Source: a virus
Lineage: Duplodnaviria > Heunggongvirae > Uroviricota > Caudoviricetes
Direction: 5' to 3' (one strand)
IMG/VR virus record: IMGVR_UViG_3300045988_161728
Length of the DNA stretch: 64,000 bases
Shown: one piece after another, positions 1 to 64,000 of the stretch
How positions within the stretch are numbered: the stretch's first letter is position 1
How the letters are laid out: each line of letters starts with the position of its first letter
Translations under genes and position numbers: made by a program
The notes under the pieces: generated by a model
Told to the model about the DNA's origin: nothing
The model's database searches: none
What the model saw: the letters and a program-made list of their open reading frames with translations, nothing else

Positions 1-387
1 CTGAAATGCAATGGTGCAGCATTTTCTTCTGAAAAGTACCCAAATCTGGCAAAGGTTTATCCCACCAATAAATTACCGGATTTACGCGGTGAGTTTATCC
101 GTGGTTGGGATGATGGGCGAGGTGTGGATGCGGGAAGGGTCATCTTAAGCATACAAGGGTGGTTAACAGGAAGTCATTATCATAATATTCGGTCATGGGA
201 CGCGTGGGATAACACGGTATTGGTGCCAAATGACAGAGGGGGGGATAGTCTGTTGTCGACAGATAACGCCGTCCAAGAAGGAGCGATTAATGGTAAATTT
301 ACCAGTCAATACAGAACGGAGTTATCTGGGGGGAATGAAACCCGCCCACGTAACATTGCCTTCAATTATATTGTGAGAGCAGCATAA
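1..387 (+). CDS. Tail-fibre variable C-terminal cassette (Sv'-like), 5' end outside window
   Basis: Frame open from nt 1 (LKCNGAAFSSEKYPNLAK...ETRPRNIAFNYIVRAA); shares conserved head and tail motifs with the C-terminus of the 2026..3855 fibre; stop overlaps next start (TAATG). Confidence 0.7.
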   Translation: MKCNGAAFSSEKYPNLAKVYPTNKLPDLRGEFIRGWDDGRGVDAGRVILSIQGWLTGSHYHNIRSWDAWDNTVLVPNDRGGDSLLSTDNAVQEGAINGKFTSQYRTELSGGNETRPRNIAFNYIVRAA

Positions 388-998
388 TGGATAATGCGAT
401 ATTAAATAGCGAACTTATAGCCATACAGGCAGGAAACATTATCGTTTATAACTATGATGGTGGTAATCGGGAATATATTTCTGCATCAACTGAATATCTT
501 GCTGTTGGCGTTGGTATTCCGGCAAATTCTTGTTTGGATGCTCCAGGCTCACATAAAGCAGGTTATGCGATTCTCCGTTCAGAGGATTTAAGTTCATGGG
601 AGTATGTGCCAGATCATCGTGGCGAAACTGTCTATAGCATTGACACTGGGAATCCCGAAGAAATCACGGTGTTGGGTGACTATCCGGAAAATACAACCAC
701 TATCGCCCCGCTAACACCATACGACAAATGGGATGGAGAGAAATGGGTGGTTGATACTGAGGCTCAACATAGTGCAGCTGTAGATGCAGCAGAAACAAAA
801 CGTCAGTCATTGATTGATACTGCGATGGATTCCATTAGTCTGATTCAGTTGAAATTACGGGCTGGACGGAAGTTGACGCAGGCAGAAACCACGCAGCTTA
901 ACTCCGTGCTAGATTATATAGACGAGCTGAACGCGATGGATTTAACCACGGCACCAGATCTCAACTGGCCTGAAAAACAACTTTCTACAGCCAGTTGA
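387..998 (+). CDS. U: Tail-fibre assembly chaperone (U/Tfa family)
   Basis: 203 aa ORF immediately downstream of and translationally coupled to an Sv cassette; size, position and C-terminal region typical of Mu/P1 U and lambda Tfa proteins. Confidence 0.7.
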   Translation: MDNAILNSELIAIQAGNIIVYNYDGGNREYISASTEYLAVGVGIPANSCLDAPGSHKAGYAILRSEDLSSWEYVPDHRGETVYSIDTGNPEEITVLGDYPENTTTIAPLTPYDKWDGEKWVVDTEAQHSAAVDAAETKRQSLIDTAMDSISLIQLKLRAGRKLTQAETTQLNSVLDYIDELNAMDLTTAPDLNWPEKQLSTAS

Positions 999-1004
999 TA
1001 TAAT

Positions 1005-1511
1005 TAATCCGCCCTCACAATATAATTAAATGCAATATTACGAGGGCGGGTTTCTAAGCCAGCAGTACCTAAATTAGCTACGGACTGTTTATATGTTTTA
1101 AAAGTTCCATAATTAGGGGCTGGCAATCCTGCATCGCTTGTGTTCCCCCATCTGATAACTCCCGTATTACCACTAGTAGCCCATGCCTCGTCAAAGTAGA
1201 AATTAATTGAGCGGTCAGTTGCTACGGTTGATTTTGACGGTAATCCGTGAGCATGATCCTCCGTTGCATATCCTTGCTCGCTTAAAATAGAGCGACCAGA
1301 GTCAATCCCTCGCCCATCATCCCAACCACGGATAAACTCACCGCGTAAATCAGGTAATTTTAACGTTGGGTAAACCTTTGCCAGATTTGGGTACTTTTCA
1401 GAAGAAAATGCTGCACCATTGCATTTCAGCCACCCCGTTGGAGGTGTGGCTGAGGGCCATGGAACAGGTACACCAACGGGCAGCGCCGAGCCTTCTCCTA
1501 AACCAACGTTT
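1005..1511 (-). CDS. Startless tail-fibre Sv cassette (C)
   Basis: 168 codons with no ATG, beginning NVGLGEGSALPVGVPVPWP...LKCNGAAFSSEKYPNLAKVYPT and ending ETRPRNIAFNYIVRAD; same conserved ends as the other Sv cassettes, so it is a silent alternative fibre tip. Confidence 0.5.
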
Positions 1512-1518
1512 TTATGTG
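1493..1518 (-). other. cix/gix-like crossover half-site at start of cassette C
   Basis: TTCTCCTAAACC-AA-CGTTTTTATGTG; left half identical to the site inside S. Confidence 0.4.
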
Positions 1519-2015
1519 GCCCTTACAATGTAATTAAAAGCAACGTTGCGGGGGCGCATTGATATCCATGCCCCGGTAAAATTATCCTCTGCCGTCCTTT
1601 GAGTGCCTGTTATGGAGTTATCTGATGATGCTGGAACATAATCGCTATTATCTCCTGCTTTAGGATTAGCAGGGTTTCCAACAGTTATAACAGAATCAGC
1701 AGTAGCATAAGCGATACCTACTTTGACATTAGTAGTCAGATCGACACCGTAATAATCCTGCAAAGCTGTACGAATAAATGTTGCAGTCTGACCACTTAGC
1801 AATGAACGCCCTGTATCAATCCCTCTCGAATCATCCCAACCACGGATAAACTCACCGCGTAAATCAGGTAATTTTAACGTTGGGTAAACCTTTGCCAGAT
1901 TTGGGTACTTTTCAGAAGAAAATGCTGCTCCGTTACATTTTAGCCAGCCCGTTGGTGGTGTTTCTAAGGGCCACGGAACGGGCACACCAACAGGCAGTGC
2001 AGAGCCTTCCCCCAA
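1512..2015 (-). CDS. Startless tail-fibre Sv cassette (B)
   Basis: ORF-track 'M' is a TTG (Leu) inside the conserved KNVGLGEGS junction; frame is open back to 2036; ends MRPRNVAFNYIVRAT; lies directly after the S stop. Confidence 0.5.
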   Translation of the reverse strand: MGEGSALPVGVPVPWPLETPPTGWLKCNGAAFSSEKYPNLAKVYPTLKLPDLRGEFIRGWDDSRGIDTGRSLLSGQTATFIRTALQDYYGVDLTTNVKVGIAYATADSVITVGNPANPKAGDNSDYVPASSDNSITGTQRTAEDNFTGAWISMRPRNVAFNYIVRAT

Positions 2016-2032
2016 ACCAACGTTTTTATGCC
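2007..2032 (-). other. cix/gix-like crossover half-site at start of cassette B
   Basis: TTCCCCCAAACC-AA-CGTTTTTATGCC; shares the conserved half with the sites at 1493 and 2494. Confidence 0.4.
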
Positions 2033-3855
2033 GCCCTTACGATGTAATTAAATGCGATATTTCGTGGACGGGTTTCACTCCCGCCAGTATTACCAATACT
2101 CCCTCGAGAATGAAGTGTCGGTGATGGAATCAAATTCCCTCCTGTATTTGAGGCATCAAGCCCCCGTCCTTGTGTGTATGTTTTTTTGAAAATTGTCGCC
2201 AGCTCCCATTCATCTTTTGTGTCGTAACCATCATTGGCTACAACAATATGTCGGTGCTTTTCCAGCATTCCTGTCTGAATGCTCAATAAAGCACGTCCCG
2301 CATCCACCCCGCGCCCATCATCCCAGCCGCGAATAAATTCTCCCCGTAAATCCGGTAATTTATTGGTGGGATAAGCCTTTGCCAGATTTGGGTACTTTTC
2401 AGAAGAAAATGCTGCACCATTGCATTTCAGCCACCCCGTTGGAGGTGTGGCTGAGGGCCATGGAACAGGTACACCAACGGGCAGCGCCGAGCCTTCTCCT
2501 AAACCAAGGTAATCAAGAACGCTCTGAATACTGGTCTTACCAAGAATGGCGCGTCCAACACTTGTCAATGCAGTTAACGCGGCACGATCAACACCTGTGA
2601 AATAAGGGAGTTTATCTGCTGCTGTAGCTAGTGCCGCTAGAGCAGTGAGCGTAGCGTCTGCCGCTTGCTTTCCATTAGCCAAATCATATGCAGCCTTGAC
2701 AGCTTTCGGTGTGGCGGCCAGCACTTCGGACGTGCTATTGGTAGCACTGCTGAGTTGGACTATCCCTTTTTGAGCCGTGGTTGCATCCTGGGCTGTATAC
2801 TTCCCGTTAGCCAGGTCATATGCAGCCTTGACAGCTTTCGGTGTGGCGGCCAGCACTTCGGACGTGCTGTTAGTGGCACTACTGAGCTGAGTGATGCCTT
2901 TCGCTGTCAATGAAGCTGTTGGCACACCAGTGATCTGATTCCAGGGATGTGTATGACTGGATGGTGCCTTTCCGGCTGCTAGATCGTATGCAGCTTTAAC
3001 CGCTTTTGGAGTTGCAGCTAATGTTTCAGAAGTGCTGTTAGTGTCGCTACTGAGCTGAACTATCCCTTTTTGTGTCGTGGTTGCATCCTGGGCTGTATAC
3101 TTCCCGTTAGCCAGGTCATATGCAGCCTTGACAGCTTTCGGTGTGGCGGCCAGCACTTCAGACGTGCTGTTAGTAGCACTGCTGAGCTGAACTAATCCCT
3201 TTTGCGTTGTGCTTGCATCCTGCGCCGTATACTTGCTTTTCGCCAGATCGTAGGCTTTTTTAACTGCCAGCGAACTTGCAGCGACATCACTTCTGGTACT
3301 GGTTACAGAGTCGGAAATTTCAATGCCTATCGTGAGATCGATGCGGTCGGATACATCTATCATTTCCTGAGTAATAGCAGATACGCCAGCAGGGATATTC
3401 ACCGTACAAACAAGCAGTTCCCCATCTCCTAACTGATATGAATCGGTATAGGTTCTGGCAACAAATTCAGCCGCATGAATATGTGACGCGGTATTAACCT
3501 GATAAGAATCTTCTCCAAGGAGGTATCTTCCCTTCAGCACAATTGCATATTTCTTACCTGCGCTAAGTGCAAGAGAAATATCCTTACGCTGCTGAATAGT
3601 TACCTGGTAGAATTCACCAATATTCACTGACGCCGCGCCAGCGGTTTTATCACCATCCACTGAGGTGATTAACAGGTTCATTCCACCGCCAGGCTTAGGC
3701 AAGAAACCAGCATAAAATCCCGGGTCAACAATTCCCCTGAATTTTCGGTTTAGAGCGGCTGACAGATATGGTTCGTGGTATTGCACATCAGCCACCAGAG
3801 CCAACGACTCGGGTGATGGGTAAGTAACCGATGTAACAACTGTAACGTCATTCAT
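2026..3855 (-). CDS. S: Tail fibre protein S (constant part fused to Sv cassette A)
   Basis: Probable start ATG at 3855 (MNDVTVV..., AAGGAT RBS) rather than the ORF-track start at 3942; internal fibre repeats (AATPKAVKAAYDLA..TAQDATTTQKGIVQLSS) recur 4-5 times; C-terminal 170 aa match the other Sv cassettes. Confidence 0.8.
   Translation of the reverse strand: MNDVTVVTSVTYPSPESLALVADVQYHEPYLSAALNRKFRGIVDPGFYAGFLPKPGGGMNLLITSVDGDKTAGAASVNIGEFYQVTIQQRKDISLALSAGKKYAIVLKGRYLLGEDSYQVNTASHIHAAEFVARTYTDSYQLGDGELLVCTVNIPAGVSAITQEMIDVSDRIDLTIGIEISDSVTSTRSDVAASSLAVKKAYDLAKSKYTAQDASTTQKGLVQLSSATNSTSEVLAATPKAVKAAYDLANGKYTAQDATTTQKGIVQLSSDTNSTSETLAATPKAVKAAYDLAAGKAPSSHTHPWNQITGVPTASLTAKGITQLSSATNSTSEVLAATPKAVKAAYDLANGKYTAQDATTAQKGIVQLSSATNSTSEVLAATPKAVKAAYDLANGKQAADATLTALAALATAADKLPYFTGVDRAALTALTSVGRAILGKTSIQSVLDYLGLGEGSALPVGVPVPWPSATPPTGWLKCNGAAFSSEKYPNLAKAYPTNKLPDLRGEFIRGWDDGRGVDAGRALLSIQTGMLEKHRHIVVANDGYDTKDEWELATIFKKTYTQGRGLDASNTGGNLIPSPTLHSRGSIGNTGGSETRPRNIAFNYIVRAA
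2494..2519 (-). other. Candidate 26-bp Cin/Min-type crossover site at the Sc/Sv junction
   Basis: TTCTCCTAAACC-AA-GGTAATCAAGAA, an imperfect dyad with a 2-bp core, placed exactly where the constant sequence (..SVLDYLG) meets the conserved cassette head (LGEGS..); resembles the gix/hix/cix family as remembered. Confidence 0.45.
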
Positions 3856-3866
3856 CAAGCATATCC

Positions 3867-4301
3867 TTATGCTGTAGTCGAGTTTATGGCCATAACTGCG
3901 GTATATGTTTTGCCCACATACAGCGAGTCTTCTTGGACACAAATAATGGCGATTGGCTTATTCTCGTTATCCAGAACAACCAGAGTGTTGAATGGGTAGT
4001 TTTTCCCTTCCTGCAACTGACTTTGATCAAGGTCCATTCGGACAGTAATTATCCCGCCTGAGTAGGTTGGGACGAGGTTGATGGTGCAAAATTGACTGGT
4101 CAGTTCTGCCAGATCGAAAGCCTTTGGCAGTTCTCCAATCTCATAAGTGCCATCTCCTTTCTTAGTAACCAGTGAACTGGTACCGAAAACGGCCTTGCTG
4201 ATTAAAAATCGAGAGCCTTTGTTAATGGACGATTCAGCGCGCCGCTGATAGTAATAGTCCAACAACTGACTCTTATAGAGGTTTGTTGAGACGTCAGACA
4301 T
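3867..4301 (-). CDS. R: Tail-fibre associated structural protein (P1 R position)
   Basis: 144 aa ORF immediately upstream of S in the same operon; assignment is positional. Confidence 0.45.
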   Translation of the reverse strand: MSDVSTNLYKSQLLDYYYQRRAESSINKGSRFLISKAVFGTSSLVTKKGDGTYEIGELPKAFDLAELTSQFCTINLVPTYSGGIITVRMDLDQSQLQEGKNYPFNTLVVLDNENKPIAIICVQEDSLYVGKTYTAVMAINSTTA

Positions 4302-4379
4302 GATTTTCCCTAATCAATGTTGTGAAGCCTCATTGTAAGATAAGTAACTTGTCACCCCGCCCTGCGGACGGGGTGATTG

Positions 4380-5219
4380 TCACGCATCGCTATCCAACAG
4401 CAAATCATCTGCGCGGGTGCGATCAAACGTAGGCGTTGCTTTCACAATAGTGCCGCCCGGCGTTGCAGTGATCGGGGCGTTAATCGACGTAACTTCAGTA
4501 AGCGAAGTTGTATCCGAAGTTTCAAACCAGCAGAATGCTTTTTCGGTATCAGAAATCTCATTCAAAGTGATCATGTCGGCCTGTTCATTTACAACAACCG
4601 ACAAATAGAGCGTAAGCCCATCAAACACTATATGCAGTGGCAGTAGAGGCTTTACGAACTGATTAAACTTTCTGAGAATTTCTTCTGTAATTGCGGACTG
4701 ATCTATCGTTCCAGTAATACCCATTGTCCGGGCCAAGTCGTTTATGGGAATACTGATCATTCCTCTGGAAGTCAGAAACATCTCGCCGAATGTGCCGCCG
4801 GTGGTTTCCAGTGTGCTTTCTGGAATCAGGACCGTGCCATAGGGATGACGTTCAAAGTCCACCGGAGCATATATGGGATCCCATAAAACCGATATACCGT
4901 TAAATTCGCGATAAATTGTCTGGTTTATAGGGCGTTCAGTACCCTTAAAATGGATCTCATCAAACCGCTGTTGTAACAACATCGGAACGGAAGATGAATT
5001 CGACGTTCTGATAGTAAAAAACTGGCCAAGTTCATTTGTCCTAGTCTCCAGATCCTCCTTGCTCATGGAGAAAATAGACTTCCGGTTGGTAATTCGCTCC
5101 AACCATGGGTCAACAAAGGTGTCCATCATTGACTGAACCAAATCAGCCAATGATTTATAAAGTAATGACTTTTGCTTAGCTGATGTAAGCCGGTTATTAA
5201 ACCAGGAACGCTGCATCAC
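4380..5219 (-). CDS. Baseplate protein (gpI-like; P1 gene 16 position)
   Basis: 279 aa; follows a W-like/J-like pair in P2-type order W-J-I-H(fibre); positional inference. Confidence 0.4.
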   Translation of the reverse strand: MMQRSWFNNRLTSAKQKSLLYKSLADLVQSMMDTFVDPWLERITNRKSIFSMSKEDLETRTNELGQFFTIRTSNSSSVPMLLQQRFDEIHFKGTERPINQTIYREFNGISVLWDPIYAPVDFERHPYGTVLIPESTLETTGGTFGEMFLTSRGMISIPINDLARTMGITGTIDQSAITEEILRKFNQFVKPLLPLHIVFDGLTLYLSVVVNEQADMITLNEISDTEKAFCWFETSDTTSLTEVTSINAPITATPGGTIVKATPTFDRTRADDLLLDSDA

Positions 5220-6649
5220 TCCTCCTCATACGAAATATTAAAGGTGGAGTTTTCTGTATCCAGATAAACGAAATCGTAAAAGCCGTTGGACTCATTCCAC
5301 TCGACAAATTCCAGATAAAAGTCGCGGAAATAACCCAGCGTTTCGATAAATGCCCAAACGTCTTTTTTCTTGATTAGGATGTACTTGCCGACACGGTTCG
5401 GATCAAAGAAAGTTGAGTCACGCCCAAATTTTGTTTCCAGTGCCGACTTCAGCTCATCAGTCACGTTCTCAATGGTCAGGCTTGCCGATATCCGCCCAGT
5501 GATGGTGATCTTAAAGGGTAGTTTTCTGACCTCTTTATACGAGAATTTCTTGTTCAACTCATTCGGCACCTTCTTAAAGGCGGCCAGGATCATTTCTTCA
5601 AGCTCTGACTGGCTTTTGTTTGGATGCCATCCTGAAATAAATATCTTATTGATATTCCGAACATTATAAGCACCATCTAATTTCTCTTGCTGGCCTTCGC
5701 CCCATGCCTTTACCCAGGACAGTCCCGGGATGTTACGCACCAGAAAATACGTATAGTCCCCGCCCCATACGACCTGATCATCATAGGCAAGGTAATATTG
5801 TGCACGATTACGTGTGATCTCCGTTGTTTCAGCATCGGTACCTGCGGTTATGGGTGTCGTTGTCTTAACTGAAATCAAATTAGCTAAATTAGCCGCAGAA
5901 TCGACAGGAGTCAGGTTTTGGCCAGCAACCAGGGTTATATCTCCGTTGGTGCACCATACCTTAAGTGTAATGGTCGAGCCTTCTGGCGGTATTTGCCCAA
6001 TTAGCCCATCACCGAATCGAACCCCCAACTGCTCGGATGGCTTATAAAACTCAACGTAGACCTGGCTTTTACTACCGGCTAACCGGAACATAGTGCTGGA
6101 AGACCACTGCGTGGTCTTACCATCGGTCGTCACGAATACTTCCAGCTTACAGCAGACAGCAGTGAGAGCCTTTGATAACACGACTTCCAGAAATTCTTTG
6201 GCTGCCGTAACGGTATATGTCACCTCCTGGATTTCCAACTGTGCCACTTCTACCGTACCGGTGCCGTCAACCAACCTGCATACATCCATAGTCATGTAAG
6301 GGTACTGGTCGTCAGATATTAAAGGCATGTTTTTGGGGATTACCGCTGGGGCATCTTCACTTGTGGCGGTGATCTCAATCATCCCCGATGACGGTGTTGG
6401 CTTGGTACCAACGTAACTATTCGTTTCTGCCGCTGCCAGGATAGAGGAACGCCGCGTCGCGGTCGATATAAAGCCTTCAGCCAGCGCCGCATCGGCATAC
6501 TGAAAGCACCTGTAGACAATCTGGGTAATAAACAATGTCAGCATCGAGACAAATTGAGAGCCGACAAACTTCGACCAGAATGAATCTTTCTCGACAAGCT
6601 CTTCAAACTCTGCACGAATACTGTCTTTAGTCGGTGTTGTTTTACTCAT
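5216..6649 (-). CDS. Baseplate J-like protein (P1 BplA position)
   Basis: 477 aa; overlapping stop/start with neighbours; sits between a gpW-like and a gpI-like gene. Confidence 0.45.
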   Translation of the reverse strand: MSKTTPTKDSIRAEFEELVEKDSFWSKFVGSQFVSMLTLFITQIVYRCFQYADAALAEGFISTATRRSSILAAAETNSYVGTKPTPSSGMIEITATSEDAPAVIPKNMPLISDDQYPYMTMDVCRLVDGTGTVEVAQLEIQEVTYTVTAAKEFLEVVLSKALTAVCCKLEVFVTTDGKTTQWSSSTMFRLAGSKSQVYVEFYKPSEQLGVRFGDGLIGQIPPEGSTITLKVWCTNGDITLVAGQNLTPVDSAANLANLISVKTTTPITAGTDAETTEITRNRAQYYLAYDDQVVWGGDYTYFLVRNIPGLSWVKAWGEGQQEKLDGAYNVRNINKIFISGWHPNKSQSELEEMILAAFKKVPNELNKKFSYKEVRKLPFKITITGRISASLTIENVTDELKSALETKFGRDSTFFDPNRVGKYILIKKKDVWAFIETLGYFRDFYLEFVEWNESNGFYDFVYLDTENSTFNISYEEE

Positions 6650-7005
6650 AGCACCACGTCCTGTGTGATAGTTATATCCCTGATACGAATGGATATTTTC
6701 AACTTATCAAAAGCATCTCCCTCGGCTACTGACAAGCCAGAAATCGGTATGTCAGGTAAATCTACCGTCAGTTTTTGCAACAGCATTGCCTCAACCGCAA
6801 TTTGAACATGCGACAAGTTGGTCGGTTCGTGTTTAAACTGCGGTAAAACATTGCCCCATGACGGATCTCCGTATACCTCACCCTGATAAGTGTTTAGCCA
6901 CTCATATAAACGAGCGCCCCAGGCCTCCTCCTGGGACTCATACGTTTTTACGCCGGATAACTCCAGCGTCAGTAAAGGATCAATTTCATTATTGTTGGCC
7001 ATCAA
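6646..7005 (-). CDS. Baseplate wedge gpW/gp25-like protein (P1 PmgA position)
   Basis: 119 aa, size and operon position typical of gpW/gp25 family. Confidence 0.4.
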   Translation of the reverse strand: MMANNNEIDPLLTLELSGVKTYESQEEAWGARLYEWLNTYQGEVYGDPSWGNVLPQFKHEPTNLSHVQIAVEAMLLQKLTVDLPDIPISGLSVAEGDAFDKLKISIRIRDITITQDVVL

Positions 7006-10000
7006 TCAACTCTCGCGTAGTCATTCATCAACGGATCATCAATTGACAGTGGCACCGTGCGCATAACGCCCGGTTGAGGCGTGCTGACCTTTACGACAGT
7101 TCCCTGGCCTTTCGCCGAGTCTTTAGTGTGCTCTTCAATCCTGGCAAGCAATGAGGTCATCTGCGCAAACAGCCGCTTCGTTTCACCATCAAGTGAAACG
7201 GTATTATCAGCCAACTGCATTGTCGGCTTGGCACCGGAGCCGCCAAGGTCACTAATAACCTGTCCGTCTATCTGCATACGACCGGTTGGTTGCTGCAAAT
7301 CGTTGGCGGCAGTCGTCACCTGGGACGTGGAGGCTGGTTCAGGCACATTATTTTTCCGCATCCCCGGCGAGTTGCGGAGTTTATCGAATAGTCCATCAAT
7401 CCCCATTTGTGCGCCGAGTTGGTCAAAGTAACTTGAGTTGCTGGCCACCGGACGCGCCTCTTCGACTGGCATCGGAGTATCAACATACACATTGCCAGCT
7501 GCTGTTGCGGTCCCCTTCCCTCGTGCACGTTCTTCGAGCGTTCCCTGAACGACTTCCCGACGCATACCCCGGCCATTCATGAATTTGTTGACCAGATCGT
7601 TAACACCAACAGCATTGCCAATTTTGTCTACCAGACCGCCTTTCTCAAACGGGCTATCACCAGGGGTAAACGCCAGGCCAGTAGACTGATCGATAACAGC
7701 GTTATCAGGTATCTTTTCGTGAATTGCTGGTGCGCTATGATCTACCTTAGAGCCATAAACGGCACCATTATTGAGCATCTGCTGATACCCTCTGACACGA
7801 GTAACATATTCGCCGGTACCGGCGACTACTCTCCCCTTATCAACATGCCCCATACCAGCATGATAGGCAGCTATTGCACGACCCTGATCACCGTTATAAC
7901 GGTTCATCAGGATACTTAGGTATCTGGCGGCACCATCAGCTGCTTTTCGTGTATCCATGGCATCAGCATCGCTGAGTCCAAGATCCTCCCTTGTACCTTT
8001 AGTGATCTGAAAAGCCCCAAGGGCAGATGAAAGTTTGTTCCCGTTTTTGTCTACTGGATTTCCAGTTCTCTGGCCTGCACTAGACTCTGCGGAAGCAACT
8101 GCTGACAGAATCCCTTTTTCAAGCCCATACTTACGTTCAAGCTCATCAAAATAATCGGCATTGTCAGAAATCCATTGGTATCCGGCAGCATTTAATTTTG
8201 GCAAAGAAACATCCTTGCCATTGTTAAATCGACGTTTATCTATCTCATATGCACTTAATGCTTCCTCCTTACCTGTAGCAGACTGGCCCAAGGCAGCATC
8301 AATTGTTTGTGCTGCTTTATTTCCTGTTTCTACGGCATTTGCATTGATAATCTGATTAGCAGTTTCTTTAACTGTTTTATTGCTATCTTTCGCCGTGTCC
8401 AGTGCCGCATTTATCACGCGGGTAGCAATATTACTCTGTTTGGCATCGGATTCAGTTTTAGAATCAGACGTCTCCTGGTGGCTATTAACCGGAGCTTTTA
8501 ACTCTGGAGTGATTTCTTTCGCATTAGCCTCGCCGATCGGATTGGGTATTTTTGATACAATCATTGCCGCAGGGGTATTTTTAACGGCATCAACCGCTGC
8601 ATCTAATGCTTTACCTGGTAAATTTTTAACCCCATCCCAAATATTACCAGCCGCCTCTTTAATGTGTTTCCCTGGGTTCTGAATGAAATCAATTGCACTA
8701 TCAATTGCATCACTGAAAACCTGTTTCAGGTTATCGACAGTAAAGAAGTCCTTGATGGCATCCAGCTTTTCAAGCAGCTTATTAGATGTATCGCTAAACC
8801 ATGCTGAAACAGCATCACCAATCTTTGCTGTGTAATCATCGAACTTGGTAGAAATGGTGTCGCCAAGGTTAGAAATATATGTTTCTAAGTTGGTAATCCC
8901 ACTATCAATGGCCAGGGCAATACTTTCCGTCGAAAATGATTGCAACATATTGCCGATATCCTCAAATCCAAGTGATTTGAGAACCTCACCAATGGCGCTG
9001 CTAATACCAGATACCAGTCCCCCCATATCAAGAACATTAGCTAACGTATAAGCGGCTTTTTGCTGGAATGATGGATCTTGTCCTGATTTAAGCCCAAACG
9101 CTCGACGTTGCGCTTCTGTATCATTCCAACCGGTTACCGCATCATAAATACCTCCAGCCACTGTGCCGACTAGGGGAATTGCGCGTAACGCCCCTTTACC
9201 AACTGCCTTTAATCCAAGTTTACCTGCTGCCCGGGCAGCCAAATCTCCGCCTTCATGGGCGAGAGTCTTCTTGCCACCACCGCGTAGCATTCCTACAAGT
9301 TTCTTTGCCCCCAGAGCGCCAAAAGCGAGTGCTCCAGCTTTTTTCAGCATGCCACGCCCCATTAACAACGACGCGACGCCACCGGCCCCCTTCCCTAACA
9401 GGCTAAATAATTTGGACAGCAAGCCGCCCTTCTTTTTCCCGGTGTTTTTGGCTATCTGATCAAGGGCGCTGAGAATCTTGTCATTGCCCTCTTTAATTTC
9501 GCTGGTCTGATCCTGAAGTTCCTGAACCGTCCGTTTTTGGGTGTTAACCTGAACGACATCGGCACTATTTTGCGATTTACGCCTAAAAAAACCTTTTCTA
9601 CGGCTGTTATCGTCATTGCCACGAATCACATCGGCAATAGACTTTCTGGCACCATTAAGCGATCCACCAACTTCTTTTGATATCCCGCCAAGCTCCTTCC
9701 CTGCGGCCCACAATGGACCAGCAACGGCATAACCTAACGCATCGACGGCACGAGTCTCTGAAGGGTTACCTATGCCTTCAGCTACTTTTGACAGTTTTTT
9801 TAATAAACCTGATTCAGCATTTAGACGCTCATCATCCTCTTTTCGCCTGGCCTTTTCTGCTCGTTCAGCACGGGCATCTTCCGCTGCGGCCTTACTCCCT
9901 GACTTTCCAATAAAACGACCACGCGCATCGCGTTGGTTTTGGCTTTTTTGCGCACCGCCTTTTTGACCGAACATTTCGCGAGCGTGTTCGGCTGCTTCGG

Positions 10001-10376
10001 TCCGTTGCGCCTTTACATCCTCTGGTATAGCCTTCCTGCGTCGTTTTTTACCATTTGGTGTGGTTGATTTGGCCCGCTGTTCCTGTTGAGCAACATCTTC
10101 CTGAACTACACGAGAAACGTCCCCTAAATTAAGCCGTTTCATTGCGTCAACAATAGGGTCTACTGATGGCGCTTTGGCCACAAAGTCAGGCCGGGAATTT
10201 TCGATTGTGTGATTTAATGCCGACACGCTGCGAGAGACAGGATCAACAGTAGCAACTCGCCCACCTTTCAAATCTTCAACAGCTTCCCGGATACCAGCAA
10301 GCTCTTCCAGCTCTTTTGCGCTGGAGGTTTCAACTGTCCTTATAACATCGTCAATGTTGGCGTTTTTTCTTTCCAT
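7002..10376 (-). CDS. sit: Injection transglycosylase / tape-measure-like protein Sit
   Basis: 1124 aa; central soluble lytic transglycosylase motifs (AVASAESS..GAFQITKGT..AAYHAGMG); basic repeat-rich N-terminal half with Gly/Lys-rich segment. Confidence 0.8.
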   Translation of the reverse strand: MERKNANIDDVIRTVETSSAKELEELAGIREAVEDLKGGRVATVDPVSRSVSALNHTIENSRPDFVAKAPSVDPIVDAMKRLNLGDVSRVVQEDVAQQEQRAKSTTPNGKKRRRKAIPEDVKAQRTEAAEHAREMFGQKGGAQKSQNQRDARGRFIGKSGSKAAAEDARAERAEKARRKEDDERLNAESGLLKKLSKVAEGIGNPSETRAVDALGYAVAGPLWAAGKELGGISKEVGGSLNGARKSIADVIRGNDDNSRRKGFFRRKSQNSADVVQVNTQKRTVQELQDQTSEIKEGNDKILSALDQIAKNTGKKKGGLLSKLFSLLGKGAGGVASLLMGRGMLKKAGALAFGALGAKKLVGMLRGGGKKTLAHEGGDLAARAAGKLGLKAVGKGALRAIPLVGTVAGGIYDAVTGWNDTEAQRRAFGLKSGQDPSFQQKAAYTLANVLDMGGLVSGISSAIGEVLKSLGFEDIGNMLQSFSTESIALAIDSGITNLETYISNLGDTISTKFDDYTAKIGDAVSAWFSDTSNKLLEKLDAIKDFFTVDNLKQVFSDAIDSAIDFIQNPGKHIKEAAGNIWDGVKNLPGKALDAAVDAVKNTPAAMIVSKIPNPIGEANAKEITPELKAPVNSHQETSDSKTESDAKQSNIATRVINAALDTAKDSNKTVKETANQIINANAVETGNKAAQTIDAALGQSATGKEEALSAYEIDKRRFNNGKDVSLPKLNAAGYQWISDNADYFDELERKYGLEKGILSAVASAESSAGQRTGNPVDKNGNKLSSALGAFQITKGTREDLGLSDADAMDTRKAADGAARYLSILMNRYNGDQGRAIAAYHAGMGHVDKGRVVAGTGEYVTRVRGYQQMLNNGAVYGSKVDHSAPAIHEKIPDNAVIDQSTGLAFTPGDSPFEKGGLVDKIGNAVGVNDLVNKFMNGRGMRREVVQGTLEERARGKGTATAAGNVYVDTPMPVEEARPVASNSSYFDQLGAQMGIDGLFDKLRNSPGMRKNNVPEPASTSQVTTAANDLQQPTGRMQIDGQVISDLGGSGAKPTMQLADNTVSLDGETKRLFAQMTSLLARIEEHTKDSAKGQGTVVKVSTPQPGVMRTVPLSIDDPLMNDYARVD

Positions 10377-10457
10377 GATCTTATCGCCTACCGTTTCGGT
10401 TTAAGTTTTTCTTCCAGTTTCTCCAACAGGAAAAACGCATAGGATTCAGTGAGCCTT

Positions 10458-11339
10458 TCAGCGTCCTGAATCGGTATACCCCCATACAAAACCAGGTTGG
10501 ACACTAAGGTCTGATAGCTTTTCAATCCCCACCTGTGGAATGAAATCGGTAGCCCGAAAGGGCACCCACAGACGGGTATACGCACCCTCTGTGGACTCCT
10601 TTGTATCCTGGTTTGGGCATTTGTGCGGCGGGAGACGAAGACGCATTTCGCCTTTATCGATGTAGCACGGTAAACCATGTTCGAGCTTTTCATGAGCCAG
10701 CCGGATGTGTGCCGCCAGCTTCATAAATTCAGTATCAATGGCCATCCGTTTGATCGTTTCATAACGACGCTCAGCCTGCTCTTCACGAGTACCGCTAACA
10801 TCGTTATAAAGTTCACACTGATAAGCGAATTCCCAAAAACGCAAATCAACGATCGCTTCTTTGAATTCCGCGTCGTCTTCAGGTGGCAATGCTGCACGGC
10901 GCATCTCCAGCATTTCCATTGCCCAACCATCAAGCGGCACGATACGCCATTGATAAGGCACGCCCTCTACAGACACCTCAATATCGTCAATGAACGGTTC
11001 CACTTCCAGGACCTGGATATCTTCAGCCAGAGCATTCATATCGCAATCGTAATAATGCTCTTTACCGCAATGTTTACAGGTGTAGGTGAATGTCTCGACC
11101 GGTGTTTCACGGGAGCCAGTAAATATCCACCATAACGCGGTAATCCGGTCCTGCGCCGTCCATGTCAGGGGATCATATTTCGCGGGTTCAGCCAGCAAGG
11201 CTTTTAAATACGCCGTTGTCTGTTGTTCTTGTTCCTCCGGTGTTATCGAGTTGAAACGCATCGCATCAGCAATATTTGGCTGACGGAACTGGATCAATTC
11301 AGTTGGCCGCGATGGTAGCGGGAAAAGGGGTAAAAGCAT
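10458..11339 (-). CDS. Hypothetical virion protein with Cys-rich motif (P1 PmgB position)
   Basis: 293 aa ORF in the minus-strand late operon; start may be the internal Met (MRFNSIT). Confidence 0.4.
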   Translation of the reverse strand: MLLPLFPLPSRPTELIQFRQPNIADAMRFNSITPEEQEQQTTAYLKALLAEPAKYDPLTWTAQDRITALWWIFTGSRETPVETFTYTCKHCGKEHYYDCDMNALAEDIQVLEVEPFIDDIEVSVEGVPYQWRIVPLDGWAMEMLEMRRAALPPEDDAEFKEAIVDLRFWEFAYQCELYNDVSGTREEQAERRYETIKRMAIDTEFMKLAAHIRLAHEKLEHGLPCYIDKGEMRLRLPPHKCPNQDTKESTEGAYTRLWVPFRATDFIPQVGIEKLSDLSVQPGFVWGYTDSGR

Positions 11340-11353
11340 CCTTGCTCCTTAAT

Positions 11354-11965
11354 TCAAAGAGAAAAACTAAAGCCCAGAAGGGAAGCCAAAGAACTTGAGG
11401 ATTGGTTAAACGTGCTGTGCAATGCGAAGGTCATTGGGAATGACTTAAATTCCGTAACCTGATCCCGCGCATAGGTGACATCGCCGGTAGTGACCGGGAA
11501 TACCGTCATCTCATTTTCCAGTTTGGTTAAGCCAGAAGACAGCAACCGATAAATACGCACATTGAGCAAATATTTAGACGGTATATTCCCGGTACCGTCC
11601 GGATTGATCACCCGACTTTTTGCCGTCTTAAACCAGTCCAAAACGAGGCCATCAACGGTATCCCTGACCATCATCGTTATCTGCCCAGGCGAACGCTCCG
11701 TTGGTTGAAGGATATTCCCTCCGCCGATTTTAATCGTTTCATATTCGATGCTGTAATCGTGGTAGGTAATGTCTTTGGCAAAGAAGTCTGCCCCCTCCAG
11801 TCCATCAACTTCGACAGAGAACTGCCATCCTTGCGCGAACAGCATTTTGTTCATGATGATTGACGTCAGCTTACCAACTTCCCGCTCACCAACGCCGGAG
11901 CCAAATAATGTCGTCGTTAATGCCGAAGATACATAAGACTTTACTGAAGCAACATTAAGCCCCAT
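11354..11965 (-). CDS. Hypothetical virion protein, possible tail tube (P1 Tub position)
   Basis: 203 aa; positional guess only. Confidence 0.35.
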   Translation of the reverse strand: MGLNVASVKSYVSSALTTTLFGSGVGEREVGKLTSIIMNKMLFAQGWQFSVEVDGLEGADFFAKDITYHDYSIEYETIKIGGGNILQPTERSPGQITMMVRDTVDGLVLDWFKTAKSRVINPDGTGNIPSKYLLNVRIYRLLSSGLTKLENEMTVFPVTTGDVTYARDQVTEFKSFPMTFALHSTFNQSSSSLASLLGFSFSL

Positions 11966-11975
11966 ATCAGCCCCC

Positions 11976-12566
<591 letters not shown>

Positions 12567-12751
12567 TTAACCGATTCTACGAGTAGTCATTTGTTCATTG
12601 AGTAGGAATATTGTTGTCTGGGGGGTAATCAGTGTAGGTGGAATGAGGGATATGATATGGTTATCACATAATCAGGTTGTTTTGAGTAAAACAATAAAAC
12701 GCCCTTTAATGGGCGTTGTGTTAAAACTTAAATTGACTATCCTTTCAAACA

Positions 12752-13564
12752 CTATTTTAATTCTATGTAGTTTTTAAATTCTCCCTCATATTTATACATG
12801 ATGCTATCAAATCCTTCCATTACATCAACGAATTGTTGTGAACATTCCGGCTTCCAAGGCGTACACTTACGAACCATATCCATTTTATTCTTATCCTTCG
12901 TTGTATCGACTAAGGATAGGTACCCTATAAAATTCATCATCTGAACAGGATCTTGATTTGTGAATATATATTTGACGTTTTGCTTAGTAGGTGAAAAAGA
13001 ATCAAAAGCAGGGAACATATATTCACCAGAAAAAGAGAGTGCAGCATCAATGACGTCTGTTGCTGGAGTGCAGTTGCTCAGAATTGGCACTAAGCTAAAA
13101 TTAGCACCGGAGCACACTGCATATATATCATCCCCTTTTTTTAGTTTTAACAGAGAGTCTTGCTTTGAATCCAATATTTTCAATTTGATATAATTTAGTG
13201 GCGTTGCATTTTCCCCTGGAGTAAATAATTCTACAATTGGTTTATTATTCACCATTCTTATGGATTTTATTTCACCATACACAATTGGAATTGTGTTCCA
13301 TTTTTCCTGAGCAGCAAATTCATTATCTTTAAAATCATTAACCAACTCAGATGGCAAATGATAACCAAATTGATTGTTCATTGCTTTCGAAGCAAATCCA
13401 GACAAATAGAATGCCCTTACTAAATCATAATCTTTCTTTGAGGTAGAAAGCCAATCTGGCAATTTATTATCAGCTATCGCGCTTCCAGCAAAAATAGCAC
13501 AACAAAATGTTATTACATTAAATAATTTCATTTTCCATTCACTCATTAATCGGTTTAAACTCAC
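12752..13564 (-). CDS. Exported protein with N-terminal signal peptide (possible Sim-like exclusion protein)
   Basis: ORF maximum 270 aa; likely start at the third Met (near 13531) giving MKLFNVITFCCAIFAGSAIA signal peptide; AT-rich codon usage unlike neighbours. Confidence 0.5.
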   Translation of the reverse strand: MSLNRLMSEWKMKLFNVITFCCAIFAGSAIADNKLPDWLSTSKKDYDLVRAFYLSGFASKAMNNQFGYHLPSELVNDFKDNEFAAQEKWNTIPIVYGEIKSIRMVNNKPIVELFTPGENATPLNYIKLKILDSKQDSLLKLKKGDDIYAVCSGANFSLVPILSNCTPATDVIDAALSFSGEYMFPAFDSFSPTKQNVKYIFTNQDPVQMMNFIGYLSLVDTTKDKNKMDMVRKCTPWKPECSQQFVDVMEGFDSIMYKYEGEFKNYIELK

Positions 13565-13856
13565 TAATTAATTCACCAAGACTATTTGGGTATGCTTTAT
13601 AAATAACATACTCCGAAGAGCCATCTGAATATTGGTAAACCCCATAACAGACCAGTTTATTTATTCCTTTCTGAATAGTTTTTTGATTATAAGAATCAAC
13701 CACTGTTATTCCATATGACGATAATATTTCGTTATATTCTTCAATAAGAGCTTTTCTTGTTTCCACTGAATTGCAATCTACCTTCGAAAAGTCAACTTCA
13801 TCAGCAAAAACATTAAATGTTAAAAAGGAAAGCACTAAAAACAAACGAATCAGCAT
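13539..13856 (-). CDS. Small exported protein (signal peptide MLIRLFLVLSFLTFNVFA)
   Basis: ORF track gives 13539..13874; start at 13856 is preferred because it has an AGGAG RBS. Confidence 0.45.
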   Translation of the reverse strand: MLIRLFLVLSFLTFNVFADEVDFSKVDCNSVETRKALIEEYNEILSSYGITVVDSYNQKTIQKGINKLVCYGVYQYSDGSSEYVIYKAYPNSLGELISEFKPINE

Positions 13857-13877
13857 AAATCCACTCCTACGCATGGA

Positions 13878-13999
13878 TTAATAGTCATTGATCGCAAAGG
13901 CGTAAACGTGCCCAAGGTATTTCGTATAATCGGTACAAATCTCCTTTACGCTTGATGCTGCATTAACAGTCCCAGCCATAAATAATAACGGTAGTAATA
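13878..13999 (-). CDS. Small exported peptide (40 aa, MRKLLLPLLFMAGTVNA signal peptide)
   Basis: Not in the ORF track (too short); GAGG RBS 7 nt upstream; third co-oriented secreted product in the island. Confidence 0.3.
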
Positions 14000-14105
14000 G
14001 TTTTCTCATTATAACCTCACCTGCCTTATAACTCATTTAGGGTACATATTTTCGCCTTTAAAAAAAAGAGGTTATTAGATCCAACTGTGTATTTATTAAA
14101 CAAAT

Positions 14106-14122
14106 AATGCTCTAATAAATTT
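14106..14122 (+). promoter_or_regulatory. C1-operator-like site upstream of the ImmI promoter
   Basis: AATGCTCTAATAAATTT, one mismatch to the P1 operator consensus ATTGCTCTAATAAATTT (from memory). Confidence 0.55.
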
Positions 14123-14308
14123 GTATTTTTAAGTCGCGAATGCTATCTTTTCGCATCATATTGACCTTTTAATCGTTCAGGCTTATAGTTCCACCGTCTT
14201 AGCAAATTCTGCGACCGGGTTTGACAGCCTGAATGTTAGTGCGGACAACCGCAGATTTCCGATATTGCGGTATTTTTGTGTCCGTAAACCGCGTTACGCC
14301 CGAATTAT

Positions 14309-14385
14309 GGTGGGGCGTGATGGGGAGGCTTCGGCCTGCTGGTTTCACTAACGCCAGTCTGTCAACCCTGTCACGTCCTGCCACC
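14309..14385 (+). ncRNA. c4: C4-type antisense repressor RNA of ImmI
   Basis: 77-nt segment with paired ends (GGTGGGG...CCACC); internal TCACTAAC and CTGTCAA are complementary to GTTAGTGA (14418..14425, covering the icd RBS) and TTGACAG (14389..14395) just downstream. Confidence 0.5.
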
Positions 14386-14435
14386 TGTTTGACAGCGGGT
14401 AGCAGGTTGTTAAACCTGTTAGTGAGGCCGTAACT

Positions 14436-14657
14436 ATGGTTAATGCCAATCCTTGCACACGCCCAGAATTCATCTGGCGTTTCTATTCCTGTAAAAAACA
14501 CCACTATCACTTCGTTATCGCAGCAACTGAAGACGAAGCACGCTCTCAATTGCCTGATGGCCCCTGCATTTTTACTGCCCGTTTTTCTACTAACTCGCGC
14601 AATTCACTTAGTTACTGGAACCTCCCCTTCTCTGCCGACGTTCAGGGGGGTTTATGA
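14436..14657 (+). CDS. icd: Icd-like small protein translationally coupled to ant
   Basis: 73 aa ORF with GAGG RBS inside the c4 target; stop overlaps the ant start (ATGA). Confidence 0.45.
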   Translation: MVNANPCTRPEFIWRFYSCKKHHYHFVIAATEDEARSQLPDGPCIFTARFSTNSRNSLSYWNLPFSADVQGGL

Positions 14658-15697
14658 AAAAACCTCTCGTCACCCGTAATGAAATAGCCGAAGCGATCGC
14701 TTTGCATACTGCCTGTATGCCGACACGGGAGATCCCCGGCGCAATTGCTAACTATTTCATGATAACCAGGCGTTTTTATACCCGAACAGATAAGGCTGTG
14801 ATCAACAGGCTACTGATAGCCGAGATCAGGGATTATTTGATTGAACAAGGACGTCTACGTTACGCAACAGTGGCAGCAGAAATAAGAAAGGAGGCACATA
14901 GAATGACCGGTAATAATTTGAATGTTGAAAAAACAGCACCTGTTACGTCAGCTACGCCAGCACCAGCCGTGAATATCATCCCCAACACCGGAGACACAAT
15001 CGACAGCCAAACATTGTTGAAGATGGTCAATGAGGCACGCAAGTTATGTGGAGAACCAGAGGTTAGAAACAATAAATTCATCGAAAAAATACTCGATGAA
15101 CTTGAAGGTGAATTTTACACAAAAAGTGCAAAATCCCATGGCACAAGGGCTGGGCGCTCTTTTGAGGTCATCACCATGACCTACAAACAAGCCCTGCGAG
15201 TCGCCGCGCGCGAGTCAAAAGCGGTCCGCCGTTCGCTGATCGACAAACTGGAAGAATTGCAGCAGGCAAACTCCCCTGCCCCATCGATCCCCCAAACATT
15301 ACCAGAAGCTCTACGCCTGGCTGCCGAGTTGGCAGAACAGAAAATGCAGCTGGAACAACAGCTGGTGGCCGCAGCCCCTAAAGTAGATTTTGCCGACCGG
15401 GTATCAGTGGCTAATGGAATCCTGATCGGGAACTTTGCAAAGGTCGTTGGACTTAAGCAAAACGCCCTTTTCTCATGGTTGCGCCAGAACGGCATTCTCA
15501 TGGCTTTTGGTGCGCGCAAAAACGTACCGCGCCAACAGTACATCAACGCCGGATATTTCACGGTGAAAGAAGTGGTGCTGGATGATGAAAATGGCTACCA
15601 GATACGGCTGACGCCCCAATTAACGGGTAAAGGCCAGCAGTGGTTAACTCGCAAGCTACTTGATGCTGGTTTGTTAAAACCAGTAGCAATAGGTTAA
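14654..15697 (+). CDS. ant1: Antirepressor Ant1 (KilAC-type C-terminal domain)
   Basis: 347 aa; C-terminal 130 aa (PQTLPEALRLAAELAEQK...TGKGQQWLTRKLLDAGLL) is paralogous to the C-terminus of the next gene; sits downstream of c4/icd. Confidence 0.7.
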   Translation: MKKPLVTRNEIAEAIALHTACMPTREIPGAIANYFMITRRFYTRTDKAVINRLLIAEIRDYLIEQGRLRYATVAAEIRKEAHRMTGNNLNVEKTAPVTSATPAPAVNIIPNTGDTIDSQTLLKMVNEARKLCGEPEVRNNKFIEKILDELEGEFYTKSAKSHGTRAGRSFEVITMTYKQALRVAARESKAVRRSLIDKLEELQQANSPAPSIPQTLPEALRLAAELAEQKMQLEQQLVAAAPKVDFADRVSVANGILIGNFAKVVGLKQNALFSWLRQNGILMAFGARKNVPRQQYINAGYFTVKEVVLDDENGYQIRLTPQLTGKGQQWLTRKLLDAGLLKPVAIG

Positions 15698-15774
15698 CAA
15701 AAGAAAAAACCTGCCAGCAAACTGGCAGGTTTCTGAGCAGATCGACCAACCCGATCTGGATCGAGTCAGAAAAA

Positions 15775-15791
15775 TTTGCTCTAATAAATTT
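15775..15791 (+). promoter_or_regulatory. C1-operator-like site upstream of kilA
   Basis: TTTGCTCTAATAAATTT. Confidence 0.55.
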
Positions 15792-15860
15792 CGTTTTCTA
15801 AGTGCAAAGAATCACCATTTCGAGCTGGTGATTGAAGGTTGATGCAAATTTGGAGAAAAA

Positions 15861-16661
15861 ATGCAACAAACATTCAATGCGGATATGAATATATCAAACC
15901 TTCATCAAAATGTCGATCCTTCAACCACTCTGCCTGTTATTTGTGGTGTTGAAATTACGACCGACCGCGCTGGCCGTTACAACCTTAATGCTCTACACAG
16001 AGCGAGCGGACTCGGTGCCCATAAAGCGCCAGCTCAATGGCTAAGAACGCTGTCAGCCAAACAGCTCATCGAAGAGCTTGAAAAAGAAACTATGCAGAAT
16101 TGCATAGTTTCGTTCGAAGGCCGTGGCGGCGGCACTTTTGCCCATGAATTGCTCGCAGTGGAGTACGCAGGCTGGATTTCTCCCGCGTTTCGGCTGAAGG
16201 TAAACCAGACATTTATCGACTATCGAGCCGGAAGATTACAACCTGCTATTCCGCAGAGTCTCCCTGAAGCTCTCCGTTTGGCTGCCGACCTGGCAGAGCA
16301 AAAGCAACGGCTGGAGCAAAAAATGCTTATGGATGCACCTAAAGTCGAATTCGCCGAACGCGTTGCTACCGCCAGCGGGGTTCTAATCGGCAACTATGCC
16401 AAAGTGCTCGGCCTGGGCCAAAACTATCTCTTCACCTGGTTGCGTGATAACGGAATTCTGATCGCAACCGGTGAACGCAGGAACGTCCCCAAACAAGAAT
16501 ACATATCCCGTGGGTATTTCACCCTTAAAGAAACCGTGATCGATACAAGCAATGGAAGCAGGATTTCTTTCACGACTCGTATAACCGGCAAAGGTCAGCA
16601 GTGGCTGATGAAGCGATTGCTTGATGCTGGTGTGCTGGTACCTGTCGCGGCAACGCGCTAA
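15861..16661 (+). CDS. kilA: KilA (KilA-N plus KilAC antirepressor-type domains)
   Basis: 266 aa; directly upstream of repL as in P1 kilA-repL. Confidence 0.65.
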   Translation: MQQTFNADMNISNLHQNVDPSTTLPVICGVEITTDRAGRYNLNALHRASGLGAHKAPAQWLRTLSAKQLIEELEKETMQNCIVSFEGRGGGTFAHELLAVEYAGWISPAFRLKVNQTFIDYRAGRLQPAIPQSLPEALRLAADLAEQKQRLEQKMLMDAPKVEFAERVATASGVLIGNYAKVLGLGQNYLFTWLRDNGILIATGERRNVPKQEYISRGYFTLKETVIDTSNGSRISFTTRITGKGQQWLMKRLLDAGVLVPVAATR

Positions 16662-16690
16662 CAGACGTAGTAAGAACCACCAGCATTGTA

Positions 16691-17536
16691 ATGCTGGCTA
16701 AAGTCACTTTCCTGAGCTGTATAACGATGAGCGATTTTACTTTTTCTGGCTATGAATTGGCCTGCTTTGTAACACACTCCGGTCTATCCCGTAGCACCGG
16801 GCATATCCTGTCGCAATGTGCAAATCTCGCGGCAACAACCAGTGAATACTTCATTCACAAGCCTCACCGCCTGATCGCGGCAGAAACTGGTTATAGCCAA
16901 TCAACCGTCGTTCGTGCATTCCGTGAAGCTGTAAACAAAGGAATTCTGTCTGTAGAGATTGTTATCGGCGATCACCGTGAACGTCGCGCTAACCTGTACC
17001 GGTTTACGCCATCCTTTTTGGCCTTCGCACAACAAGCCAAAAATGCGCTGATTGAAAGCAAATTAAAGATCTCTTCAGCGGCAACCAAGGTTAAAGCTGT
17101 TCTCGCTAAGACATTGGCTTTATTTAATTTTTTATCCACACCCCCATGTCAAAATGATACCCCCTCCCCCTGTCAGGATGACGTGGCAATAAAGAATAAG
17201 AAGTCACAAGTTAAAAAAACAAAAAGATCAGTTTCCGGCGGTGCCGGAACGAGCAGACTCAAAAAATTGACTTCATGGATCGCTGAGGCAAAAGCAAAGG
17301 CTGACAATCTGCGGTTATCCAAAAAGCGCGCTCAAAAACATGAGTTCAAGCAGAAAGTAGAGGCGGCAGCGCGGAAATATGCTTACCTGAAGAACAAGCG
17401 TTCTCCTGATATTGGCGGGGTATCAAACTTCGATAATTTGCCGCATTGCATGACGGTAAACGAAGCTCTTAATGCGGTTTTAGCCAAAAATAAAGATAAC
17501 GAACAATGGGGTATACCGGCAGGATTCAGAGGGTGA
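16691..17536 (+). CDS. repL: Lytic replication initiator RepL
   Basis: 281 aa; basic Lys-rich C-terminal half; follows kilA; P1 oriL lies inside repL (from memory). Confidence 0.75.
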   Translation: MLAKVTFLSCITMSDFTFSGYELACFVTHSGLSRSTGHILSQCANLAATTSEYFIHKPHRLIAAETGYSQSTVVRAFREAVNKGILSVEIVIGDHRERRANLYRFTPSFLAFAQQAKNALIESKLKISSAATKVKAVLAKTLALFNFLSTPPCQNDTPSPCQDDVAIKNKKSQVKKTKRSVSGGAGTSRLKKLTSWIAEAKAKADNLRLSKKRAQKHEFKQKVEAAARKYAYLKNKRSPDIGGVSNFDNLPHCMTVNEALNAVLAKNKDNEQWGIPAGFRG

Positions 17537-17832
17537 TAGATTGCTCTAATCTGGAGTCACCTGGCGTTTTCAGTTTGAGGTCGGAGATGCAATCTGATTT
17601 TTTACAGTTAGCGATCGCTTTTGCAGGATATGTTTGTATTGGCTTCTGTGTATACATGATCAGCCGAAAAATGCTTGTCGATATCGACCGCAAAGAACAA
17701 GCAGAGGAGATCTTAGAATGGATTTTCTTTGGCGCGGTCTGGCCATTAGGGATCATGTTTGCTGCAACATTTCTTCTGATGTGGATATTCACCCTTCCAG
17801 GTGATTTCTATAGAAAAAAAGCCAGACATTGA
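17506..17832 (+). CDS. Small membrane protein (P1 RlfA position)
   Basis: 108 aa maximum; two hydrophobic helices; start uncertain. Confidence 0.35.
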   Translation: MGYTGRIQRVIDCSNLESPGVFSLRSEMQSDFLQLAIAFAGYVCIGFCVYMISRKMLVDIDRKEQAEEILEWIFFGAVWPLGIMFAATFLLMWIFTLPGDFYRKKARH

Positions 17833-18014
17833 TACAATCGTTGCGGGTGCTTGAGGCTATCTGCTTCAGGCATTACCCGACAAGCAGATAGAAGAAAGCC
17901 CCAGATAACATTACGCGTCCTGCAAGACGCTTAACATTAATCTGAGGCCATATCTATGCTTAGCATACGTAGATTAGCCCTCTCCCCTTTTTAGGAGCAA
18001 GGAATTTTTTACTG

Positions 18015-18647
18015 CTATGCCGCCTTTCCAATTATGGATTCAGCGACCAGAACAACCCCATGCTTACTTCGATCTGGGTGTTCACTCCATATCTCGGATT
18101 CAGGAATACTTACCCCGTCATAGCAAACACGTTCGCCGTCAAACGGGTAATACTGAGCGGCATCGGTGTCGAGGATAAACACTTTTAGCTCGGAAGAGCG
18201 ACGGGCGATGTGTTGCCAAAGAGCTTTTCCACCTTCGTATTGCTCATTATCACTGAGCAAAACAACACCAGCTTTTGAGGCTACGGTTTCGTAAACAAAA
18301 GTAGCTAAACCGACATCCCGGACGGTTCCATCAACCACGATACCTTCAATCTGGGCAACATCGCTATCCTCCCAGAACTTCCTTACCAGTACGCCTTCAA
18401 GCTGCGGGCGACGTTGAAGTTCAAGAGTAGCGACAACCTTATGGCGCATATCACCATCGATAACAGAAGGCGCAGCCTCTATTACAGCTGCAAATGGGGT
18501 TTTGGAATCCCATATAACCTGGTAAAGCACACCCTGGATGGTAACTCCGTCCAGGATCGAAAATCGACGAGCGACAGTACCCGGGGAGTACGACATTGGA
18601 ATCACAGCCATTTTAGAGTCCCCCTTTAACAGTACAGGCACAAACAT
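18015..18647 (-). CDS. Hypothetical protein
   Basis: 210 aa ORF; likely start at internal Met (MAVIPMS...). Confidence 0.4.
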   Translation of the reverse strand: MFVPVLLKGDSKMAVIPMSYSPGTVARRFSILDGVTIQGVLYQVIWDSKTPFAAVIEAAPSVIDGDMRHKVVATLELQRRPQLEGVLVRKFWEDSDVAQIEGIVVDGTVRDVGLATFVYETVASKAGVVLLSDNEQYEGGKALWQHIARRSSELKVFILDTDAAQYYPFDGERVCYDGVSIPESEIWSEHPDRSKHGVVLVAESIIGKAA

Positions 18648-18782
18648 CTACCTCAATAATTGTAGTTTATTAGAACATTAATAATCTAACATAAAACTCA
18701 AGACAATGTTATCGATGCATTCTTATATAAAATAGTTATAAAAAAAGCTCCCGAAGGAGCTTTAAAATACAAGGGATGACTC

Positions 18783-19292
18783 TTAATCCCACTCAATCCA
18801 GTTGTAGACGATACGAAGTGACGGGCGCACAGCGGCAGTCACATCTTCGGTACTAAAGTCGATTGCATCACTGTAGATTTTGCAGTCCAACATTTCAATT
18901 GTTGTAGCAGCTTTTGTCACAGCGTTAACCCCGGAAGATTTGGATTCAGGGGTAGCAGCCATCGTGATATCAACATAGTCCTTCGCCGCAATGCGATCCT
19001 TGATGAACTGAAGAATATCGCCTTCGATAGTCTCCACGCACTGGACCTGGATTTCCCCAGAGTTTCGAATTGGTCCGTGCTGGTTGAACTTCACACCATT
19101 CGGACCATAGTCCTCCACATCCTCGCGTGTCATTTCAGGGATTTGCGACGTGCGAACCAGTACGCTGATATCTTCATGGCCTGCAAAAGTGAGCTGGAAT
19201 TCAGAAGATACCAGTCGTTCGCCTTTGGCCGCGTTGGCAGTATAGCGGCCCTTAATAAATTTACGGTTTCCCTTAGTGTTATTGTGCCCCAT
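18783..19292 (-). CDS. Hypothetical virion protein
   Basis: 169 aa; in the same minus-strand operon as the sheath and capsid genes. Confidence 0.4.
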   Translation of the reverse strand: MGHNNTKGNRKFIKGRYTANAAKGERLVSSEFQLTFAGHEDISVLVRTSQIPEMTREDVEDYGPNGVKFNQHGPIRNSGEIQVQCVETIEGDILQFIKDRIAAKDYVDITMAATPESKSSGVNAVTKAATTIEMLDCKIYSDAIDFSTEDVTAAVRPSLRIVYNWIEWD

Positions 19293-19303
19293 ATAAAATC
19301 CTT

Positions 19304-19885
19304 TTACTGGAACGCCCGAACAATATCGGAGCTGTTATATATCGAAGAACCGGTCAACTGGAGGTTGACGGTGTTTTTCAGGAAATATCCATTACTGTCC
19401 CTTGGCGCATCGAGATCAAAACTTAAGTCCTGGATGGCGACATCGGTGATGTTGATCCGGCGACCAATGTTTAGCGTCACGCGCTCCGGGATTCGACCAC
19501 CAACATTGGCCGCTTTTAGTTCCGGGCTAATCATGGCTGTCAACGCGGCGATAGCGCCTGAAACTTCAATGAATGGATTGTTCAAAGCAATGAAAGTTAC
19601 AGGCAGCGTGAACGTCGGCGGAGTCCCCCCTTCCCAAACCATTAAGCTATTCCAACGGGCAACCGACGTTGTTTCAGTACCTACTTGCACAAAACCACCC
19701 AGAGCACCAGAAACAGATCCCATGGACATACCGGTAAACGGCGCTTCCCAATTCTGGGCCATGTTCATTGCCGCTCCCTGGCTGATATATCCGGTAACCT
19801 GGTACTGAGAGTTCGTTAAAGTAACTTTCAGAAATGGCGATACACCGTCAGCCTGGCTGTAAACCCCATAAGGTATAGGTGCCAT
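19304..19885 (-). CDS. Hypothetical virion protein
   Basis: 193 aa; same operon. Confidence 0.4.
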   Translation of the reverse strand: MAPIPYGVYSQADGVSPFLKVTLTNSQYQVTGYISQGAAMNMAQNWEAPFTGMSMGSVSGALGGFVQVGTETTSVARWNSLMVWEGGTPPTFTLPVTFIALNNPFIEVSGAIAALTAMISPELKAANVGGRIPERVTLNIGRRINITDVAIQDLSFDLDAPRDSNGYFLKNTVNLQLTGSSIYNSSDIVRAFQ

Positions 19886-19895
19886 TCAAGTTAAA

Positions 19896-19913
19896 GGCCG
19901 GAGTTCTCCGGCC
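19896..19913 (-). terminator. Stem-loop between virion genes (possible attenuator)
   Basis: GGCCGGAG-TTCT-CCGGCC followed on the minus strand by TTTAACTT. Confidence 0.35.
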
Positions 19914-19920
19914 TCCTCCT

Positions 19921-20736
19921 TTAGCCAAGGCGCTTACGGCGCAGTTTCATTGACTTTTTGCGGGCAAGTTTTGCCGCGCCGGTCTGGGCTTTTCGACGCG
20001 CTTTTTTCAGCGCCGATTTTTGAGCCGCAGTCAGACGTTTTTTACGCAGGCGTTTACGGATGAGTTTGATCTCACCGTTACGAACAACCTTCTTAAATGC
20101 TTCAGTCAGCATTTCATCAGAAGTGCCAGCAACAACAAACGCCGCTTCCAGTTCGTCGCGGTCGTCGCTATCTAAACCAGCGATAGAGGCACCAACATCA
20201 GCAGCAGCGTCGTCGTCTTCATCGTCAGCCAGTGCTTCGATCAGGTCATCATCTACACCGCATGCTGCGAGGAAGTCAGCAACATTTGCCCATGCTTCGT
20301 TATAGGCATCGTCCTGTTCTTCTGTAACTTCGGAGTCGTCGTCATCAGAGATACCAGCGATAGCCTGAACGAAACCATCAAGGGAGTCGAAAGTCAGATC
20401 ACCGCTATCAGCCCAGGAGAAAACGGCGTCGGCCGCATCACTCAACGCATTCTGCATAGCACTTCGATTTGCAGCTTCCAGAATCATCTGGTGCGCCTGT
20501 TCGACGGTCCATTCTTTACCGTCTTTCCCTTCCAGGATTTGCTCTGGAGCCGGGGCAGATGGAACGTTATCGTTAGTCTGTGCCGCCGGTTCCGGATTAT
20601 TATTAATAACCGGATCTGTTGGCGGTTCGGCGCTTGCTCGGGCAGACTCCATCAGCTGCACAGGATCAGAGTTCAAAGCGAAACGGGACAGTCCATTCCC
20701 CAAAAATGCCCCGGATTGAAAAAAGTTTTTGCTCAT
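19921..20736 (-). CDS. Acidic protein with highly basic C-terminal tail (P1 gene 21 position)
   Basis: 271 aa; Asp/Glu-rich centre, Lys/Arg-rich last 50 aa. Confidence 0.4.
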   Translation of the reverse strand: MSKNFFQSGAFLGNGLSRFALNSDPVQLMESARASAEPPTDPVINNNPEPAAQTNDNVPSAPAPEQILEGKDGKEWTVEQAHQMILEAANRSAMQNALSDAADAVFSWADSGDLTFDSLDGFVQAIAGISDDDDSEVTEEQDDAYNEAWANVADFLAACGVDDDLIEALADDEDDDAAADVGASIAGLDSDDRDELEAAFVVAGTSDEMLTEAFKKVVRNGEIKLIRKRLRKKRLTAAQKSALKKARRKAQTGAAKLARKKSMKLRRKRLG

Positions 20737-20745
20737 TGTATTCCC

Positions 20746-22335
20746 TTACTTAATAAGCAGCGGTACGCCCTGGATACGACGGGCTACGCCAGTCGGGCAG
20801 CAGGCCCAGACTACTTCCCATTTATCGAATTCCGCCTGCGTAACTTTCAGCACATACGGTTCTGTACCGTCAGCATCGGGATCACGAGGAGCCACCAGAG
20901 CGCCGGAGGCGACAAAGCGATCTAAAAGTTTGGTCATCCCTTTAGTCAGGCCAGCCGCAGTAATACCGTCCGGGCTATGCTTCATCTGTCGGGCTAACTG
21001 GACAAAGAAACGACTGATTGCATTCATCAGGGATGGGACGTGCTGGAAGTGCAGATAGTTATCCTGCGTGCAGCAAGTTAAAGCATCGTCGATGATCATC
21101 TGGCCAGAGGTGCCAACAGATACTTTATTGAGACGGCCCTTGACCATTGCTTCTTCGTCCGGGGTATCTTCCGGATACAGCGGTTGAATTGACGCACGAG
21201 CAATGACGGCACGTTCTTCACCAGCCGGTGAGTAATGCCAACCGCCGACATCAGAGTTTTTCTTGACGCCACGAGCTTTCGCCGCATACGCCGCGCCAGA
21301 CAGACCGAAGACCACACGGGATTGGGTCCATTTGTCTTTGCAGGAGAACGGGTAGTGATAGACAGAACAGCTTACATAATCGGTACCAAGTAAACCGGTA
21401 CCCTCAACAGCTGTTAGTGCTTCTGCGTACCTTAATGTCGGTTTGACATCAAAGAAGCCATCAATCAGGCGATCTGCACAGATTTTACCTAATGCGGTGA
21501 TAGCCGCATTGTCATAGCAGCCCAGGCCAAGAACAGCGGTGTACATGTACGGCGCATTATTCAGCACTTTAACCGCACGCAGGTAAGCAGCGGTTGAGAT
21601 TTTCGACTGATCGCCATTGGTACCGCCAGTGAATGCCACCGATTTTTTATTTGTTACTTTCGCTGTAGAAATCAGCTCTTCATTAACAACCGCACGCAGA
21701 TATTTAGAACGGGCTTCCAGAGCCGTAGGCAGATAACACAAGCGGCCCATGTCATCTTTCGCTTCTTCCGCCAAAGACACAGTGTGTGTCTCCAGGGTCG
21801 TTACCACACCGAGCGAAGTCGTCTGGGTCAGTTTTAAGAGGAAGCGTTCATTACCCGCGCTGTCCGCTGTTGCCGTTTCGATGGTTAACTCACGGGTAGG
21901 TGAAATACACGGATCACCATCATCAACGTAGATAGCAAAGGCTTCGCCGCTATCAAGTTCAATTTCAGAACCGTATGGCAACGCACTGTTAGCCGGTTCG
22001 CCTGATTCATCGAACATAATAATCGGGAACTTCGCATCATCCGGAACAGCACGGACAACATAACCAGACGTTTGCTGAATAGCTTCGTACACATGGCGAA
22101 TTGGTTCAAACTGTGAGCCGGAAGACGGCTTCAGCGGTTCGCCAAGAACATCTTCGTAATTGGACTCAGTAACCGCAAGAACAGTAAACGGCTTGCCACG
22201 CGCAAATACGCCAATACCAGCCCACAAGCTGCTATTTAATGCAACACCGGTAGATAACGTCGCATCGGCATTGATCGGGCTAACCGCGACGCCGGATGCA
22301 TTACCTAATGACTGTTGAATTGAATATTGAGACAT
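20746..22335 (-). CDS. Probable contractile tail sheath protein (P1 gp22 position)
   Basis: 529 aa (about 58 kDa), matching the remembered size of P1 sheath; positional. Confidence 0.4.
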   Translation of the reverse strand: MSQYSIQQSLGNASGVAVSPINADATLSTGVALNSSLWAGIGVFARGKPFTVLAVTESNYEDVLGEPLKPSSGSQFEPIRHVYEAIQQTSGYVVRAVPDDAKFPIIMFDESGEPANSALPYGSEIELDSGEAFAIYVDDGDPCISPTRELTIETATADSAGNERFLLKLTQTTSLGVVTTLETHTVSLAEEAKDDMGRLCYLPTALEARSKYLRAVVNEELISTAKVTNKKSVAFTGGTNGDQSKISTAAYLRAVKVLNNAPYMYTAVLGLGCYDNAAITALGKICADRLIDGFFDVKPTLRYAEALTAVEGTGLLGTDYVSCSVYHYPFSCKDKWTQSRVVFGLSGAAYAAKARGVKKNSDVGGWHYSPAGEERAVIARASIQPLYPEDTPDEEAMVKGRLNKVSVGTSGQMIIDDALTCCTQDNYLHFQHVPSLMNAISRFFVQLARQMKHSPDGITAAGLTKGMTKLLDRFVASGALVAPRDPDADGTEPYVLKVTQAEFDKWEVVWACCPTGVARRIQGVPLLIK

Positions 22336-22349
22336 AACTTTCCCTGTTA

Positions 22350-22368
22350 TGCGCCCCGCGCGGGGGCG
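22350..22368 (-). other. GC-rich stem-loop between capsid and sheath genes
   Basis: GCGCCCCGCGCGGGGGCGC perfect hairpin; no U-tract, so more likely an RNA-stability or partial termination element. Confidence 0.35.
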
Positions 22369-22395
22369 CTATGTTAAACGGAGAGCTTCCCCTGA

Positions 22396-24102
22396 TTACT
22401 CAGAGTCACCAGCATCAATCGTGTTACCGGTCAGGAAGTTAATTCCGCCATTTTTTGCCATAGTCAGAGTTACACGGGTGAAGTAGTCAGCACCGTTGCG
22501 TGGATGCATATCGTTGATAGCCGAACCCCACAGAGTGGTTCGGTTGACTAGTGCCGGGGTGGTCGGATGCTGGAATGGGACAGCCGGGACTGCATCACCA
22601 GTTACGAAGCCCGCTTTGCCCGGATTTTCATCACGGACGTAGCACAGCACATCCATTGGGCTGAACTGGATACCGTCGGCGGTCAGGTTCGTACAAATAC
22701 CTTCTGGTACTTCGAACACTTTGACGTTGCCGAACAGAGTGCCAATGTAGTGGACGTATGGGGTCTGGATGTAATCTTCTGCTGGCTGGAAGAAATCCTT
22801 CGGCAATTGTTTGAAGAAAGATGCCGCATCAGCACCGGCATACATCCCCATCGCACCAGAAGATTTAACACGCTCAATAATACCGCGATATACCGTCTGG
22901 AATTTGCCTCGAATGATGGTTGCCCACACATCAAAGGTCTGGTTAGCTGGTAGTGCAATATCAAAGGAGTCGGTCGCAAGAGTTCGCCAAATCATGATAC
23001 GAAGACGAAGCATATCTTGCTCATGGGACAGGTATTCCTTCAGGGTGCGGAACTGTAGGGAGCCAAGATCCAGACCAAATTCACGCTGTGCTTCATACGC
23101 CGCCTGTACCGTGTGCTCAGCCGCGATGACGAACTGGTTTGGGAACAGGGTGTAACTCTTCATTTCGTGGTTGATAAGTGGGATCAGCTCAGGAGCTGCT
23201 TCTATATTGATCTCCGCCTCAATGGCGATCTCAGTGCCTTTATCCGGCGCTTTGGAGAACGACAGGGCAATCTGACCAACGTTGTAATTCAAAGAGCAAG
23301 TAACAGTGATTTGTTCGCCTGCTTTGTTATTGAATGTGTGAAGCAGAGTACCGGAGCCGTTATCAACAACAGACTTAATACGGTTAACGTAGATGTTTGT
23401 GCGACCTTTGCGAATCGGGACATTCTGACCTTCGACATCTTCCATCTTGAAGGTTGCAGTTTTGCTGGTGCCGTCGGAGCTTGCAACCAGCACATAGCGG
23501 CGGCGCAACTGGCTGTACACGCCAACGGATTGCATGTCCAGAACATCACCAATAGCATAGGAGCCAAAAGAAGAACCCGCTACGTTAAAGATTTCATAGA
23601 TTTCGGACTTGTCACGCGTAACCGGAATGAATGTACACGCATCAGCGGTAGCTGCCCCCAACTGAACAGGCAGGATCATCGCCAAGAATAAAGGCAGACG
23701 CATAACCCCGTCAGAAACACTCATCATCTCTGCCGCGACTGATTCCAGCATCGCTTTATTGGTGGCGTCCATGCTATTGCGGGTGGACTCAATCAGGCAG
23801 TTTTCCAGCGTCTGATGGCAGGAGGCCAGAATTTCCGGACGTGGCATAGATTTATGTGTTGCGGCGTAGTCAGCCAGTGCACTTGCCCACGCTGTAGCGA
23901 TTTGAGCGGTGGCATTATCAGAGATACCCGCAAAAATTGGGTCTTTACGTGCAGCTTCAAGGATAGATGCGGCACGCGCGGCATCATCTTTAATGAATTG
24001 GTTATCAGTACCGAACTGCGCAGTGCTTGCCCAGCCAAGCACAGCTTTAGAGCGTTTTGCGATATCTGCAATACGATTCTGGTATTCGCGTAAGTTACTC
24101 AA
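22396..24102 (-). CDS. Probable major capsid protein (P1 gp23 position)
   Basis: ORF track to 24123; TTG at 24102 with AAGGAAGAG RBS preferred; about 62 kDa, last gene before parS. Confidence 0.4.
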   Translation of the reverse strand: MSNLREYQNRIADIAKRSKAVLGWASTAQFGTDNQFIKDDAARAASILEAARKDPIFAGISDNATAQIATAWASALADYAATHKSMPRPEILASCHQTLENCLIESTRNSMDATNKAMLESVAAEMMSVSDGVMRLPLFLAMILPVQLGAATADACTFIPVTRDKSEIYEIFNVAGSSFGSYAIGDVLDMQSVGVYSQLRRRYVLVASSDGTSKTATFKMEDVEGQNVPIRKGRTNIYVNRIKSVVDNGSGTLLHTFNNKAGEQITVTCSLNYNVGQIALSFSKAPDKGTEIAIEAEINIEAAPELIPLINHEMKSYTLFPNQFVIAAEHTVQAAYEAQREFGLDLGSLQFRTLKEYLSHEQDMLRLRIMIWRTLATDSFDIALPANQTFDVWATIIRGKFQTVYRGIIERVKSSGAMGMYAGADAASFFKQLPKDFFQPAEDYIQTPYVHYIGTLFGNVKVFEVPEGICTNLTADGIQFSPMDVLCYVRDENPGKAGFVTGDAVPAVPFQHPTTPALVNRTTLWGSAINDMHPRNGADYFTRVTLTMAKNGGINFLTGNTIDAGDSE

Positions 24103-24237
24103 TTTACTCTTCCTTAAACACAAGGCACTTGTGTGAATCCCTTTTCGGAAGAGATTTTATTGAAAGTCACTTGTTGACTTTCTCGTGACAAGCAATTTTT
24201 TTATTTTTTTTCGGGAGTAGGGGAGGAAGGTAAAATC

Positions 24238-24326
24238 CAAGGTGAAATCGTGGCGATTTCACCTTGAAATTTTAGAGTGATTTACTTTAAAAACAGTAGG
24301 TTAATAGTGAAATTTGAATGGCGAAA
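24238..24326. promoter_or_regulatory. parS: parS partition site
   Basis: GGTGAAATCGTGGCGATTTCACC (box A heptamers ATTTCAC and box B TCGCCA in inverted arrangement) plus further GTGAAAT and TGGCGAA copies across an AT-rich spacer; immediately downstream of parB. Confidence 0.75.
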
Positions 24327-24328
24327 GT

Positions 24329-25330
24329 TTAAGGCTTCGGCTTTTTATCGAGGCTCTTTCTAAGGATATGCCCAATCATCCTGTCGAGTTCTTCCTGTAG
24401 CTCTTTTGAAAGTCGATTAAACTCATAAGAAAATGCACGGCCTTTCACGCGCTTCCTTGCAAAGCGATCCTTGTCCTCAAATTTCCATAATTCAGTAACT
24501 ACGGACTTATCTTTAGAACCTTTATCCGTGAGTAGTGAGGCTTCCTTTGTTATCAAGCGCAGGATTTTATTTTTAACTTCATCTTCGGCCATTTCTTCAA
24601 TGGATAAGATGTCGTTTATTTCCGGGGATATGTTTTGAATAAGCTGATCAAACTCTAAATTCTTGTTCCCCATTTCGTCGCCAACAGCACAAAGCGTTTT
24701 GTAGTCCGAAAAGGTTAATTCCGACTGCACAGGGAAAAGGGCGACTAATTCTTCCGGAGCACTCGCTGCCTGGAGAGCACGCGTGACTTTCGCCTGAGAC
24801 AGCCCTTCCTTGGCTGCAATATCCTTCTGACTCATCCCATCATTTTTCATTCGCATCAAACGCAGACCTATTTCTCGAATGCTGTGCTGCAATGCTGTCT
24901 GAACGTCTTTCGCTAAATTTTGCGCTTCCTGAACGCTGATCTCCTGGTCCGTGACTAAAACCCGCAACCCTACGTTCTCTAAGATGGCAGAAGCTCGACG
25001 CCGGGAACCATCCAAAATTTCAATTTTCCCTGTAGCCCGTCTAACACCTATTGCAGGGTAAAATTGCTGATGCTTAATAGTGCTTCGGATACTTTTTAAT
25101 GATTTTGGCGTAAGAGATGCCTGGTCACGCCCGTTGTTATGCTGATCAACAAAGGTATCGCTTTCTACCTGGTTCGGAGGTATTACCTCTTCAATAAATG
25201 TGGCCTGGCGACCAGTTGATAACTTGAATACCTGCTCGACTCGATCGCCAGAGGCTGAAGAACTATCAAATCCGCTTAATATTGAAGGATTAAGGGTTCG
25301 CCCAATTGTTGGTCTGTTTTTCTTTGACAT
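24329..25330 (-). CDS. parB: Partition protein ParB
   Basis: 333 aa; N-terminus MSKKNRPTIGRTLNPSILSGF; downstream of parA and upstream of parS. Confidence 0.9.
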   Translation of the reverse strand: MSKKNRPTIGRTLNPSILSGFDSSSASGDRVEQVFKLSTGRQATFIEEVIPPNQVESDTFVDQHNNGRDQASLTPKSLKSIRSTIKHQQFYPAIGVRRATGKIEILDGSRRRASAILENVGLRVLVTDQEISVQEAQNLAKDVQTALQHSIREIGLRLMRMKNDGMSQKDIAAKEGLSQAKVTRALQAASAPEELVALFPVQSELTFSDYKTLCAVGDEMGNKNLEFDQLIQNISPEINDILSIEEMAEDEVKNKILRLITKEASLLTDKGSKDKSVVTELWKFEDKDRFARKRVKGRAFSYEFNRLSKELQEELDRMIGHILRKSLDKKPKP

Positions 25331-25346
25331 GGGGGTTTCTTACTCC

Positions 25347-26543
25347 TCAGTTAGATCTGATAAATTCAATACGGTCAAAAACTGCTTTAGCAAAATCTTC
25401 CGCGGCAATTCGCGCGTTCTTCAATGCATCAGCACTACCAACATACGTTGCCGGGTTAGCTGAAATAACAGTGTCAAAAGACTCGCCGCAACGTTCAAAA
25501 CCGTCAAGGCGAGGGAGGACGACATCGAGCATATCCCCACCGAACACTTCTTTAGCCAAGCTATGGCAATACTTATGATCTGCCTTGTTACTCAACTTGG
25601 ACATAAAACCAATGTTAGTCGCAAGCTGGCACTCGCAGCCTTCATCCGAAATGAGTTTCACCAACTCAGGAAGGCGGGCAACGTATTTAAGCGATGAGTG
25701 GAAATCGACAGTTGCTGGCGGCAGAGGTGTAAACAGTATATTGGCCGAGGCCAAAGCATTTTTCAGGAAGGCGTCAAGGTGAGGACCACTATCAACGAGG
25801 ATAAAGTCATAATCGCTCTTCAGCTTATCAATCACATTTTCTTTCAGGACAGCATGGATGTTCTGACCCGGTAGATGCTCATTGCACAGCTCTCTCCAAT
25901 CGGATGCAATAAAGGCATCGTCAATCGACGCAGGCATAACGTCAACCCCAGGTACAACAGAAGGAACAATAAACTCCTCTAACAGCTCTTCACGGCTTAC
26001 ATTCTGCAACATAGCCTGTGCAGATGTTGCGTTTACGATACCAATAGAGTGTTTATGGCTTAAAAACATCGTTGCTGAAGATTGCGGATCAAGGTCAATA
26101 ACCAGAATCCTTAAATCTTCCATCAGAAGATGAGGGTGGGCACGCATTGCATGCGCCAGAGAAACCGTCGATACAGTTTTTGACACACCGCCTTTAAGAT
26201 TGGAGATGAAAATCACATACGCTTCGCTGTAGCGATCCCGGTATTTTGGCACTCCGCGATGTTCATATATGTCAATGATGTTCTGAATTGACATCGCATA
26301 TTTCATTGAAGAGCCAGCAGGGCGTTTATCGAAAACATAGCCCTTTTCTTCCATTTCACTTACGGCATAGTCAACGTTCGCTCGAGTCAGTAGAGGCAAT
26401 TTTGCCAGTGCCGCTTTCGCATAGACCTGGTAAAACTCGTTCGCGTGTAGCTCATCCTTTTGCAACTGTACTTGTTCAGTCAGAACATTGAGCATTCTGT
26501 TTGCTCTTTGAGCAACCTTGTGAAGCTGGCTGGAATCACTCAT
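25347..26543 (-). CDS. parA: Partition ATPase ParA
   Basis: 398 aa; deviant Walker A LKGGVSKT; N-terminal extension typical of type Ia ParA. Confidence 0.9.
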   Translation of the reverse strand: MSDSSQLHKVAQRANRMLNVLTEQVQLQKDELHANEFYQVYAKAALAKLPLLTRANVDYAVSEMEEKGYVFDKRPAGSSMKYAMSIQNIIDIYEHRGVPKYRDRYSEAYVIFISNLKGGVSKTVSTVSLAHAMRAHPHLLMEDLRILVIDLDPQSSATMFLSHKHSIGIVNATSAQAMLQNVSREELLEEFIVPSVVPGVDVMPASIDDAFIASDWRELCNEHLPGQNIHAVLKENVIDKLKSDYDFILVDSGPHLDAFLKNALASANILFTPLPPATVDFHSSLKYVARLPELVKLISDEGCECQLATNIGFMSKLSNKADHKYCHSLAKEVFGGDMLDVVLPRLDGFERCGESFDTVISANPATYVGSADALKNARIAAEDFAKAVFDRIEFIRSN

Positions 26544-26816
26544 CGAAAGTCATCCTTTATGCTGTATTTTTGAATTTAATTAAAAATGCTGCATAAAATA
26601 ATAATGTATGCGTAGATGCTTGTACATAGCATTCTCTGCATGTTTACTCCTTTGCCAAGTGTGTCACAACATGCTTTGGCATCCTCCACGTATAAAGGAC
26701 GCGGATTTCTTCTATGTTCAGGTTGTAGCCTGAATCATTTTGGTGATTTCCTGCTTCAACGGGCAGCCAGGCTTCACTCTCTATCAACTGGTGAGAACGG
26801 CTTGCCCGGCAGCTTC

Positions 26817-27100
26817 GATGTGTGCTGGAGGGAGAATAAAAGTCTAAGATGTGCGATAGAGGGAAGTCGCATTGAATTATGTGCTGTGGAGGGATCGCTG
26901 GTATCAAATATGTGTGCTGGAGGGAAAGACAGAGAATTACATGTGCGCTGGAGGGAAAAACTGATGGACAGATGTGTGCTGGAGGGAAAGTCTGGGCAAA
27001 CTGCGGGGCGTCCCCCTCCAGCGCACATCAAAAACAGGAAATTGGACAAGCCTTCCCGGCAGCACACATTTTTTGAATGCAGCTGCCCTCCAGCACACAC
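26817..27100. repeat. incA iteron array (about 9 RepA-binding repeats)
   Basis: Six copies of GATGTGTGCTGGAGGGAAA-like 19-mers in one orientation (26817..26988) and three in the opposite (27011..27100), abutting the repA stop. Confidence 0.8.
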
Positions 27101-27961
27101 TTATTCGGGGAGTTTCAGCTTTGGATTGCGAGAATGGACGATTACAAAACTTTCCCGGCCTTTCTTCTCAATTGAACAGTCGAGATAGCCGATTGTTTTA
27201 AGCTGTTCTATCGCTTTCTTAATGATACGGTTTTGCTCGCCAACAGCTGACTGCAAAGCCAGGCGCTCACGGATTCGCGCGAACGATAGCGGCAACGGGT
27301 TCTGCGGAAGGCTTTCGATGAAAGTGTAAATGGCTTGTGCAGCTTCTTTCTTCGGAAGGGCACGCAAGGCGTGGTGTTGCAACAGAACGCGATAATCAAG
27401 CTGGAACAGCTCCCACAACTTCGAATCAGCCTCCAGCTCTATCAGATCAAGGTCAGCATCAAAACGCCCGACCTTCAGCAGACCAGTCTGATAGCCGCCT
27501 TTAGCATCTTTTCCGCGCTTAAAAGCGATACCCTTGTTACGCAAGCGTCCAAGTGATTCATGAATGGTTAAACGCAGTTTCGCATCCAGACGTTTTGAGG
27601 GGAAACCACAGGCTTTAGCGAATTCCTGAAACGATAACTGGATGGTGTTTGAGGACAAGCCGTATTTGCTGAACGCGTAGATGACACCGATCCACGTTTT
27701 GAAATCAGTATCCATATCGAGTCGAGGACCGGTGATTTTAATATCATCGTAACCCTCGGCTTTAGCTATCTCCAGCTGGGAAAACGCTTTGGTGGCATCA
27801 ATCTCTTTACTTTCTCCTTTGCTCTTTGATGGCTTCGGCACGAATACCCCCAAGCGCATCAACGCTACAGGCTGCACAGTGTTGTTTGAATTAACTGTTA
27901 GTTCTTTTGCCTTACTTTCAATGTCTGCGTAAAGAATATCGGAGATAAATGATTGATTCAT
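27101..27961 (-). CDS. repA: Plasmid replication initiator RepA
   Basis: 286 aa flanked by iteron arrays on both sides. Confidence 0.9.
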   Translation of the reverse strand: MNQSFISDILYADIESKAKELTVNSNNTVQPVALMRLGVFVPKPSKSKGESKEIDATKAFSQLEIAKAEGYDDIKITGPRLDMDTDFKTWIGVIYAFSKYGLSSNTIQLSFQEFAKACGFPSKRLDAKLRLTIHESLGRLRNKGIAFKRGKDAKGGYQTGLLKVGRFDADLDLIELEADSKLWELFQLDYRVLLQHHALRALPKKEAAQAIYTFIESLPQNPLPLSFARIRERLALQSAVGEQNRIIKKAIEQLKTIGYLDCSIEKKGRESFVIVHSRNPKLKLPE

Positions 27962-28019
27962 ATTACTTTTTCCGAATTGTGTGGATAGTTTTTATAAGTG
28001 GTGATAACTACCCAGGCTT

Positions 28020-28122
28020 TCCCGTCAGCACACATCCTATATCCCGCCAGCACACATTAGCAACCCGTCAGCACACATTTTTATCCCTCCAGCACACATC
28101 GTTTTCCCTCCAGCACACATCG
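28020..28122. repeat. incC iteron array (5 repeats)
   Basis: Five CCAGCACACAT-core repeats spaced about 21 bp, upstream of repA. Confidence 0.8.
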
Positions 28123-28139
28123 CGATACACTTCTAAGCC

Positions 28140-28240
28140 AGACGTGGCGCGGCCTGCAACGATCAGGGATCTATATGGATCTAATTGGGATCTGTATGGA
28201 CCTGATTATTGGATCTACCCAGTGGATAATGTGGATAAGT
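28140..28240. promoter_or_regulatory. oriR core: GATC cluster and tandem DnaA boxes
   Basis: Five GATC in 28150..28215; AGTGGATAA-TGTGGATAA at 28221..28238 (DnaA box TTATCCACA on the other strand). Confidence 0.7.
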
Positions 28241-28287
28241 GAAAAACCGGCCACTGAGGACCGATTTCTGTGAAGAGTTGAAGCGAA

Positions 28288-28689
28288 TTAGTTGTCGTTT
28301 TCCGTACCTACTTCTTCGATCAACAAACTACTTGTATAGATGCGTAACGTATCACCTTTGTAGAGGAATTGATAACCAACACCTCCTATGGCAGGGAGGT
28401 CGGGGAACATTTCAGAAGCAACCCCAGAGCAAATCACGGCGATACAGTCATCCCGCTGTACATCCTTACGCTCTGTACTCAAAGTTTGCTCTTCCCCGAT
28501 TGCCTTTGTCATCTCCTCATCTTCGTACGCAACAGGGATATATTCAATCGCATCAGGCGTTTTGATACCCAGTTCTTCAGCAATCTCGAACGCCTGTTTA
28601 AATTGATCTGACCCAGGATATCCAACGGTAATACTCTCAATTTCGAACAAAGAAGTAGCGTTGTTTATTTCTTGTTTAACCGCAAACAT
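28288..28689 (-). CDS. Hypothetical protein (P1 UpfA position)
   Basis: 133 aa acidic ORF next to oriR. Confidence 0.45.
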   Translation of the reverse strand: MFAVKQEINNATSLFEIESITVGYPGSDQFKQAFEIAEELGIKTPDAIEYIPVAYEDEEMTKAIGEEQTLSTERKDVQRDDCIAVICSGVASEMFPDLPAIGGVGYQFLYKGDTLRIYTSSLLIEEVGTENDN

Positions 28690-28759
28690 GTTGTTTGTCC
28701 TTAGTGGCTTCCTGCCAAAGTAAAGTCATGAGTGTTGATATTACGATTTCTACAGTTGA

Positions 28760-29119
28760 TTAAATCTGCTCGCTGAGCTTTTGCTTCAGCAGATAACCTT
28801 CCAGCGGCCAGATTTTCTCAATGGCGTTCTTACGGGCCACCTTACGGCCAATCTCCGCGTCGAAATTTTCAGGGCTGGCACAGGCGCTTTCCCCGGTAAC
28901 AATGAATCCATTGCACAGCACCAAGACACAGATGGTCAGGCTACGCGTAGAGGGATGAACAGACAGCACCTCACGAACGCCTTCGTGCGCAGCGCGAATG
29001 CCGTCAAAAGCTGTGAAATAATGCTCTTCGGCAATCACACTCTCGATGTGATCAGGAGTCAGGCGTGGTGCTGTTTTGCCTTTGGCCAGAATCTCTTTTT
29101 CAATTTCCATATCGGACAT
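28760..29119 (-). CDS. Hypothetical protein
   Basis: 119 aa ORF, no clear RBS conflict. Confidence 0.45.
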   Translation of the reverse strand: MSDMEIEKEILAKGKTAPRLTPDHIESVIAEEHYFTAFDGIRAAHEGVREVLSVHPSTRSLTICVLVLCNGFIVTGESACASPENFDAEIGRKVARKNAIEKIWPLEGYLLKQKLSEQI

Positions 29120-29130
29120 AGTTTTTCCTT

Positions 29131-29463
29131 TTAGTTACCGCTGATAGCACGGTTGTAATCATTAACGTTGCGATTCTTCCTGTTAATCCCCTTCAGCATC
29201 GTTTCTGTATCGAGGATATACGCTGGCAGATCATCAAAATATTCACTGCTAAACTCTGGCATTCTGCACATAAATGCACTTTTGGGGGCAGGGTGGTTAA
29301 CCTTTGTCGGCGTCGGCGTTAAATTCGCTGATCGACTCCCGGAGCAACCGCTGAGTGTCAGCAGGAATGCGCTGGCGAACATTACCCGCCGCAACCAGTT
29401 GTTTCTGAACTTCAGCTTTTCGTTCCATTTGCCTGTCAGCATATTTGGCTTGTTCTGATTCAT
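29131..29463 (-). CDS. mlp: Lipoprotein, o-spanin (Rz1)-like (P1 Mlp position)
   Basis: Lipobox LTLSGC followed by Pro/Thr-rich segment; 5' part overlaps the 3' end of the upstream gene in another frame; true start probably internal (29442 or 29382). Confidence 0.5.
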   Translation of the reverse strand: MNQNKPNMLTGKWNEKLKFRNNWLRRVMFASAFLLTLSGCSGSRSANLTPTPTKVNHPAPKSAFMCRMPEFSSEYFDDLPAYILDTETMLKGINRKNRNVNDYNRAISGN

Positions 29464-29719
29464 TTTTCACTTCCTGGCTGTGAAAATGTTGCTCTGCTTT
29501 GTTCATCGTCTCAATGGTCTGGTTAAGATCCATTATTGACTTATCACGTTCCTTAACAGCCTGATCAAGACTGCCAATTTTCTCCATGGCTTGCTTTAGC
29601 TGATGACGTTCCCATGCAAACCCAGCACCAACAAGTGCGCAAATCAGAACAAGAACACCAGTAGCAGCAAGTTTCTCCTTCAAAGACAAAGCTGTTTTTA
29701 ACGTAGAAAAGAATGACAT
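29297..29719 (-). CDS. Type II membrane protein, i-spanin (Rz)-like (P1 PpfA position)
   Basis: Start ATG 29719 with AGGAGG RBS (ORF track starts at 29746); N-terminal TM helix then charged coiled-coil-like periplasmic domain, about 140 aa. Confidence 0.5.
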   Translation of the reverse strand: MSFFSTLKTALSLKEKLAATGVLVLICALVGAGFAWERHQLKQAMEKIGSLDQAVKERDKSIMDLNQTIETMNKAEQHFHSQEVKNESEQAKYADRQMERKAEVQKQLVAAGNVRQRIPADTQRLLRESISEFNADADKG

Positions 29720-29758
29720 GTCTTCCTCCTGAAGAAAAATTATCAATGAAGTCCTTTG

Positions 29759-30547
29759 TTACTGTGCCGCTTTGTTTAATTCATCAAGAACAGAATCAGG
29801 AACCAAAGCGGCAACTGCGCTGGCTGTGCTGACCTTATTTGCTGATGCTTCCGCAAGCGCGGTACCGATAGCATGGTTATAAGCAGTTATGGCTACGTTG
29901 GCGCTTTCATTCGCTCGTTCATACTGCTGTTGTAACGCAGTTGTGGGCGCTGTTGTCTGGTTGAAAACAACCCCAAACTGTTCAGTTGCTACTTTCAGAG
30001 ATTCAATTTGCTCTTCTGTTAGTGCTGGTGGGGGAGTGGCAGTGCCGCCGCCTGAACCAGAGCCTGACGAGCTTCCTGAGCCAGTGTTAAGGGTCTGGTT
30101 AATCTCCCCCATAGCAGCGACTAAACTTGATGTATTAAGCGCGTTTACAGCGTCCTCAAGCGATTTAGTAATAGTCACATCACCAATGGCAATAGAGATC
30201 GGCAGTTCTGATACTTCTCGCTCATTAGCACGACAGTAAACATCCCAACCAATATCGAGTTGAAGGAGCATTGACAGATCAGCATAACCAGCCAACAGGT
30301 CCGCGTGCTTAGTTGCCAGTTCTCCAATGTTCGTTAAGCCGGTTGTGGTTGTTCTGATCGTTGAAATATAGCTGGTAATAGTGTCGGGATAGACAATTGT
30401 ATCCAGAATTAATCCGGTCAATTCTTCTGCAAGCAGTTTTGCTGTGTTAGCACTGTTTCGTGCCGATGTTATGGCACCAGGTGTTTTCATCCCACCGGCG
30501 GCGGCCAATTTTTTATATGCGGATAACTGGTAGTCTTTTTCCAGCAT
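29759..30547 (-). CDS. Two-domain protein with Gly/Ser linker (P1 UpfB position)
   Basis: Start MLEKDY at 30547 (ORF track 30604); GSGSSSGSGSGGG linker between domains; directly downstream of the PAAR gene. Confidence 0.45.
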   Translation of the reverse strand: MLEKDYQLSAYKKLAAAGGMKTPGAITSARNSANTAKLLAEELTGLILDTIVYPDTITSYISTIRTTTTGLTNIGELATKHADLLAGYADLSMLLQLDIGWDVYCRANEREVSELPISIAIGDVTITKSLEDAVNALNTSSLVAAMGEINQTLNTGSGSSSGSGSGGGTATPPPALTEEQIESLKVATEQFGVVFNQTTAPTTALQQQYERANESANVAITAYNHAIGTALAEASANKVSTASAVAALVPDSVLDELNKAAQ

Positions 30548-30555
30548 GATATCTC

Positions 30556-30840
30556 CTAACTTACCTGAACCAGGCCGTCTCCGGACGCTACGGTAGATCC
30601 GCATGAAACAGGGTCACCAACGCATACGATCCCTTTACCATTGACGGTAAACCATGCCCTGGTTGATATAGCTTGCCCACCGTGCGTACTGTTTCCATCG
30701 GTATGCTGTGCATATTGCTTACCATCAACTAACACTTCGACTCCGTTGACTTTAAGTAGTGGTTCACTCTCTACAGGAGGCCTGGATGGGAATCCTCCGT
30801 GCCCCGAACAAATGCTGTCTTTTGTTGCAATACTTGCCAC
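30556..30840 (-). CDS. PAAR-repeat-like spike-tip protein
   Basis: 94 aa with spaced Cys/His (CSGHGG, HTDG, THGG, VCVGDPVSCGS) and VNG/V.V.G beta-strand pattern characteristic of PAAR domains. Confidence 0.55.
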   Translation of the reverse strand: MASIATKDSICSGHGGFPSRPPVESEPLLKVNGVEVLVDGKQYAQHTDGNSTHGGQAISTRAWFTVNGKGIVCVGDPVSCGSTVASGDGLVQVS

Positions 30841-30920
30841 GTCATCACCAATTATTTGCTCTGGTTTTCGTTATTTTAACTTAGGTTACTTGTGGTCTAT
30901 ATGGTGTTAACTATTGCATG

Positions 30921-30937
30921 ATTGCTCTAATAAATAT
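30921..30937 (+). promoter_or_regulatory. C1-operator-like site
   Basis: ATTGCTCTAATAAATAT upstream of the uhr/hrdC-like genes. Confidence 0.55.
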
Positions 30938-31008
30938 TGTTTTTTATGTCGTGTTTTCGGTACCATTCAGCCATCGCCCTTCAATGGGTATTTGTTTGGA
31001 GTCGTCAG

Positions 31009-31293
31009 ATGCAGATGGAGCTAATAAGCCGCAAAGAGTTCGATAGCCGTGTAACCAGCGGTGAACTCGACAACTTGCAGGCTATCAAGGTGAAAGAAGG
31101 CTTTTGCCTCATTGGGAATCAGAGCGGAACAAATCGCGTTTTTATGCTTCGCCGTACGGATTTGAAGCCATTTGTCTGGAAGAACGAAATTGGTCCCAGC
31201 TCATACGCTCAAACTAGGGGGTGCCTCAACCTGGCCTTTTTCTACAAAAACGAGCTTTCTGTGGTTGATATTCAAGGGTTACAACATGTTTAA
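31009..31293 (+). CDS. Hypothetical protein upstream of hrdC
   Basis: Start at 31009 with GGAG RBS; ORF track 30937..31293. Confidence 0.35.
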
Positions 31294-32191
31294 GCACTGG
31301 AAAAACATTACTATTTATAAACTTTCTCGTGAAGCGGATCTGACCGACTTAGAAGATAAAAAGAAAATGATCCTTTTCACGCCATGCGGTAGTCAGGATA
31401 TGGCCAAGTTCGGTTTTGTATCTCCATTTGGTGATAATTCCGAAGTTATCGCTATGCATGGAAATGGTTTTATCCTTGTTGAAGCAAAGCGCGAAACAAA
31501 AATCCTTCCCCCGCCGGTTATCCAGCGAGCTATTCAAGAAAAAATTGAAAAACTCGAGCAAGAACAAGCGCGTAAACTGAAGAAAACAGAGAAGGACTCC
31601 CTGAAAGACGAAGTTCTGCATTCTCTTCTGCCACGGGCTTTTTCAAAGTTTTCTGTTATCCAGGCGATCTACGACGGTTCAACTAAACGTATCTATATCA
31701 ATGCCAGCGCGCGGCAGGCAGAGGATATGCTCGCGCTTATGCGTAAATCTCTGGGTTCTCTTCCTGTTGTTCCCCTAAGTGTTGAAAATCCCATTGAATT
31801 AACGCTGACCGACTGGGTACGTGATGGTAGTGCTCCACAGGGATTTCAAATGGGGGATGCGGCAGAACTTAAGGCAGTGCTTGAGGATGGCGGTATTGCC
31901 CGAGTGAAAAAGCAGGATTTGGGAAGCGATGAAATTTCCACACACCTGGAAGCTGGCAAGCTCGTTACTAAGTTGGCACTCGACTGGCAGAACCGCATTA
32001 AATTTACACTGGACCATAACTTCAGCCTTACCAGCGTCAAATTTGCGGATGAATTGCTTGAGCAGAACTCTGATATTGATAGTGAAGATGTTGCGCAGCG
32101 ACTGGACGCAGATTTCTTCCTGTTGACCAGTGAAATTTCGTGCCTGGTTGATGCTCTGGTAAATGCCCTTGGTGGAGAGGCTAAGCAGTGA
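31286..32191 (+). CDS. hrdC: RdgC-family recombination-associated protein
   Basis: Starts [13 protein letters not shown], which aligns with the RdgC N-terminus (MLWFKNLMVYRL); about 302 aa as in RdgC; the ORF track's upstream start at 31172 is likely read-through. Confidence 0.75.
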
Positions 32192-34206
32192 AAGAGCTGT
32201 GCTATGGATCTGTTTGCAGTGGAATTGAAGCCGCGAGTATTGCCTGGGAACCGTTGGGTATGCGTCCGGCGTGGTTTGCTGAAATCGAGCCTTTTCCATC
32301 TGCCGTTCTTGCGCACCGCTGGCCCCATGTCGCCAACCTTGGCGACATGACAAAACTTGCCAAAAAAGTCCTGGCTGGGGAAATCGAATCCCCTGATGTG
32401 CTCGTCGGGGGTACGCCTTGTCAGGCATTCAGTATCGCGGGCTTACGTGGTGGGCTTGATGATGAACGCGGCGCGCTAACTTTGAAGTATGTGGAGCTTG
32501 CAAATGCAATTGACGACAAACGGTCTGAGTCCTTCCTCAAACCGACAGTTATCGTCTGGGAAAATGTCCCAGGAGTCCTGTCATCGGCAGATAACGCCTT
32601 CGGATGTTTCCTTGCCGGATTGGCTGGAGAAGATGCGCCATTTGAACCAGGTGATCGACCTGAATCAGGAAAAAGTAACGCGTTCTGGCGGTGGGATGGC
32701 AAAACCGGTTGCCATGCTCCAAAGTGGCCGCAGTGTGGTTGTATTTATGGACCGCAGCGAAAGGTGGCCTGGAGAATCCTTGATGCCCAATACTTCGGAG
32801 TGGCACAACGACGCCGACGCGTGTTTGTTGTCGCAAGTGCTCGAACAGACCTCGATCCCGCAACGGTACTTTTTGAGTTCGAAGGCGTGCGCCGGAATAT
32901 TGCGCCGAGCAGAGGCGAGGGGAAGGAAACTACCAGATATACTTCAAACATCGCTATCAGATCTTGCGATGATACAAACATAGTTGCCATGGCACATGGG
33001 CAAGGAGGGGCTGAGATAAAAACCGATAATTCGGCACCAACTTTGACATGTAACCATGAAGCACCAATTGTATTGCTCGTCGACGGTAGAATGCGCCGTC
33101 TTATCCCTGTCGAATGTGAAAGGCTGCAAGGTTTTCCTGATGGACATACATTGATCCCTACGGAAAAGCGTAAAAAAGTTTCTTCAGATGAACTGGCATA
33201 CCTTCGCAAAAACTATCCTGATTTGAGCGAAGAAGAGGCCGCGATGCTTGCAGCTGACGGACCGCGTTACAAAGCGATCGGCAATAGTATGGCGATACCA
33301 GTAATGCGCTGGATTGGCGATCGGATTGCCAAGGCTGCATGTCGGCAGAAGGAAGGGAGTGAAACAAAAGAGCGAAAAGTTAAACCAGCGGCAGAATTCG
33401 AACGGTCCATATTCAAATGGGCTGGTGGAAAATTTGGTGTTCTGGAACAAATCTTTCGCTATTTGCCAGAAGGGAAGCGCCTGATTGAGCCTTTCGTTGG
33501 TGGCGGAGCTGTCTTCATGAATGCCGGATACCAGGAAAATCTGCTAAATGATGTGAATGCTGACCTGATTAACTTTTACAAGACTCTGCAACGCGAGGCG
33601 CATTCACTTATCACTCTGGCACATCGTTTCTTCCAGGACTACAACACGCAGGAAGGATACCTGGCAGTACGGAATGCGTTTAACAAACAAGTCTATGATG
33701 ATTTACATCGCGCAGCGGCGTTTTTGTTCCTGAACCGACATTGTTTTAACGGATTGACGCGTTACAACCAAGCCGGTGAGTTCAATGTCGGTTATGGGAA
33801 GTATAAAACTCCGTATTTCCCATTGCAGGAGATGGAAGCCTTCCTTGGTGCGGAAGGGCGTTCTGAGTTTGTATGTGGTGATTTTGCTGCGGTGATTGAA
33901 GCTGCCGGAGAAGGAGATGTCATCTTTTGCGATCCGCCGTATGAACCGCTCCCAAATACAGAGGGATTCACGAACTATTCCGGTCATGACTTTAAGTTTG
34001 AAGAGCAAAAACGCCTGGCGTCTCTGTTGACGGATGCTCATCGCCGAGGTGCAAAGGTTCTCATTACTAACAGTGGCGCGCCAAACATCAGAGAACTTTA
34101 TCAGGACAGTGGCTTCAGAGTGGAACCTCTTTTTGCCAGACGTTCTGTGTCTTGTAAGGGGGACACTCGAGGTGTTGCTCATGACGTTATAGCAATATTG
34201 CTCTAA
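32188..34206 (+). CDS. dmt: Bifunctional DNA methyltransferase (N-terminal C5-cytosine, C-terminal Dam-like N6-adenine)
   Basis: C5-MTase motifs [11 protein letters not shown] and ENVPG in the first half; Dam-type FKWAGGK and DPPY in the second half; GTG start with GGAGAGG RBS. Confidence 0.85.
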
Positions 34207-34213
34207 TAAATTT
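34197..34213 (+). promoter_or_regulatory. C1-operator-like site overlapping the dmt stop
   Basis: ATTGCTCTAATAAATTT, perfect match to the remembered consensus. Confidence 0.6.
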
Positions 34214-34390
34214 ATTAGTGTAATATCGCCTCAATGAATCGTGATTTATAGAGCGATTTAGCTGTTAGCCGCGACAGGCGCGGCGGCAAGTATGGCGGGG
34301 TAGTGACTCCTTCCCCCTCATGACGCCGAGTTGCCAGGTTGACCATACGCCTAAGTGGCAACACCGAAGTGCGTTACGAGCTTCCAGTTT

Positions 34391-34417
34391 GCCCATCTTC
34401 GGGTGGGCGTTTTTTTC
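34391..34417 (+). terminator. Intrinsic terminator
   Basis: GCCCATC-TTCG-GGTGGGC stem-loop followed by GTTTTTTT. Confidence 0.6.
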
Positions 34418-34881
34418 AGGGTTTTCGTCATGGTTAGCGACTTTGCGGCGGTTTAGAAACTGACCATTAAAGTAAATGCAAACGATGATCTGATGATGGT
34501 AGCGGCCTAAGAAGCCAGACGCCACGGGGTATGAGTCGTCCCCCGTCAAAAAATCGACCGCAGAGTGTCCCCGTCTGTGTATTAGGGAACGGGGAGGCAC
34601 AACAGGTAAGGGCGCTGGTGTGATTAACCAGATGAACGAGAAGGGGCCATCTGTTGGTCAGCGTCCTTTCCTGTTGCGTCTTCTTTTCAGCGTAACAGCG
34701 GTGCTTAACAGCACTTTGGGTACAGTTCCACGAATTTACGGGTATATCCCGTCATGCTGAAAGCGCTAATCACGCTGGAAGCCAGGGTTATGCATCCCCT
34801 GTTACCGAATTGCAGCCAGGGCGCGGTGCGCCGAAAAGCATACGGAGGTGGAAGCCCTCGCCGGAGACGTACCCGGCAAGT

Positions 34882-34957
34882 GATGGTGTAGCTCAGCGGT
34901 TAGAGCGGTTGACTGTTAATCAACGGGTCGATGGTTCAAATCCATCCACCATCGCCA
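34882..34957 (+). tRNA. tRNA-Asn (anticodon GUU)
   Basis: Manual cloverleaf: 7-bp acceptor GATGGTG/CACCATC, D-arm GCTC..GAGC, anticodon loop CTGTTAA, T-arm GATGG-TTCAAAT-CCATC, encoded CCA. Confidence 0.8.
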
Positions 34958-34959
34958 AT

Positions 34960-35035
34960 GCCGGTTTAGCTCAGTTGGTAGAGCGCCTGCCTTGTAAGCA
35001 GGATGTCAGCGGTTCGAGTCCGTTAATCGGCACCA
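34960..35035 (+). tRNA. tRNA-Thr (anticodon UGU)
   Basis: Acceptor GCCGGTT/AATCGGC, anticodon loop CTTGTAA, T-loop TTCGAGT, encoded CCA; starts 2 nt after tRNA-Asn. Confidence 0.8.
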
Positions 35036-35830
35036 GCACAACAGGTAAGGGTATTTTGCGACGTCGGAGATCGCCGAGCTTGGCAGAGGGTTCGAATCCC
35101 TACGAAGTACCCTTACCGTTGTGATGAATGCGCAGGCTGATGCGCGAAAGACATTGCAGCTATTGCGGAAAAGAGCTGTTCGGCGGGGCAATTAAACGCC
35201 CGTGAGAGTCTGAAATAACCGCAAGCCGGAGATCAGCACCGGTCATCACAACACAACAGGTAAGGGCATTCTCCCTTATGGGGCTTGGCTTAAATGCATC
35301 GAGTGCTCTTACCGTTGTGATGAAGTGCAGCTCTTTGAAGCAACCAGAAGATAAGCATCTGGCTTCACAACATAAACCGCAGGAACGACCAATAAACGGT
35401 AGTCCGTATGGAGAACACCCCGTTGAGGAAGAGGCCTGGCCGGAACCGTAACCGGCACTACAACGTTGAGAACACTGGCGTAACGGGGTCATATCCCAAT
35501 CTACGAATAAATGTTGCGTTGCAGCGTGACAACCAGTGTTCTCAACATTGTGGTGAATGCACAGGCTGATGTGCCGCAACTACAGTAGTGCGCGCTTTGC
35601 GGGGCTTGCTACAACCCTGTGTCGGAGTTCAGCACCGACCATCACAGTTTGATTCTCTGGCATGAGCATAACGCTGAAATAAGTCCAGCCTGGTGCGGCC
35701 CGATCACCCGCCGTTAGCTCCACGAAACGGAGCACGTAACAGGTAAGAGCATTCTCCTGTAACGGGTTCATATCCCAATCTACAGGTCCACCAAGAATGC
35801 TCTTTCCGTTGCGGTGAATGCGGCTAAGCG
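35036..35830 (+). repeat. Array of about four long-hairpin tRNA-like repeat units
   Basis: Units at about 35038..35120, 35256..35320, 35455..35560 and 35737..35812 share AACAGGTAAGRGYATT ... CCGTTGYGRTGAAKGC arms; unit 1 encloses a T-arm-like GGGTTCGAATCCC, unit 3 encloses GGGTTCATATCCC and ends CCACCA. Confidence 0.5.
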
Positions 35831-35963
35831 CACGCGGGGAAATGGTTATATCAGTCCATTCATTTCTCCTTGTTTCCCCGTCCACGGTGGATAACCAGCC
35901 AAAGGACACCGGGAGGCACCCGGCACCGCAGCTTTTTTATTCGTTAAATAATGGAGTGAGAGG

Positions 35964-36200
35964 ATGCAGAACAATCCGAACAAATGTCGAACGCTATGGG
36001 TGCGGTTATATATTTATGCCGTCCTCTGTTTGATTGTGTCACTGGTTCTGTATGTTTGGCTTTTGCCAAATATGATCTCATCTAACAGCACAATACTTGT
36101 ATTGTTGGGAGTCCTTCTCGCGCTCATTTACCCGGCTTTCGCAGTAGTCTTTTTTCGTGAAAAAACCAGGAAATTAATTAATGAAAAAAACGTTGATTAG
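35964..36200 (+). CDS. Small inner-membrane protein (two TM helices)
   Basis: 78 aa hydrophobic ORF, stop overlaps plp start. Confidence 0.4.
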   Translation: MQNNPNKCRTLWVRLYIYAVLCLIVSLVLYVWLLPNMISSNSTILVLLGVLLALIYPAFAVVFFREKTRKLINEKNVD

Positions 36201-37008
36201 TGCAGCGATTATTTTGGGTTCTTTATGTCTGACCGGATGCGATCGGGTAGAGCCAGGTAACGTAGGGATCAAAGTAAATAAGCTGGGGGATGATAAAGGT
36301 ATCGGTGAAGTAGTTGGCGTTGGTCGCTACTGGACAGGCTTGAATACTGAAGTTTATATCTTCCCGACCTTTAAGCAAATGAAGACATACGATGAGCCGT
36401 TCAGCTTCCAGATGAGCGACGGAACAACCATTGGTTACCACATCGGCGTAGCCTACAAGGTTGATCCAGCAAAAGTCACAACGGTATTTCAGACCTATCG
36501 CAAAGGTGTAGATGATATTACTGATACCGATCTACGCCAGAAGGTTGCAGATGCTCTGAACCGGTTAGCCAGCAAAATGACCACCGACAAATTTATCGAC
36601 GGTGGCAAATCTGAATTGCTTGATGCAGCCCTTAAAGACATTCAGGAAGAAATGACGCCAATCGGCATTCAGGTGATGAGCCTCTCTTATGTAGGTAAGC
36701 CAGAATACCCGCCAACAGTTATTGACAGTATTAACGCCAAAGTCACGGCAAACCAAAAAACCCTGCAACGCGAGCAAGAGGTCAAACAACGTGAAGCAGA
36801 GGCCAACATGCTGCGCGCGGAAGCTGCCGGACAGGCTGATGCTATTCGCACAAAAGCCCAGGCCGAAGCTGATGCCATTCGTTTACGTGGTGAAGCTCTG
36901 CGCCAGAACCCCGGTGTTATGGAGTTGGAAGCGATCAACAAATGGAACGGTACATTACCGCAGTATATGACCAGTAATACCGCTGTTCCGTTTGTTCCGG
37001 TGAAATAA
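36181..37008 (+). CDS. plp: SPFH/band-7-like lipoprotein Plp
   Basis: Lipobox LCLTGC after signal peptide; C-terminal Ala/Glu/Gln-rich coiled segment typical of SPFH proteins. Confidence 0.65.
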   Translation: MKKTLISAAIILGSLCLTGCDRVEPGNVGIKVNKLGDDKGIGEVVGVGRYWTGLNTEVYIFPTFKQMKTYDEPFSFQMSDGTTIGYHIGVAYKVDPAKVTTVFQTYRKGVDDITDTDLRQKVADALNRLASKMTTDKFIDGGKSELLDAALKDIQEEMTPIGIQVMSLSYVGKPEYPPTVIDSINAKVTANQKTLQREQEVKQREAEANMLRAEAAGQADAIRTKAQAEADAIRLRGEALRQNPGVMELEAINKWNGTLPQYMTSNTAVPFVPVK

Positions 37009-37035
37009 AAGCGTAAGCAAAATTGGCAGTAATCC

Positions 37036-37111
37036 GGCCCTTTAGCTCAGTGGTTAGAGCTGGCGACTCATAATCGCACGGTCACCGGTTCAAGTCCGGT
37101 AGGGGCCACCA
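37036..37111 (+). tRNA. tRNA-Ile2-like (anticodon CAU; Met/Ile ambiguity)
   Basis: Acceptor GGCCCTT/AGGGGCC, anticodon loop CTCATAA, T-loop TTCAAGT, encoded CCA; P1 carries an ileX-type tRNA (from memory). Confidence 0.75.
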
Positions 37112-37397
37112 TATTTGGTTGTAACACGGCGTCTGGCACATGCGTCGTTAGCGGTCTGGTGACGTTAAAAGGGGGGAACCTTGCCCCTAGCTCAGGCAAC
37201 GAACCAGGTAGCCGGAATGTGCAAGCCACCGTTTGTTGTTTCTCGGGTAAAGGGATTCACCATCCTGGCGATTCGGTGTGACAGCCGGGAAGAGTCCGGC
37301 GCATTAATCCTGATTTTCTGGTGATGACTCATATCGTTAGGAGTGATTTGAGTATGCCGATTATATCTGACATTCAGCACGCCTGGGTGGAGTGCTA

Positions 37398-38762
37398 ATG
37401 TCTGCATCCCCTCTTGAATCCATGCCAAATTCCCTTAGTGCAGAACAAGCTGTACTTGGTGGCTTAATGCTTGATAACTGCCGCTGGGATGAAGTTGCAG
37501 ATCGTATAGTTGCTGATGATTTTTATACCAGTGCTCATCGTGAAATTTTCAGTGAGATGGAGAGGTTATTAAGTCATGGCAAACCGATTGATTTGATAAC
37601 ACTTGCTGAAGCACTTGAACAGAACGGTAAATTAGAACGCGCCGGTGGTTTTGCGTACCTTGCGGAGATGTCAAAGAACACGCCCAGCGCGGCAAATATT
37701 TGTGCTTATGCGGATATCGTTCGTGAACGCGCGGTTGTTCGTGAAATGATTTCCGTCGCAAATGAAATAGCCGAAGCTGGATATGCGCAGGATGGCAGGG
37801 GCAGCAATGAATTGCTGGATATGGCCGAGCGCCGCGTTTTTGAAATAGCTGAAAAACGACAAAAGAGCGGTAGTGGTCCAAAAGATATCGCCAGCATTCT
37901 CGATGCAACGGTATCTCGCATAGAAGAGTTGTTTCAGCGACCACATGATGGTGTAACGGGGCTTGATACGGGATTTACCGATCTCAATAAGAAGACGGCA
38001 GGGCTTCAGCCGTCCGATCTCATCATTGTCGCCGCCCGCCCATCTATGGGGAAGACCACGTTTGCGATGAATCTCGTCGAAAATGCCGCAGTTCGTAACG
38101 ATAAGCCCGTATTGGTTTTTAGCCTTGAGATGCCGAGCCACCAGCTGATGATGCGCTCACTGGCTTCTCTTGCACGCGTTGATCAGACTCGTATTCGGAC
38201 AGGGCAACTTAACGACGAGGATTGGGCGCGGGTTTCTGGCGCAATGGGTATTCTGTTGGACAAGCAGAATATTTTTATTGATGACTCAAGCGCCCTGACG
38301 CCGACAGAGCTACGTTCCCGCGCTCGTCGTGTTTATAAAGAAAATGGTGGTTTGAGCATGATTATGATCGACTACCTGCAACTTATGCGCGTCCCCGAGC
38401 TGCAAGATAACCGAACGCTGGAAATTGCCGAGATTTCTCGCTCACTGAAGGCGTTGGCGAAGGAATTACAAGTACCGGTGGTGGCATTGTCACAACTTAA
38501 TCGATCGCTTGAACAGCGTGCGGACAAACGACCGGTAAATTCAGATTTACGTGAATCAGGAGCAATTGAGCAGGACGCAGACCTGATTATGTTTCTGTAT
38601 CGCGACGAAGTTTATCACCCGGATAGCGAAATGAAGGGCATTGCCGAGGTAATTATCGGAAAGCAACGAAATGGCCCAATTGGCACGGTGAGATTGGCTT
38701 TTAACGGCCAATACTCACGGTTTGATAACTATGCTGGTGCTGACTGGCAAGAGGATTATTAA
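37398..38762 (+). CDS. ban: Replicative DNA helicase, DnaB analogue Ban
   Basis: About 454 aa; DnaB N-terminal domain plus Walker A (ARPSMGKTT) and RecA-like C-terminal domain; ATG 37398 with GGAG RBS (ORF track 37392 GTG). Confidence 0.9.
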   Translation: MSASPLESMPNSLSAEQAVLGGLMLDNCRWDEVADRIVADDFYTSAHREIFSEMERLLSHGKPIDLITLAEALEQNGKLERAGGFAYLAEMSKNTPSAANICAYADIVRERAVVREMISVANEIAEAGYAQDGRGSNELLDMAERRVFEIAEKRQKSGSGPKDIASILDATVSRIEELFQRPHDGVTGLDTGFTDLNKKTAGLQPSDLIIVAARPSMGKTTFAMNLVENAAVRNDKPVLVFSLEMPSHQLMMRSLASLARVDQTRIRTGQLNDEDWARVSGAMGILLDKQNIFIDDSSALTPTELRSRARRVYKENGGLSMIMIDYLQLMRVPELQDNRTLEIAEISRSLKALAKELQVPVVALSQLNRSLEQRADKRPVNSDLRESGAIEQDADLIMFLYRDEVYHPDSEMKGIAEVIIGKQRNGPIGTVRLAFNGQYSRFDNYAGADWQEDY

Positions 38763-38785
38763 TGCAATGGAATGAGGAAAAGCCG

Positions 38786-51606: not shown

Positions 51607-51838
51607 ACAGAACGAAAAGGCTATCGCTCAAATTGCTGATTATATCCCGCGTGCGTGCCGGGGTATGCAGTTGCAGGAAGCCAAAGCGCGCCTGGAGAAA
51701 AAAATTGCGCTCTATATTGATGACGGCTGTGATGCTGCTGTTCTTAACGCAGCGTTCGCGCCAGCTCTTAACAGTCATACGCGGGAGTCTTTTTTTTCGC
51801 GCATCGCAGCGCAGATCCGTAAAGGAGGCAACCAGTGA
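51599..51838 (+). CDS. Small hypothetical protein
   Basis: 79 aa; overlapping stop/start with neighbours. Confidence 0.3.
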   Translation: MFKQNEKAIAQIADYIPRACRGMQLQEAKARLEKKIALYIDDGCDAAVLNAAFAPALNSHTRESFFSRIAAQIRKGGNQ

Positions 51839-52560
51839 GCGAAATTAACTATAAAGAACTGCGCGAGGCGGCGAAACAGGCAACGCAAGATGAATGGGTA
51901 GCATATATTTTGCCGGGTCATAACGGCATTTATCCTGCGCGCACGTCTGAGGGTAGGCATTGCGGATACTTTATTGACTGGCCTAGCGTCTGTCAGGGGC
52001 GGGAGAGCATCAACATGAGCATCAGAACCTACGCAGTGAATTGCAATGACGCATGGCTAAACACCGAAGGTGATGACATCTCCGGCTCATACGTTAAGTA
52101 CAAAGACCATCAGGAAGTGGTTGCCGCTCTTGAGGCCAAGTGCGCGGCGCTGGCGGCGGAGAATGAGCTGGCTCGTAAGGCAGTTCAGGCATTCTGCGAT
52201 GTTGTTGGCGACAACACCGAGGTTATCGCTGAGGAGGTTGGGCGAGATGGCGTTCTGGTTATTTTGGGGGCCATGAAGGCAACAGGAAATATTTCAGCCA
52301 CCGATGCTTTTCTGGCTGAAATTCGTGCGGAAGCACGCAACGAGGGGATTAACTATACCGCCAGCCGTCTTGCTGCTGCGTTCAATCACGGATTTATCAA
52401 TAAATCTTTGCGTGAAGTTTTCGACGTTACACGCATGATTTTGTCAGCGAAAGAAGAGTTGGCTAATGAACCGCATCCGATTGATGGCCTGTCCGGTGAA
52501 TATGCGGAGAAATCCCTTGAAGAATGGGCGGAACAGATTCGCAAAGGAGGCAAGCAGTGA
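51835..52560 (+). CDS. Ead/Ea22-like protein
   Basis: N-terminus MSEINYKELREAAKQAT, paralogous to 52858..53415. Confidence 0.45.
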   Translation: MSEINYKELREAAKQATQDEWVAYILPGHNGIYPARTSEGRHCGYFIDWPSVCQGRESINMSIRTYAVNCNDAWLNTEGDDISGSYVKYKDHQEVVAALEAKCAALAAENELARKAVQAFCDVVGDNTEVIAEEVGRDGVLVILGAMKATGNISATDAFLAEIRAEARNEGINYTASRLAAAFNHGFINKSLREVFDVTRMILSAKEELANEPHPIDGLSGEYAEKSLEEWAEQIRKGGKQ

Positions 52561-52856
52561 GTGTATATCTTATTGATAAACGTCGACGTGGGCAACAAAT
52601 ACCACCTGTAGGAATTCCGAATCACACATGGTTTTGCGTACTTGATATCGATGGTATGGATGCGTTGGTTGACACTCGTCATTACTGCGATACCGCAACA
52701 GCTACTCCGGCGAAAGCAAAGAAAATGGCTGCTCTGATAGAAAACTGGACTCCACCTGATGGTTGGTGCAATGGGAATGATCGAGATTGGCATGAAAAAA
52801 TGAAGGGCTATATCTGCGATTTCTTACGTAAATGCAACGGATTCAGGGTGATGTGA
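52554..52856 (+). CDS. Small hypothetical protein (GTG start)
   Basis: GGAGG RBS before GTG; ORF track gives an upstream Met start at 52524. Confidence 0.3.
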   Translation, partial: AVSVYLIDKRRRGQQIPPVGIPNHTWFCVLDIDGMDALVDTRHYCDTATATPAKAKKMAALIENWTPPDGWCNGNDRDWHEKMKGYICDFLRKCNGFRVM

Positions 52857-52857
52857 C

Positions 52858-53415
52858 ATGAACAAGATTGACTATCAGGCACTGCGTGAGGCGGCAGAGA
52901 AGGCAACGTGGGGAGACTGGGACTCATATAAACCACACCGTGGCGCACGTGGTTATGAGGTCCGACTAAGTAGTCAGGCCATTGCGCAACACGTTCTGAA
53001 AAACAACGCTGAATTTATTGCTGCCTTTAATCCAAAGATTGCTTTGGCACTACTGGATGAACGGGAAAGGAACCAGCAATACATCAAATCCCGCGACCAG
53101 GAGAACGAGGATATTGCACTAACGGTAGGGAAGTTGCGCGTTGAGCTGGAAGCAGCAAAATCAAAACTCAACGAGCAGCGTGAGTATTACGAAGGTGTTA
53201 TCTCTGATGGGAGTAAGCGCATAGCAGAGTTAGAAAGTGGTTCTCAGGCACAAAAGTTAGTTGAAGCAATCATTGTTGCGATAGAAAACGAACAGGAACG
53301 TCTTTTTGATGAAGATTACCTAATGGATTCGAAAGAATGCATTGACGTAATTCGTGAAGAAGTAAAGCGATGGGATGATTCCCGCGCCGCTGGCATTGGC
53401 ATCAAAGGAGAGTGA
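52858..53415 (+). CDS. Ead/Ea22-like protein
   Basis: N-terminus MNKIDYQALREAAEKAT. Confidence 0.45.
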   Translation: MNKIDYQALREAAEKATWGDWDSYKPHRGARGYEVRLSSQAIAQHVLKNNAEFIAAFNPKIALALLDERERNQQYIKSRDQENEDIALTVGKLRVELEAAKSKLNEQREYYEGVISDGSKRIAELESGSQAQKLVEAIIVAIENEQERLFDEDYLMDSKECIDVIREEVKRWDDSRAAGIGIKGE

Positions 53416-53416
53416 T

Positions 53417-53680
53417 ATGGCAACTTTGACAAAAAAAGAACAAGCATGGTTGAGCGAATTACAGGACGTTCTTGATCGCTGCCCATCACCGAAAAAAATT
53501 GGTTTTTACACCATTGGCGATAAAAGCATTTACCTGTATGACCTGCGCCGCATGGATGAAATCATGGAGGCTCTTGATAATCGTTCGTCAATGGATTGGT
53601 GTGTTGCTGTTCATGATATGAATGCCGGATTTGATGAAAAGATTTTATTCCCCTCATCAGTTGAAAGTACAGCAGGATAA
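53417..53680 (+). CDS. Small hypothetical protein
   Basis: Start MATLTKKEQ with GGAGAG RBS; ORF track 53375. Confidence 0.35.
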   Translation: MATLTKKEQAWLSELQDVLDRCPSPKKIGFYTIGDKSIYLYDLRRMDEIMEALDNRSSMDWCVAVHDMNAGFDEKILFPSSVESTAG

Positions 53681-53690
53681 GGACTAACAC

Positions 53691-54578
53691 ATGACCACTA
53701 TTACCAAAGAGCGACTGCTGACAATCAGGCAGTGGCGCGAAACATACGGACCTGGTAGCAACGTTGTACTGCCAGCAGAAGAAGCGGAAGAACTGGCACG
53801 AATTGCTCTGGCATCGCTGGAGCAGAATGCACTATCTGGCAACTCTCGGCTTATTCCTGGTGAAGTGTTGTCCGCAATCCGGGAGGTTGCCAAGATTCGT
53901 GCCGATTTCGATGATTTTGACGGTGACAGGCGAGGTATCGGTGATTGTCTGGATGAGGCCGAGCAAGAGCTTATCGTTACCATTAACAAATATGCCAGTC
54001 AGTTGGCAGCAGAACCGATAGCGACTAATGACGTTCGAGAGCAAACAGCCGTTCCGCCAATACAGGCTGATGTCGCGCAAGCAATTGAAAATCTCAAGCA
54101 GAAGTTAGTGGAATGCAATCGCTATAACTACTGCGCAGATGCAGTGAAGAACGTAGAGGATGCCTGCCGTGCTGTTAGCTATAGCCAAGCCGACAATCAG
54201 CCAGCATCTGGCAACCAGGCTGCCGAATCCAATCGCGGTAATGAGTGGACTGGCAATCCTGATATTGATAACGCCATCATCATGCTCGACCGCATAGATA
54301 CGCTGGAAAATTGCGATGATGACCGTATTGAGGCTGTTAAGGCTGTTTTGCGTAGACTGGCTGGCAACTCTCCGGTAACTCCGGATAGTTGGATAAGCTG
54401 TAGTGAGCGAATGCCCGCTCAAGATGATTGGATTTTAATTTATTCAAAGCACGGCGAGTATATGGCAGGCCAGGTGCAAGGGGAATACGTGGAGTTGAGC
54501 GACGGCACTTTATCGTGGTTAGGGAACGCCTTGTTCTGGATGCCGCTACCAGAACCGCCGCAGGAGGTGAATCAATGA
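53691..54578 (+). CDS. Ead/Ea22-like protein
   Basis: N-terminus MTTITKERLLTIRQWRETYG; 295 aa. Confidence 0.45.
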   Translation: MTTITKERLLTIRQWRETYGPGSNVVLPAEEAEELARIALASLEQNALSGNSRLIPGEVLSAIREVAKIRADFDDFDGDRRGIGDCLDEAEQELIVTINKYASQLAAEPIATNDVREQTAVPPIQADVAQAIENLKQKLVECNRYNYCADAVKNVEDACRAVSYSQADNQPASGNQAAESNRGNEWTGNPDIDNAIIMLDRIDTLENCDDDRIEAVKAVLRRLAGNSPVTPDSWISCSERMPAQDDWILIYSKHGEYMAGQVQGEYVELSDGTLSWLGNALFWMPLPEPPQEVNQ

Positions 54579-54660
54579 GCTGGCCTGAAGCATTCACCAC
54601 GGTAGGAATTGTGATGGCGGCAGCACTGGGTTTGTATTCAATTTGTCGCTGGTGGTAACG
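54577..54660 (+). CDS. Small hydrophobic peptide (27 aa)
   Basis: MSWPEAFTTVGIVMAAALGLYSICRWW; ATGA overlap with the preceding gene. Confidence 0.3.
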
Positions 54661-54894
54661 ATGGGAAAAATAACTTTTGTAGTCGAATTTGAGGATGGCA
54701 AAGAGCCACCTGTTAGCGCCAATCTTGATGTTGCTGGTGGCAGGCTTGTTTCGGTTCTATTTGGTGACTACCGAGATGACTTCTTCCAACCAGAAGAAGT
54801 TGATGTAGTGCGAGAGGCATTAAACGAGTTAAGTGTTGATAACGATGATGCTCATGCGGAAATCATCCAAAAAATGGAACTGCTAACTCACTAA
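54661..54894 (+). CDS. Small acidic protein
   Basis: 77 aa from ATG 54661. Confidence 0.3.
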   Translation: MGKITFVVEFEDGKEPPVSANLDVAGGRLVSVLFGDYRDDFFQPEEVDVVREALNELSVDNDDAHAEIIQKMELLTH

Positions 54895-54949
54895 ATTATC
54901 AATTATGGTGCTATCACCTACGACACCGAGAGAAAATTTATAATGTCAA

Positions 54950-55072
54950 AAGTAAATGTTTTGATTTTTTCAGCAATTGTTGGCTTTGGTTTTACTGCCG
55001 GAGTGCAGATTTATATTACGTGGGAAAAAATCATCAACTACGCATGGAGTTGTTTTATTAAGTGAGGTAAGT
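54950..55072 (+). CDS. Small hydrophobic peptide (40 aa)
   Basis: MSKVNVLIFSAIVGFGFTAGVQIYITWEKIINYAWSCFIK. Confidence 0.3.
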
Positions 55073-55366
55073 ATGTGGAGAGGTAATAGTCATGGCAAAA
55101 GCCAGATGATACTTACCGAATATCAGTTTGACCATAAAACCAATAAATCACGTTCAGTATATTTGCTTCGGCACAATAGCCGCGTAAGGAATACCGTGCT
55201 GGAGCAAAATCTGACTGTTGAAATAGATAATTACGGGGGCTTCAAGCCAACAATTTCGCTTGATGATTTTCCTCGTGGTTTAAGCGAAAGAGAAGCAATG
55301 CTGAAATTAGCAGAATGGCTACAAAGATTAAGCATTGCTATTGAAGATAACTGGTCTGAACCTTAA
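55073..55366 (+). CDS. Hypothetical protein
   Basis: Start MWRGNSHGK with GAGG RBS; ORF track 54977. Confidence 0.35.
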   Translation: MWRGNSHGKSQMILTEYQFDHKTNKSRSVYLLRHNSRVRNTVLEQNLTVEIDNYGGFKPTISLDDFPRGLSEREAMLKLAEWLQRLSIAIEDNWSEP

Positions 55367-55372
55367 ATTTAT

Positions 55373-55747
55373 ATGATGACACTAAAACATTTTCTTGACC
55401 GCCCATTATGGGCGGCAGCCGCAGGCTATGACTTTAATTATATGGATTGCATGTCTTATACCGCCAATGCATACGACTATTCCTTCAGTCTGCTGCTTAA
55501 TTCTTTAAGAATATTGCCGCAAACAGAAGTTGGAGAGCTTCATTTATGGCTATTGGGCTTTATCGCGGCTGGAGTTGGTATTGCTGTATGGCCTTTTATT
55601 TTCTGGCTGGTGGCTGTTGTAGTGTGGTTTAAGTGCAAGACGTACCGGAGAAAGTATTTCTTAGGTGATGGAATGACTGATATTGCCAAAATGAACATTG
55701 AAAAATGGACTAAGGAATGTGAAAAGAAATGGCGCAAAAAGAAATGA
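55373..55747 (+). CDS. Membrane protein
   Basis: 124 aa with central hydrophobic hairpin and Lys-rich tail. Confidence 0.4.
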   Translation: MMTLKHFLDRPLWAAAAGYDFNYMDCMSYTANAYDYSFSLLLNSLRILPQTEVGELHLWLLGFIAAGVGIAVWPFIFWLVAVVVWFKCKTYRRKYFLGDGMTDIAKMNIEKWTKECEKKWRKKK

Positions 55748-56661
55748 CCAGAATCACTGAAGAGCGTATATCAGAGATTATTTCCCGTATCGAAATGTAT
55801 GGTCACGGTGCTGGATATACGGCAGATGAAGTATTGGCACTTGCCCAAATGGCTTTGGCGGCTTGCAAAGATGATAAAAAAATGAAGTTTATCGACTTGT
55901 TAGTGAAGGAACTGCCTAAGTGCGGCGGGTGGCCTGATGGAATGAGTTATTGTTACCTACCCAGTGTCAATTTAATGGCACCATGCGCGACTTTTGCTTT
56001 TGGCTCAGACCACAAAAAAGACACTTTCTTTGGGCGCAATTTTTGTTGTGAGATTGAGCTTCCAATTGGTGACCTTGATAGCGATGAATACCAGTCAGTT
56101 GTCACTCGCGAACAATACGAATCAGCTCTCATAGCGTCGCAGAAAGTCGAGTTCAATGGTGATGAACTTGAAAGTAAGACTTACAGGTTGGATTTTGGGC
56201 AATGGCTGGAACAGCAACGCGGGAAAATCGATGTGGACTGTGGTTGTGTGTCCACTGAAACATTCATGCACTGGCTGCGGGTAGCTTACGAGGCTGGCAA
56301 CTATCCGGATATTCCGGATAGTTCGGTGCCAGCACCAGGAAAGGGCGTCACCGGTGAACGTATCCGAATTAAGCCGCATGTTTATCGCGAACTGGTTAAC
56401 CGTCTCCACGATACAGCGATCAAGTGTGCTGGCACCCAGCAATTACGAGAAAGAATTAGCCGTGTTTTGGGCGACGTTATTACACCAGATCATCATAAAC
56501 AAGCCGAGAAAAGTGGCCTGGAAAGGTGTCACCTTGAGGCGGCATTAAACATTAAGCCGGGGCATACGCTTGGCATTATTGATGCACTATTGGTTCATAA
56601 GATGGCCAGGGCTTTATTGCCGCTGGTGGATGCTGGCGATACAAGCGAGGGTGAAGTATGA
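55744..56661 (+). CDS. Ead/Ea22-like N-terminal domain protein
   Basis: MTRITEERISEIISRIEMYG resembles the N-terminus of 53691..54578. Confidence 0.4.
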   Translation: MTRITEERISEIISRIEMYGHGAGYTADEVLALAQMALAACKDDKKMKFIDLLVKELPKCGGWPDGMSYCYLPSVNLMAPCATFAFGSDHKKDTFFGRNFCCEIELPIGDLDSDEYQSVVTREQYESALIASQKVEFNGDELESKTYRLDFGQWLEQQRGKIDVDCGCVSTETFMHWLRVAYEAGNYPDIPDSSVPAPGKGVTGERIRIKPHVYRELVNRLHDTAIKCAGTQQLRERISRVLGDVITPDHHKQAEKSGLERCHLEAALNIKPGHTLGIIDALLVHKMARALLPLVDAGDTSEGEV

Positions 56662-57020
56662 GAGTTGCAGATCACATCAAACACCTTGAAAGAATTATCG
56701 AAAACGGTGAACTCTTAAGAGATCAGATGAGACGCACGGCAGAAGTCAGAGAGGCGATAATCCGCAGTCAGGCTGGTAAATTAAAGCAATTATCAGAGAT
56801 TAACGCGCTATACAAGAACAGACGTAACCGGGCGGCGCTGCGGCTTCAGAAAGCACGTAATGAAATTAAATTGGTGGAGGCAAAACTGAAAAAACAGATT
56901 CAGCGTTACGATCAGCAAGATGCTTTTTATGCCGCCATCAAGGCGGCTGCTAATGAAATAGGCATCTGGAAGTTGCTGGTGGAGAAAGCAAAGACGAAGT
57001 TAAATGCCAACGAAAGCTGA
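56658..57020 (+). CDS. Coiled-coil protein
   Basis: 120 aa. Confidence 0.4.
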   Translation: MRVADHIKHLERIIENGELLRDQMRRTAEVREAIIRSQAGKLKQLSEINALYKNRRNRAALRLQKARNEIKLVEAKLKKQIQRYDQQDAFYAAIKAAANEIGIWKLLVEKAKTKLNANES

Positions 57021-57094
57021 ACTACAGGTACCCACCAGCACATACAGAAAATGATTGTTTCCACATCAAGGAGATTTTAATGTTTCACTGAACA

Positions 57095-57232
57095 TTAAGT
57101 AAGCCAGTGCATAATTCCATTTTTTACTGACCTTAAAAGCAAAATCAAAACGATGATGAGGATGATCGCCAGAATCTGGCTAATAACAGGCGCATCTAAA
57201 AATGCACTCAGGAACTGAAAAAAAGCAGTCAT
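57095..57232 (-). CDS. Small hydrophobic peptide (45 aa), possible membrane toxin-like
   Basis: MTAFFQFLSAFLDAPVISQILAIILIIVLILLLRSVKNGIMHWLT; no convincing RBS. Confidence 0.25.
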   Translation of the reverse strand: MTAFFQFLSAFLDAPVISQILAIILIIVLILLLRSVKNGIMHWLT

Positions 57233-57681
57233 TAAGGTGGTTCCTTGTCAAATGTAAAGGAGCACTTGCTCACGTTGACGTAGAAACCCAACCCCTATAT
57301 AGTTGGATTCGGTGAAAGAAAGTCGTTAACGTGAGCTTACGGCACATGTTTTCGGAACAACATCAGGGAACGGCTAATTCCTTGATGCGGATGGGGTCTG
57401 TAATGCAGACCCTATCTATTAACGTCATGATTGCATCTCAAATTTTCTCCTTATCTTCATTAATCAAAATTCATTTCATTTGTGAAACATCACAATATTT
57501 AGAAAATGGCCCTCTTGCAAGTGCATAACTTTGTGGATAAATCAGGAAGAAAAAAGTTGATTCTGCGCACGGCAAGGCAGATAAGCTGTGCACAAAAATC
57601 AATGGGAAAAGAAAAAAAATTAAAAGTTACTTTGCTGGTTAAATAATAGTCGTTACGCAATTGTTCTGGATGGGATTTGAT

Positions 57682-57933
57682 ATGCACGATTGGAATATTG
57701 CAGCTAAAAGTCAGGAAGAACGGGATAAGGTTAACGTTGATCTGGCTGCCAGCGGTGTGGCGTACAAAGAGCGATTGAACATACCTGTCATAGCTGAACA
57801 GGTAGCCCGCGAGCAACCAGAGAATCTGCGCACCTATTTCATGGAACGGTTACGGCACTATCGGCAGTTAAGCCTCCAGTTGCCAAAAGGGAGCGATCCG
57901 GTGTATCAGAACGAGGATGCACCAAAAAAATAA
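57682..57933 (+). CDS. hot: DNA polymerase III theta-subunit homologue
   Basis: [57 protein letters not shown] aligns with E. coli HolE. Confidence 0.8.
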
Positions 57934-58018
57934 CGGCAAGATGGGGGAGAAATGTGATTAGCCCCCAGCGTGGCGCGCCTACAAACCCCGCTTTCACAAA
58001 CTATGCCTTTTCAATGTA

Positions 58019-58038
58019 TACTGTATGAATAAACAGTA
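58019..58038 (+). promoter_or_regulatory. LexA box upstream of humD
   Basis: TACTGTATGAATAAACAGTA (CTG-N10-CAG). Confidence 0.75.
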
Positions 58039-58056
58039 TCATTGAGGTAAAACGCT

Positions 58057-58446
58057 ATGGGCTTCCCTTCTCCTGCGGCGGATTATGTTGAAAGCCGAAT
58101 TTCTCTTGATCAGCAGATAATTAGACATCCTTCAGCGACCTACTTCATGCGGGCAGCTGATAGCCATCACCGTGAGGGAATATTGCAGGGTGCTTTGCTG
58201 GTGGTTGATTCCTCGCTTACTCCGGTTGATGGTTCTCTGCTTGTGTGCGCTATGGAGGGTGAATATCGCATAAAGAGATACAGGAAGTATCCGCGCCAGC
58301 ACCTGGAGGATTTAAGCACCGGGAAGAAAGAGGCGTTACCAGTAGATGACGATGGATACACGGGCAGTAATGCTGTTTTTGGTGTGATCACTCATGTCAT
58401 CAATGATGCCCGAAGTGGGGAATTTGATGATTGTCCGGTTATTTAA
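58057..58446 (+). CDS. humD: UmuD'-like protein
   Basis: GFPSPAADYVE..HPSATYF matches the UmuD post-cleavage N-terminus. Confidence 0.85.
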   Translation: MGFPSPAADYVESRISLDQQIIRHPSATYFMRAADSHHREGILQGALLVVDSSLTPVDGSLLVCAMEGEYRIKRYRKYPRQHLEDLSTGKKEALPVDDDGYTGSNAVFGVITHVINDARSGEFDDCPVI

Positions 58447-58518
58447 GCTGCAAAGTGCTGGTGCTTTATGCCTGTGAAGTTTATAATTGTGTACACATAA
58501 CGAGTACACGAGGTGTTT

Positions 58519-58740
58519 ATGCAATCCATTAACTTCCGTACCGCGCGTGGCAACCTTTCTGAAGTGCTCAACAATGTTGAAGCCGGGGAAGAGGTTGAAA
58601 TCACCCGCAGAGGCCGTGAGCCAGCAGTAATTGTCAGCAAGGCTACTTTCGAAGCCTACAAAAAAGCGGCGCTGGATGCTGAATTTGCATCCCTGTTTGA
58701 CACCCTGGACTCCACCAACAAGGAACTGGTTAACCGATAA
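58519..58740 (+). CDS. phd: Antitoxin Phd
   Basis: 73 aa [39 protein letters not shown]...; stop overlaps doc start. Confidence 0.9.
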
Positions 58741-59120
58741 TGAGGCATATATCACCGGAAGAACTTATTGCGCTTCATGATGCGAATATAAGCCGCTACG
58801 GCGGCCTGCCGGGAATGTCTGATCCGGGTAGGGCAGAGGCCATTATCGGGAGAGTTCAGGCCAGAGTTGCCTACGAAGAGATCACCGACCTTTTCGAAGT
58901 CTCCGCCACCTACCTGGTGGCTACAGCGAGAGGGCATATATTCAATGATGCCAATAAGCGTACCGCGCTAAACAGTGCGCTGCTATTTCTACGCCGTAAC
59001 GGGGTGCAGGTATTTGATTCACCTGAACTGGCAGACCTTACTGTAGGCGCTGCGACTGGCGAGATATCTGTATCTTCTGTCGCCGACACGTTACGTAGAT
59101 TGTATGGTTCTGCGGAGTAG
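58740..59120 (+). CDS. doc: Toxin Doc (Fic-fold kinase)
   Basis: 126 aa, starts [22 protein letters not shown]; Fic-like HxFx(D/N)(A/G)NKR motif (HIFNDANKR). Confidence 0.9.
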
Positions 59121-59124
59121 ATTA

Positions 59125-59304
59125 ATGGCACGCAAATACAACAAATTGTCCCGTGAAGCGTTAAAGATGCTTCTTGATGGCGTGAGTCGCCGCAAGGTAA
59201 AGCAATACCTGGTTGGTAAGCAAATTGGAGTCAGGACCGCTATTGCTGTGTTATGCCGTCAGGAAATGGTTGTGCTTAAACAGAGAATGCCGGGCAGCAG
59301 ATAA
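59125..59304 (+). CDS. Small basic protein (P1 PdcA position)
   Basis: 59 aa from ATG 59125 with GGAG RBS. Confidence 0.35.
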   Translation: MARKYNKLSREALKMLLDGVSRRKVKQYLVGKQIGVRTAIAVLCRQEMVVLKQRMPGSR

Positions 59305-59331
59305 AGCCCAATCAGTGATTAAAGGTGTGAT

Positions 59332-60375
59332 GTGAAAGCCGTAATTACTCCCTTTGTACAGAAAGAGCTTGGCCTCGCCACGTTCAAAGTGGATCAGGAG
59401 GTCAGAAAGCTGGTGGAGGCTGGCCGTAAATTTATTATGGAGCCGGTGCCGCGTGAGTTAATCGAGCACATGGAAGACGGCCTCGTTGTTACCGAGCAAA
59501 CCATGGCAACAAATGAGGCGTTGCAGCCGTTTTTTAACAGCGATGAACTGTTTCGCCGTATTGGTGGAATTGACGCGCTGGTGGCGTGGTTGCGTAGGAA
59601 AGAGGGTCAATGCCAGGCCGCAGATCGTAGTTGGTGTGACAACCATATTGTCCACGCTGAACGAGACAATAGCGCGGTGTTGTTGTGCTGGCATCACGAT
59701 AACCATTACCGGATGCGTGGTTTTAATGAGCTGAAAGAAACGCTGCACAATAATCGCGTTAACTGGATACTGGATGTCGCCCGTCAGGAAATGGGCCTTT
59801 CAAATAGCCATGATTTAAGTATTCAGGAGCTGTGCTGGTGGGCTTTCATGCGCAACATGATGCACCTGATGCCGGAAGAAGTCTGCCGCATATCAATAAA
59901 TAAGATGAAGGCTACTCCGCAGGATAGCGGACCTCTGAAAGAGGCGGATATTCGCCCGTATGACGATCGCGCTACAGCATATGTTCAGATGATGGAAGAA
60001 CGCGCCGCGCCGATGCGTGCAAAAGTATGCCCTGTGGATGTTGACGCCGACCCTGGCATGGCGCATTTCAAAATACCAAAACTTCAATCGCTAAAATTGC
60101 CCGAGTACATGGATTTTGTGGCTTCCCGTCCATGCTGTGGCTGTGGAGCTGCGGGAGCTGGCGCTCACATTACGCCTTATATCGTTCGTCATAGTCGATT
60201 ATGCGCGCATGACATTTATGCTGTTCCTCTGTGCCAGTCATGCCAGCGTGATATTGAGCGTGACCGCGATAATTGGGAGAAGACGCACGGTAGGCTGGCG
60301 ATGCATCAACGATTGTTCTTTGATTACGCGCTTGGAGTCGGCGCTATCACAAGTCATTCGTCGAGCGTTAGATAA
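59332..60375 (+). CDS. Cys/His-rich protein (P1 PdcB position)
   Basis: 347 aa; [12 protein letters not shown] and C-terminal CCGCG...CQSCQRD clusters. Confidence 0.45.
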
Positions 60376-60376
60376 A

Positions 60377-60393
60377 ATTGCTCTAATGTATTG
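60377..60393 (+). promoter_or_regulatory. C1-operator-like site upstream of lpa
   Basis: ATTGCTCTAATGTATTG. Confidence 0.5.
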
Positions 60394-60463
60394 CTATTTC
60401 TTTAATCGAGGGTATTATATTCGACGTTGATTAGTTGACATGGGCTAATCAGTAGGTGACAGG

Positions 60464-60916
60464 ATGTTACTTAACTGGCAGGGACGCCACTTCATGGAAA
60501 TAAATCACTCACGAATAACATCGTACGAGATTGCGGATTACATGATCCGCACTAAATCTCTTCTATCAGCGAAAGATCTCGCAGCAATTCTTGAAAAGGA
60601 ATACCCGCATCTGGATGTCGATAAGCGCGATGTTTATCTGCGCTTAAAGGCTATCGCTGTGTCTAAGTATTCGTCTGTTTTGATTGATGACAGTACACGC
60701 CCACGTAGATTTCAGATCCACTCTCTGAATCCTGAATTCTTTCGCCGCAGCCGCGCTCCGCGCCGGTTTGATGAAAAACTCCAGAACGAACTCTATATGA
60801 CGCAGGACGAAAAGGAACGCCGGGAGCACCAGCCTTGGGTGATGGCGCGTCAACTTTTCAATAAGGTGGTCCGTCAGCACCGTCATTACGGTAATGCCAC
60901 ATCCGCACGTATCTGA
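60464..60916 (+). CDS. lpa: Putative late promoter activator
   Basis: 150 aa ORF behind an operator, immediately upstream of pacA; positional assignment. Confidence 0.45.
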   Translation: MLLNWQGRHFMEINHSRITSYEIADYMIRTKSLLSAKDLAAILEKEYPHLDVDKRDVYLRLKAIAVSKYSSVLIDDSTRPRRFQIHSLNPEFFRRSRAPRRFDEKLQNELYMTQDEKERREHQPWVMARQLFNKVVRQHRHYGNATSARI

Positions 60917-61002
60917 TTGATTGCTTGCCCGTTCCGGGCCTTTTGACATGTGACTTTCGTTACCCTCGCGTCAAAAAGAGTTTTATACGAAAGGAAGCAT
61001 AA

Positions 61003-62196
61003 GTGACCTGGGACGATCACAAGAAGAATTTTGCTCGCCTGGCGCGAGATGGTGGTTACACCATCGCACAATATGCCGCCGAGTTTAATCTCAACCCAAA
61101 CACCGCACGTCGTTATCTCCGTGCATTCAAAGAAGACACCGGAACAGCGGACAGCCGTAAGCCAAATAAGCCTGTCAGAAAACCACTAAAAAGCATGATC
61201 ATTGATCACGCTAATGATCAACGTGCAGGTGATCACATTGTGGCTGAAATGGCTGAAAAACAAAGAGTTAATGCTGTTGTCAGTGCCGCAGTCGAGAACG
61301 CGAAGCGCCAGAATAAGCGCATAAATGATCGTTCTGATGATCATGACGTGATCACCCGCGCCCACCGGACCTTACGTGATCGCCTGGAACGCGACACCCT
61401 GGATGATGATGGTGAACGCTTTGAATTCGAAGCTGGCGATTACCTGATAGATAACGTTGAAGCGCGGAAGGCCGCGCGCGCTATGTTGCGTCGGTCCGGG
61501 GCCGATGTTCTGGAAACCACTCTTCTGGAAAAGTCTCTTTCTCATCTCCTTATGCTGGAGAACGCCAGGGATACGTGTATTCGCCTGGTGCAGGAAATGC
61601 GCGATCAGCAAAAAGACGATGATGAAGGTACTCCGCCTGAATACCGTATCGCGAGCATGCTAAACAGCTGTTCCGCGCAGATAAGCAGCCTGATCAACAC
61701 CATTTACAGCATCCGGAATAACTATCGAAAAGAAAGCCGGGAGGCGGAAAAGCACGCTTTGTCTATGGGGCAAGCTGGCATTGTTAAGCTGGCATACGAA
61801 CGAAAGCGTGAAAATAACTGGTCAGTGCTGGAAGCGGCTGAATTCATCGAGGCGCATGGAGGAAAAGTGCCGCCCCTGATGCTGGAGCAAATCAAAGCCG
61901 ATCTGCGTGCTCCTAAGACCAATACCGATGATGAGGAAAACCAAACAGCATCTGGCGCTCCATCACTTGAAGATCTGGATAAAATCGCGCGAGAACGGGC
62001 CGCCAGCCGCCGCGCTGATGCGGCATTGTGGATTGAGCATCGTAGAGAAGAAATTGCCGATATCGTCGATACAGGTGGTTATGGTGATGTCGATGCGGAA
62101 GGCATATCAAACGAAGCATGGCTTGAACAGGATCTGGACGAAGACGAGGAGGAAGACGAAGAAGTTACCCGCAAACTGTACGGGGATGATGATTAA
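61003..62196 (+). CDS. pacA: Terminase small subunit PacA
   Basis: 397 aa; contains the pac hexamer clusters; acidic C-terminus; GTG start with AAGGAAG RBS. Confidence 0.85.
61195..61356. other. pac: pac packaging site
   Basis: Four TGATCA hexamers (61196..61236) and three TGATC(A/G) hexamers (61326..61355) flanking an about 90-bp core. Confidence 0.75.
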
Positions 62197-63680
62197 TGGC
62201 CAGAAGTTGCGTAACGGACCCACGTTGGCGCGAGCTTGTGGCGCTATATCGTTATGACTGGATTGCGGCCGCTGATGTGTTGTTTGGGAAGACACCAACC
62301 TGGCAGCAGGATGAGATCATTGAGTCCACGCAGCAGGACGGCAGTTGGACAAGTGTGACCTCCGGCCATGGTACTGGTAAATCGGATATGACGAGTATCA
62401 TTGCAATACTCTTCATCATGTTTTTCCCCGGCGCTCGCGTCATTCTGGTCGCTAACAAAAGACAGCAAGTCCTTGATGGTATTTTCAAATACATAAAGAG
62501 CAATTGGGCTACTGCTGTTAGCAGATTCCCGTGGTTGTCGAAGTATTTCATTCTTACAGAAACGTCTTTTTTTGAGGTGACTGGCAAGGGTGTTTGGACA
62601 ATATTGATAAAGTCCTGTCGCCCCGGAAATGAGGAGGCGTTGGCTGGTGAACACGCCGATCATCTCTTGTATATCATCGACGAAGCGTCGGGTGTGAGTG
62701 ATAAAGCATTCAGTGTGATAACAGGTGCGCTGACCGGTAAGGATAACCGTATTCTGCTTCTTTCCCAGCCTACGCGACCTTCAGGCTATTTCTACGATTC
62801 ACACCACAGACTAGCTATTCGCCCGGGAAATCCTGATGGATTGTTTACTGCGATAATACTGAATAGTGAAGAATCTCCGCTTGTAGATGCAAAATTTATA
62901 CGAGCAAAACTTGCGGAGTATGGCGGTCGTGATAACCCCATGTACATGATCAAAGTACGTGGTGAATTTCCCAAATCTCAAGATGGCTTTCTTCTTGGTC
63001 GTGATGAGGTTGAGCGGGCGACGCGGCGAAAGGTCAAGATTGCCAAAGGATGGGGCTGGGTTGCATGTGTTGACGTTGCTGGTGGCACAGGACGAGATAA
63101 GTCCGTTATTAATATCATGATGGTGTCCGGCCAGCGAAATAAACGCCGTGTAATCAACTATCGTATGCTGGAATACACAGACGTTACAGAAACGCAGTTA
63201 GCCGCCAAGATTTTCGCAGAATGTAACCCAGAACGGTTCCCGAACATAACCATAGCTATTGATGGCGATGGCTTGGGGAAATCGACGGCTGATCTAATGT
63301 ACGAACGCTATGGCATTACCGTCCAGCGTATCCGCTGGGGTAAAAAGATGCACAGCCGTGAAGATAAAAGCCTTTATTTCGATATGCGCGCTTTCGCGAA
63401 TATTCAGGCGGCAGAAGCTGTAAAATCAGGGCGTATGCGGCTTGATAAGGGGGCTGCGACTATAGAGGAAGCATCAAAGATACCGGTAGGGATAAATTCC
63501 GCAGGTCAATGGAAGGTGATGTCAAAGGAAGATATGAAGAAAAAACTCAACCTGCACTCACCGGACCATTGGGATACATATTGTTTCGCTATGTTGGCGA
63601 ACTATGTTCCCCAAGATGAAGTGCTTAGCGTCGAAGACGAAGCGCAGGTTGATGAAGCTCTGGCATGGCTTAATGAATAA
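62196..63680 (+). CDS. pacB: Terminase large subunit PacB
   Basis: 494 aa; ATGA overlap with pacA; Walker A-like SGHGTGKS and nuclease-domain acidic residues. Confidence 0.85.
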
Positions 63681-63705
63681 CAATTTGACCATGCCGGATG
63701 GAAAA

Positions 63706-64000
63706 CTATTGCGCGCTTTCGGGGTTGCTGTTTACTGGCTGCCCCTTCTTAGTTTTACGGCTGCGCGTAACTGATGCGGCTGATTTGACCTTTTTCTCTT
63801 CGCGAGTGATGGCAATTTGTTTTTTTACATTTTCAATATCTGCCAGGCGATATATTTTTGCCTGCGGCCAGCGGTCGCAGATGATCGGTTCTATAGAGTC
63901 ATAAAGGCTAAATTTTGCTTTCTCGAATTCACCGTTGATGATGATTCCATCACGGAGAGTTTCATCGCAGATAAACACACCACACAGCGGCACATGGTAA
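63706..64000 (-). CDS. c1: 3' portion of a repressor-like gene (c1 position), 5' end beyond window
   Basis: Open frame runs to the window edge, convergent with pacB; identity is positional only. Confidence 0.4.
   Translation of the reverse strand, partial: YHVPLCGVFICDETLRDGIIINGEFEKAKFSLYDSIEPIICDRWPQAKIYRLADIENVKKQIAITREEKKVKSAASVTRSRKTKKGQPVNSNPESAQ

Follow-up and report, generated by a model that had tools for sequence, protein, structure and literature searches.

The stretch of DNA analysed here (the window) comprises 64 kb of a virus (IMGVR_UViG_3300045988_161728); its part from 40 to 64 kb is 98.5% identical to the Punavirus vB_EcoM-813R1. A late tail-fibre operon of the P1 type (LPs, R, S) was found on the minus strand within positions 1..4350 (Table 1), and LPs, R, the constant part of S (Sc) and baseplate genes provide a P1-family backbone context. 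LPs was the sole Lpa-type match near the region. The DNA of R is 93-96% identical to that of P1, P7 and relatives, and the same range was found for Sc and the S genes of P1, P7 and SJ46. Sc matched Pfam PF03406 in five stretches (E = 5.6e-88), and its five fibre repeats give a unique S of 609 aa (2026..3855, minus strand), in which Sc is joined to cassette c.

Table 1 Features of the tail-fibre region; positions are those of the window.
Feature	Position	Strand	Remarks
LPs, P1 late promoter AAGTTACTTATCTTACAAT	4332..4350	-	drives R, S and downstream DNA; -22/-10 boxes identical to annotated P1 LPs
R, P1 tail-fibre structure or assembly protein, 144 aa	3867..4301	-	ORF; orthologue of relatives has PF26881 Phage_P1_tail_fiber_R
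Sc, constant part of S	2520..3855	-	ATG at 3855; five Phage_fiber_2 repeats
Site A (Sc site), TTCTCCTAAACC-AA-GGTAATCAAGAA	2494..2519	+	putative crossover between 2506 and 2507
Cassette c, expressed Sv tip, 159 aa from GLGEG	2026..2505	-	HxH (HRH) insertion; PF07484 Collar
Site B, TTCCCCCAAACC-AA-CGTTTTTATGCC	2007..2032	+	outer half overlaps S stop codon
Cassette b, silent, startless, open, 168 aa	1512..2018	-	Collar, E = 4.7e-15
Site C, TTCTCCTAAACC-AA-CGTTTTTATGTG	1493..1518	+	26 bp, AA core
Cassette a, silent, open, 166 aa	1004..1504	-	Collar, E = 7.5e-15; always tail-to-tail with tfa
tfa, single tail-fibre assembly (chaperone) gene, TfaE type, 203 aa	387..998	+	convergent with S operon
Cassette e, 3' 128 codons	1..387 (<1)	+	head and site off window; translationally coupled to tfa

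One constant 5' part and at least three alternative startless 3' cassettes are present in this one locus (Sc with c, b, a and e), and the number of four cassettes is a lower bound since the window starts inside cassette e. The original prediction of an expressed S, two startless cassettes on the minus strand and an inverted one on the plus strand agrees with the repeats and the reading frames. A unit of 276 nt is present in three direct copies (1281-1556, 1795-2070 and 2282-2557) which are 79-86% identical, and positions 1-155/158 hold a further, inverted copy with 85-89% complementarity to these. The frames are open and startless and upon translation share the end (E/S)(T/M)RPRN(I/V)AFNYIVRA(A/T/D)-stop. 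This conserved tail of 13-14 residues had been recognised correctly, but the conserved head, put at about 170 bp, is longer and, counted from the crossover point, extends over ~77-81 codons (~235 bp); the variable middles are 46-60% identical. Cassette a had also been seen as a startless cassette, but the interval 1005..1511 given for it is one base out of frame and contains stops. Decayed duplicates with frameshifts, named beforehand as the finding that would speak against the array, are contradicted by all three complete frames, which are open from site to conserved stop. Within cassette types dN/dS amounted to 0.06-0.23, including types never seen expressed, with 0.23 for b and 0.07 for a. 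The type of cassette b was also found in loci L001, L002, L004, L007 and L015, in both orientations, and cassette a is 84% identical to StfE of e14. Cassette e is in every relative a full 153-aa type located immediately upstream of tfa, and its stop codon overlaps the ATG of tfa (TAATG).

Homology identifies each cassette as a predicted complete C-terminal receptor-binding module, in which the conserved head and tail correspond to the two halves of one T4 gp37-like collar domain and the variable middle to a putative receptor-binding insertion. The Collar domain (PF07484) was detected in every cassette, and cassette c matched the T4 gp37 tip 2XGF (E = 6.7e-18) at head and tail, aligning to gp37 residues 799-890 and 1003-1026. 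In gp37, domain D10 is present in two halves with D11 inserted between them (domain limits from PMC6957217), and the aligned segments cover both D10 halves: the head resembles the first and the tail (NIAFNYIVR) the second. Furthermore, cassettes a, c, e and i have an HxH motif after the head, as in the gp37 needle. Unlike gp37, the insertion is much shorter (65-85 aa vs ~128 aa), and several cassettes (b, d, f, g, h and j) are without HxH and look more like tips of other classes, for instance the one with DAIRNI seen in chain 9cuy_c. Moreover, gp37 depends on gp38 and gp57A and not on a TfaE-type protein.

Sites A, B and C are of the Din family, lie at the cassette heads in the same orientation and permit in-frame fusion; the fourth site is off the window. 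Alignment with the cix sites of P1, as had been proposed for checking the sites, matched site A to cixR at 21/26 positions. Candidate 26-bp sites at the cassette heads had been predicted, but those at 2007 and 1493, described as half-sites, are full-length with a degenerate outer half, which consists of the last codon, the stop codon and a 5-nt spacer of the preceding cassette. Dyad positions matched at 7/12 in A and 5/12 in B and C; the poor dyads in the outer half-sites of B and C count against the inversion reading given below. Against an expectation of 0.74, the core motif AAACCAANGT was counted four times in 64 kb; sites A, B and C account for three of these occurrences. The AA core was present in 90/90 sites of 14 related loci, and the form of site B was the commonest internal one (25/66). 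Outer halves fall into three classes, that of Sc (GGTAATCAAGAA), that of the terminal site (CGTTTTAGTCTT; terminal form …AAGACTAAAACG TT GGTTT…) and the internal one formed by the tail of the previous cassette, whereas the cassette-side half varies and travels with its cassette; the outer half of site A is joined to six different cassettes in relatives. These varying cassette-side halves and fixed outer-half classes suggest that strands are exchanged within a few bases of the AA core. The probable exchange point agrees with the P1 annotation, which puts the cix crossover inside the central AA.

A Cin-like recombinase was not found within the 64-kb window by tblastn; a min gene of this element would be located beyond the window start. 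In relatives, a serine invertase of 190 aa (PF00239 Resolvase and PF02796, HTH_7) is encoded at the far end of the array, with a distance of 55-90 bp between its start and the terminal site. The protein equals UniProt Q05517 (Q05517_ECOLX) and is 82% identical to Pin of e14 (PinE) and 74% to Cin of P1, and its gene contains an enhancer-like stretch identical to the P1 cin enhancer at 58/72 positions and at the same position in the gene. Ten loci encode a Tfa identical to that of the window: in eight of them min adjoins the array, one is truncated by IS26 (LR890200, L005/L010), so that e is cut and the recombinase side with min is lost, and one record ends before the far side. In L001, the -10 of the psi-cin promoter is damaged.

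The same cassettes were found in relatives in varied orders and orientations, with two to nine per locus; at least ten tip types (a-j) occur in the plasmid sample, to which Min-adjacent arrays from IMG/VR add at least another two (N25, N26). In the maps of 16 or more loci, the e-tfa-a core is invariant, and cassettes are all on the plus strand on one side of it and all on the minus strand on the other. Depending on the plasmid, the cassette joined to Sc is a, c, d, e, i or j, and tfa occurs in both orientations relative to S. As the topology predicts, Sc::a was restricted to loci where the S side has no cassette other than a (L002, L005, L009); Sc::e-tfa was found in L106 and L114.

Positions 1..4350 are, at a probability of about 90%, the tail-fibre host-range switch of a P1-like phage-plasmid, of the multiple-inversion type known as Min from p15B. 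Anatomy, conserved sites, open frames, purifying selection, natural permutations and the invertase of relatives were observed directly; from the comparison between plasmids only, we infer that Min would act, and DNA would invert, in this particular element as well. A Min-like multiple inversion rather than a two-state C segment as in P1 had been predicted from the start, and Din-family sites with AA core, permuted cassettes and the invertase in relatives bear this out. In the proposed mechanism, Min, with the enhancer inside its own gene, would pair two sites that flank the central unit, one from the S side, where all sites point one way, and one from the recombinase side, where all point the other way. 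Strands would be exchanged at the central AA, and everything between the paired sites would flip; the unit e-tfa-a, with no internal site, would flip as a block. Repeated inversions could bring any cassette beside Sc, in frame (…LDYL/GLGEG…), to be read from LPs. In the present isomer S ends in tip c, with b and a silent downstream and e-tfa facing the operon.

Of the other explanations, the one that survives best, although it is rather improbable, is a locked relic in which cassettes and sites are intact but the invertase was lost, for example by an IS insertion or deletion left of e, so that S::c is fixed. Indeed, no recombinase was found in the window, whose start lies within cassette e, LR890200 has undergone just this kind of loss via IS26, and P1-like plasmids with truncated or altered invertase genes have been described (PMC6906374). 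However, min adjoins the array in eight of the ten loci with identical Tfa, and the window starts in the repeated head, a typical break of short-read assemblies; many IMG/VR contigs end at S residue ~451-460. Besides, inversion might still be catalysed in trans, for example by Pin of e14 with its 82% identity.

It is very unlikely that the permutations were produced by general homologous recombination, with the ~235-bp heads and 40-bp tails as substrates, instead of a site-specific invertase. Homologous exchange inside the heads does occur, since head polymorphisms (WPSAT or WPLET) are distributed independently of cassette type, and the cassette number ranges from 2 to 9; but the outer half-sites of Sc and of the terminal site are joined right at the invariant AA core to cassette-side halves that vary, site-specific inversion preserves just such a layout, with all cassettes plus on one side of the centre and all minus on the other, and a dedicated invertase with enhancer is always adjacent in relatives. 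It is just as hard to see the cassettes as independent small 'phage tail protein' genes, starting at internal TTG or GTG codons, instead of exchangeable 3' ends of S. Automatic annotation (PGAP) does give separate CDS and ORF 1512..2015 has a possible TTG start, yet the frames start exactly at the crossover sites with no ATG or Shine-Dalgarno sequence before them, their heads duplicate S from …GLGEG onward, and, lacking a shaft, a collar domain would have no means of attachment to the baseplate. Work on p15B by Sandmeier in 1991 reportedly showed the assembly of one variable gene, which also argues against separate genes. The weakest proposal is that the extra cassettes are non-functional leftovers of tandem duplications of the S 3' end: they have neither start codons nor ribosome-binding sites and PGAP labels some as hypothetical, but the open frames, the dN/dS values, middles that are wholly different next to sites conserved to the base, and the use of the same types as expressed tip in other plasmids leave this hardly credible.

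The Min multiple-inversion system of p15B from E. coli 15T- is said to have been described by Sandmeier, Iida and Arber in 1990-1992. Like it, the Min-type array favoured here combines LPs-R-Sc on a backbone resembling that of P1 with multiple startless Sv cassettes, a 26-bp site for every one of them, e14-like tips and, in relatives, a Pin-like invertase at the far end transcribed away from the array. The likeness to p15B is also seen in Q05517 and in plasmid pMCR_SCKP-LL83 (L115), which shares the cassettes of the window; its region is reported to match the min region of p15B at 99% identity and 92% coverage (PMC5786510). Unlike in p15B, there are only five fibre repeats in Sc, and this isomer has its own complement and order of cassettes, of which e, a, b and c are visible. 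The e14 Pin/P segment has an identical cassette head (GLGEGSALPVGVPVPWPSATPPTGWLKCNG), and its proteins are similar: Pin is 82% identical to Min, StfE 84% to cassette a and TfaE 78% to Tfa of the window. However, e14 has one invertible segment with two tips and two chaperone genes (stfP-tfaP facing tfaE-stfE), whereas at least four tips and one tfa are found here, and the a-like tip faces tfa instead of preceding it. The C segment of P1 with Cin and the G segment of Mu with Gin share the operon position, Sc, 26-bp sites with AA core and an invertase with intragenic enhancer. P1 differs in having two sites and two states, cin transcribed towards the segment, and two long tips (~500 aa; Sv and Sv'), which belong to another, unrelated type of sequence (GLRELGTSGEK…) and are paired with separate chaperones, U and U'. 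A two-state C segment was rejected for the window, which has three or more directly oriented sites on one side and a single tfa, and whose tips bear no relation to Sv of P1. In the shufflon of R64/IncI1 (Rci, pilV), multiple inversions likewise fuse alternative 3' cassettes to a constant 5' part and change recipient or host specificity, but with a tyrosine recombinase (Rci), 19-bp sfx sites and a pilus adhesin as product. This type was also rejected, as the sites here are 26 bp and cix-like and the recombinase of relatives is a PF00239 serine resolvase/invertase with HTH_7.

Tfa belongs to Pfam PF02413 (Caudo_TAP; E = 4.7e-30, 104.8 bits vs a cut-off of 22.1), and its gene is located immediately downstream of fibre tip e, as for assembly proteins of this family (lambda Tfa/e14 TfaE type). 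It had been taken for a homologue of U' of P1, but BLASTP against U gave E = 0.11 and there was no significant similarity to U or U'. A single chaperone gene had been predicted and pointed out as notable: tblastn found one tfa-type gene in the window, of TfaE and not of U type, and this is no peculiarity of the window since one full tfa was present in each of the Min-type loci examined, whose cassettes number 2-9. The identical protein is encoded on at least 24 contigs. Most likely, the TfaE-type protein is a predicted generalist chaperone for collar-type tips. In favour of this, the identical Tfa was found with sets of as few as 3 and as many as 9 cassettes, and TfaE is coupled to an a-like tip in e14, with e as the coupled tip here.

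In the present isomer, tfa lies on the strand opposite to that read from the only late promoter found, which counts against the Min-type interpretation. No Lpa-type late promoter was found on the tfa strand, and sigma-70-type matches on that strand were no more frequent than in shuffled sequence. Because tfa rides on the central invertible unit, it would be antisense to the S operon in about half of the isomers, including this one. If tfa has no separate promoter, it is conceivable, if doubtful, that inversion switches the choice of tip and the element's own supply of chaperone together. Fibre competence would then be phase-variable; alternatively, it may depend on Tfa of resident prophages, such as TfaE of e14 at 78% identity, or most collar-type tips may fold without Tfa.

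In sum, the array is already known in kind: it is an ordinary rather than a new one, because it belongs to a real, intact and widespread system, with ~181 Min-type plasmids in PLSDB and about as many of the P1 Cin type, and it leaves the understanding of DNA inversion systems unchanged. Its catalogue of cassettes provides natural exchangeable receptor-binding modules for engineering P1-based delivery particles. The array sets which bacteria a P1-like phage-plasmid can adsorb to, and this host range is of practical weight because P1-like elements are vehicles of transduction and of resistance genes, mcr-1 and blaCTX-M among them.

At positions 1..4350, the window was found to contain the last part of a late tail-fibre operon of P1 type, encoded on the minus strand. 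Behind Sc, the constant 5' part of gene S, follow the alternative 3' tip modules (cassettes): c is fused to Sc, b and a have no start codon, and e is truncated by the window start at about codon 26. The four cassettes of the original prediction are indeed open frames, but cassette a, placed at 1005..1511, was one base out of frame (correct: 1004..1504). The conserved head, given as about 170 bp, in fact comprises ~235 bp, and at the protein level ~77-81 N-terminal residues are conserved across the four window cassettes and StfE of e14. The conserved tail described before was recovered in all four and in StfE as 13-14 residues (…RPRN(I/V)AFNYIVRA); the middles between head and tail (65-85 residues) are unrelated in protein sequence. 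A repeat search revealed a 276-nt unit in three direct copies with 79-86% identity and, at 1-155, in inverted form (85-89%), as well as interspersed repeats in Sc (family D2); TRF detected no strict tandem array in Sc.

Features at the left end of the window and crossover sites used for comparison
Feature	Position	Strand	Remarks
P1 late promoter LPs	4332..4350	-	every base as in P1
Gene R	3867..4301	-	ORF
Gene S, 609 aa	2026..3855	-	ORF; Phage_fiber_2 repeats (five), Collar domain at the C-terminus
Cassette b	1512..2018	-	open to the conserved stop, without start codon
Cassette a	1004..1504	-	open to the conserved stop, without start codon
tfa, 203 aa	387..998	+	Caudo_TAP tail-fibre assembly protein; 3' end 5 bases past the stop of cassette a
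Cassette e	<1..387	+	stop overlaps the tfa ATG
Site A	2494..2519		TTCTCCTAAACC AA GGTAATCAAGAA, 26 bp
Site B	2007..2032		TTCCCCCAAACC AA CGTTTTTATGCC, 26 bp
Site C	1493..1518		TTCTCCTAAACC AA CGTTTTTATGTG, 26 bp
P1 cixR			TTCTCTTAAACC AA GGTATTGGATAA, comparison sequence
Terminal site			…AAGACTAAAACG TT GGTTT…, recombinase side, in relatives

The S protein of the window is a singleton in a collection of 15 billion proteins, known there from one 92,508-bp JGI/IMG contig; the one unique feature here is its particular fusion, of 609 aa with five repeats and tip c. Relatives with the same Tfa have S proteins of 609 to 974 aa, differing in the number of Phage_fiber_2 repeat units, and Sc at 2520..3855 is the shortest version seen (5 repeats). 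Elsewhere, 40-64 kb of the window shares 98.5% identity with Escherichia phage vB_EcoM-813R1 (the observation also spans 14183..14388, 17845..18019 and 34882..37111).

Crossover sites had been expected at each cassette head, one full dyad and two half-sites. Site A is full, as predicted, but the sites at 2007 and 1493 also have the full length of 26 bp; their outer half consists of the last codon of the preceding cassette, the stop codon and a spacer and forms a poor dyad (5/12). On comparison with P1 cix, site A matches 21 of the 26 positions of cixR, and in the P1 record the crossover is annotated inside the central AA. In 14 related loci the core AA was present in 90 of 90 sites. The outer half-sites fall into just three classes (Sc, internal, and terminal, the latter adjoining the recombinase), the cassette-side half differs between sites at positions 4 and 7, and all combinations of the two were seen; free combination around a constant AA is the pattern expected with strand exchange at the core. 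Many viral contigs (IMG/VR L017, L019, L021, L028, L033, L037-L039, L041, L043 and L046) stop at S residue ~451-460, which is the crossover site; evidently, assemblies break at the repeat or invertible junction, and the start of the window inside a repeated head probably has the same cause.

No recombinase was found in the window by tblastn with Cin and Min. Beyond the window, an exact look-up of S gave no record, the source contig was absent from the IMG/VR relatives of S, and exact 43-mers had no match in viral, metagenome and genome collections. In the relatives, the recombinase has Resolvase and HTH_7 domains, is identical to UniProt Q05517_ECOLX ('DNA-invertase') and shares 82% identity with e14 PinE and 74% with P1 Cin. 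Its gene, min, contains a stretch identical in 58 of 72 positions to the P1 cin enhancer, at the same position in the gene. In the related locus L001 (NZ_CP103764.1), the terminal site and the start of min are 55 bp apart, and transcription of min proceeds away from the site. Beyond min, a truncated cin remnant (psi-cin; 2424..2715 in L001, also present in relatives) points towards min and is ~87% identical to the 5' region of P1 cin including the promoter; such a remnant is also described for p15B. Plasmid pMCR_SCKP-LL83 carries nine cassettes, one tfaE and one pin, and Zhou et al. reported its region to be 99% identical (92% coverage) to the min region of p15B (PMC5786510). The invertase of a P1-like plasmid is 98.5% identical to p15B Min (PMC6906374). 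In PLSDB, min with the terminal site was found in about 181 plasmids and the P1 cin end with cixL in about 176, so the Min type is as common as the classical Cin type.

The region was matched at least in part in 548 PLSDB plasmids and in 1,620 of 5,426 complete E. coli genomes, and at least 24 long contigs code for exactly this Tfa protein. Typing at 90% identity of the window and 16 loci gave ten cassette types, a to j; further types occur in IMG/VR contigs. The metagenome contig L018 was left out because its map is odd (recombinase inside S) and it is probably chimeric. The centre is the same in every Min-type locus, with e followed by tfa and then by a in tail-to-tail orientation. To one side of this centre every cassette lies on one strand, to the other side on the opposite strand, and the array ends with Sc on one side and the 190-aa recombinase on the other.

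Cassette order in the window and representative related loci (L numbers; REC, recombinase; TFA, tfa; +/-, strand)
Locus	Map
Window	e+ TFA+ a- b- c- Sc-
L007	REC- f+ b+ i+ e+ TFA+ a- j- g- c- Sc-
L008	Sc+ j+ i+ e+ TFA+ a- g- REC+
L002	REC- … h+ e+ TFA+ a- Sc-
L106	Sc+ e+ TFA+ a- f- REC+
L114	REC- a+ TFA- e- Sc-

The loci hold 2 to 9 cassettes, and the tip joined to Sc differs by plasmid (a, c, d, e, i or j). In roughly half of the loci tfa runs in the direction of S; in the others the two converge. The layout is preserved by inversion between oppositely oriented sites, and it follows that a or e reaches Sc only as the sole cassette on that side. Indeed, this was found for a in L002, L005 and L009 and for e in L106 and L114. 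The shuffled arrays, the presence of min in relatives and the 99% identity of pMCR_SCKP-LL83 to p15B thus support the interpretation of a multiple-inversion system like Min of p15B rather than a two-state system like Cin of P1. That the cassettes are decayed duplicates, raised earlier as a possible refutation, is excluded: b and a are open, and within each type dN/dS is 0.06-0.23, also for types that the plasmid sample never shows as the expressed tip. A DGR and a tyrosine-recombinase shufflon are ruled out by the type of site and enzyme. In sum, the original observation was confirmed with small corrections of coordinates and wording, and the system belongs to a known kind and comes close to known systems in sequence as well.

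In L001 (3487..7431), c and d occur twice, one copy per side (d+ c+ e+ TFA+ a- b- c- d-), which could be a real duplication or an artefact of assembling mixed isomers. In NZ_LR890200.1 (L005/L010), IS26 cut cassette e and everything through min was deleted, leaving a natural isomer locked as Sc::a with tfa convergent. The heads carry either WPSAT or WPLET (codons ~18-21; window 1440..1460, 1955..1975 and 2440..2460) independently of cassette type, and both forms are found in each of the types b, c and j (L001-L016); this assortment suggests that homologous exchange or gene conversion takes place within the ~235-bp heads, besides site-specific crossover. Multi-cassette arrays were also seen in non-P1 prophage contexts without P1 Sc (IMG/VR L060, L079, L081, L084, L089 and L095), with a recombinase 95-97% identical to Min, one tfa, and tips c, d, e, h, i and new ones.

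The fibre tip is an intertwined trimer. Cassette c matched the T4 gp37 tip chain (2XGF; E = 6.7e-18) in two pieces: its head aligned with chain positions 15-106 (gp37 residues 799-890) and its last 24 residues with the last 24 of the chain (…NIAFNYIVRLA; gp37 1003-1026). Domain D10 of gp37 is a collar fold (residues 811-881 and 1010-1026) into which the needle domain D11 is inserted (PMC6957217). Head and tail therefore together make up one collar domain, into which, as judged from sequence, the variable middle is inserted as a projecting receptor-binding part. Just past the head, an HxH motif is present in a, c, e and i, at the position of the first iron-binding HxH of gp37; g, h and j have DAI(R/Q)NI in its place, like the solved fibre 9cuy, and b, d and f have neither. 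With the crossover site immediately before the collar, every cassette forms a complete folding unit.

In the isomer present in the window, late transcripts from LPs would cross tfa antisense. An Lpa-type late promoter was not found on the tfa strand, and sigma-70 matches there were no more frequent than in shuffles. A 9/12 sigma-70 match (CTGGCA-16-TAAAAT) inside some cassette heads hinges on a polymorphic codon (TLK vs TNK), which makes a dedicated promoter unlikely, and the P1cin promoter of psi-cin in L001 has a damaged -10 (TAAAAC vs TAAAAT). No convincing terminators were detected between cassettes, which makes read-through into a co-oriented tfa plausible.

The chaperone had been taken for U', but Tfa is not a homologue of P1 U or U' (E = 0.11) and is 78% identical to TfaE of e14. 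The tip that precedes TfaE in e14 is StfE, with 84% identity to cassette a; here tfa is coupled to e, and a faces tfa and has no chaperone gene to itself. E14-like versions with two tfa occur in IMG/VR (L057, L069 and L070), and a 108-aa Caudo_TAP_N fragment inside the array of L014 (10900..11226) may be what is left of a second chaperone gene. The different coupled partner, together with identical Tfa in repertoires of three to nine cassettes, favours Tfa as a putative generalist chaperone for collar-type tips. A single chaperone for four tips, correctly noted in the window, is thus not special to it: the whole family combines one chaperone with many tips.

What the first reader, a model, noticed from the sequence alone, without database searches (positions are those of the whole stretch)
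14300..14440. Intact c4 antisense RNA with both target complementarities, one covering the icd RBS
A 77-nt segment with paired termini (14309..14385) contains TCACTAAC and CTGTCAA. Just downstream, the icd leader carries the complementary GTTAGTGA, overlapping the GAGG RBS, and TTGACAG. This is the ImmI arrangement in which the repressor RNA is cut from the same transcript it regulates.
Basis: partly seen in the sequence, partly recalled or inferred. Interest (0 to 1): 0.4.

Follow-up and report, generated by a model that had tools for sequence, protein, structure and literature searches.

The report
Phage P1 c4 antisense RNA
This is the well-known 77-nucleotide c4 repressor RNA of bacteriophage P1, intact and sitting with its target sites in front of the icd-ant antirepressor genes of a P1-like plasmid prophage, so the finding is correct but ordinary.

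Summary
Window 14309..14385 (+) is the c4 gene of the phage P1 immI operon. It scores 68.8 bits against Rfam C4 (threshold 45). It folds at -42 kcal/mol (z = -4.55) with b' (TCACTAAC, 14345-52) and a' (CTGTCAA, 14359-65) unpaired.

The exact complements lie downstream: a2 at 14389-95 and b2 at 14418-25. b2 overlaps the GAGG ribosome-binding site 8 nt before the icd ATG at 14436.

The P1 reference annotation maps onto the same coordinates. Over 14050..14700 the window differs from reference P1 at two leader bases only, 14199 and 14219. Icd and Ant1 are identical to P1.

In 114 P1-family loci, 2 a-types and 6 b-types occur in 11 combinations. All four target boxes are exactly complementary in every locus.

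The mechanism (RNA cut from its own transcript, blocks icd translation and hence ant) is established for P1 and is inferred here by identity. Novelty: already known.

Side observation: the a1/b1 leader is homologous to the Salmonella Gifsy-1 sRNA IsrK, whose downstream "orf45" contains a C4-family RNA.

The parts
14106..14122 (+). C1 repressor operator Oc4 (former Op51), which controls transcription of the c4-icd-ant operon
   Evidence: Mapped from the P1 reference annotation (window coordinate = L001 coordinate + 12549). The sequence is identical to P1 here.
14121..14149 (+). Sigma-70 promoter P2c4 (former P51a)
   Evidence: P1 annotation; identical sequence.
14161..14189 (+). Sigma-70 promoter P1c4 (former P51b), TTGACC-17-TATAGT
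   Evidence: P1 annotation. It was also the only promoter-like site found by the consensus scan of 14000-15800.
14183..14235 (+). c4-a1b1 leader motif: two hairpins, the second presenting a1 in its loop
   Evidence: Rfam RF03163 at 47.5 bits (threshold 46.7). P1 is a seed member of this motif. The private variant T at 14199 breaks one pair of hairpin 1. G at 14219 is the family consensus and restores a pair that reference P1 lacks.
14221..14227 (+). a1 box TTGACAG, complementary to a'
   Evidence: It is the exact reverse complement of a' in 114 of 114 loci.
14235..14242 (+). b1 box GTTAGTG(C), complementary to 7 of the 8 bases of b'
   Evidence: The 7-mer is the exact reverse complement of b' in 114 of 114 loci.
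14248..14277 (+). Terminator-like hairpin (ACCGCA..TGCGGT, -7.5 kcal/mol) followed by ATTTTT, lying between b1 and c4. Its function in P1 is unproven.
   Evidence: It forms part of a sub-threshold Rfam isrK match covering 14196..14277 (39.4 bits, threshold 50, E = 3e-7). The hairpin is conserved in 114 loci without informative variation.
14309..14385 (+). c4 gene: the 77-nt C4 antisense repressor RNA
   Evidence: Rfam RF01695 at 68.8 bits (threshold 45) over 14303..14388. Fold of -42 kcal/mol, z = -4.55. The P1 misc_RNA c4 feature maps to exactly these coordinates. 100% identical to P1.
14345..14352 (+). b' (TCACTAAC) in the loop of the third hairpin of C4
   Evidence: Unpaired probability 0.79-1.0. 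It is the hypervariable specificity box, with 6 types seen.
14359..14365 (+). a' (CTGTCAA), a single-stranded joining segment of C4
   Evidence: Unpaired probability 0.93-1.0. Two types are seen.
14389..14395 (+). a2 target box TTGACAG in the icd leader
   Evidence: Complementary to a' in 114 of 114 loci.
14418..14427 (+). b2 target box GTTAGTGA (14418-25) overlapping the icd Shine-Dalgarno GAGG (14424-27)
   Evidence: Complementary to b' in 114 of 114 loci. The local b'-region/b2-region duplex is -19.3 kcal/mol over 13 pairs.
14436..14657 (+). icd, encoding a 73-aa cell-division inhibitor; its translation is needed for ant translation
   Evidence: ORF. The protein is identical to P1 Icd. The stop codon overlaps the ant1 start as ATGA at 14654-57.
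14654..15697 (+). ant1 (347 aa), with ant2 starting in the same frame at 14903: the antirepressor that C4 ultimately keeps silent
   Evidence: ORF. The protein is identical to P1 Ant1. P1 annotation.

Best explanation
This is the c4 gene of a P1-type immI immunity operon carried on a P1-like plasmid prophage of E. coli.

The mechanism runs as follows.
1. The C1-controlled promoters P51a and P51b transcribe one RNA that contains the leader with a1/b1, then c4, then the a2/b2 boxes, icd and ant1/ant2.
2. The 77-nt C4 RNA is excised from this transcript. RNase P makes its 5' end in front of GGU at 14309.
3. Two single-stranded segments of C4 pair with the icd leader. The loop b' pairs with b2 and the joining strand a' pairs with a2.
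4. The b'/b2 duplex covers the GAGG ribosome-binding site, so icd is not translated.
5. The ant1 start overlaps the icd stop (ATGA), so ant is not translated either. The untranslated message is also terminated prematurely.
6. Without antirepressor, C1 stays active. Lysogeny is maintained and superinfecting P1-type phages are held down.
7. The a'/b' sequences set the immunity specificity, and this window has the classical P1 specificity.

Shown here: the sequence, the fold, the accessibility of a' and b', the complementarities, their covariation in relatives, and identity with P1.

Inferred from published P1 work, by identity: the processing, the action in trans, the translational coupling and the transcriptional polarity.
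For: - Rfam C4 scores 68.8 bits against a threshold of 45.
- The fold is -42 kcal/mol, z = -4.55, with a' and b' unpaired.
- The motif positions are exact.
- Over 651 bp only two bases differ from reference P1, both upstream of a1. Icd and Ant1 are identical to P1.
- The P1 reference features c4, a1, b1, a2, b2, icd and ant map onto the same coordinates.
- The P1/P7 alignment shows four changed bases in a'/b' matched by compensating changes in all four target boxes.
- In nine P1-like phages, 100% of cells are paired and 8 of 15 pairs (a2/b2) or 8 of 14 pairs (a1/b1) change on both sides. Slid controls give only 24-48% pairing.
- In 114 loci there are 11 combinations of a and b types, all exactly complementary at all four boxes.
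- Literature summaries support the mechanism: a 77 +/- 1 nt RNA processed by RNase P, with the b' loop occluding the RBS (PMC5320573), and a'/b' pairing with a1/b1 and a2/b2 (Weinberg 2010 supplement).
Against: Nothing in the sequence argues against it. The caveats are these.
- Expression and processing cannot be seen in DNA.
- A private G-to-T change at 14199 breaks one base pair in the first hairpin of the a1b1 leader motif, with unknown effect.
- The genome as a whole is a mosaic P1 relative, about 80% covered at about 98% identity. The state of the other immunity regions (immC, immT) was not examined.
Confidence: 0.97

Rival explanations
1. c4 is a protein-coding gene. On this reading the repressor is the 66-aa product of ORF 14233..14433, which spans b1, c4 and a2. 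This was the reading before 1990 and it still appears in some database records.
For: The ORF exists in the window. Record X15639 annotates 'c4: CDS', RCS47 annotates 'transcriptional regulator C4', and JL22 annotates a hypothetical protein at the same place.
Against: - The start codon is ATA in SJ46, D6, 673R5 and many IMG/VR loci.
- A 1-nt indel shifts the frame in P7-type sequences.
- The ORF length ranges from 17 to 76 aa among 114 loci.
- Variation is confined to the RNA pairing boxes and is compensated in the targets rather than following codon structure.
- The RNA model matches at E = 2.8e-11.
Confidence: 0.01
2. The hairpin and the two short complementarities are a chance coincidence with no regulatory meaning.
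For: Taken singly, 7- and 8-mers are not rare. TTGACAG occurs 9 times and GTTAGTGA twice on the + strand of the window.
Against: - The joint occurrence in the 50-nt spacer has frequency 5e-6 in shuffles.
- No shuffle of 200 folds as well.
- Complementarity is perfect across 11 specificity combinations in 114 loci.
Confidence: 0.005
3. The elements are all present, but the main regulatory logic is that described for the homologous Gifsy-1 locus. There the C4 segment acts largely in cis, as part of an inactive mRNA structure paired with the a1/b1 leader. A short terminated leader RNA of the IsrK type then acts in trans as an activator of antirepressor translation. Free C4 acting as a trans repressor would play a smaller role.
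For: - The leader 14196..14277 matches Rfam isrK at 39.4 bits, E = 3e-7, including a terminator-like hairpin and U-run.
- isrK hits above threshold lie directly upstream of C4 hits in Stx2a_1447, in an O157 fragment and in Gifsy-1.
- In Gifsy-1 the published compensatory mutants G28A/C162U and G31A/C159U fall in a1 and a'.
- IsrK supplied in trans raises anrP translation about 140-fold.
Against: - For P1 itself, repression in trans by the processed 77-nt RNA is the published mechanism.
- The isrK score is below the family threshold.
- The P1 hairpin is weak (-7.5 kcal/mol, 12-nt loop) and the simple terminator scan did not pick it up.
- The stem does not vary, so there is no covariation support.
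- The two mechanisms are not mutually exclusive.
Confidence: 0.1
4. The locus is intact in sequence but silent or decayed in this element, for example because of the private leader variant or defects elsewhere in the mosaic prophage.
For: The G-to-T change at 14199 weakens hairpin 1 of the leader motif. The window is mosaic relative to P1.
Against: - The operator, both promoters, c4, all four boxes, icd and ant1/2 are identical to functional P1.
- The same 651 bp occurs at 100% identity in two complete E. coli plasmids, and at 99% identity or more in 14 of 601 matching plasmid records.
Confidence: 0.04

Closest known systems
c4 antisense RNA of bacteriophage P1 (immI operon; Rfam RF01695; c4 misc_RNA feature of AF234172 / NC_005856)
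   Same: The 77-nt RNA, a', b', a1, b1, a2, b2, the icd RBS, icd and ant1/2 are all base-for-base identical. The promoters and the C1 operator are also identical.
   Different: There are two single-base differences in the leader upstream of a1. The first is 14199 T instead of G. The second is 14219 G instead of T, where G is the family consensus. The surrounding genome is a mosaic P1 relative, not the laboratory P1.
c4 of bacteriophage P7 (heteroimmune with P1)
   Same: Same structure, same operon layout, and the same invariant scaffold.
   Different: P7 has b' CACAATC and a' CTGCTAA where this window has CACTAAC and CTGTCAA. All four P7 target boxes carry matching changes. The window therefore has P1 specificity, not P7 specificity.
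IsrK / STnc1160 ('orf45') / anrP locus of Salmonella prophage Gifsy-1 (PMC4825925)
   Same: The order of parts is the same: promoter, then an a1/b1 leader with a terminator hairpin (IsrK, RF01394 at 79.3 bits, overlapping c4-a1b1 at 48.1 bits), then a C4-family RNA (69.0 bits), then a2 and b2 over the RBS region, then the antirepressor. An RNA of about 80 nt is processed from the read-through transcript.
   Different: - The primary sequences differ, and so do the a/b boxes (TTGGCGT and TCACCG).
- No icd homologue was noted. The antirepressor start is coupled to 'orf45', which overlaps the C4 RNA.
- The published model stresses activation by the short leader RNA rather than repression by C4.
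- The P1-type leader scores below the isrK threshold.
CI RNA immunity system with seqA and seqC, which from my own knowledge is that of satellite phage P4
   Same: A small RNA processed from an untranslated primary transcript pairs with two complementary sequences located upstream and downstream of itself. This is described in the discussion of PMC4825925.
   Different: CI pairing causes transcription termination rather than RBS occlusion. This system was not examined with the tools here.
sar antisense RNA controlling ant in the immI region of phage P22 (own knowledge; Wu et al. 1987 appears in the reference list seen)
   Same: An antisense RNA keeps an antirepressor gene silent in a secondary immunity region.
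   Different: sar is transcribed from the opposite strand of its target, so it is a true cis-antisense RNA. It has no structural or sequence relationship to C4. Not tested here.

Membership tests
C4 antisense RNA (Rfam RF01695) | Covariance-model score at or above the curated gathering score of 45 bits | tested here: met
   68.8 bits, E = 2.8e-11, full-length match to model positions 1-87 at 14303..14388.
C4 antisense RNA (Rfam RF01695) | Architecture: a long outer stem enclosing a short hairpin with a stable tetraloop, a second hairpin with the b' loop, and a single-stranded a' segment | tested here: met
   The minimum-energy and centroid structures are identical. They show a 17-bp outer stem, a UUCG hairpin, a 6-bp hairpin with the 9-nt loop UUCACUAAC, and a free CUGUCAA segment.
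P1-type immI operon (c4-icd-ant) | a' and b' are complementary to a2 and b2 downstream of c4, with b2 overlapping the RBS of icd | tested here: met
   Exact 7- and 8-nt complements lie at 14389-95 and 14418-25, with GAGG at 14424-27 and the ATG at 14436. They covary in 114 loci.
P1-type immI operon (c4-icd-ant) | A second target pair, a1 and b1, upstream of c4 within the c4-a1b1 motif (RF03163) | tested here: met
   47.5 bits against a threshold of 46.7, which is marginal because of the 14199 variant. a1 is at 14221-27 and b1 at 14235-41.
P1-type immI operon (c4-icd-ant) | c4 is co-transcribed with its targets from C1-controlled promoters and is followed by icd, which is translationally coupled to ant1/ant2 | tested here: met
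   The operator and both promoters are identical to the annotated P1 features. Icd and Ant1 are identical to P1 and the stop and start overlap as ATGA. Co-transcription itself is inferred.
P1-type immI operon (c4-icd-ant) | The mature 77-nt RNA is produced by processing, with the 5' end made by RNase P | not testable with these tools
   The sequence context is identical to P1 (AUUAU|GGUGGGG at the 5' end, GCCACC at the 3' end). The processing is known from the literature only.
P1-type immI operon (c4-icd-ant) | C4 represses icd/ant in trans and determines P1 versus P7 immunity specificity | not testable with these tools
   The boxes are of the P1 type. The function is known from the literature.
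isrK Hfq-binding RNA (Rfam RF01394), considered for the leader 14196..14277 | Covariance-model score at or above the gathering score of 50 bits | tested here: not met
   39.4 bits, E = 3.2e-7 in the 401-nt search. Homology is nevertheless supported by direct BLAST similarity (77-79% identity, E from 8e-18 for D6 and JL22 to 5e-14 for P1) between an above-threshold isrK member and P1-family leaders.
isrK Hfq-binding RNA (Rfam RF01394), considered for the leader 14196..14277 | A short RNA ended by a Rho-independent terminator, with partial read-through into the antirepressor operon | tested here: inconclusive
   A 6-bp stem with a 12-nt loop followed by AUUUUU is present and conserved. It is weak, was not found by the consensus terminator scan, and shows no covariation.

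The most novel reading that the evidence does not exclude
P1-type immI operons may make a second small RNA. This would be a leader RNA of about 80 nt of the IsrK type, spanning 14196 to about 14277 and ending at the conserved hairpin and U-run between b1 and c4. It would carry a1 and b1 and act as a decoy that titrates C4 (an anti-antisense RNA), switching icd/ant on.

This would give a function to the a1/b1 sites, which have had none since 1990. It would also unify P1 c4 with the Gifsy-1 IsrK system, whose 'orf45'/STnc1160 is a C4-family RNA by the Rfam score.
Probability: 0.3. Interest if true: 0.45.

Novelty: already known. Interest (0 to 1): 0.1.

Why it matters
The finding itself adds nothing new. 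c4 of P1 has been a textbook antisense repressor since 1990, and the curated P1 genome annotates the same 77 nt and the same target boxes.

Its practical value is for annotation. The element is a P1-type plasmid prophage with P1 rather than P7 immunity specificity. The RNA gene is easily missed or mis-called as a protein in automated annotations.

Two by-products may be of modest interest to phage-RNA specialists.
- The a and b specificity boxes assort as independent modules across P1-like elements: 2 a types and 6 b types in 11 observed combinations, always with matching targets.
- The unexplained a1/b1 leader is homologous to the experimentally studied IsrK sRNA of Gifsy-1. That system provides a testable model for what a1/b1 do.

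Tried and rejected
- I tried to read the primary P1 papers (Lobocka 2004 PMC523184; Citron & Schuster 1992 PMC312442; Hartmann 1995 PMC41593; Heinrich 1994 PMC196329). None is held. The mechanism is therefore cited through secondary summaries and my own knowledge.
- The Rfam mir-1231 hit on c4 (20 bits against a threshold of 80) is noise.
- The protein-coding reading of c4 is rejected.
- A BLAST search for Gifsy-1 using an isrK-bearing fragment did not retrieve it. I fetched Gifsy-1 by accession instead.
- Covariation analysis of the terminator-like stem was uninformative because the stem hardly varies.
- I considered whether the two leader differences from reference P1 correspond to the P1vir immI substitutions reported in PMC8198154. 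The positions are given only in a figure that is not held. The window is clearly not P1vir, since it is mosaic elsewhere. I left this open.
- The first 38 nt of c4 are invariant in the 114-locus set by construction, because they were the search pattern. I drew no conclusion from that.

Full report
**1. The observation**

On the + strand:
- TCACTAAC starts at 14345 and is its only occurrence in the window.
- CTGTCAA starts at 14359.
- TTGACAG starts at 14389.
- GTTAGTGA starts at 14418.
- GAGG lies at 14424-14427. It overlaps the last two bases of GTTAGTGA and ends 8 nt before the ATG at 14436, which opens a 73-codon ORF.

The 77-nt segment 14309..14385 folds at -42 kcal/mol, and the minimum-energy and centroid structures are identical. 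The fold has a 17-bp outer stem that pairs the termini, a small UUCG hairpin, a 6-bp hairpin whose 9-nt loop holds b', and a free strand holding a'. Two hundred dinucleotide shuffles average -27.6 +/- 3.2 kcal/mol and none folds as well, giving z = -4.55. In the ensemble b' and a' are unpaired with probability 0.79-1.0.

The two exact complements co-occur in shuffles of the 50-nt c4-icd spacer at a frequency of 5e-6.

**2. What it is**

A scan of the whole window against Rfam gives C4 antisense RNA (RF01695) at 14303..14388. The score is 68.8 bits against a threshold of 45, E = 2.8e-11, full length. The scan also gives the c4-a1b1 motif (RF03163) at 14183..14235, with 47.5 bits against a threshold of 46.7.

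The 651 bp from 14050 to 14700 are 99.7% identical to bacteriophage P1 (AF234172, NC_005856). The curated P1 annotation maps onto the window with a constant offset:

| Feature | Window coordinates |
|---|---|
| c4 misc_RNA | 14309..14385 |
| a2 | 14389-95 |
| b2 | 14418-25 |
| a1 | 14221-27 |
| b1 | 14235-42 |
| C1 operator Oc4 | 14106-22 |
| Promoter P2c4 (P51a) | 14121-49 |
| Promoter P1c4 (P51b) | 14161-89 |
| icd | 14436..14657 |
| ant1 | 14654..15697 |
| ant2 | from 14903 |

The consensus promoter scan independently finds P1c4 as the only promoter-like site in 14000-15800.

Only two bases differ from reference P1 in those 651 bp, 14199 (T for G) and 14219 (G for T). Both lie in the leader upstream of a1. 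Icd and Ant1 are identical in protein sequence to P1.

The window as a whole is not laboratory P1 but a mosaic relative, about 80% covered at about 98% identity. The exact 651 bp occur in complete E. coli plasmids such as p19-7P1 (NZ_CP123018). In all, 601 plasmid records carry the locus. The element is therefore a P1-like plasmid prophage.

**3. Comparative evidence for the pairings**

The P1/P7 alignment shows that the four bases by which a' and b' differ are matched by compensating changes in a1, b1, a2 and b2.

In nine P1-like phages every cell of the a'/a2 and b'/b2 pairings forms a standard pair, and 8 of 15 pairs change on both sides. The same holds for a'/a1 and b'/b1, where 8 of 14 pairs change on both sides. 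Sliding the partner by 1-3 columns drops pairing to 24-48%.

I then collected 113 complete loci from IMG/VR using the invariant 5' half of c4 as the search pattern. Together with the window they show:
- two a' types, CTGTCAA and CTGCTAA;
- six b' types, CACTAAC, CACAATC, CGTAAGT, CATGTAC, CATTCGT and CACAAGT;
- eleven combinations of these types.

In all 114 loci a1 and a2 are the exact reverse complement of a', and b1 and b2 are the exact reverse complement of b'. The window has the P1/P1 combination, as do 15 of the 114 loci.

Within the part of c4 not fixed by the search pattern, variation is limited to b' (14347-52), a' (14362-63) and one stem position, 14369, where U and C alternate opposite a G.

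The old protein-coding reading (ORF 14233..14433, still annotated as a CDS in some records) fails. The start codon is ATA in many relatives, a 1-nt indel shifts the frame, and the ORF length ranges from 17 to 76 aa.

**4. Mechanism**

The published P1 mechanism was reached here through summaries in held papers and my own knowledge of Citron & Schuster 1990 and 1992, Biere et al. 1992, Riedel et al. 1993, Hartmann et al. 1995 and Heinrich et al. 1995. It runs as follows.
1. c4, icd and ant1/2 are co-transcribed from the C1-controlled promoters.
2. The 77 +/- 1 nt C4 RNA is cut out, with RNase P making the 5' end at GGU.
3. b' and a' pair with b2 and a2, and the b'/b2 duplex occludes the icd RBS.
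4. ant translation depends on icd translation. In the window the icd stop and ant1 start overlap as ATGA at 14654-57.
5. The untranslated message suffers premature termination.

The four-base a'/b' difference explains P1/P7 heteroimmunity.

In the window the local duplex between the b' region and the b2 region is -19.3 kcal/mol. The duplex between the a' region and the a2 region is -8.9 kcal/mol. The duplex of the segment carrying both b' and a' with the leader beats all but 6 of 1000 shuffles.

Shown here: sequence, fold, accessibility, complementarity, covariation and identity with P1. Inferred: processing, action in trans, translational coupling and polarity.

**5.

Its function in P1 has never been settled. 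Citron and Schuster proposed that it competes with a2/b2 for C4, as recounted by Weinberg et al..

A sensitive Rfam scan shows that the leader 14196..14277 also matches isrK (RF01394) at 39.4 bits. This is below the threshold of 50, but E = 3e-7. The match includes a hairpin (ACCGCA..UGCGGU, -7.5 kcal/mol) followed by AUUUUU, between b1 and c4.

In other phages isrK hits above threshold lie directly upstream of C4 hits:
- Stx2a_1447: isrK 67.0 bits and C4 83.6 bits.
- An O157 fragment: isrK 53.8 bits and C4 80.7 bits.

The O157 fragment aligns with P1-family leaders at 77-79% identity, with E from 8e-18 (D6, JL22) to 5e-14 (P1).

In Gifsy-1 itself, where IsrK was characterised, the layout on the minus strand is:
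- isrK at 34316..34240 (79.3 bits), overlapping a c4-a1b1 hit (48.1 bits);
- a C4 hit at 34214..34131 (69.0 bits), 25 nt downstream;
- a2 (TTGGCGT) and then b2 (TCACCG, running into GGAGG) just before the anrP ATG.

Numbering from 34316 reproduces every base named in Hershko-Shalev et al. 2016. A107 is the AUG at the 5' edge of the C4 hit, so 'orf45' overlaps the C4 RNA. G28 and G31 lie in a1. C159 and C162 lie in a'. The published compensatory mutants are therefore a1:a' pairs.

That paper reports that short IsrK supplied in trans activates antirepressor translation about 140-fold. It also reports an RNA of about 80 nt, STnc1160, processed from the read-through transcript. It compares STnc1160 with the CI RNA but does not cite the P1 c4 work. 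Other held papers list IsrK and c4 side by side without linking them.

This suggests, but does not show, that P1-type leaders produce an IsrK-like decoy RNA. The P1 stem hardly varies among the 114 loci, so covariation is silent. The simple terminator scan did not call it.

**6. Verdict**

The finding is correct in both observation and interpretation. It is the already known P1 c4 antisense RNA in a P1-like plasmid prophage with P1 immunity specificity. Novelty: already known. Interest: low. The side lead on a1/b1 and IsrK is the only part with some potential, and it lies outside the finding as given.

Noticed in passing
window 14183..14280: The immI leader carrying a1/b1 matches Rfam isrK below threshold (39.4 bits against 50, E = 3e-7). 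It ends in a conserved terminator-like hairpin and U-run between b1 and c4. P1-type operons might therefore make a short IsrK-like decoy RNA.
   Followed up: partly
L133 (Gifsy-1, NC_010392) 34329..34076, minus strand: The characterised IsrK sRNA overlaps a c4-a1b1 hit and lies 25 nt upstream of a full C4-family RNA (69 bits), which sits inside the published 'orf45'/STnc1160. The published compensatory mutants G28/C162 and G31/C159 are a1:a' pairs. The IsrK paper does not cite the P1 c4 work.
   Followed up: partly
window 14345..14365 and L013-L132 (IMG/VR loci): Among 114 P1-family loci, two a' types and six b' types occur in 11 combinations, always with exactly matching a1, b1, a2 and b2. 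The two specificity boxes therefore assort as independent modules. Examples are JL22 (P1-type a with P7-type b) and D6 (P1-type a with SJ46-type b).
   Followed up: yes
window 14199 and 14219: These are the only two differences from reference P1 in 651 bp. The T at 14199 is private among the nine P1-like sequences aligned and breaks a pair in hairpin 1 of the leader motif. The G at 14219 is the family consensus and restores a pair in the a1 hairpin that laboratory P1 c1.100 lacks. Whether either matches the P1vir immI substitutions (PMC8198154) could not be checked.
   Followed up: partly
window 17845..18019: There is a strong Rfam sok (hok/sok antitoxin RNA) hit of 89.7 bits just after repL, but no Hok-like ORF follows it. 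A 210-aa ORF on the opposite strand starts at 18647 and ends at 18015. This post-repL segment is absent from reference P1 and is shared with phages 673R5, RCS47 and SJ46. It may be a hok/sok remnant.
   Followed up: partly
window 34882..34954, 34960..35032, 37036..37108: There are three tRNA genes on the + strand, as expected for a P1-family genome.
   Followed up: no
L011 (Stx2a_1447, AP012536) 777..1928: The annotated 'antirepressor' CDS spans an isrK hit (1137..1213) and a C4 hit (1238..1325). The CDS start is therefore probably over-extended across two RNA genes. The same layout occurs in mEp460, where the CDS is annotated Rha.
   Followed up: no
window 1..3108: The first 3.1 kb of the window has no match in reference P1 in the megablast search. 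Matches begin at 3109, in or near sit. This is probably a variable tail-fibre or C-segment region of this mosaic element.
   Followed up: no
L005 (JL22) 227..397; records X15639 and FO818745: The c4 RNA gene is annotated as a protein in several public records ('hypothetical protein gp42', 'c4: CDS', 'transcriptional regulator C4'). This is an annotation artefact of the pre-1990 reading.
   Followed up: yes

Follow-up and report, generated by a model that had tools for sequence, protein, structure and literature searches.

The ant1/ant2 and kilA interval of a probable P1-type plasmid prophage and the KilAC domain shared by its proteins

The ant and kilA genes of bacteriophage P1 are textbook genes that were sequenced in about 1989–1990. 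The Ant1/Ant2 heterodimer is a C1 antirepressor, and its synthesis is repressed by the c4 RNA (PMC8546580). The kilA gene lies in one operon with repL, and KilA kills the host or blocks its division (PMC8201110); replication does not require this lethal protein (PMC8201110; PMC10695390; X15639 feature note), and ant1, ant2, and kilA were all non-essential in a CRISPRi screen (PMC10695390). PMC5944126, with reference to Iyer, Koonin, and Aravind (2002), traces the first description of KilA-C to the C-terminal part of P1 KilA.

We analyzed a locus of the same type in a 64-kb window (the whole stretch of viral DNA under study) and compared it with the P1 records NC_005856, AF234172, and X15639, to which it was 99.1% identical at the DNA level over 3251 bp. 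In protein comparisons, Icd and Ant1 were 100% identical to their P1 counterparts, KilA matched at 265 of 266 residues, and RepL matched at 275 of 281. The gene order is the same as that of P1 immI and kilA-repL (NC_005856 positions 48140–51571; X15639, X17512, and X15638), and P1 also shares with the window both operators, the promoters, the C4 RNA and the C4 targets, the overlap of icd with ant1, and the nested ant2. Op51, Op53, the C4 RNA, a1/b1, P51b, P53as, the icd/ant1 overlap, and the ant2 start with its Shine-Dalgarno sequence were found at the P1-annotated positions. The differences from P1 are position 123 of KilA, which is A in the window and T in P1, the six amino acid substitutions in RepL, and the region past repL, where two unannotated ORFs replace the P1 Op55 operator and rlfA/rlfB. 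Phage vB_EcoM-673R5 carries the same two-ORF replacement just past repL. Since the window departs from P1 just after repL, the host element is a P1-like plasmid prophage rather than P1 itself. The interval almost certainly consists of ant1/ant2 of the immI operon followed by kilA of the kilA-repL lytic-replicon operon of a P1-type plasmid prophage, and nothing found in this analysis speaks against this identification.

The pair and its common domain are therefore already known. The sequence-only reading had presented them as useful for dissecting the target of each N-domain, but the KilAC domain was defined from these very proteins and RefSeq labels both P1 genes 'anti-repressor'. As a discovery the pair carries little weight, since the P1 genes have long been known and Pfam already curates their common domain as a family that bears their name. 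The residual practical value of the pair is that no solved structure matches Ant1 or KilA by sequence: a PDB sequence search with both proteins returned none, and hence none for the KilAC domain.

Two operons with different direct controls

The C1 operator consensus ATTGCTCTAATAAATTT gave 11 operator-like matches in the 64-kb window versus 0.25 expected by chance. Two of them, at 14106–14122 and 15775–15791, each deviate from the consensus at one position. The former (plus strand; AATGCTCTAATAAATTT) is Op51, which controls the immI promoters; its position matches the P1 annotation (offset 12799), where NC_005856 describes it as 'monovalent C1-controlled operator Oc4; former Op51'. The promoters of the c4-icd-ant operon occupy 14121–14189 on the plus strand by transfer of the P1 annotation (P51a, 14121–14149; P51b, 14161–14189), and P51b was independently recovered by a consensus scan as TTGACC-17-TATAGT. 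They are followed on the same strand by a1/b1, which are targets of the C4 RNA (14183–14235; Rfam RF03163, 47.5 bits, gathering score 46.7), and by the gene for the c4 antisense RNA, the immI repressor (14303–14388; RF01695, 68.8 bits, gathering score 45, E = 1.8e-12; 14309–14385 by the P1 annotation). The C4 RNA gene and target sites are thus present upstream of icd, both above the Rfam gathering scores. Two further C4 targets were placed at 14389–14425 (plus strand) by annotation transfer, a2 at 14389–14395 and b2 at 14418–14425; b2 (gttagtga) overlaps with GTGAGG, the ribosome-binding site located 8 nt ahead of the ATG of icd.

The cell-division inhibitor gene icd (14436–14657, plus strand; NCBIfam NF033153, 52.6 bits, cut-off 25) and ant1 (14654–15697, plus strand; 347 aa) share the sequence ATGA at 14654–14657, in which the icd reading frame stops and that of ant1 starts. 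From this 4-nt overlap, we predict that ant translation is coupled to icd and that icd must be translated for ant to be expressed. The ant1 ORF encodes a protein identical to P1 Ant1 at 347 of 347 residues, with one silent nucleotide change. It comprises two nested proteins, Ant1 and Ant2. The P1 annotation places the ant2 start 249 nt after the ant1 start, at an in-frame internal Met84, so that ant2 (264 aa) spans 14903–15697 on the plus strand, with AGGAGG upstream at 14889–14894. Downstream of the ant stop codon and ahead of the kilA promoter, a terminator scan found a G+C-rich hairpin with a 13-bp stem (15705–15734). The scan called it on the minus strand; on the plus strand the stem is followed by TTTCT, and the hairpin probably terminates the immI transcript.

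In regards to the second operon, three P1-annotated Dam (GATC) sites start at 15740, 15753, and 15759 in the kilA regulatory region (15740–15762, plus strand). The promoter P53 (PkilA) of the kilA-repL operon lies at 15757–15785 on the plus strand (P1 annotation transfer, offset 12798), and its −10 element is overlapped by the P1-annotated C1 operator Op53 (OrepL; 15775–15791, plus strand), which lies 70 nt before the kilA ATG. The kilA ORF (15861–16661, plus strand) encodes 266 aa. Inside its 5′ end, a consensus scan found the antisense promoter P53as (PaskilA; 15888–15916, minus strand; TCGACA-17-TATATT with a TG extension), which P1 annotates at the same position. Directly downstream of kilA and co-transcribed with it is repL (16691–17536, plus strand), which encodes the 281-aa lytic replication initiator and contains oriL. 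The adjacency of kilA and repL, the P53/Op53 overlap, and P53as are as in the P1 lytic replicon.

The sequence-only reading had proposed that each gene sits behind its own C1-operator-like site and that the two form a modular pair under separate immunity control. It is correct that the genes lie in separate operons and that each operon has a C1 operator; for kilA, this operator (Op53) is inside its own promoter. The proposal does not hold for ant1: Op51 is 532 nt upstream of the ant1 ATG, with two promoters, the C4 RNA gene, and icd in between. Expression of ant is directly controlled by the C4 antisense RNA and by the predicted translational coupling to icd, not by C1.

The shared KilAC domain and the N-terminal modules

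Both ORFs had been read correctly in coordinates and length, and the quoted motifs (PQT/SLPEALRLAAE/DLAEQK, TGKGQQWL, and LLDAG) were found in both translations. Pairwise alignment gave 136 ungapped residues with 65.4% identity, which bears out the proposed common C-terminal domain. A chance or compositional origin of the similarity, under which it would fall below significance, can be dismissed: the whole-protein BLASTP E value was 2e-68, both proteins score about fourfold above the cut-off of Pfam PF03374 (ANT, 'Phage antirepressor protein KilAC domain'; Ant1 106.5 and KilA 112.2 bits, cut-off 25.3), and the domain is conserved in 1287 phage records. In Ant1 and Ant2 the domain covers residues ~208–345 (15275–15688, plus strand), with the PF03374 match at residues 234–336 (E = 1.2e-30); in KilA it covers residues 152–254. 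A tblastn search of the 64-kb window with the KilA C-domain retrieved the ant copy (15281–15688, E = 1e-61) and no third KilAC copy.

The two KilAC domains could have arisen inside the P1 genome, either by a recent duplication or by a recent gene conversion. Such an origin would suit the adjacency of ant and kilA, and also the 64–65% identity of the P1 KilACs, given that KilACs that accompany Ant middle-domain homologues mostly share no more than 20–48% identity with either, in a sample that was itself chosen by N-domain similarity. However, tblastn with the KilA KilAC returned 223 phage records at 60–80% identity, and the non-P1 records listed among them (Roi of HK97, HK022, HK620, and Stx phages, and Edwardsiella phage Edno5) were 65–68% identical, which makes them at least as close as P1 Ant (65.4%). 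In addition, the two P1 copies have no long identical DNA stretch in common. We rejected recent duplication, which we regard as very improbable, because non-P1 KilACs are equally close and the P1 copies are not each other's closest relatives. Because the similarity between the P1 copies does not exceed their similarity to lambdoid Roi (~67%), their sequences suggest a circulating module rather than a duplication private to P1.

The N-termini, which the sequence-only reading called unrelated, indeed had no detectable relation. KilA carries a KilA-N domain (PF04383, 75.4 bits at residues 27–123, gathering score 23.8), and this region gave the sole PADLOC match, to the candidate system PDC-S22. 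Residues 1–214 of Ant1 matched no Pfam family even at E ≤ 10, PF04383 included, and NCBIfam returned nothing for Ant1, KilA, or RepL. In hhalign, the Ant middle domain gave a probability of 1.2% against KilA-N, in a low-power comparison with a single-sequence template; the single-sequence KilA-N, Roi N-domain, and Edno5 N-domain all scored below 5%, and among these was even the expected positive control, the middle domain against Roi.

The Ant middle domain and KilA-N might nevertheless be very distant homologues that derive from one ancestral DNA-binding fold and are collinear with KilAC. The BLASTP alignment runs upstream of KilAC, pairing Ant1 144–201 with KilA 67–120, and the N-parts alone gave E = 0.003 over 73 aa. 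A forced global profile alignment was also collinear, with an acidic helix (DELEGE vs EELEKE), a β-hairpin, and a helix (VAMRESKAVRR vs YAMWISPSFHLKV). We consider this relationship very improbable.

Ant1 is built of three modules, not two: an N-terminal extension, a probable Rha-like winged-helix domain, and KilAC. A homologue search with Ant1 1–214 returned 120 clusters that were all at least 88% identical and unsuited to a profile, and a search of 50% representatives was used instead. The N-terminal extension (residues 1–~95; 14654–14938, plus strand) is specific to Ant1, being absent from Ant2, and forms a separate homology module: representative matches to it span query residues 1–93/98 only, and in protein P0133 it is fused to ORF6N and KilAC. 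The AF2 model predicts four helices in it, at residues 8–20, 24–41, 44–64, and 70–86 (pLDDT 63–76). A single-sequence AlphaFold model of Ant1 was discarded for its mean pLDDT of 39.

The middle domain (residues ~108–213; 14975–15292, plus strand) constitutes the N-terminus of about 100 representative proteins of 220–260 aa and was modelled with pLDDT ~97 in the order β-α-α-β-β-α-α. It is probably a divergent Rha-type winged-helix domain that lies below the Pfam threshold. PF09669 (Phage_pRha) aligned collinearly with the consensus of 98 homologues (E = 0.0016, 19.4 bits, gathering score 29.9). It matched at E ≤ 0.01 in 9 of the 98 proteins scanned (Ant1 and 97 homologues; best 34.3 bits), although some of these nine matches fall in a separate N-terminal Rha domain, and it did not match Ant1 itself. 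The fold matches of Ant1 in BFVD include a 'Rha family' protein (E = 2e-4), with the provision that fold searches give no aligned ranges and their matches are not attributable to single domains. A Foldseek search of the PDB with the good Ant1 model gave no match at E ≤ 0.001, only weak winged-helix regulators (probability 0.5–0.6). Temperate phages join KilAC to interchangeable N-terminal domains of DNA-binding type, KilA-N in KilA and the Rha-like domain with the N-terminal extension in Ant1.

Proposed regulatory cascade

The following account draws on the P1 literature and the P1 record, with the sequence features verified in the window. In a lysogen, the C1 repressor would occupy Op51 and Op53, and a residual immI transcript would yield the 77-nt C4 antisense RNA. 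C4 would pair with a2/b2 over the icd ribosome-binding site, and neither Icd nor Ant would be made because ant1 would be translationally coupled to icd through the ATGA overlap. If C4 control is lost, for example through vir mutations or heteroimmune superinfection, Icd would be made together with Ant1 and the nested Ant2, and the Ant1/Ant2 complex would bind and inactivate C1. Inactivation of C1 would open every C1 operator, Op53 included, so that kilA and repL would be expressed and lytic replication would start at oriL. KilA, once expressed, would kill the host while being dispensable for replication and plaque formation. Ant1 and KilA would act in succession rather than side by side: Ant upstream, inactivating C1, and kilA downstream, repressed by C1.

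What was established here is which locus this is and what sequence features it has, whereas published work is the source for the binding of Ant to C1 and for the killing of the host by KilA. That the Ant of this element would inactivate C1 is predicted from PMC8546580 and the P1 record note and is supported by the 100% identity to P1 Ant1.

A different role for KilA is conceivable but unlikely: it may be a second C1 antirepressor that binds C1 via the KilAC domain shared with Ant. Because C1 represses kilA, the cascade from Ant through C1 to KilA would in that case feed back positively on itself and form a latch that makes derepression irreversible. We give similarly little credence to the corollary that the exchangeable N-domains (Rha-like, ORF6N, and KilA-N) only localize or time the protein. 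The 65% identity of the two KilAC domains and the RefSeq name of KilA, 'anti-repressor', would fit such a role, which has been voiced only as a personal communication by Lobocka (PMC8201110), and no experimental evidence for it was found in the literature. The extension specific to Ant1, which is absent from KilA, could be the part that binds C1.

KilAC proteins of related phages

The Roi proteins of lambdoid phages (HK022, HK97, HK620, and Stx phages) have an Ant2-like architecture, with an N-terminal Rha-type domain followed by KilAC. HK97 Roi matched PF09669 over the full profile (E = 2.7e-5) and PF03374 (E = 2.2e-32). Roi has been characterized as a DNA-binding protein that the phage requires to grow in hosts deficient in IHF, and to our knowledge it has not been described as a C1 antirepressor. 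Its KilAC is ~67% identical to that of KilA, and Roi and Ant1 are 59% identical over 165 aa, the linker included. Roi differs from Ant1 in lacking the N-terminal extension, a nested second product, and C4/icd control, and its gene lies in the nin region, in phages whose repressors are of the lambda type. Since an equally similar KilAC (67%) occurs in phages without a C1-type repressor, KilAC similarity at such a level does not imply C1 binding, which argues against KilA as a second antirepressor.

Gp07 of Staphylococcus phage phi11 (Bro-N and KilA-C) follows the same two-part logic of an exchangeable N-domain and a C-terminal KilAC, and its over-expression is toxic to the host (PMC5944126), as reported for P1 KilA (PMC8201110). 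It differs in that its N-domain is Bro-N, not KilA-N or Rha-like, and in that phi11 is a Gram-positive siphovirus. The toxicity of Gp07 was mapped to KilA-C, which alone causes filamentation and thus points to a host target (PMC5944126), again unlike an antirepressor role of this domain in KilA; no such mapping was found for P1 KilA in the literature.

A further comparison is with a second icd-ant cassette, which lies between pacB and c1 in P1-like plasmids (e.g. RCS47; loci L018–L020) (PMC6906374), a different genome position, and which was not found in the 64-kb window by tblastn. It has the same Ant1 N-terminal extension (43% identity over the matched stretches in P0133), a KilAC that is 91% identical, and an upstream 73-aa Icd-like gene that is 80% identical and has the same 4-nt overlap; the adjoining c1 is 99% identical to the c1 fragment at the window end. 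The difference is the middle domain, which is ORF6N (PF10543) in place of the Rha-like domain. The constancy of the N-terminal extension and KilAC beside a near-identical c1 suggests that the constant parts carry the C1 specificity, which would favor C1 binding via KilAC. Since P1-like Ant1 alleles carry ORF6N either in place of the middle domain or besides it, these natural alleles (Rha-like, ORF6N, or both) are ready-made domain swaps with which to map the part of Ant that contacts C1.

The C-terminal domain shared by Ant1 and KilA

The sequence-only reading had described two tandem genes, ant1 (347 aa) and kilA (266 aa), whose products share a KilAC C-terminal domain, and the ORF listing, with plus-strand ORFs at 14654..15697 and 15861..16661, agreed exactly with its coordinates and lengths. 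Over 204 aligned positions, Ant1 and KilA were 51% identical (BLASTP E = 2e-68), and the last 136 residues were 65.4% identical without gaps (tblastn E = 1e-61). The motifs previously quoted for the domain were found in both proteins, and both matched Pfam PF03374 (Phage antirepressor protein KilAC domain) at approximately 4 times the gathering score. The KilAC domain spans 15275-15688 in ant1 and 16239-16658 in kilA. The C-terminal similarity is real and far above chance. The domain pair is a correct observation that was already known; PMC5944126 traces the first description of the KilA-C domain to P1 KilA, with reference to Iyer, Koonin and Aravind (2002), the Pfam family carries the KilAC name, and "anti-repressor" is the existing RefSeq label for ant1, ant2, and kilA.

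The KilAC domain of KilA matched 1287 phage records when used as a tblastn query. The Roi proteins of the lambdoid phages HK97, HK022, HK620, and Stx phages and a gene of the Edwardsiella phage Edno5 were 65–68% identical to this domain, the same closeness as P1 Ant (65.4%), and a duplication private to P1 was therefore rejected as the origin of the two copies. Roi of HK97 combines a Rha-like domain with KilAC. KilAC is a module that circulates among temperate phages of enterobacteria.

N-terminal domains and natural domain swaps

KilA contains a KilA-N domain (PF04383) at residues 27–123. Residues 1–214 of Ant1 had no Pfam match, even at E≤10, and were searched against 1.8 billion 50%-identity representatives. 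This search resolved two separable modules: an N-extension (residues 1 to ~95), which is missing from Ant2, and a middle domain (~108–213), which forms the extreme N-terminus of ~100 proteins of 220–260 aa having the Ant2 architecture. When Ant1 and 97 middle-domain homologues were scanned with Pfam, KilAC was present in 33 of the 98 proteins and Phage_pRha was matched at E≤0.01 by 9. The middle-domain consensus was collinear with Phage_pRha (E = 0.0016), at 19.4 bits under a cut-off of 29.9.

The AlphaFold model of Ant1, calculated from a 104-sequence alignment, was confident, with a mean pLDDT of 83.5 (middle domain, ~97; KilAC, ~95). The predicted order in the middle domain was strand-helix-helix-hairpin-helix-helix, and KilAC was predicted to have a long helix and a helix-turn-helix, together with two short strands and two β-hairpins. 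Fold searches of the PDB with this model, including Foldseek, gave no significant match, and sequence searches of the PDB found no solved structure matching Ant1 or KilA, hence none for KilAC. Weak PDB fold matches to MerR/RacA-type winged-helix proteins were not attributable to one domain. Antirepressors with KilAC were among the BFVD fold matches, as was a regulator of the "Rha family". On this evidence, the middle domain is probably, but not provenly, a Rha-like winged helix.

The two N-termini had been called unrelated. When a KilA-N alignment of 15 sequences taken from phage genomes was compared with the middle-domain profile of 98 sequences, hhalign gave a probability of 1.2%, and the middle-domain HMM scored −0.2 bits against KilA. 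A weak pairwise signal (E = 0.003) takes in the linker common to both proteins before KilAC, and a forced global alignment of the N-domains was collinear, with helices that look alike, without statistical support. These results make "unrelated" the correct working description, within the limited power of the test. Residues 63–118 of KilA, within the KilA-N region (15861-16250), also matched PDC-S22, which is the PADLOC model of a candidate defence system (E = 7e-10); the match is probably due to a shared KilA-N domain and not to a role in defence.

Some relatives of Ant1 keep the N-extension and a KilAC domain 91–96% identical to that of Ant1 and carry an ORF6N domain, which replaces the middle domain in one protein (P0133) and is added to it in another (P0121). 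The gene for P0133 belongs to a second icd-ant cassette, which lies between pacB and c1 in P1-like plasmids of 90–96 kb (loci L018–L020, 3645-5113), an extra cassette noted previously (PMC6906374) and absent from the 64-kb window. There, an Icd-like gene of 73 aa, with 80% identity to Icd, has a 4-nt overlap with an Ant1 allele of 370 aa that has ORF6N for the Rha-like middle domain and keeps the N-extension and KilAC (91%); the adjoining c1 shares 99% identity with the fragment of c1 in the window. We infer from these alleles that C1 specificity may lie in the constant parts (N-extension and/or KilAC), not in the middle domain. This would allow KilA to act as a second antirepressor, an unlikely reading that PMC8201110 mentions as a personal communication; however, the KilAC of Roi is equally similar and occurs in phages without C1, which argues that C1 binding does not follow from similar sequence alone.

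Regulatory elements and the order of ant and kilA expression

In a megablast search of the phage collection, 14300-17600 matched P1 at 99.1% identity over 3251 bp (NC_005856, AF234172/3, X15639, X17512, and X15638) and ~20 P1/P7-like phages at 96–98%. Icd and Ant1 were identical to those of P1 at all residues, KilA had a single difference (A at position 123, where P1 has T), and RepL showed six differences. This is the immI and kilA-repL region of P1, and all regulatory elements annotated in P1 were found at corresponding positions. The C1 operators Op51 (14106-14122) and Op53 (15775-15791) were supported by P1 annotation and consensus match, and promoters P51a/b, P53, and three Dam sites lay as annotated in P1, P51b being independently recovered by a consensus scan. 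The C4 antisense RNA (14303-14388; Rfam RF01695, 68.8 bits) was accompanied by its a1/b1 sites (RF03163) and by a2/b2 sites over the icd ribosome-binding site. The icd/ant1 junction is an ATGA overlap, the nested ant2 start at 14903 is preceded by AGGAGG, the antisense promoter P53as lies within kilA (15916-15888), and repL is directly 3′ of kilA.

The window contained 11 C1 operator consensus matches (0.25 expected by chance), consistent with a dispersed C1 regulon as in P1. The nine matches besides Op51 and Op53 were at 30921, 34197-34224, 44631, 48255-48320, 50396, 60377, and 62892, including an overlapping inverted pair (34197-34213, plus; 34208-34224, minus). Upstream of immI, three minus-strand ORFs (12752-14036; 270, 111, and 52 aa) matched the P1 superimmunity genes simC, simB, and simA in position and size.

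The Ant1/Ant2 heterodimer is a C1 antirepressor, with Ant synthesis repressed by c4 RNA (PMC8546580), and ant expression requires icd (P1 record note; PMC8201110). kilA and repL form one operon, and the kilA product is lethal to the host or prevents division (PMC8201110); plaque formation does not need ant1, ant2, or kilA (PMC10695390). From these roles and the verified anatomy, ant and kilA form a cascade, not a parallel pair. Loss of C4 control would allow synthesis of Icd and Ant1/Ant2, C1 would then be inactivated, and Op53 would open for expression of kilA and repL. Given this order, the earlier placement of each gene behind its own C1-operator-like site fits kilA only, whose promoter contains the operator, 70 nt from the ATG. 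The ant operator is 532 nt upstream, before c4 and icd, and it is the antisense RNA that controls ant directly.

Departure from P1 outside the locus

The window is a P1-like plasmid prophage, not P1 itself. The 3′ part of c1 (aa 187–283) was located on the minus strand at 63709-63999, running off the window end, and was 99% identical to C1 of P1-like plasmids; no extra ant gene adjoined it. Identity with P1 ended at ~17550. An ORF encoding a hydrophobic product of 108 aa (17506-17832, plus) overlaps the repL end and is followed by an ORF of 210 aa (18015-18647, minus); neither matched Pfam or PADLOC. This region resembles a slot for variable cargo in P1-like elements. P1 has the Op55 operator and rlfA/rlfB directly past repL, whereas the window has these two other ORFs (17506-18647), in the same arrangement as phage vB_EcoM-673R5 (99.7% identity).

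Follow-up and report, generated by a model that had tools for sequence, protein, structure and literature searches.

The overlapping ppfA and mlp genes of a P1-like phage-plasmid as a probable two-component spanin pair

Results

The ppfA/mlp gene pair in a P1-like phage-plasmid

The window, a stretch of 64,000 nucleotides from virus record IMGVR_UViG_3300045988_161728, belongs to a P1-like phage-plasmid (Punavirus). About 2.2 kb around the gene pair described here has 95-99% nucleotide identity with P1, P7, SJ46, RCS47 and other Punavirus records, and the flanking RepA, iterons, ParA and divergent uhr-hrdC-dmt genes agree with the map of P1. Aligned to a P1 genome by megablast, the window extends from the S tail-fibre gene as far as the c1/coi region; a few blocks are variable. 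The two open reading frames of the pair are ppfA (P1_gp064) and mlp (P1_gp063) of P1, both on the minus strand. A single substitution separates PpfA from its P1 counterpart (99.3% identity), and three separate Mlp from its own (97%). Punavirus records name the pair ppfA/mlp, 'Rz/Rz1' or 'Rz-like spanin'. The features of the locus are collected in Table 1.

Table 1. Positions of the ppfA/mlp genes, their signals and their upstream neighbours in the window
Feature	Position	Strand	Description and basis
mlp	29131..29463	-	110-aa precursor, 71-aa mature predicted lipoprotein; +1 frame relative to ppfA
Dual-coding overlap, 167 nt	29297..29463	-	Codes for residues 86-140 of PpfA and 1-55 of Mlp
ppfA	29297..29719	-	ATG start, 140 aa, predicted i-spanin
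Mlp lipobox L37-S38-G39-C40	29344..29355	-	Regular-expression match; LLTL[SN][GA]C in 6/6 relatives
AGGAAG, likely ribosome-binding site for mlp Met1	29470..29475	-	Inside ppfA; also in SpaninDB
PpfA transmembrane segment LAATGVLVLICALVGAGFA, codons 17-35	29615..29671	-	Kyte-Doolittle maximum
Shine-Dalgarno AGGAGG of ppfA	29725..29730	-	5 nt upstream of ATG; identical Shine-Dalgarno in SpaninDB for P1 gp064
upfB	29759..30604	-	P1 virion 'tripod' protein; 39 nt upstream of ppfA; open reading frame, phrog_1559, P1 annotation
upfC	30556..30840	-	PAAR-like spike-tip protein; first gene of the co-oriented string; phrog_281 (2e-30)
Candidate Lpa-type late promoter AAGTAACCT-N4-TAAAAT	30873..30891	-	Weakly supported; 33 nt upstream of upfC

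PpfA as a predicted i-spanin

Residues 17-35 of PpfA form its sole strongly hydrophobic stretch, with a Kyte-Doolittle 19-residue mean of 2.35, and 36% of the remaining 104 residues are charged. An AlphaFold2 model built with 14 homologues, of moderate confidence (mean pLDDT 67), has one helix from residue 13 to 111, a break at residues 112-119 (GNVRQRIP) and a C-terminal helix at residues 120-137. No periplasmic cysteine is present. Judged from its sequence and the model, PpfA would have the single N-terminal transmembrane domain and the largely helical periplasmic domain that define an i-spanin. The sequence-only reading of this locus had described the frame at 29297..29719 as an N-terminal transmembrane helix followed by a charged domain, and the hydropathy, the charge content and the modelled helices, read on the minus strand, bear this out. 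It had also placed the outer bounds of the pair at 29131-29746. Both frames do lie within these bounds, while position 29746 is just an in-frame TTG upstream in the ppfA reading frame.

Mlp as a predicted o-spanin

The lipoprotein frame with an LTLSGC lipobox that had been noticed in another frame is present at 29131-29463, and it is mlp. The predicted lipidated residue of Mlp is Cys40, and the +2 position is occupied by Ser41, not Asp. The sequence of Mlp accordingly has what is expected of an o-spanin, namely that of a small predicted lipoprotein with a lipobox and without the Asp at +2 that acts as an inner-membrane retention signal. The hydrophobic region of the signal peptide is preceded by RR. 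The signal peptide itself is unusually long (39 residues, with a long n-region), and SpaninDB flags it as 'too long signal sequence'. The Pro/Thr-rich segment that had been pointed out is there, and the enrichment of the mature N-terminus in Pro, Thr and Ser is moderate: of its first 25 residues, 4 are Pro, 3 are Thr and 4 are Ser. When a simple rule (signal plus lipobox) was applied to the window, 2 of its 203 open reading frames with 50 aa or more had lipoprotein-type signals, as compared with 0.17 on average in a shuffled window.

Mlp contains a single periplasmic cysteine, Cys66 (Cys27 of the mature protein), which is invariant across the relatives. It is through this residue that the predicted pair has the periplasmic cysteine, at least one, expected of a spanin system. 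Met28 was also considered as the true start of mlp and was rejected: Met1 is kept in all relatives and Met28 is not, and a start at Met28 would leave a 12-residue signal without an n-region. Many gene callers skip mlp or predict just its 3' part.

Overlap and conservation of both reading frames

The start codon of mlp lies in the +1 frame at codon 86 of ppfA (nt 257), with 256 nt of ppfA before it. The overlap accounts for 39% of the length of ppfA and for half that of mlp. The statement that mlp starts inside the 3' end of ppfA is therefore right as to the start being inside ppfA, but an overlap of 39% of the gene takes in more than its 3' end. The overlap encodes the Mlp signal peptide, the lipobox and the first 16 residues of the mature protein. 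By position, the predicted o-spanin gene thus stands in one of the arrangements recognised for such genes (embedded in the i-spanin gene, overlapping it or directly downstream of it), mlp being an overlapping one.

The relatives used for comparison were Cronobacter phage JK004, a Salmonella contig and Klebsiella contigs, in which PpfA is about 60% identical, and, as the most divergent, a 94-kb Pantoea contig in which PpfA is 33% identical. In each of these, the +1 frame stays open for 109-110 codons and the start codon is in the same place. Invariant in Mlp of the relatives are Cys66 within AFMC.MP, and the motifs DDLP.YIL and INRKN.N.N.YN. The gene order upfC-upfB-ppfA-mlp is kept down to the Pantoea element.

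Against the relatives with about 60% PpfA identity, the divergence per site is 0.38-0.40 in the segment coding for PpfA only, 0.26-0.29 in the segment coding for Mlp only, and 0.21-0.24 in the overlap, the lowest of the three. In the mlp-only segment, 27-28 of the 42-47 substitutions (62-65%, counted pairwise against the same relatives) are at third codon positions of mlp. Because of this third-position bias and because the overlap is the least diverged segment, both the ppfA and the mlp frames are under purifying selection. Judged from these sequence comparisons, ppfA and mlp are genuine genes, conserved as a pair down to 33% PpfA identity. The worry that the lipoprotein frame may not be translated is answered, at the evolutionary level, by this substitution pattern and by the conservation of the frame.

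Relationship to known spanin families

In a search of the PHROGs, PpfA matched phrog_89 'Rz-like spanin' over its full length (1.2e-25). Mlp matched the P1-specific phrog_30284 (3e-76) and, more weakly, phrog_456 (1.3e-5). In the same library, P2 LysB matched phrog_89 (5.8e-61), and P2 LysC matched phrog_456 (1.7e-31) with a reciprocal match to phrog_30284 (5.4e-4). When Mlp and P2 LysC were compared directly, hhalign gave a probability of 91% (E 1.1e-6) and BLASTP an E value of 4e-8, with 37% identity over 68 residues (identity range 34-37%). The aligned parts are the signal peptide, the lipobox, the PTP/PK stretch, the C-x-M-P motif and the D-L motif. The best NCBIfam match of Mlp was NF038368 (P2_Rz1) at 14.9 bits, under the cut-off of 27. 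These sequence comparisons support Mlp as a distant homologue of P2 LysC and not as its equivalog. Very likely the same likeness is the basis of the 'homology, aa 24-90' in the original GenBank note on mlp.

Direct comparison of PpfA with P2 LysB was not significant by hhalign (probability 1.7%) or by BLASTP (E 57), and the best NCBIfam match of PpfA, TIGR03495 (phage_LysB), reached 19 bits, under the cut-off of 92.75. The link between PpfA and LysB comes from the deep PHROG profile alone, and profile matches of this sort can be inflated by transmembrane and coiled-coil composition. PpfA had no match to Pfam Rz at E < 0.1, where only sub-threshold coiled-coil noise was seen, and Mlp matched nothing in Pfam. 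Absent among the PHROG matches of PpfA and Mlp were phrog_13 and phrog_3198, which P22/lambda-type proteins match. An exhaustive phmmer search with PpfA against 1.84 billion representatives returned P1-like relatives only, including one 33%-identical Pantoea protein, and gave no connection to the canonical lysis cassettes. Among 50,697 phage records searched by tblastn, PpfA matched Punavirus-like records only. A sequence search of the PDB gave a chance match only. On these searches, ppfA/mlp form a narrow family of their own, which is probably a remote relative of the overlapped spanins of P2.

Gene neighbourhood, lysis genes and promoters

The pair had been placed in a replicon-proximal operon. 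It does adjoin the replicon, but it is better described as part of a gene string that begins with upfC and upfB and carries the virion spike tip and tripod genes. UpfC matched PF05488 at 8.5e-6 and 26.4 bits, just under the curated cut-off of 27, and upfC overlaps upfB by 49 nt. By cryo-EM of P1, UpfC has been identified as the PAAR-like spike tip and UpfB as the 'tripod' on the tail tip (PMC12810830; see also PMC9024508), and the spike-tip assignment of UpfC draws on HHpred as well. Downstream of mlp, a gp49-family gene follows after 11 nt, and then an upfA-like gene. No convincing terminator was found among upfC-upfB-ppfA-mlp and the downstream genes. Since upfC and upfB encode virion proteins, the string appears to be morphogenetic and to belong to the lytic phase, which fits a late-acting lysis function. 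As judged only from the gene spacing, ppfA and mlp are probably co-transcribed with upfC and upfB, and such co-transcription would give them late expression.

A late-promoter pattern, AAGTNACTT-N4-TANNNT, was derived from the annotated LPs promoter and had 8 matches in the window against 1.09 expected; the site upstream of upfC has one mismatch. Since neither reference P1 nor the divergent relatives have a good match to this late-promoter-like site, we give it little weight. The P1 annotation contains no late promoter for the upfC-upfB-ppfA-mlp operon, and the only promoters that it predicts before ppfA are of the sigma-70 type (P1ppfA and P2ppfA). Our scan of the region for sigma-70 promoters and terminators did not rise above the shuffled expectation, and the predicted sites were weak. 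An Rfam scan of positions 26000-33000 found nothing, and a repeat scan found short chance repeats only. In the main text of two P1 transcriptome papers, ppfA, mlp, upfB and upfC are absent.

The pair had also been described as separated from any holin or endolysin gene. This holds for the P1 genes lyz, lydA, lydB and lydC, which have no homologue in the 64-kb window by blastn and tblastn. For lydD/lydE, the coverage consisted of blastn with the stretch downstream of lyz. The screen thus covered lysis genes of the P1 type. In P1 itself the lyz/lyd genes are more than 30 kb from ppfA/mlp. In terms of sequence position, then, ppfA/mlp would lie outside a lysis cassette; a place inside such a cassette, beside holin and endolysin genes, is typical of spanin genes and does not define them.

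Knockdown of ppfA and mlp in P1vir

A genome-wide dCas12a CRISPRi screen of P1vir, plated in top agar with 5 mM Ca2+ and Mg2+, has scored both genes as non-essential. The efficiency of plating was 1.3 +/- 1.2 upon knockdown of ppfA and 0.24 +/- 0.19 upon knockdown of mlp. Knockdown of the upstream genes upfC and upfB, which is supposed to be polar, gave 1.1 and 1.3, respectively, and both were scored as non-essential. Knockdown of lambda Rz in the same assay gave 5e-4 and was scored as essential. The authors of the screen stress that the roadblock efficiency is variable, and since the lambda endolysin R was also scored as non-essential, the assay appears to be leaky for lysis genes. The result weakens the view that ppfA/mlp are required for plaque formation; it does not refute their assignment as spanins.

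Discussion

The gene pair is ppfA and mlp of a P1-like phage-plasmid, and we consider it highly probable that it encodes a two-component spanin of the P1 type. The sequence-only reading had taken the pair as spanins, and that reading holds up: every sequence-level feature by which two-component spanins are recognised was found in PpfA and Mlp, together with the distant homology of Mlp to LysC and the match of PpfA to phrog_89. By analogy with lambda Rz/Rz1 and T4 PseT.3/PseT.2, PpfA would be anchored in the inner membrane, its helical domain facing the periplasm, and Mlp would be processed as a lipoprotein, by lipidation and by cleavage with signal peptidase II, and be delivered to the outer membrane. 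The C-termini of the two proteins would then bind to each other and form a bridge threaded through the peptidoglycan. Any covalent dimer must be between Mlp molecules, because PpfA has no periplasmic cysteine, and on the same analogy Mlp probably forms dimers by way of its one invariant cysteine in the periplasm. Once the SAR endolysin Lyz degrades the wall, the complexes would be free to collapse and to fuse the inner and outer membranes, and this fusion would remove the last barrier to phage release.

The pair adjoins the plasmid replicon and is distant from the lysis genes, and this would also suit an envelope pair with a role other than lysis, for instance in superinfection exclusion or in the fitness of the host, with expression during the plasmid state from sigma-70 promoters. 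The lambda Bor/Cor and T5 Llp proteins are models for such a role. That the P1 annotation predicts only sigma-70 promoters ahead of ppfA, and that no plating defect was seen on CRISPRi knockdown, speak for it as well. Nevertheless, a type II membrane protein that has a helical periplasmic domain, paired with an outer-membrane lipoprotein that is encoded in an overlapping +1 frame is the signature of spanins, and Mlp is homologous to P2 LysC. The virion proteins encoded by the neighbouring upfC and upfB point to an operon of the lytic and not of the lysogenic phase, and the sigma-70 sites are weak in a region where promoter-like matches are not above chance. We therefore regard a purely non-lytic envelope role as quite improbable. 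The tight, co-oriented string upfC-upfB-ppfA-mlp, with a 39-nt gap before ppfA and no terminator, could in turn suggest that PpfA and Mlp, being encoded in one operon with UpfC and UpfB, aid the membrane-piercing apparatus of the tail tip in assembly or DNA injection. The retention of this gene order down to the Pantoea element is in keeping with that idea; however, it is not independent evidence for it, because the order is inherited within one phage lineage. Neither protein is mentioned as a virion component in the cryo-EM study (PMC12810830) or the LC-MS/MS proteome paper (PMC9024508), and the Sec and lipoprotein export signals target the envelope of the producing cell, which makes a tail-tip function very improbable.

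As for the reality of mlp, an open +1 frame of 55 codons across the overlap is not rare alone, and the failure of many gene callers to report more than the 3' part of mlp, if anything, would agree with a chance, untranslated frame that leaves ppfA as the sole gene. Against this stand the 27-28 of 42-47 substitutions that fall on mlp third positions downstream of ppfA, the invariance of the lipobox, Cys66 and the long C-terminal motifs where PpfA is just 33-60% identical, and the significant similarity of Mlp to P2 LysC; we give a chance frame almost no credence. It is unlikely, too, that the P1-type pair is something other than simply a lysis spanin. In such a case the pair, dispensable for plaques in the presence of Ca2+/Mg2+ and transcriptionally coupled to the spike-tip and tripod genes, would have a second role in the envelope (exclusion or help in piercing), or the outer membrane would be passed by another route. 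The two-component spanin remains the reading that we prefer.

The identification of the P1 pair as spanins is already known, and our reading is identical to the published one. The first identification of the P1 spanins is that of Summer et al. 2007, cited in PMC9025707, which refers to 'the spanin genes of P1' as predicted, with the labels i-spanin and o-spanin exchanged, and treats their separation from the holin and endolysin genes as a known peculiarity of P1. In the SpaninDataBase (Kongari et al. 2018), P1 and P7 are entered as 'ovl', with gp064 as i-spanin 'OIS' and gp063 as o-spanin 'OOS', each in a 'P1' family. The RefSeq product name of mlp is 'Rz-like spanin', and several GenBank records use Rz/Rz1. 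In a set of 77 P1-like plasmids, ppfA and mlp belong to the 21 genes with the highest conservation (PMC9603915). What was recovered here from raw sequence is thus a spanin pair catalogued since 2007, and the finding adds little to what was known of it.

Among known systems, PpfA (gp064) and Mlp (gp063) of P1/P7 are essentially the same genes, with the overlap, the +1 frame, the ribosome-binding sites and the neighbours shared; unlike P1/P7, the element described here has an additional N4-gp49-family gene downstream of mlp and carries a different upfA allele. P2 LysB/LysC share the overlapped architecture with ppfA/mlp. The numbers of periplasmic cysteines in the i-spanin and in the o-spanin are 0 and 1 in the P1 pair but 2 and 4 in P2, and the P2 spanin genes sit in the lysis cassette, whereas those of P1 do not. 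The P1 pair resembles lambda Rz/Rz1 in its predicted topology, in having the lipoprotein gene in the +1 frame and in the fusion of membranes that is presumed as the mechanism (PMC6139136). On the other hand, lambda Rz1 is wholly embedded in Rz while only half of mlp lies within ppfA; there are two disulfide-forming cysteines in lambda Rz and none in PpfA; and lambda Rz/Rz1 directly follow S and R while ppfA/mlp are apart from the lysis genes. A periplasmic cysteine is present in 507 of 528 spanin systems, so that it is common but not absolute (PMC6139136). The T4 pair PseT.3/PseT.2, which complements lambda Rz/Rz1, is unlinked from the holin and endolysin genes, as is the P1 pair, and its i-spanin, like PpfA, is without a periplasmic cysteine, so that covalent dimerisation rests on the o-spanin (PMC6139136). 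The T4 o-spanin has two essential cysteines and Mlp has one (PMC6139136), and the T4 spanin genes are separated and non-overlapping, whereas ppfA and mlp overlap.

Assignment of the predicted spanin pair

The 2022 paper on the P1 holin called mlp the i-spanin and ppfA the o-spanin (PMC9025707). Sequence features and SpaninDataBase show the reverse, with PpfA as the predicted i-spanin and Mlp, encoded by the overlapping gene, as the predicted o-spanin. Many gene callers left out mlp or called its 3' part alone.

Sequences flanking the predicted spanin genes

The pattern derived from the annotated P1 LPs promoter (Lpa-dependent) had 8 matches in the window versus 1.09 expected, and a late-promoter-like site, AAGTAACCTAAGTTAAAAT, was located 33 nt upstream of upfC, a co-oriented gene upstream of ppfA. 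At the same spot, reference P1 had 3 mismatches to the pattern, and the divergent relatives did not match it. Between upfC and uhr, a ATTTATTAGA(G/A)CAAT element was conserved even among 60%-diverged relatives. It corresponds to Odmt (Op68), a C1 operator that the P1 annotation assigns to the divergent Pdmt promoter.

On the downstream side, an 11-nt gap separates mlp from an N4 gp49 / Sf6 gp66-family gene. Reference P1 has no such gene at the position downstream of mlp, and the alignment of most P1 records to the window ends at 29127. Phage vB_EcoM-813R1 and the P1-like elements of Salmonella and Pantoea do carry the gene.

Features identified in the window
Feature	Position	Strand	Basis
N4 gp49 / Sf6 gp66-family gene, 119 aa	28760-29119	-	PF13876, 1.1e-33
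AAGTAACCTAAGTTAAAAT, P1 Lpa-dependent late-promoter pattern, 1 mismatch	30873-30891	-	pattern match
ATTTATTAGA(G/A)CAAT element, upfC/uhr intergenic region	about 30925-30940		conservation upstream of upfC in relatives
dmt methyltransferase ORF, 672 aa	32188-34206, junction near 32420	+	comparison with P1 OP279344
SPFH/Band-7 family protein, 275 aa	36181-37008	+	PF01145, 9.7e-31
Unaligned block, tail-fibre end	1-3108		megablast vs P1 OP279344
Unaligned block, rlf region	17550-18741		megablast vs P1 OP279344
Unaligned block, par region	24273-26814		megablast vs P1 OP279344
Unaligned 7-kb block between pmgT and phd	51233-58296		megablast vs P1 OP279344

Comparison with P1

Blocks were defined by their failure to align to the P1 genome OP279344 in megablast. 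The SPFH/Band-7 gene is inside one such block (35930-37027), a place occupied in OP279344 by the tciA-C region; its product has a lipoprotein signal, LTGC, in which the next residue is Asp, a signal for inner-membrane retention. The blocks at the tail-fibre end, rlf, par and pmgT-phd match the variable regions reported in P1-like plasmids. The dmt ORF lacks about 1.0 kb of P1 (61918-62937), apparently in frame, and encodes 672 aa in the window versus 1013 aa in OP279344.

Follow-up and report, generated by a model that had tools for sequence, protein, structure and literature searches.

UpfC and UpfB of a P1-like phage-plasmid: a PAAR-type spike tip and its probable tip-bound structural partner

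The closest described counterparts of the two genes analysed here are upfC and upfB of phage P1, and the feature is already known from this phage. UpfC has been likened to T4 gp5.4 since the annotation of the P1 genome, where a note in the P1 record gives 31% identity to T4 ORF 5.4. The tip assignment dates from 2022, when Gonzales et al. obtained an HHpred value of 99.4% for UpfC against T4 gp5.4 and proposed the role of a spike tip (PMC9024508). UpfC has since been solved as part of the P1 baseplate. A preprint from 2025 models it as the needle tip on the gp5 trimer (bioRxiv 2025.07.21.665459), and the P1 cryo-EM study published in PLoS Pathogens in January 2026 built it as a single chain, a monomer, seated on that trimer (PMC12810830). 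The placement of UpfC on gp5 has been modelled in these two independent cryo-EM studies of P1. The second of them also interprets a 'tripod' at the tip as three trimers of UpfB, and its authors speculate that gp5, UpfC and UpfB make up the membrane-piercing apparatus (PMC12810830).

T4 gp5.4 (PDB 4ku0, 5iv5) resembles UpfC in several ways: with about 95 aa it likewise consists of one domain, which forms a PAAR cone, and it shares the His/His/His/Cys pattern. Both proteins cap a spike with a trimeric beta-helix, and plaques form without either of them. However, the two proteins share only about 30% identity, T4 has neither an UpfB-like partner gene nor a tripod, and T4 gp5 carries a lysozyme domain which P1 gp5 lacks. 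According to a preprint on the T4 spike tip, BLAST detects no pair of related proteins in the tails of T4 and P1 other than gp5.4 and UpfC, and gp5.4 matters for fitness and on hosts with truncated LPS. A third comparison is with the PAAR proteins of type VI secretion systems (T6SS), which occur as PAAR-toxin fusions or together with DUF2169/Tvp accessories. As appears to be the case at the present locus, PAAR is found there on a spike trimer and the product of a neighbouring gene binds the tip non-covalently.

The DNA analysed here (the window) is a stretch of 64,000 nucleotides which, judged from its sequence, belongs to a P1-like phage-plasmid. The 3.2 kb around upfC and upfB show 96-98% nucleotide identity to P1, P7, RCS47, SJ46 and other P1-like phage-plasmids. 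Both ORFs proposed in the initial annotation are found at the coordinates given there, on the minus strand, and correspond to P1_gp066 (upfC) and P1_gp065 (upfB), which occupy the matching place in the P1 reference record. In that record ppfA, mlp and upfA come next on the same strand, and then oriR/repA; upfC and upfB lie opposite the divergent uhr-hrdC-dmt operon, and the C1 operator Op68 is annotated in the intergenic region. The window retains both this gene order and the operator, the Op68/Odmt equivalent (30921..30937, plus strand) being identical to the annotated P1 stretch and placed between upfC and uhr-hrdC-dmt. The genes, their place and their operon are the same as in P1, with ppfA, mlp, uhr, hrdC, dmt and repA as shared neighbours, and repA/oriR is reached about 1.5-2.5 kb downstream of the upfC-upfB operon.

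The next operon gene after upfB is ppfA (29297..29719, minus strand), onto which the P1 ppfA coordinates map and which codes for an Rz-like inner-membrane spanin (PHROG 89 'Rz-like spanin', 1.5e-25). It is overlapped in another frame by mlp (29131..29463, minus strand), which codes for an Rz1-like lipoprotein spanin with the lipobox LTLSGC (PHROG 30284, 3e-76). Downstream of the spanins the window carries a gene for a gp49/66-family protein, which is additional to P1, and an upfA which is divergent from that of P1. Neither an Rfam family nor a DNA tandem repeat was found in the upfC-upfB region, and an antisense ORF within upfB (29889..30239, plus strand) is without support.

The 94-aa ORF (30556..30840, minus strand, GTG start) had been proposed to code for a PAAR spike-sharpening domain, and this assignment stands: by sequence, the protein is UpfC, a spike tip of the PAAR type. 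It is identical in 93 of its 94 residues to the solved chain 9vyi_A, deposited as 'UpfC'. It matches PHROG 281 'PAAR motif' (E=2e-30), the NCBIfam model T6SS_PAAR_dom (positions 4-93 of 94 aligned, E=4.5e-9), T4 gp5.4 (5iv5_ZA, E=8.6e-8; also 4ku0_D) and, more weakly, the Vibrio PAAR protein 4jiv_D (E=3.7e-4). The match to Pfam PAAR_motif (PF05488; E=8.5e-6, 26.4 bits) is just below the cutoff of 27 bits, and the 36 bits reached with the NCBIfam model are far below its equivalog cutoff of 124 bits. Residues H14, H46, H53 and C80 are identical in the alignments with T4 gp5.4 and 9f4b_BA, and the same His/His/His/Cys pattern recurs in the PAAR neighbours of distant UpfB homologues. In PAAR proteins these positions are taken as metal ligands. 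The gene is under purifying selection (dN/dS of about 0.03 among P1-like alleles), and its product is a minimal PAAR protein of 94 aa.

By its near-identity to the solved P1 chain, UpfC adopts the cone-shaped PAAR fold and is seated on the end of the beta-helix of a trimeric spike. The gpV-like central spike which the initial annotation had recognised at 39807..40439 (minus strand) is P1 gp5: residues 1-210 match 9vzk_q 'Gp5' over the full length (1.1e-136), and there is a weak OB-domain match to Pfam Phage_base_V (4.2e-4). Gene 5 lies about 9 kb from upfC-upfB. Gene 6, the baseplate hub (40432..41448, minus strand), is directly upstream of it, as assigned from P1 gene order and the literature, and its homologues directly precede gp5 homologues in related loci. 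A spike without an apex of its own is recognised by the lack of a C-terminal HxH motif (PMC12407873), and no such motif is found near the C-terminus in the gp5 translation.

For the second gene, the observation could be confirmed with a corrected start. The ORF as annotated in P1, which is also the long ORF of the window (29759..30604, 281 aa), overlaps upfC by 49 nt. All UpfB homologues in a collection of 5.8 billion proteins begin at MLEKDYQL, which corresponds to residue 20 of the 281-aa ORF, and PHROG 1559 aligns to residues 20-281 (E=2.2e-137). The ATG at residue 20 is positioned 8 nt past the TAG of upfC and is preceded by AGGAG. Because homologue starts, the span of PHROG 1559 and the AGGAG with its 8-nt gap agree, the true start is most likely 57 nt (19 codons) inside the annotated ORF, giving an upfB of 262 aa at 29759..30547 (minus strand), and the reference annotation of P1 upfB probably starts 19 codons too early. 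At the junction (30545..30561, minus strand; AGTTAGGAGATATCATG) the stop codon TAG overlaps the AGGAG Shine-Dalgarno sequence, and this 8-nt junction with its AGGAG is identical in 79 of 84 P1-like loci. In more distant relatives, TGATG stop-start overlaps are found between the PAAR gene and upfB. Translation of upfB is most likely coupled to that of upfC.

The initial annotation had described the second gene product as two domains joined by a Gly/Ser linker, and this agrees with what we find. The linker GSGSSSGSGSGGG (codons at 30044..30082, minus strand) comprises UpfB residues 156-168 as read from the sequence. Modelling by AlphaFold2 with 15 homologues gave a confident, all-helical structure (mean pLDDT 82, pTM 0.77), with an N-terminal bundle up to about residue 157, a segment with pLDDT below 50 at residues 158-169 and then a C-terminal helical hairpin. 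The linker is the sole long stretch of the model with pLDDT below 50, and its length differs between UpfB homologues. UpfB is 91% identical to P1 UpfB, with most substitutions of this different allele in the C-terminal domain. upfB is under purifying selection among P1-like alleles (dN/dS of about 0.25-0.3), and the C-terminal domain has evolved faster than the N-terminal domain (dN 0.090 versus 0.023).

A profile search of a library of 1.84 billion proteins gave 80 UpfB clusters at 50% identity, nearly all with full-length members of 240-265 aa. By tblastn, UpfB is found on 754 plasmid records, mainly from Escherichia and Salmonella, whereas tblastn with a distant UpfB homologue against a phage collection gave no match. 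There is neither a Pfam model for the family nor an UpfB chain in PDB; PDB sequence matches are to artificial GS linkers of other proteins, and the Gly/Ser linker accounts for the Pfam matches to Serglycin and DUF7432 (E of about 0.1-0.2), which are noise. A comparison of the model with BFVD returned nothing at E<1e-3, with a weak resemblance to DUF7217 (TM 0.3-0.46). In the literature on Salmonella and Klebsiella phages, mentions of 'UpfB' concern the phage name UPF_BP2 and not the protein.

It had also been proposed that a PAAR tip with a linked partner resembles the arrangement used by T6SS effectors, and that UpfB might be cargo on the tip, injected as an effector or as an anti-defence payload. 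We consider this very unlikely. Sequence and fold searches with UpfB revealed no toxin, enzyme or known anti-defence domain and no known fold, and DUF2169, DUF4123 and DUF1795 domains are absent from it. UpfC lacks an extension domain that could bear cargo and, as mentioned, scores below the equivalog cutoff. Unlike in T6SS PAAR-effector modules, no toxin or enzymatic effector is fused to the PAAR protein or encoded beside it, and no immunity gene or adaptor (DUF4123, DUF1795, DUF2169) is adjacent, the following genes being those for the spanins, the gp49/66-family protein and UpfA. T6SS genes (VgrG, Hcp, Tss) were not found in the surroundings, the context being that of a P1-like phage-plasmid and its virion. 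The reported position at the very tip would make UpfB the first protein to be delivered, but work on P2 indicates that the spikes of contractile phages end in the periplasm, away from cytoplasmic defences (PMC12407873), and a symmetric tripod of nine copies has the look of a structural component (PMC12810830). UpfB is an acidic, soluble and helical protein (pI 4.5), which would suit a payload, and its flexible linker and faster-evolving C-terminal domain are compatible with a host-facing part.

Deletion data bear on the same proposal. In-frame deletions of upfA, upfB and upfC of P1 are viable and show 'normal restriction' on EcoA, EcoB and EcoK hosts (PMC9024508, Table S3), which argues against an anti-defence function of UpfB. 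The Dar system was intact in these tests, so that a redundant function might have been hidden, and the hosts covered type I systems only (PMC9024508); some payload functions would thus be compatible with the result. Plaquing is unaffected by the upfC deletion (PMC9024508), and upfB, upfC, ppfA and mlp were non-essential in a genome-wide CRISPRi study (PMC10695390). Being non-essential for plaques is a property that upfB shares with accessory payloads. Neither upfC nor upfB is needed for plaques on laboratory E. coli; no phenotype has been reported for either deletion, and a role in penetration is what we infer for the two proteins.

That the partner is linked to the PAAR tip is in line with the report of UpfB attached to the tip in P1 virions (PMC12810830). 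The trimers on the tip derive from density and the fit of an AlphaFold3 prediction into a medium-resolution map, the only kind of map obtained, and were not built de novo (PMC12810830). We infer from this model that an UpfB tripod probably surrounds the tip and is held there non-covalently. The LC-MS/MS list of P1 virion proteins does not include UpfB, although the hub protein gp6, with 3 copies, was detected (PMC9024508), and this absence sits awkwardly with nine copies per virion. The fit to a medium-resolution map and the absence from this list would both suit an UpfB which is not a virion protein at all but a late cytoplasmic factor, such as a chaperone of the PAAR tip or a lysis accessory, the tripod density then representing something else. 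Several other low-copy baseplate proteins were likewise missed in the same analysis, however, namely gp5, gp26, PmgA and UpfC (PMC9024508), and the published AlphaFold3 trimer does fit the tip density (PMC12810830). T6SS tips are known to have adjacent non-secreted chaperones such as DUF2169/Tvp, but canonical PAAR proteins bind the spike without a chaperone (PMC11883445). Lysis genes next to UpfB homologues, described below, would also agree with a lysis accessory; on the other hand, the UpfB translation contains no signal peptide, lipobox or transmembrane segment, as an envelope-acting lysis protein would need. Given also the tight coupling to the PAAR gene in other lineages, we regard a non-virion role as improbable.

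To place the P1 arrangement among relatives, the genomic context of six divergent UpfB lineages was compared, with neighbours checked by phmmer; a scan of genome contigs for related loci gave four loci. In five of the six lineages, an UpfC homologue is encoded directly upstream of the UpfB homologue, down to identities of about 20-30%. In L005 and L006/L007, the gp6 and gp5 homologues are encoded on the same strand, about 5 kb upstream, while gp6, gp5, PAAR and UpfB are contiguous within the tail module in L010/L011. The exception is L012, where gp6, gp5 and PAAR are followed by a lysis cassette (holin-like protein, endolysin and two lipoproteins) and only then by the UpfB homologue. In all the lineages examined, the UpfB homologue adjoins genes for a spanin, an endolysin or a lipoprotein, and it is this neighbourhood, together with the position of the L012 homologue, which could be taken to favour a lysis-related factor. 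The lasting coupling of the PAAR and UpfB genes points to a physical partnership of their products and supports it independently of the structural data.

As judged from gene order, the ancestral arrangement is hub, spike, tip and UpfB, and the site in P1, 9 kb from gp5 and near oriR, is a derived rearrangement. The initial annotation had regarded the pair as a separate operon near oriR, of the kind used by T6SS effectors. Its location away from gp5 and gp6 is correct; but since relatives keep the order hub, spike, PAAR and UpfB, with upfB inside the tail module, the location in P1 represents a rearrangement rather than a cargo-style island, which also speaks against an injected payload. The pair is conserved in P1, and the function documented there is related to the one which had been proposed, not a different one.

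No promoter is annotated for upfC in the P1 record. A consensus for late promoters was derived from two annotated P1 promoters, LPlyz (AAGTGATTT-N4-TATCCT) and LP23, and from the window itself, and the window was searched for AAGTNACTT-N4-TANNNT (AAGTNACTTN4TANNNT) with at most one mismatch. This gave 8 matches, one of which is the annotated LP23, compared to 1.09 expected, and none of 100 shuffles reached 8. Four of the matches are intergenic and located 31-37 nt upstream of the start of an ORF on the same strand, among them LP23 and a site ahead of upfC. The latter (30873..30891, minus strand) reads AAGTAACCT-N4-TAAAAT and is positioned 32 nt 5' of the GTG, which tentatively suggests an Lpa-type late promoter serving upfC-upfB-ppfA-mlp. 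The box of this element is better than that of P1, which is degenerate: most P1 relatives have the weaker AAATAACCT, and P1 and most relatives read AAATAA(C/T)CT there. Late expression would suit a tip protein and spanins. A sigma-70-like site (30851..30879) was set aside, as transcription would start within the upfC ribosome-binding site.

Taken together, we think it highly probable that the two genes form a spike-tip module of a P1-like contractile-tailed phage-plasmid, with UpfB as a tip-bound structural accessory. This reading ranks well above an injected payload and a non-virion factor; the mechanism given here for UpfB is a proposal. One UpfC cone closes off the gp5 beta-helix trimer at its blunt end and sharpens the membrane-piercing spike, as shown by near-identity to the solved P1 chain. 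UpfB, composed of an N-terminal helical bundle, the flexible Gly/Ser linker and the C-terminal hairpin, would form a tripod around the tip. Both proteins and the Rz/Rz1 spanins would be made from one leftward operon, possibly from the Lpa-type late promoter. Upon contraction of the sheath, gp6, gp5, UpfC and UpfB would be driven into the envelope ahead of the rest of the virion. UpfB would most likely be accessory to envelope penetration or to stabilisation of the tip, and neither an enzyme nor an anti-defence effector.

A variant can be envisaged in which UpfB is a detachable, non-covalently bound tip cargo, comparable in a phage to the cargo that T6SS PAAR proteins carry, released at the start of infection into the periplasm or the outer membrane and conditioning entry on particular envelopes. 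Such envelopes might differ in the LPS core, bear capsules or belong to hosts whose resident prophages exclude the phage, and on laboratory K-12 the role would escape notice. Contact with the host would be made by the faster-evolving C-terminal hairpin on its flexible linker. Nothing found here points specifically to such a cargo, and we hold this variant to be unlikely.

In summary, the interpretation given in the initial annotation is partly supported: a PAAR tip, its linked two-domain partner and the cognate spike are all present, whereas an injected effector is not supported, given the lack of an effector domain, an immunity gene and a PAAR extension and the normal restriction of the deletions. 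What is added to the knowledge from P1 is the conserved PAAR-UpfB coupling, which provides independent support for an assignment of UpfB that is weakly supported experimentally, and the ancestral order, which explains the odd location of the genes in P1. The UpfB family is present on hundreds of clinical Enterobacteriaceae phage-plasmids.

The start of upfB, the gene downstream of upfC (which encodes the PAAR-type spike tip), is probably placed 19 codons too early in the P1 reference annotation (NC_005856, 63982..64827), where upfB has 281 aa and overlaps upfC by 49 nt. In the window, the corresponding, probably over-extended 5′ stretch is found at 30548..30604. An AGGAG-N5-ATG immediately 3′ of the upfC stop codon is the probable start. 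Together with the homologues and the PHROG profile, this sequence context argues for a product of 262 aa.

A similar case is hrdC (31172..32191, + strand; RdgC family, E=8.6e-98), for which the mechanical ORF has a TTG start, codes for 339 aa and overlaps the gene uhr. As P1 hrdC has only 301 aa and the Pfam RdgC match starts at residue 43, an internal ATG is probably the true start. Start assignment also concerns an ORF encountered when the window was searched for the late-promoter box, (AC)AAGTNACTT-N4-TANNNT. Away from upfC, three matches are located 31-37 nt before an ORF start: 4332..4350 (− strand) upstream of a 144-aa ORF (3867..4301), 24154..24172 (− strand) upstream of gene 23, and 60948..60966 (+ strand) upstream of a 397-aa ORF (61003..62196). 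A further match (42883..42901, − strand) is found within ORF 42222..42950, the true start of which may lie further downstream.

Megablast coverage is 97% for vB_EcoM-813R1 and 73% for P1, where the match shows a gap. This gap is due to a 119-aa gene of the Phage_gp49_66 family (28760..29119, − strand; PF13876, E=1e-33), which lies between mlp and oriR and is missing from P1, and to a UpfA-like gene (28288..28689, − strand), the product of which is only 54% identical to P1 UpfA.

Published data on UpfB in the virion do not fit together easily. UpfB has been reported at nine copies per virion, the tripod on the spike tip being assigned by an AlphaFold3 fit to medium-resolution density (PMC12810830). 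However, UpfB is absent from a virion LC-MS/MS proteome in which the three-copy baseplate hub gp6 was detected (PMC9024508, Table S4).

The overlapped Rz/Rz1-type spanin pair ppfA and mlp (29131..29746, − strand) is encoded alongside the spike-tip genes, whereas holin and endolysin are encoded at a distant site in P1; mlp, which carries the lipobox LTLSGC, overlaps the 3′ part of ppfA in a second frame. Spanin, endolysin or lipoprotein genes adjoin UpfB homologues in all lineages examined. Among the relatives, L008 is a small-genome element which also carries ParAB and Rep3; a TacA-like antitoxin and a TacT-like GNAT acetyltransferase (435..1246) are encoded directly upstream of its PAAR and UpfB genes. 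In distant UpfB-bearing elements, hub, spike and PAAR genes are kept as a single block, in L010/L011 (4660..8756) together with the UpfB gene and likewise in L012 (2964..8711); an IS605-family OrfB occurs within the L012 tail module. Because chromosomal-type genes (tctB/tctC, isocitrate/isopropylmalate dehydrogenase family) flank L010/L011, this element is probably not a plasmid but an integrated prophage.

Follow-up and report, generated by a model that had tools for sequence, protein, structure and literature searches.

Results

The dmt operon and its surroundings

The window analysed here, a stretch of 64,000 nucleotides of viral DNA, carries a unit of three genes with a C1 operator and a promoter at its 5' end and a divalent C1 operator across its 3' end. 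The features of this region are:

30921..30937, + strand: C1 operator Op68 (Odmt), the annotated control of uhr-hrdC-dmt; 16/17 against the operator 17-mer
30937..30966, + strand: promoter Pdmt (-35 at 30937-30942, -10 at 30961-30966), placed by homology and identical to the 'sigma 70 promoter Pdmt' of AF234172
31009..31293, + strand: uhr (94 aa), which opens the operon and is co-linear with P1 uhr and P7 upf64.0
31286..32191, + strand: hrdC, RdgC-family recombination-associated protein (PF04381 RdgC, 327.7 bits); hrdC in the P1 and P7 annotation
32188..34206, + strand: dmt (P7 'dam'), fused C5-cytosine and Dam-type N6-adenine DNA methyltransferase, 672 aa
32188..33342, + strand: C5-cytosine methyltransferase half of dmt, residues 1 to about 385, with motifs I, IV (PCQ), VI (ENV), VIII (QRRRR), IX and X (GNS)
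32911..33093, + strand: variable block between C5 motifs VIII and IX, residues about 241-300, presumed target-recognition domain; a P7-type cassette
33400..34203, + strand: Dam-family N6-adenine methyltransferase half of dmt, residues 405-672, with KWAGGK, FVGGG and DPPY
34181..34226, + strand: promoters P2ban (-35 at 34181-34186, -10 at 34207-34212) and P1ban (-35 at 34198-34203, -10 at 34221-34226)
34197..34224, no strand assigned: divalent C1 operator Op72a,b (Oban a,b), with half-site a at 34197-34213 (+) and half-site b at 34208-34224 (-)
34882..35035, + strand: tRNA-Asn and tRNA-Thr (ARAGORN, Rfam), the first genes past Op72a,b, arranged as in P1 and P7
37392..38762, + strand: ban, an ORF for a DnaB-type helicase, co-linear with the ban gene of phage JL22; it gives its name to the Op72-controlled operon

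Read from the sequence, the dmt ORF opens with GTG, forming a GTGA overlap with the stop codon of the upstream RdgC-family gene hrdC, and ends with TAA at 34204-34206. An earlier note on this DNA had described a single 672-aa polypeptide fusing both types of methylase; the ORF, the Pfam matches and the motifs confirm this, and PCQ, ENV, WAGGK and DPPY, the motifs that it had listed, can all be read directly in the sequence. We conclude that the ORF at 32188-34206 is very probably dmt (dam in P7), the bifunctional methyltransferase of a P1-family (Punavirus) phage-plasmid, belonging to the operon controlled by C1 at Op68 and serving to methylate GATC sites at pac. The gene is already known and named, and is annotated as bifunctional in GenBank AF234172 and AF503408, whose notes read 'bifunctional DNA methyltransferase; methylates DNA at N6 adenine in GATC sequences and perhaps at C5 cytosine'.

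The region from 31000 to 35500 has matches of 97-98.5% in P1, P7 and other Punavirus genomes, and uhr, hrdC and dmt/dam lie under these matches. The closest named protein is P7 Dam (AAQ07538.1, 672 aa; AF503408 68963-70981), which is 97% identical to the window protein and of equal length, has the same type of variable block and identical operators, and differs by scattered substitutions at about 3% of positions. Its neighbours are also those of the window, with Op(dam), upf64.0 and hrdC upstream and Op(ban) a/b and the tRNAs downstream; the rest of the window mixes P1-like, P7-like and other Punavirus segments in a mosaic. P1 Dmt (AAQ14041.1, 754 aa; AF234172 66412-68676) is an orthologue with 91% identity, in the same operon and with the same order of the two domains; outside the variable block, identity is 90-100% in nearly all 30-residue bins and 83% in the short last bin. 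E. coli assemblies commonly contain sequences that do not differ from the window protein over the first 400 aa and whose Dam half is 98-100% identical. The first gene of the operon, uhr, had no Pfam or PADLOC match.

Operators at the two ends of the operon

We scanned the window with a 17-mer, the C1-operator consensus. It matched 11 times with at most three mismatches, against 0.25 matches expected, and none of 100 shuffled sequences reached 11. The site Op72a, ATTGCTCTAATAAATTT at 34197-34213 (+), agrees with the 17-mer at 17/17 positions and covers the TAA stop of dmt, so the perfect operator site that the earlier note had placed there is real. Op72b is an overlapping copy on the other strand and agrees at 15/17 (2 mismatches). 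Op72a,b and the next 60 nt are identical, base for base, in P1 and P7, and both AF234172 and AF503408 annotate Op72a,b as controlling the downstream ban operon via P1ban and P2ban. Op68 lies upstream of uhr, 1.25 kb upstream of dmt, and is identical to the P1 and P7 operators annotated as 'Odmt; former Op68' and 'Op(dam)'. The gene order Op68-uhr-hrdC-dmt-Op72ab-tRNA-Asn-tRNA-Thr...ban is present in the window as in P1 and P7; downstream of the two tRNAs, an SPFH protein and a tRNA(CAT) precede ban. The repressor gene c1 seems to fall just beyond the window.

The coordinates of P1ban and P2ban were transferred by homology, through alignment with the AF234172 annotation. A simple sigma-70 consensus scan did not recover Pdmt, P1ban or P2ban and gave fewer matches than shuffled sequence, so the placement of these promoters rests on the P1 annotation. 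A late promoter predicted within the P7 gene (LPdam2) is identical in the window at 33176-33194, with 8/9 positions of its -22 box. As a late promoter it is weak and unproven: its -10 (TGAACT) lacks the TA found in 6/6 annotated late promoters. If real, it would give dmt additional control independent of C1. Downstream of Op72, where P1 has a 'dicF-like region', no known RNA family was found in Rfam at the gathering score, and an E-value search returned chance-level matches only.

Taken together with the P1 and P7 annotation, this layout suggests how the operon may work. Transcription from Pdmt would cover uhr-hrdC-dmt, with dmt as the third gene, and C1 bound at Op68 is annotated as keeping the unit off in the lysogen. 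The GTGA shared by hrdC and dmt points to translational coupling, and Dmt protein would be made after induction or infection. Op72a,b, with P1ban and P2ban embedded in it, would, again by annotation, repress the next unit, from the tRNAs through ban, and not dmt.

The Dam-type half and the GATC clusters of the window

The C-terminal half is a member of the Dam family. The D12 N6-adenine methylase model PF02086 covers residues 411-644 with 196 bits (cut-off 22), and TIGR00571 scores 253.9 bits (cut-off 114.85); the equivalog model for host Dam (NCBIfam NF008152) gives 248.6 bits, below its cut-off of 441. The best PADLOC model for this half is 'orphan methyltransferase'. WAGGK occupies residues 411-415, F436-V-G-G-G440 forms the AdoMet-binding FxGxG motif, and DPPY is D582-P583-P584-Y585. 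Several residues of E. coli Dam (K9, L122 and R124, as well as DPPY at 181-184) align with identical residues of dmt (K410, L523, R525 and D582-Y585), while Y119 is replaced by F520 and P134 by G535. K9, L122, R124, P134 and Y119 are residues with which E. coli Dam reads GATC, and Y119 and P134 are among its DNA contacts. E. coli Dam (PDB 2g1p, 4rtj) aligns over its full length (E = 1e-58), with KWAGGK, FxGxG, NGLxRYN and DPPY kept; unlike E. coli Dam, dmt is fused to a second enzyme, phage-encoded and repressor-controlled. According to the literature and the annotation, this half methylates adenine in GATC.

Two clusters of such sites stand out in the window:

28161..28215, no strand assigned: plasmid origin oriR (incC region), with five GATC sites
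61197..61353, no strand assigned: pac packaging site inside pacA, with 4 + 3 GATC sites

The pac region aligns with the P1 stretch that bears the annotated pac cleavage site and IHF site. The oriR of the window is 98-99.5% identical to those of P1 and P7, and the P7 record annotates 'Dam methylation site 1-5' there. Citing Sternberg & Coulby 1990, the review PMC12707154 gives the Dam half the task of methylating the GATC sites of pac, which is required for packaging in Dam- hosts; it also states that P1 depends on dmt for its replication in such hosts because pac must be methylated at GATC. In this scheme, the Dam half would keep the seven pac GATC sites fully methylated, which would let the PacA/PacB terminase cut pac and headful packaging start. 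The GATC activity of Dmt would be redundant with that of the host Dam and would matter in Dam- hosts.

The C5-methyltransferase half

The N-terminal half matches the C5 methylase model PF00145 in two stretches (122.9 bits, cut-off 22) and TIGR00675 with 112.9 bits (cut-off 100.65). Its motifs follow the expected order I, IV, VI, VIII, IX, X, with PCQ at residues 77-79 (nt 32416-32424) and ENV at residues 125-127. In 45 homologues, down to 54% identity, C78, Q79, E125, N126, V127, Q207, R211, G365, N366 and S367 never vary, while 44/45 retain R208 and R209. The earlier note had called this half 'Dcm-like', which holds in the general sense of a C5 methyltransferase and no further: the E. coli Dcm model (CCWGG methylase; NCBIfam NF007772, PRK10458) scores 19.9 bits against a family cut-off of 710, and the C5 half of dmt is no orthologue of E. 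coli Dcm.

The monospecific C5 enzymes M.HhaI and M.HaeIII (PDB 1mht, 1dct) share with dmt the fold family and the order of motifs I, IV, VI and VIII, variable block, IX and X, with detectable sequence similarity confined to the surroundings of motifs IV-VI. Unlike these two, dmt has two extra insertions, one of about 40 residues between motifs VI and VIII and one between IX and X. A zinc-binding cluster in the VI-VIII insertion (C140, C175, H176, C183, C185) was considered and rejected, as its cysteines are not conserved (C175 in 8/21 and C183 in 8/45 sequences). A full-length AlphaFold2 model built from the 45-sequence alignment had a mean pLDDT of 60.8, falling below 50 in the variable block, and this low confidence makes it unusable for questions of DNA recognition or domain packing. 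Foldseek matches in the PDB were E. coli Dam and DpnM, and M.HhaI, M.HaeIII and DNMT3.

With all of its catalytic motifs intact, the C5 half is most likely an active cytosine methylase, the variable block determining the short sequence in which it acts. We infer both that this half is active and what its purpose may be, of which the protection of progeny DNA from restriction in the next host is, as a hypothesis, the most plausible. The literature that we searched contained no report of cytosine methylation by Dmt, and our similarity searches turned up no characterised close relative from which the cytosine target could be read.

An exchangeable, presumed recognition block

The variable block is the sole part of the window dmt that fails to align with the P1-type allele of JL22. 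Against P1 Dmt it shows 23-26% identity; where the window allele has about 60 residues between motifs VIII and IX, P1 Dmt has an unrelated block of about 143. Because the two blocks are unrelated, the cytosine target of the window protein probably differs from that of P1 Dmt. Among P1-family alleles the block falls into four discrete types, the window allele being of the P7 type, and the flanks of the exchanged segment are at least 96% identical on both sides.

PMC12707154 describes the multispecific C5 enzymes of Bacillus phages (SPR and phi3T type), which array several target-recognition domains. The likeness, drawn from that review's description, is that dmt too codes for an orphan C5 enzyme carried by a phage, with a recognition block that is exchanged like a module. 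Unlike the SPR/phi3T type, the window allele has a single short block, and a multi-module arrangement is suspected for the longer P1-type allele only.

About one-quarter of plasmid alleles are split at the codon for the catalytic cysteine, which is the position of an intein in one P1 isolate, and these alleles appear to carry an intein there; the window allele has none. We found nothing on allele diversity or an intein of Dmt in the literature searched.

The neighbourhood of dmt and restriction genes

Pfam and PADLOC scans found no nuclease beside dmt, whose neighbours are uhr, hrdC and the tRNAs, and no restriction enzyme either among these neighbours or in those segments where the window departs from phage JL22. 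This bears out the claim of the earlier note that the methylase has no restriction partner beside it. For the rest of the window we infer the same from synteny with annotated P1-family genomes. The closest complete relative, NZ_CP095126.1, has a type III Mod and Res pair in the approximately 36 kb outside the stretch equivalent to the window, where Res directly adjoins the Mod methyltransferase that belongs to it and dmt is tens of kilobases away. Since this Res is paired with its own Mod, it is not the 'cognate' nuclease of dmt.

Discussion

The earlier note had taken the enzyme to be an orphan methylase with an epigenetic or anti-restriction role, and had proposed that a repressor at the operator over its stop codon controls its expression. 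The operator is real and perfect, dmt has no adjacent nuclease, and C1 at Op72a,b could in principle stop read-through out of dmt. However, being at the 3' end of the gene, the site cannot repress initiation of dmt, it is annotated in P1 and P7 for the ban operon, whose promoters are embedded in it, and the operator annotated for dmt itself, Op68, lies at the 5' end of the operon. What stands is that dmt belongs to a repressor-controlled phage regulon; the operator to which control was assigned is that of ban. A general epigenetic or anti-restriction role also gives way to the established role of the Dam half as given in PMC12707154, the methylation of pac GATC sites, and anti-restriction becomes a hypothesis for the cytosine half only. 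We consider the proposal as a whole very unlikely. Still harder to credit is the idea that dmt supplies the modification for a restriction-modification system with its nuclease outside the window. The type III endonuclease of NZ_CP095126.1 does lie in the sequence beyond the window's coverage, but it has its own Mod and is distant from dmt, which is co-transcribed with recombination genes and not with a nuclease; a P1 isolate deleted for res and mod retains dmt, and the best PADLOC model is that of an orphan enzyme.

It could also be that only the Dam half functions, the C5 half being an inactive relic or a module for DNA binding or scaffolding. GATC methylation alone is documented, GenBank grants the C5 activity a 'perhaps', and dmt was non-essential in a P1vir CRISPRi screen and is dispensable in the laboratory (PMC10695390). 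Against this, six of six catalytic motifs are intact, with key residues invariant or nearly so in 45 homologues down to 54% identity. The splitting of one-quarter of plasmid alleles at the catalytic cysteine might be counted for a relic, but inteins typically occupy the active sites of functional proteins and then splice out. The cassette-like exchange of the block between nearly identical flanks suggests selection on target specificity, and a discrete cassette that recombines is hard to explain if the cytosine half is dead. We regard loss of the C5 function as unlikely, if less so than the two proposals above. A fuller reading, which we put forward tentatively and hold to be possible rather than probable, is that the cytosine half works as an enzyme, with its block a specificity cassette that recombines and exists in at least four unrelated types, that the motif of the P7 type differs from that of P1, that the exchange makes Dmt a diversifying, population-level anti-restriction device, and that the intein is a separate selfish passenger.

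At present the value of these results is correct annotation: the gene is the dmt of P1 and P7, and the operator over its stop codon belongs to the ban operon. A methylome taken from a lysogen would probably fail to show the activity of Dmt, since by annotation C1 represses the dmt operon in that state. A modest residual value lies in the cytosine half, a part of a long-known gene to which the literature that we searched assigns neither a target nor a role. For assigning these, the allele series, with its four block types, two versions of the Dam half and presence or absence of the intein, offers a natural set of variants.

The fused gene is dmt of P1/P7-type phage-plasmids

The window comes from a phage-plasmid of the P1 family (Punavirus). 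Positions 31000-35500 are 97-98.5% identical to P1 (AF234172), P7 (AF503408), the annotated P1-family phage JL22, RCS47 and others, and the genes under this match are uhr, hrdC, dmt (or ‘dam’) and tRNA genes. Elsewhere, the window can be matched to P1 between ~37 kb (window position 3109) and ~93.5 kb. The gene studied here is:

32188-34206, + strand: dmt, ORF with GTG start and TAA stop, 672 aa

The earlier note had read from this ORF a single polypeptide with C5-cytosine motifs followed by Dam-type motifs, and this observation is confirmed. All of the named motifs are present (PCQ at residues 77-79, ENV at 125-127, WAGGK at 411-415 and DPPY at 582-585), and Pfam and NCBIfam agree on the architecture. 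In Pfam, the N-terminal part matches the C5-cytosine methylase family PF00145 (122.9 bits, in two stretches) and residues 411-644 match the D12-class N6-adenine methylase family PF02086 (196 bits). In NCBIfam, the dcm superfamily model TIGR00675 scored 112.9 bits (cut-off 100.65) and the Dam subfamily model TIGR00571 scored 253.9 bits (cut-off 114.85). The description ‘Dcm-like’ is valid only in the generic sense of a C5 enzyme, because the model for E. coli Dcm scored 19.9 bits (cut-off 710). The predicted structure of Dmt was of too poor quality for use.

The gene is already described and named. P7 Dam is 97% identical to the window protein and exactly equal in length, while P1 Dmt has 754 aa and is 91% identical. 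According to GenBank, P1 Dmt is a ‘bifunctional DNA methyltransferase’ that acts on N6 of adenine in GATC ‘and perhaps’ on C5 of cytosine, with similar wording for P7 Dam. Some ~90-kb E. coli contigs encode proteins that equal the window’s over residues 1-400 and are 98-100% identical to it across the Dam half. In PLSDB, the 5’ part of dmt was found on 497 plasmids; nearly all of these are non-mobilizable and come from Escherichia or Salmonella. The interpretation that accompanied the confirmed observation, of an orphan enzyme under repressor control through a site on its stop codon, was partly right.

Neighbours of dmt and the search for a restriction partner

Upstream of dmt lie uhr, which has no family, and hrdC (RdgC, PF04381, 327.7 bits), whose stop codon overlaps the dmt start in a GTGA read from the sequence, an arrangement suggesting that dmt translation is coupled to that of hrdC. 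The divergent genes farther upstream gave a sub-threshold PAAR-motif match or nothing; the 94-aa homologue of P1 UpfC, divergent from the dmt operon (30556-30840, - strand), matched PF05488 weakly (26.4 bits, cut-off 27).

ORFs around dmt and in the segments that differ from JL22 were scanned with Pfam and PADLOC. The matches were to tail-fibre, Ea22-like, DUF551, DUF7739 and SPFH proteins; none of the scanned ORFs gave a nuclease or a defence protein, in line with the earlier claim that no endonuclease adjoins dmt. For the Dam half, PADLOC ranked ‘orphan methyltransferase’ highest (290.6 bits). The closest complete plasmid, pIso00270_01 (IncY, 99.9 kb), carries a type III Mod and Res pair in the ~36 kb beyond its equivalent of the window, together with darA, a site-specific integrase (Cre in P1), ref, c1 and a 2255-aa, DarB-like ‘N-6 DNA methylase’. 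The Mod and Res pair suggests that a nuclease is probably encoded elsewhere in the window’s element, alongside a methylase of its own. dmt is still present in a P1 isolate from which res and mod are deleted.

The segment 35931-37026 did not align to its JL22 counterpart; at this place the P1 and JL22 records list plp, upl and tciA-C. In the window, the segment encodes an SPFH/Band 7 protein (PF01145, 36181-37008) with a small hydrophobic ORF (35964-36200) ahead of it. The segment 50644-56294, which likewise differs from JL22, has genes for two Ead/Ea22-like proteins, DUF551 and DUF7739 proteins and several ORFs without a family; the corresponding JL22 stretch, unaligned with the window, carries adsM, the extra adenine methyltransferase of JL22.

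C1 operators and transcription

By its sequence, the operator on the dmt stop codon is the already described Op72a,b of the ban operon. As a query we used ATTGCTCTAATAAATTT, which we take to be the 17-mer consensus of the C1 operator. It occurs with zero mismatches at 34197-34213, spanning the stop codon, and a second copy with two mismatches overlaps it on the opposite strand (34208-34224), the two together producing a palindrome. With up to three mismatches allowed, the window contains 11 matches where 0.25 are expected, so the operator sites are genuine regulon members. The stop-codon operator and the next 60 nt are base-for-base identical to P1 and P7. The P1 and P7 records name this site Op72a,b (Oban a,b), a divalent operator that lies within promoters P1ban and P2ban and governs the transcription unit that follows it. 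The other relevant features are:

30921-30937: Op68 (Odmt), ahead of uhr, the annotated dmt operator; same sequence as in P1 and P7, differing from the 17-mer at one position
34882-34957: tRNA-Asn, in the Op72-controlled unit
34960-35035: tRNA-Thr, in the Op72-controlled unit
36181-37008: SPFH protein, in the Op72-controlled unit
37036-37111: tRNA with anticodon CAT, in the Op72-controlled unit
37392-38762: ban, in the Op72-controlled unit

By the annotation, repressor control thus applies to the gene by way of Op68, but not by way of the stop-codon site. The stretch annotated as Pdmt comes right after Op68 in the window and, going by the annotation, C1 bound at Op68 would keep uhr-hrdC-dmt off in a lysogen. 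Positions of Pdmt, P1ban and P2ban were transferred from the P1 annotation; a simple consensus scan of the window did not recover the annotated P1-derived promoters.

LPdam2, a late promoter predicted by the P7 annotators, has an identical sequence at 33176-33194, within the region that encodes the C5 half. The -22 box, AAGTTTCTT, resembles those of annotated late promoters, but the -10 sequence, TGAACT, is poor and lacks their shared TA. If functional, it would produce a late transcript of only the 3’ part, which encodes the Dam half, and C1-independent late expression of that part from this predicted promoter is possible.

Some 180 nt 3’ of Op72a,b, at the end of the stretch that P1 annotates as ‘dicF-like region’, there is a strong terminator-like hairpin (34390-34409) with seven T after it. 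The segment containing it (34225-34420) matched no Rfam family; the ban operon could possibly have a short leader RNA there.

The Dam half and GATC sites

The Dam half and E. coli Dam align over their whole length (E = 1e-58). Residues K9, L122, R124 and DPPY of E. coli Dam are conserved (K410, L523, R525 and D582-Y585 in Dmt), while Y119 and P134 correspond to F520 and G535; K9, L122, R124, Y119 and P134 are residues with which E. coli Dam reads GATC. The window contains 248 GATC sites, against 248.5 expected from base composition, among them those in:

28161-28212: plasmid origin oriR, five GATC sites, annotated in P7 as Dam methylation sites
61197-61350: pac GATC cluster, 4 + 3 GATC in 154 bp, inside pacA

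The latter aligns with the P1 stretch bearing the annotated pac cleavage site. According to a 2025 review citing Sternberg & Coulby 1990 (PMC12707154), GATC methylation at pac is needed for P1 packaging, so that dmt is essential in Dam- hosts. A CRISPRi screen of P1vir classed dmt as non-essential (PMC10695390).

Natural alleles of the cytosine half

Residues ~241-300 (nt 32911-33093) form a block in which P1-family alleles are only 16-33% identical, with flanks at least 96% identical on both sides. In C5 enzymes the target-recognition domain sits between motifs VIII and IX, as does this variable block. There are four discrete, unrelated block types: that of the window and P7, that of P1 (~143 residues), and two more, of which the alleles P0032 and P0033 are examples. 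A ~30-residue module is common to the P1 and P0032 blocks, so the long P1 block may be composite. The window’s block type is present over most of its length on 184 of the 497 plasmids. The Dam half has two versions, ~98% and ~70-75% identical to the window’s, which reassort freely with the block types.

On ~130 of the 497 PLSDB plasmids the 5’ part of dmt is in two pieces, and among the matches listed the break falls at nt ~232, where the catalytic Cys78 is encoded. In the P1 isolate L003 (OP279344.1, 2689-5727), dmt encodes 1013 aa with a 341-residue insertion exactly at Cys78 of PCQ; its Pfam domains, Hint (Hint_2) and LAGLIDADG (LAGLIDADG_3), identify it as an intein with a homing endonuclease. 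The window allele is intein-free.

In more distant relatives (P0046, P0100, P0103, P0105, P0108 and P0112), the same C5 domain is fused to PF05869 (phage Dam) rather than to PF02086, which suggests that C5 and N6-adenine fusions arose repeatedly or through domain replacement. Our literature search found no published discussion of the block types, the Dam-half versions, the intein or the PF05869 fusions.

Across 45 homologues (down to 54% identity), C78, Q79, E125, N126, V127, Q207, R211, G365, N366 and S367 never vary, and 44 of the homologues keep R208 and R209. From this conservation of C5 catalytic residues we consider the cytosine half to be active, and we infer that its purpose may be anti-restriction. 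The natural allele series provides a direct experimental handle on its activity and specificity.
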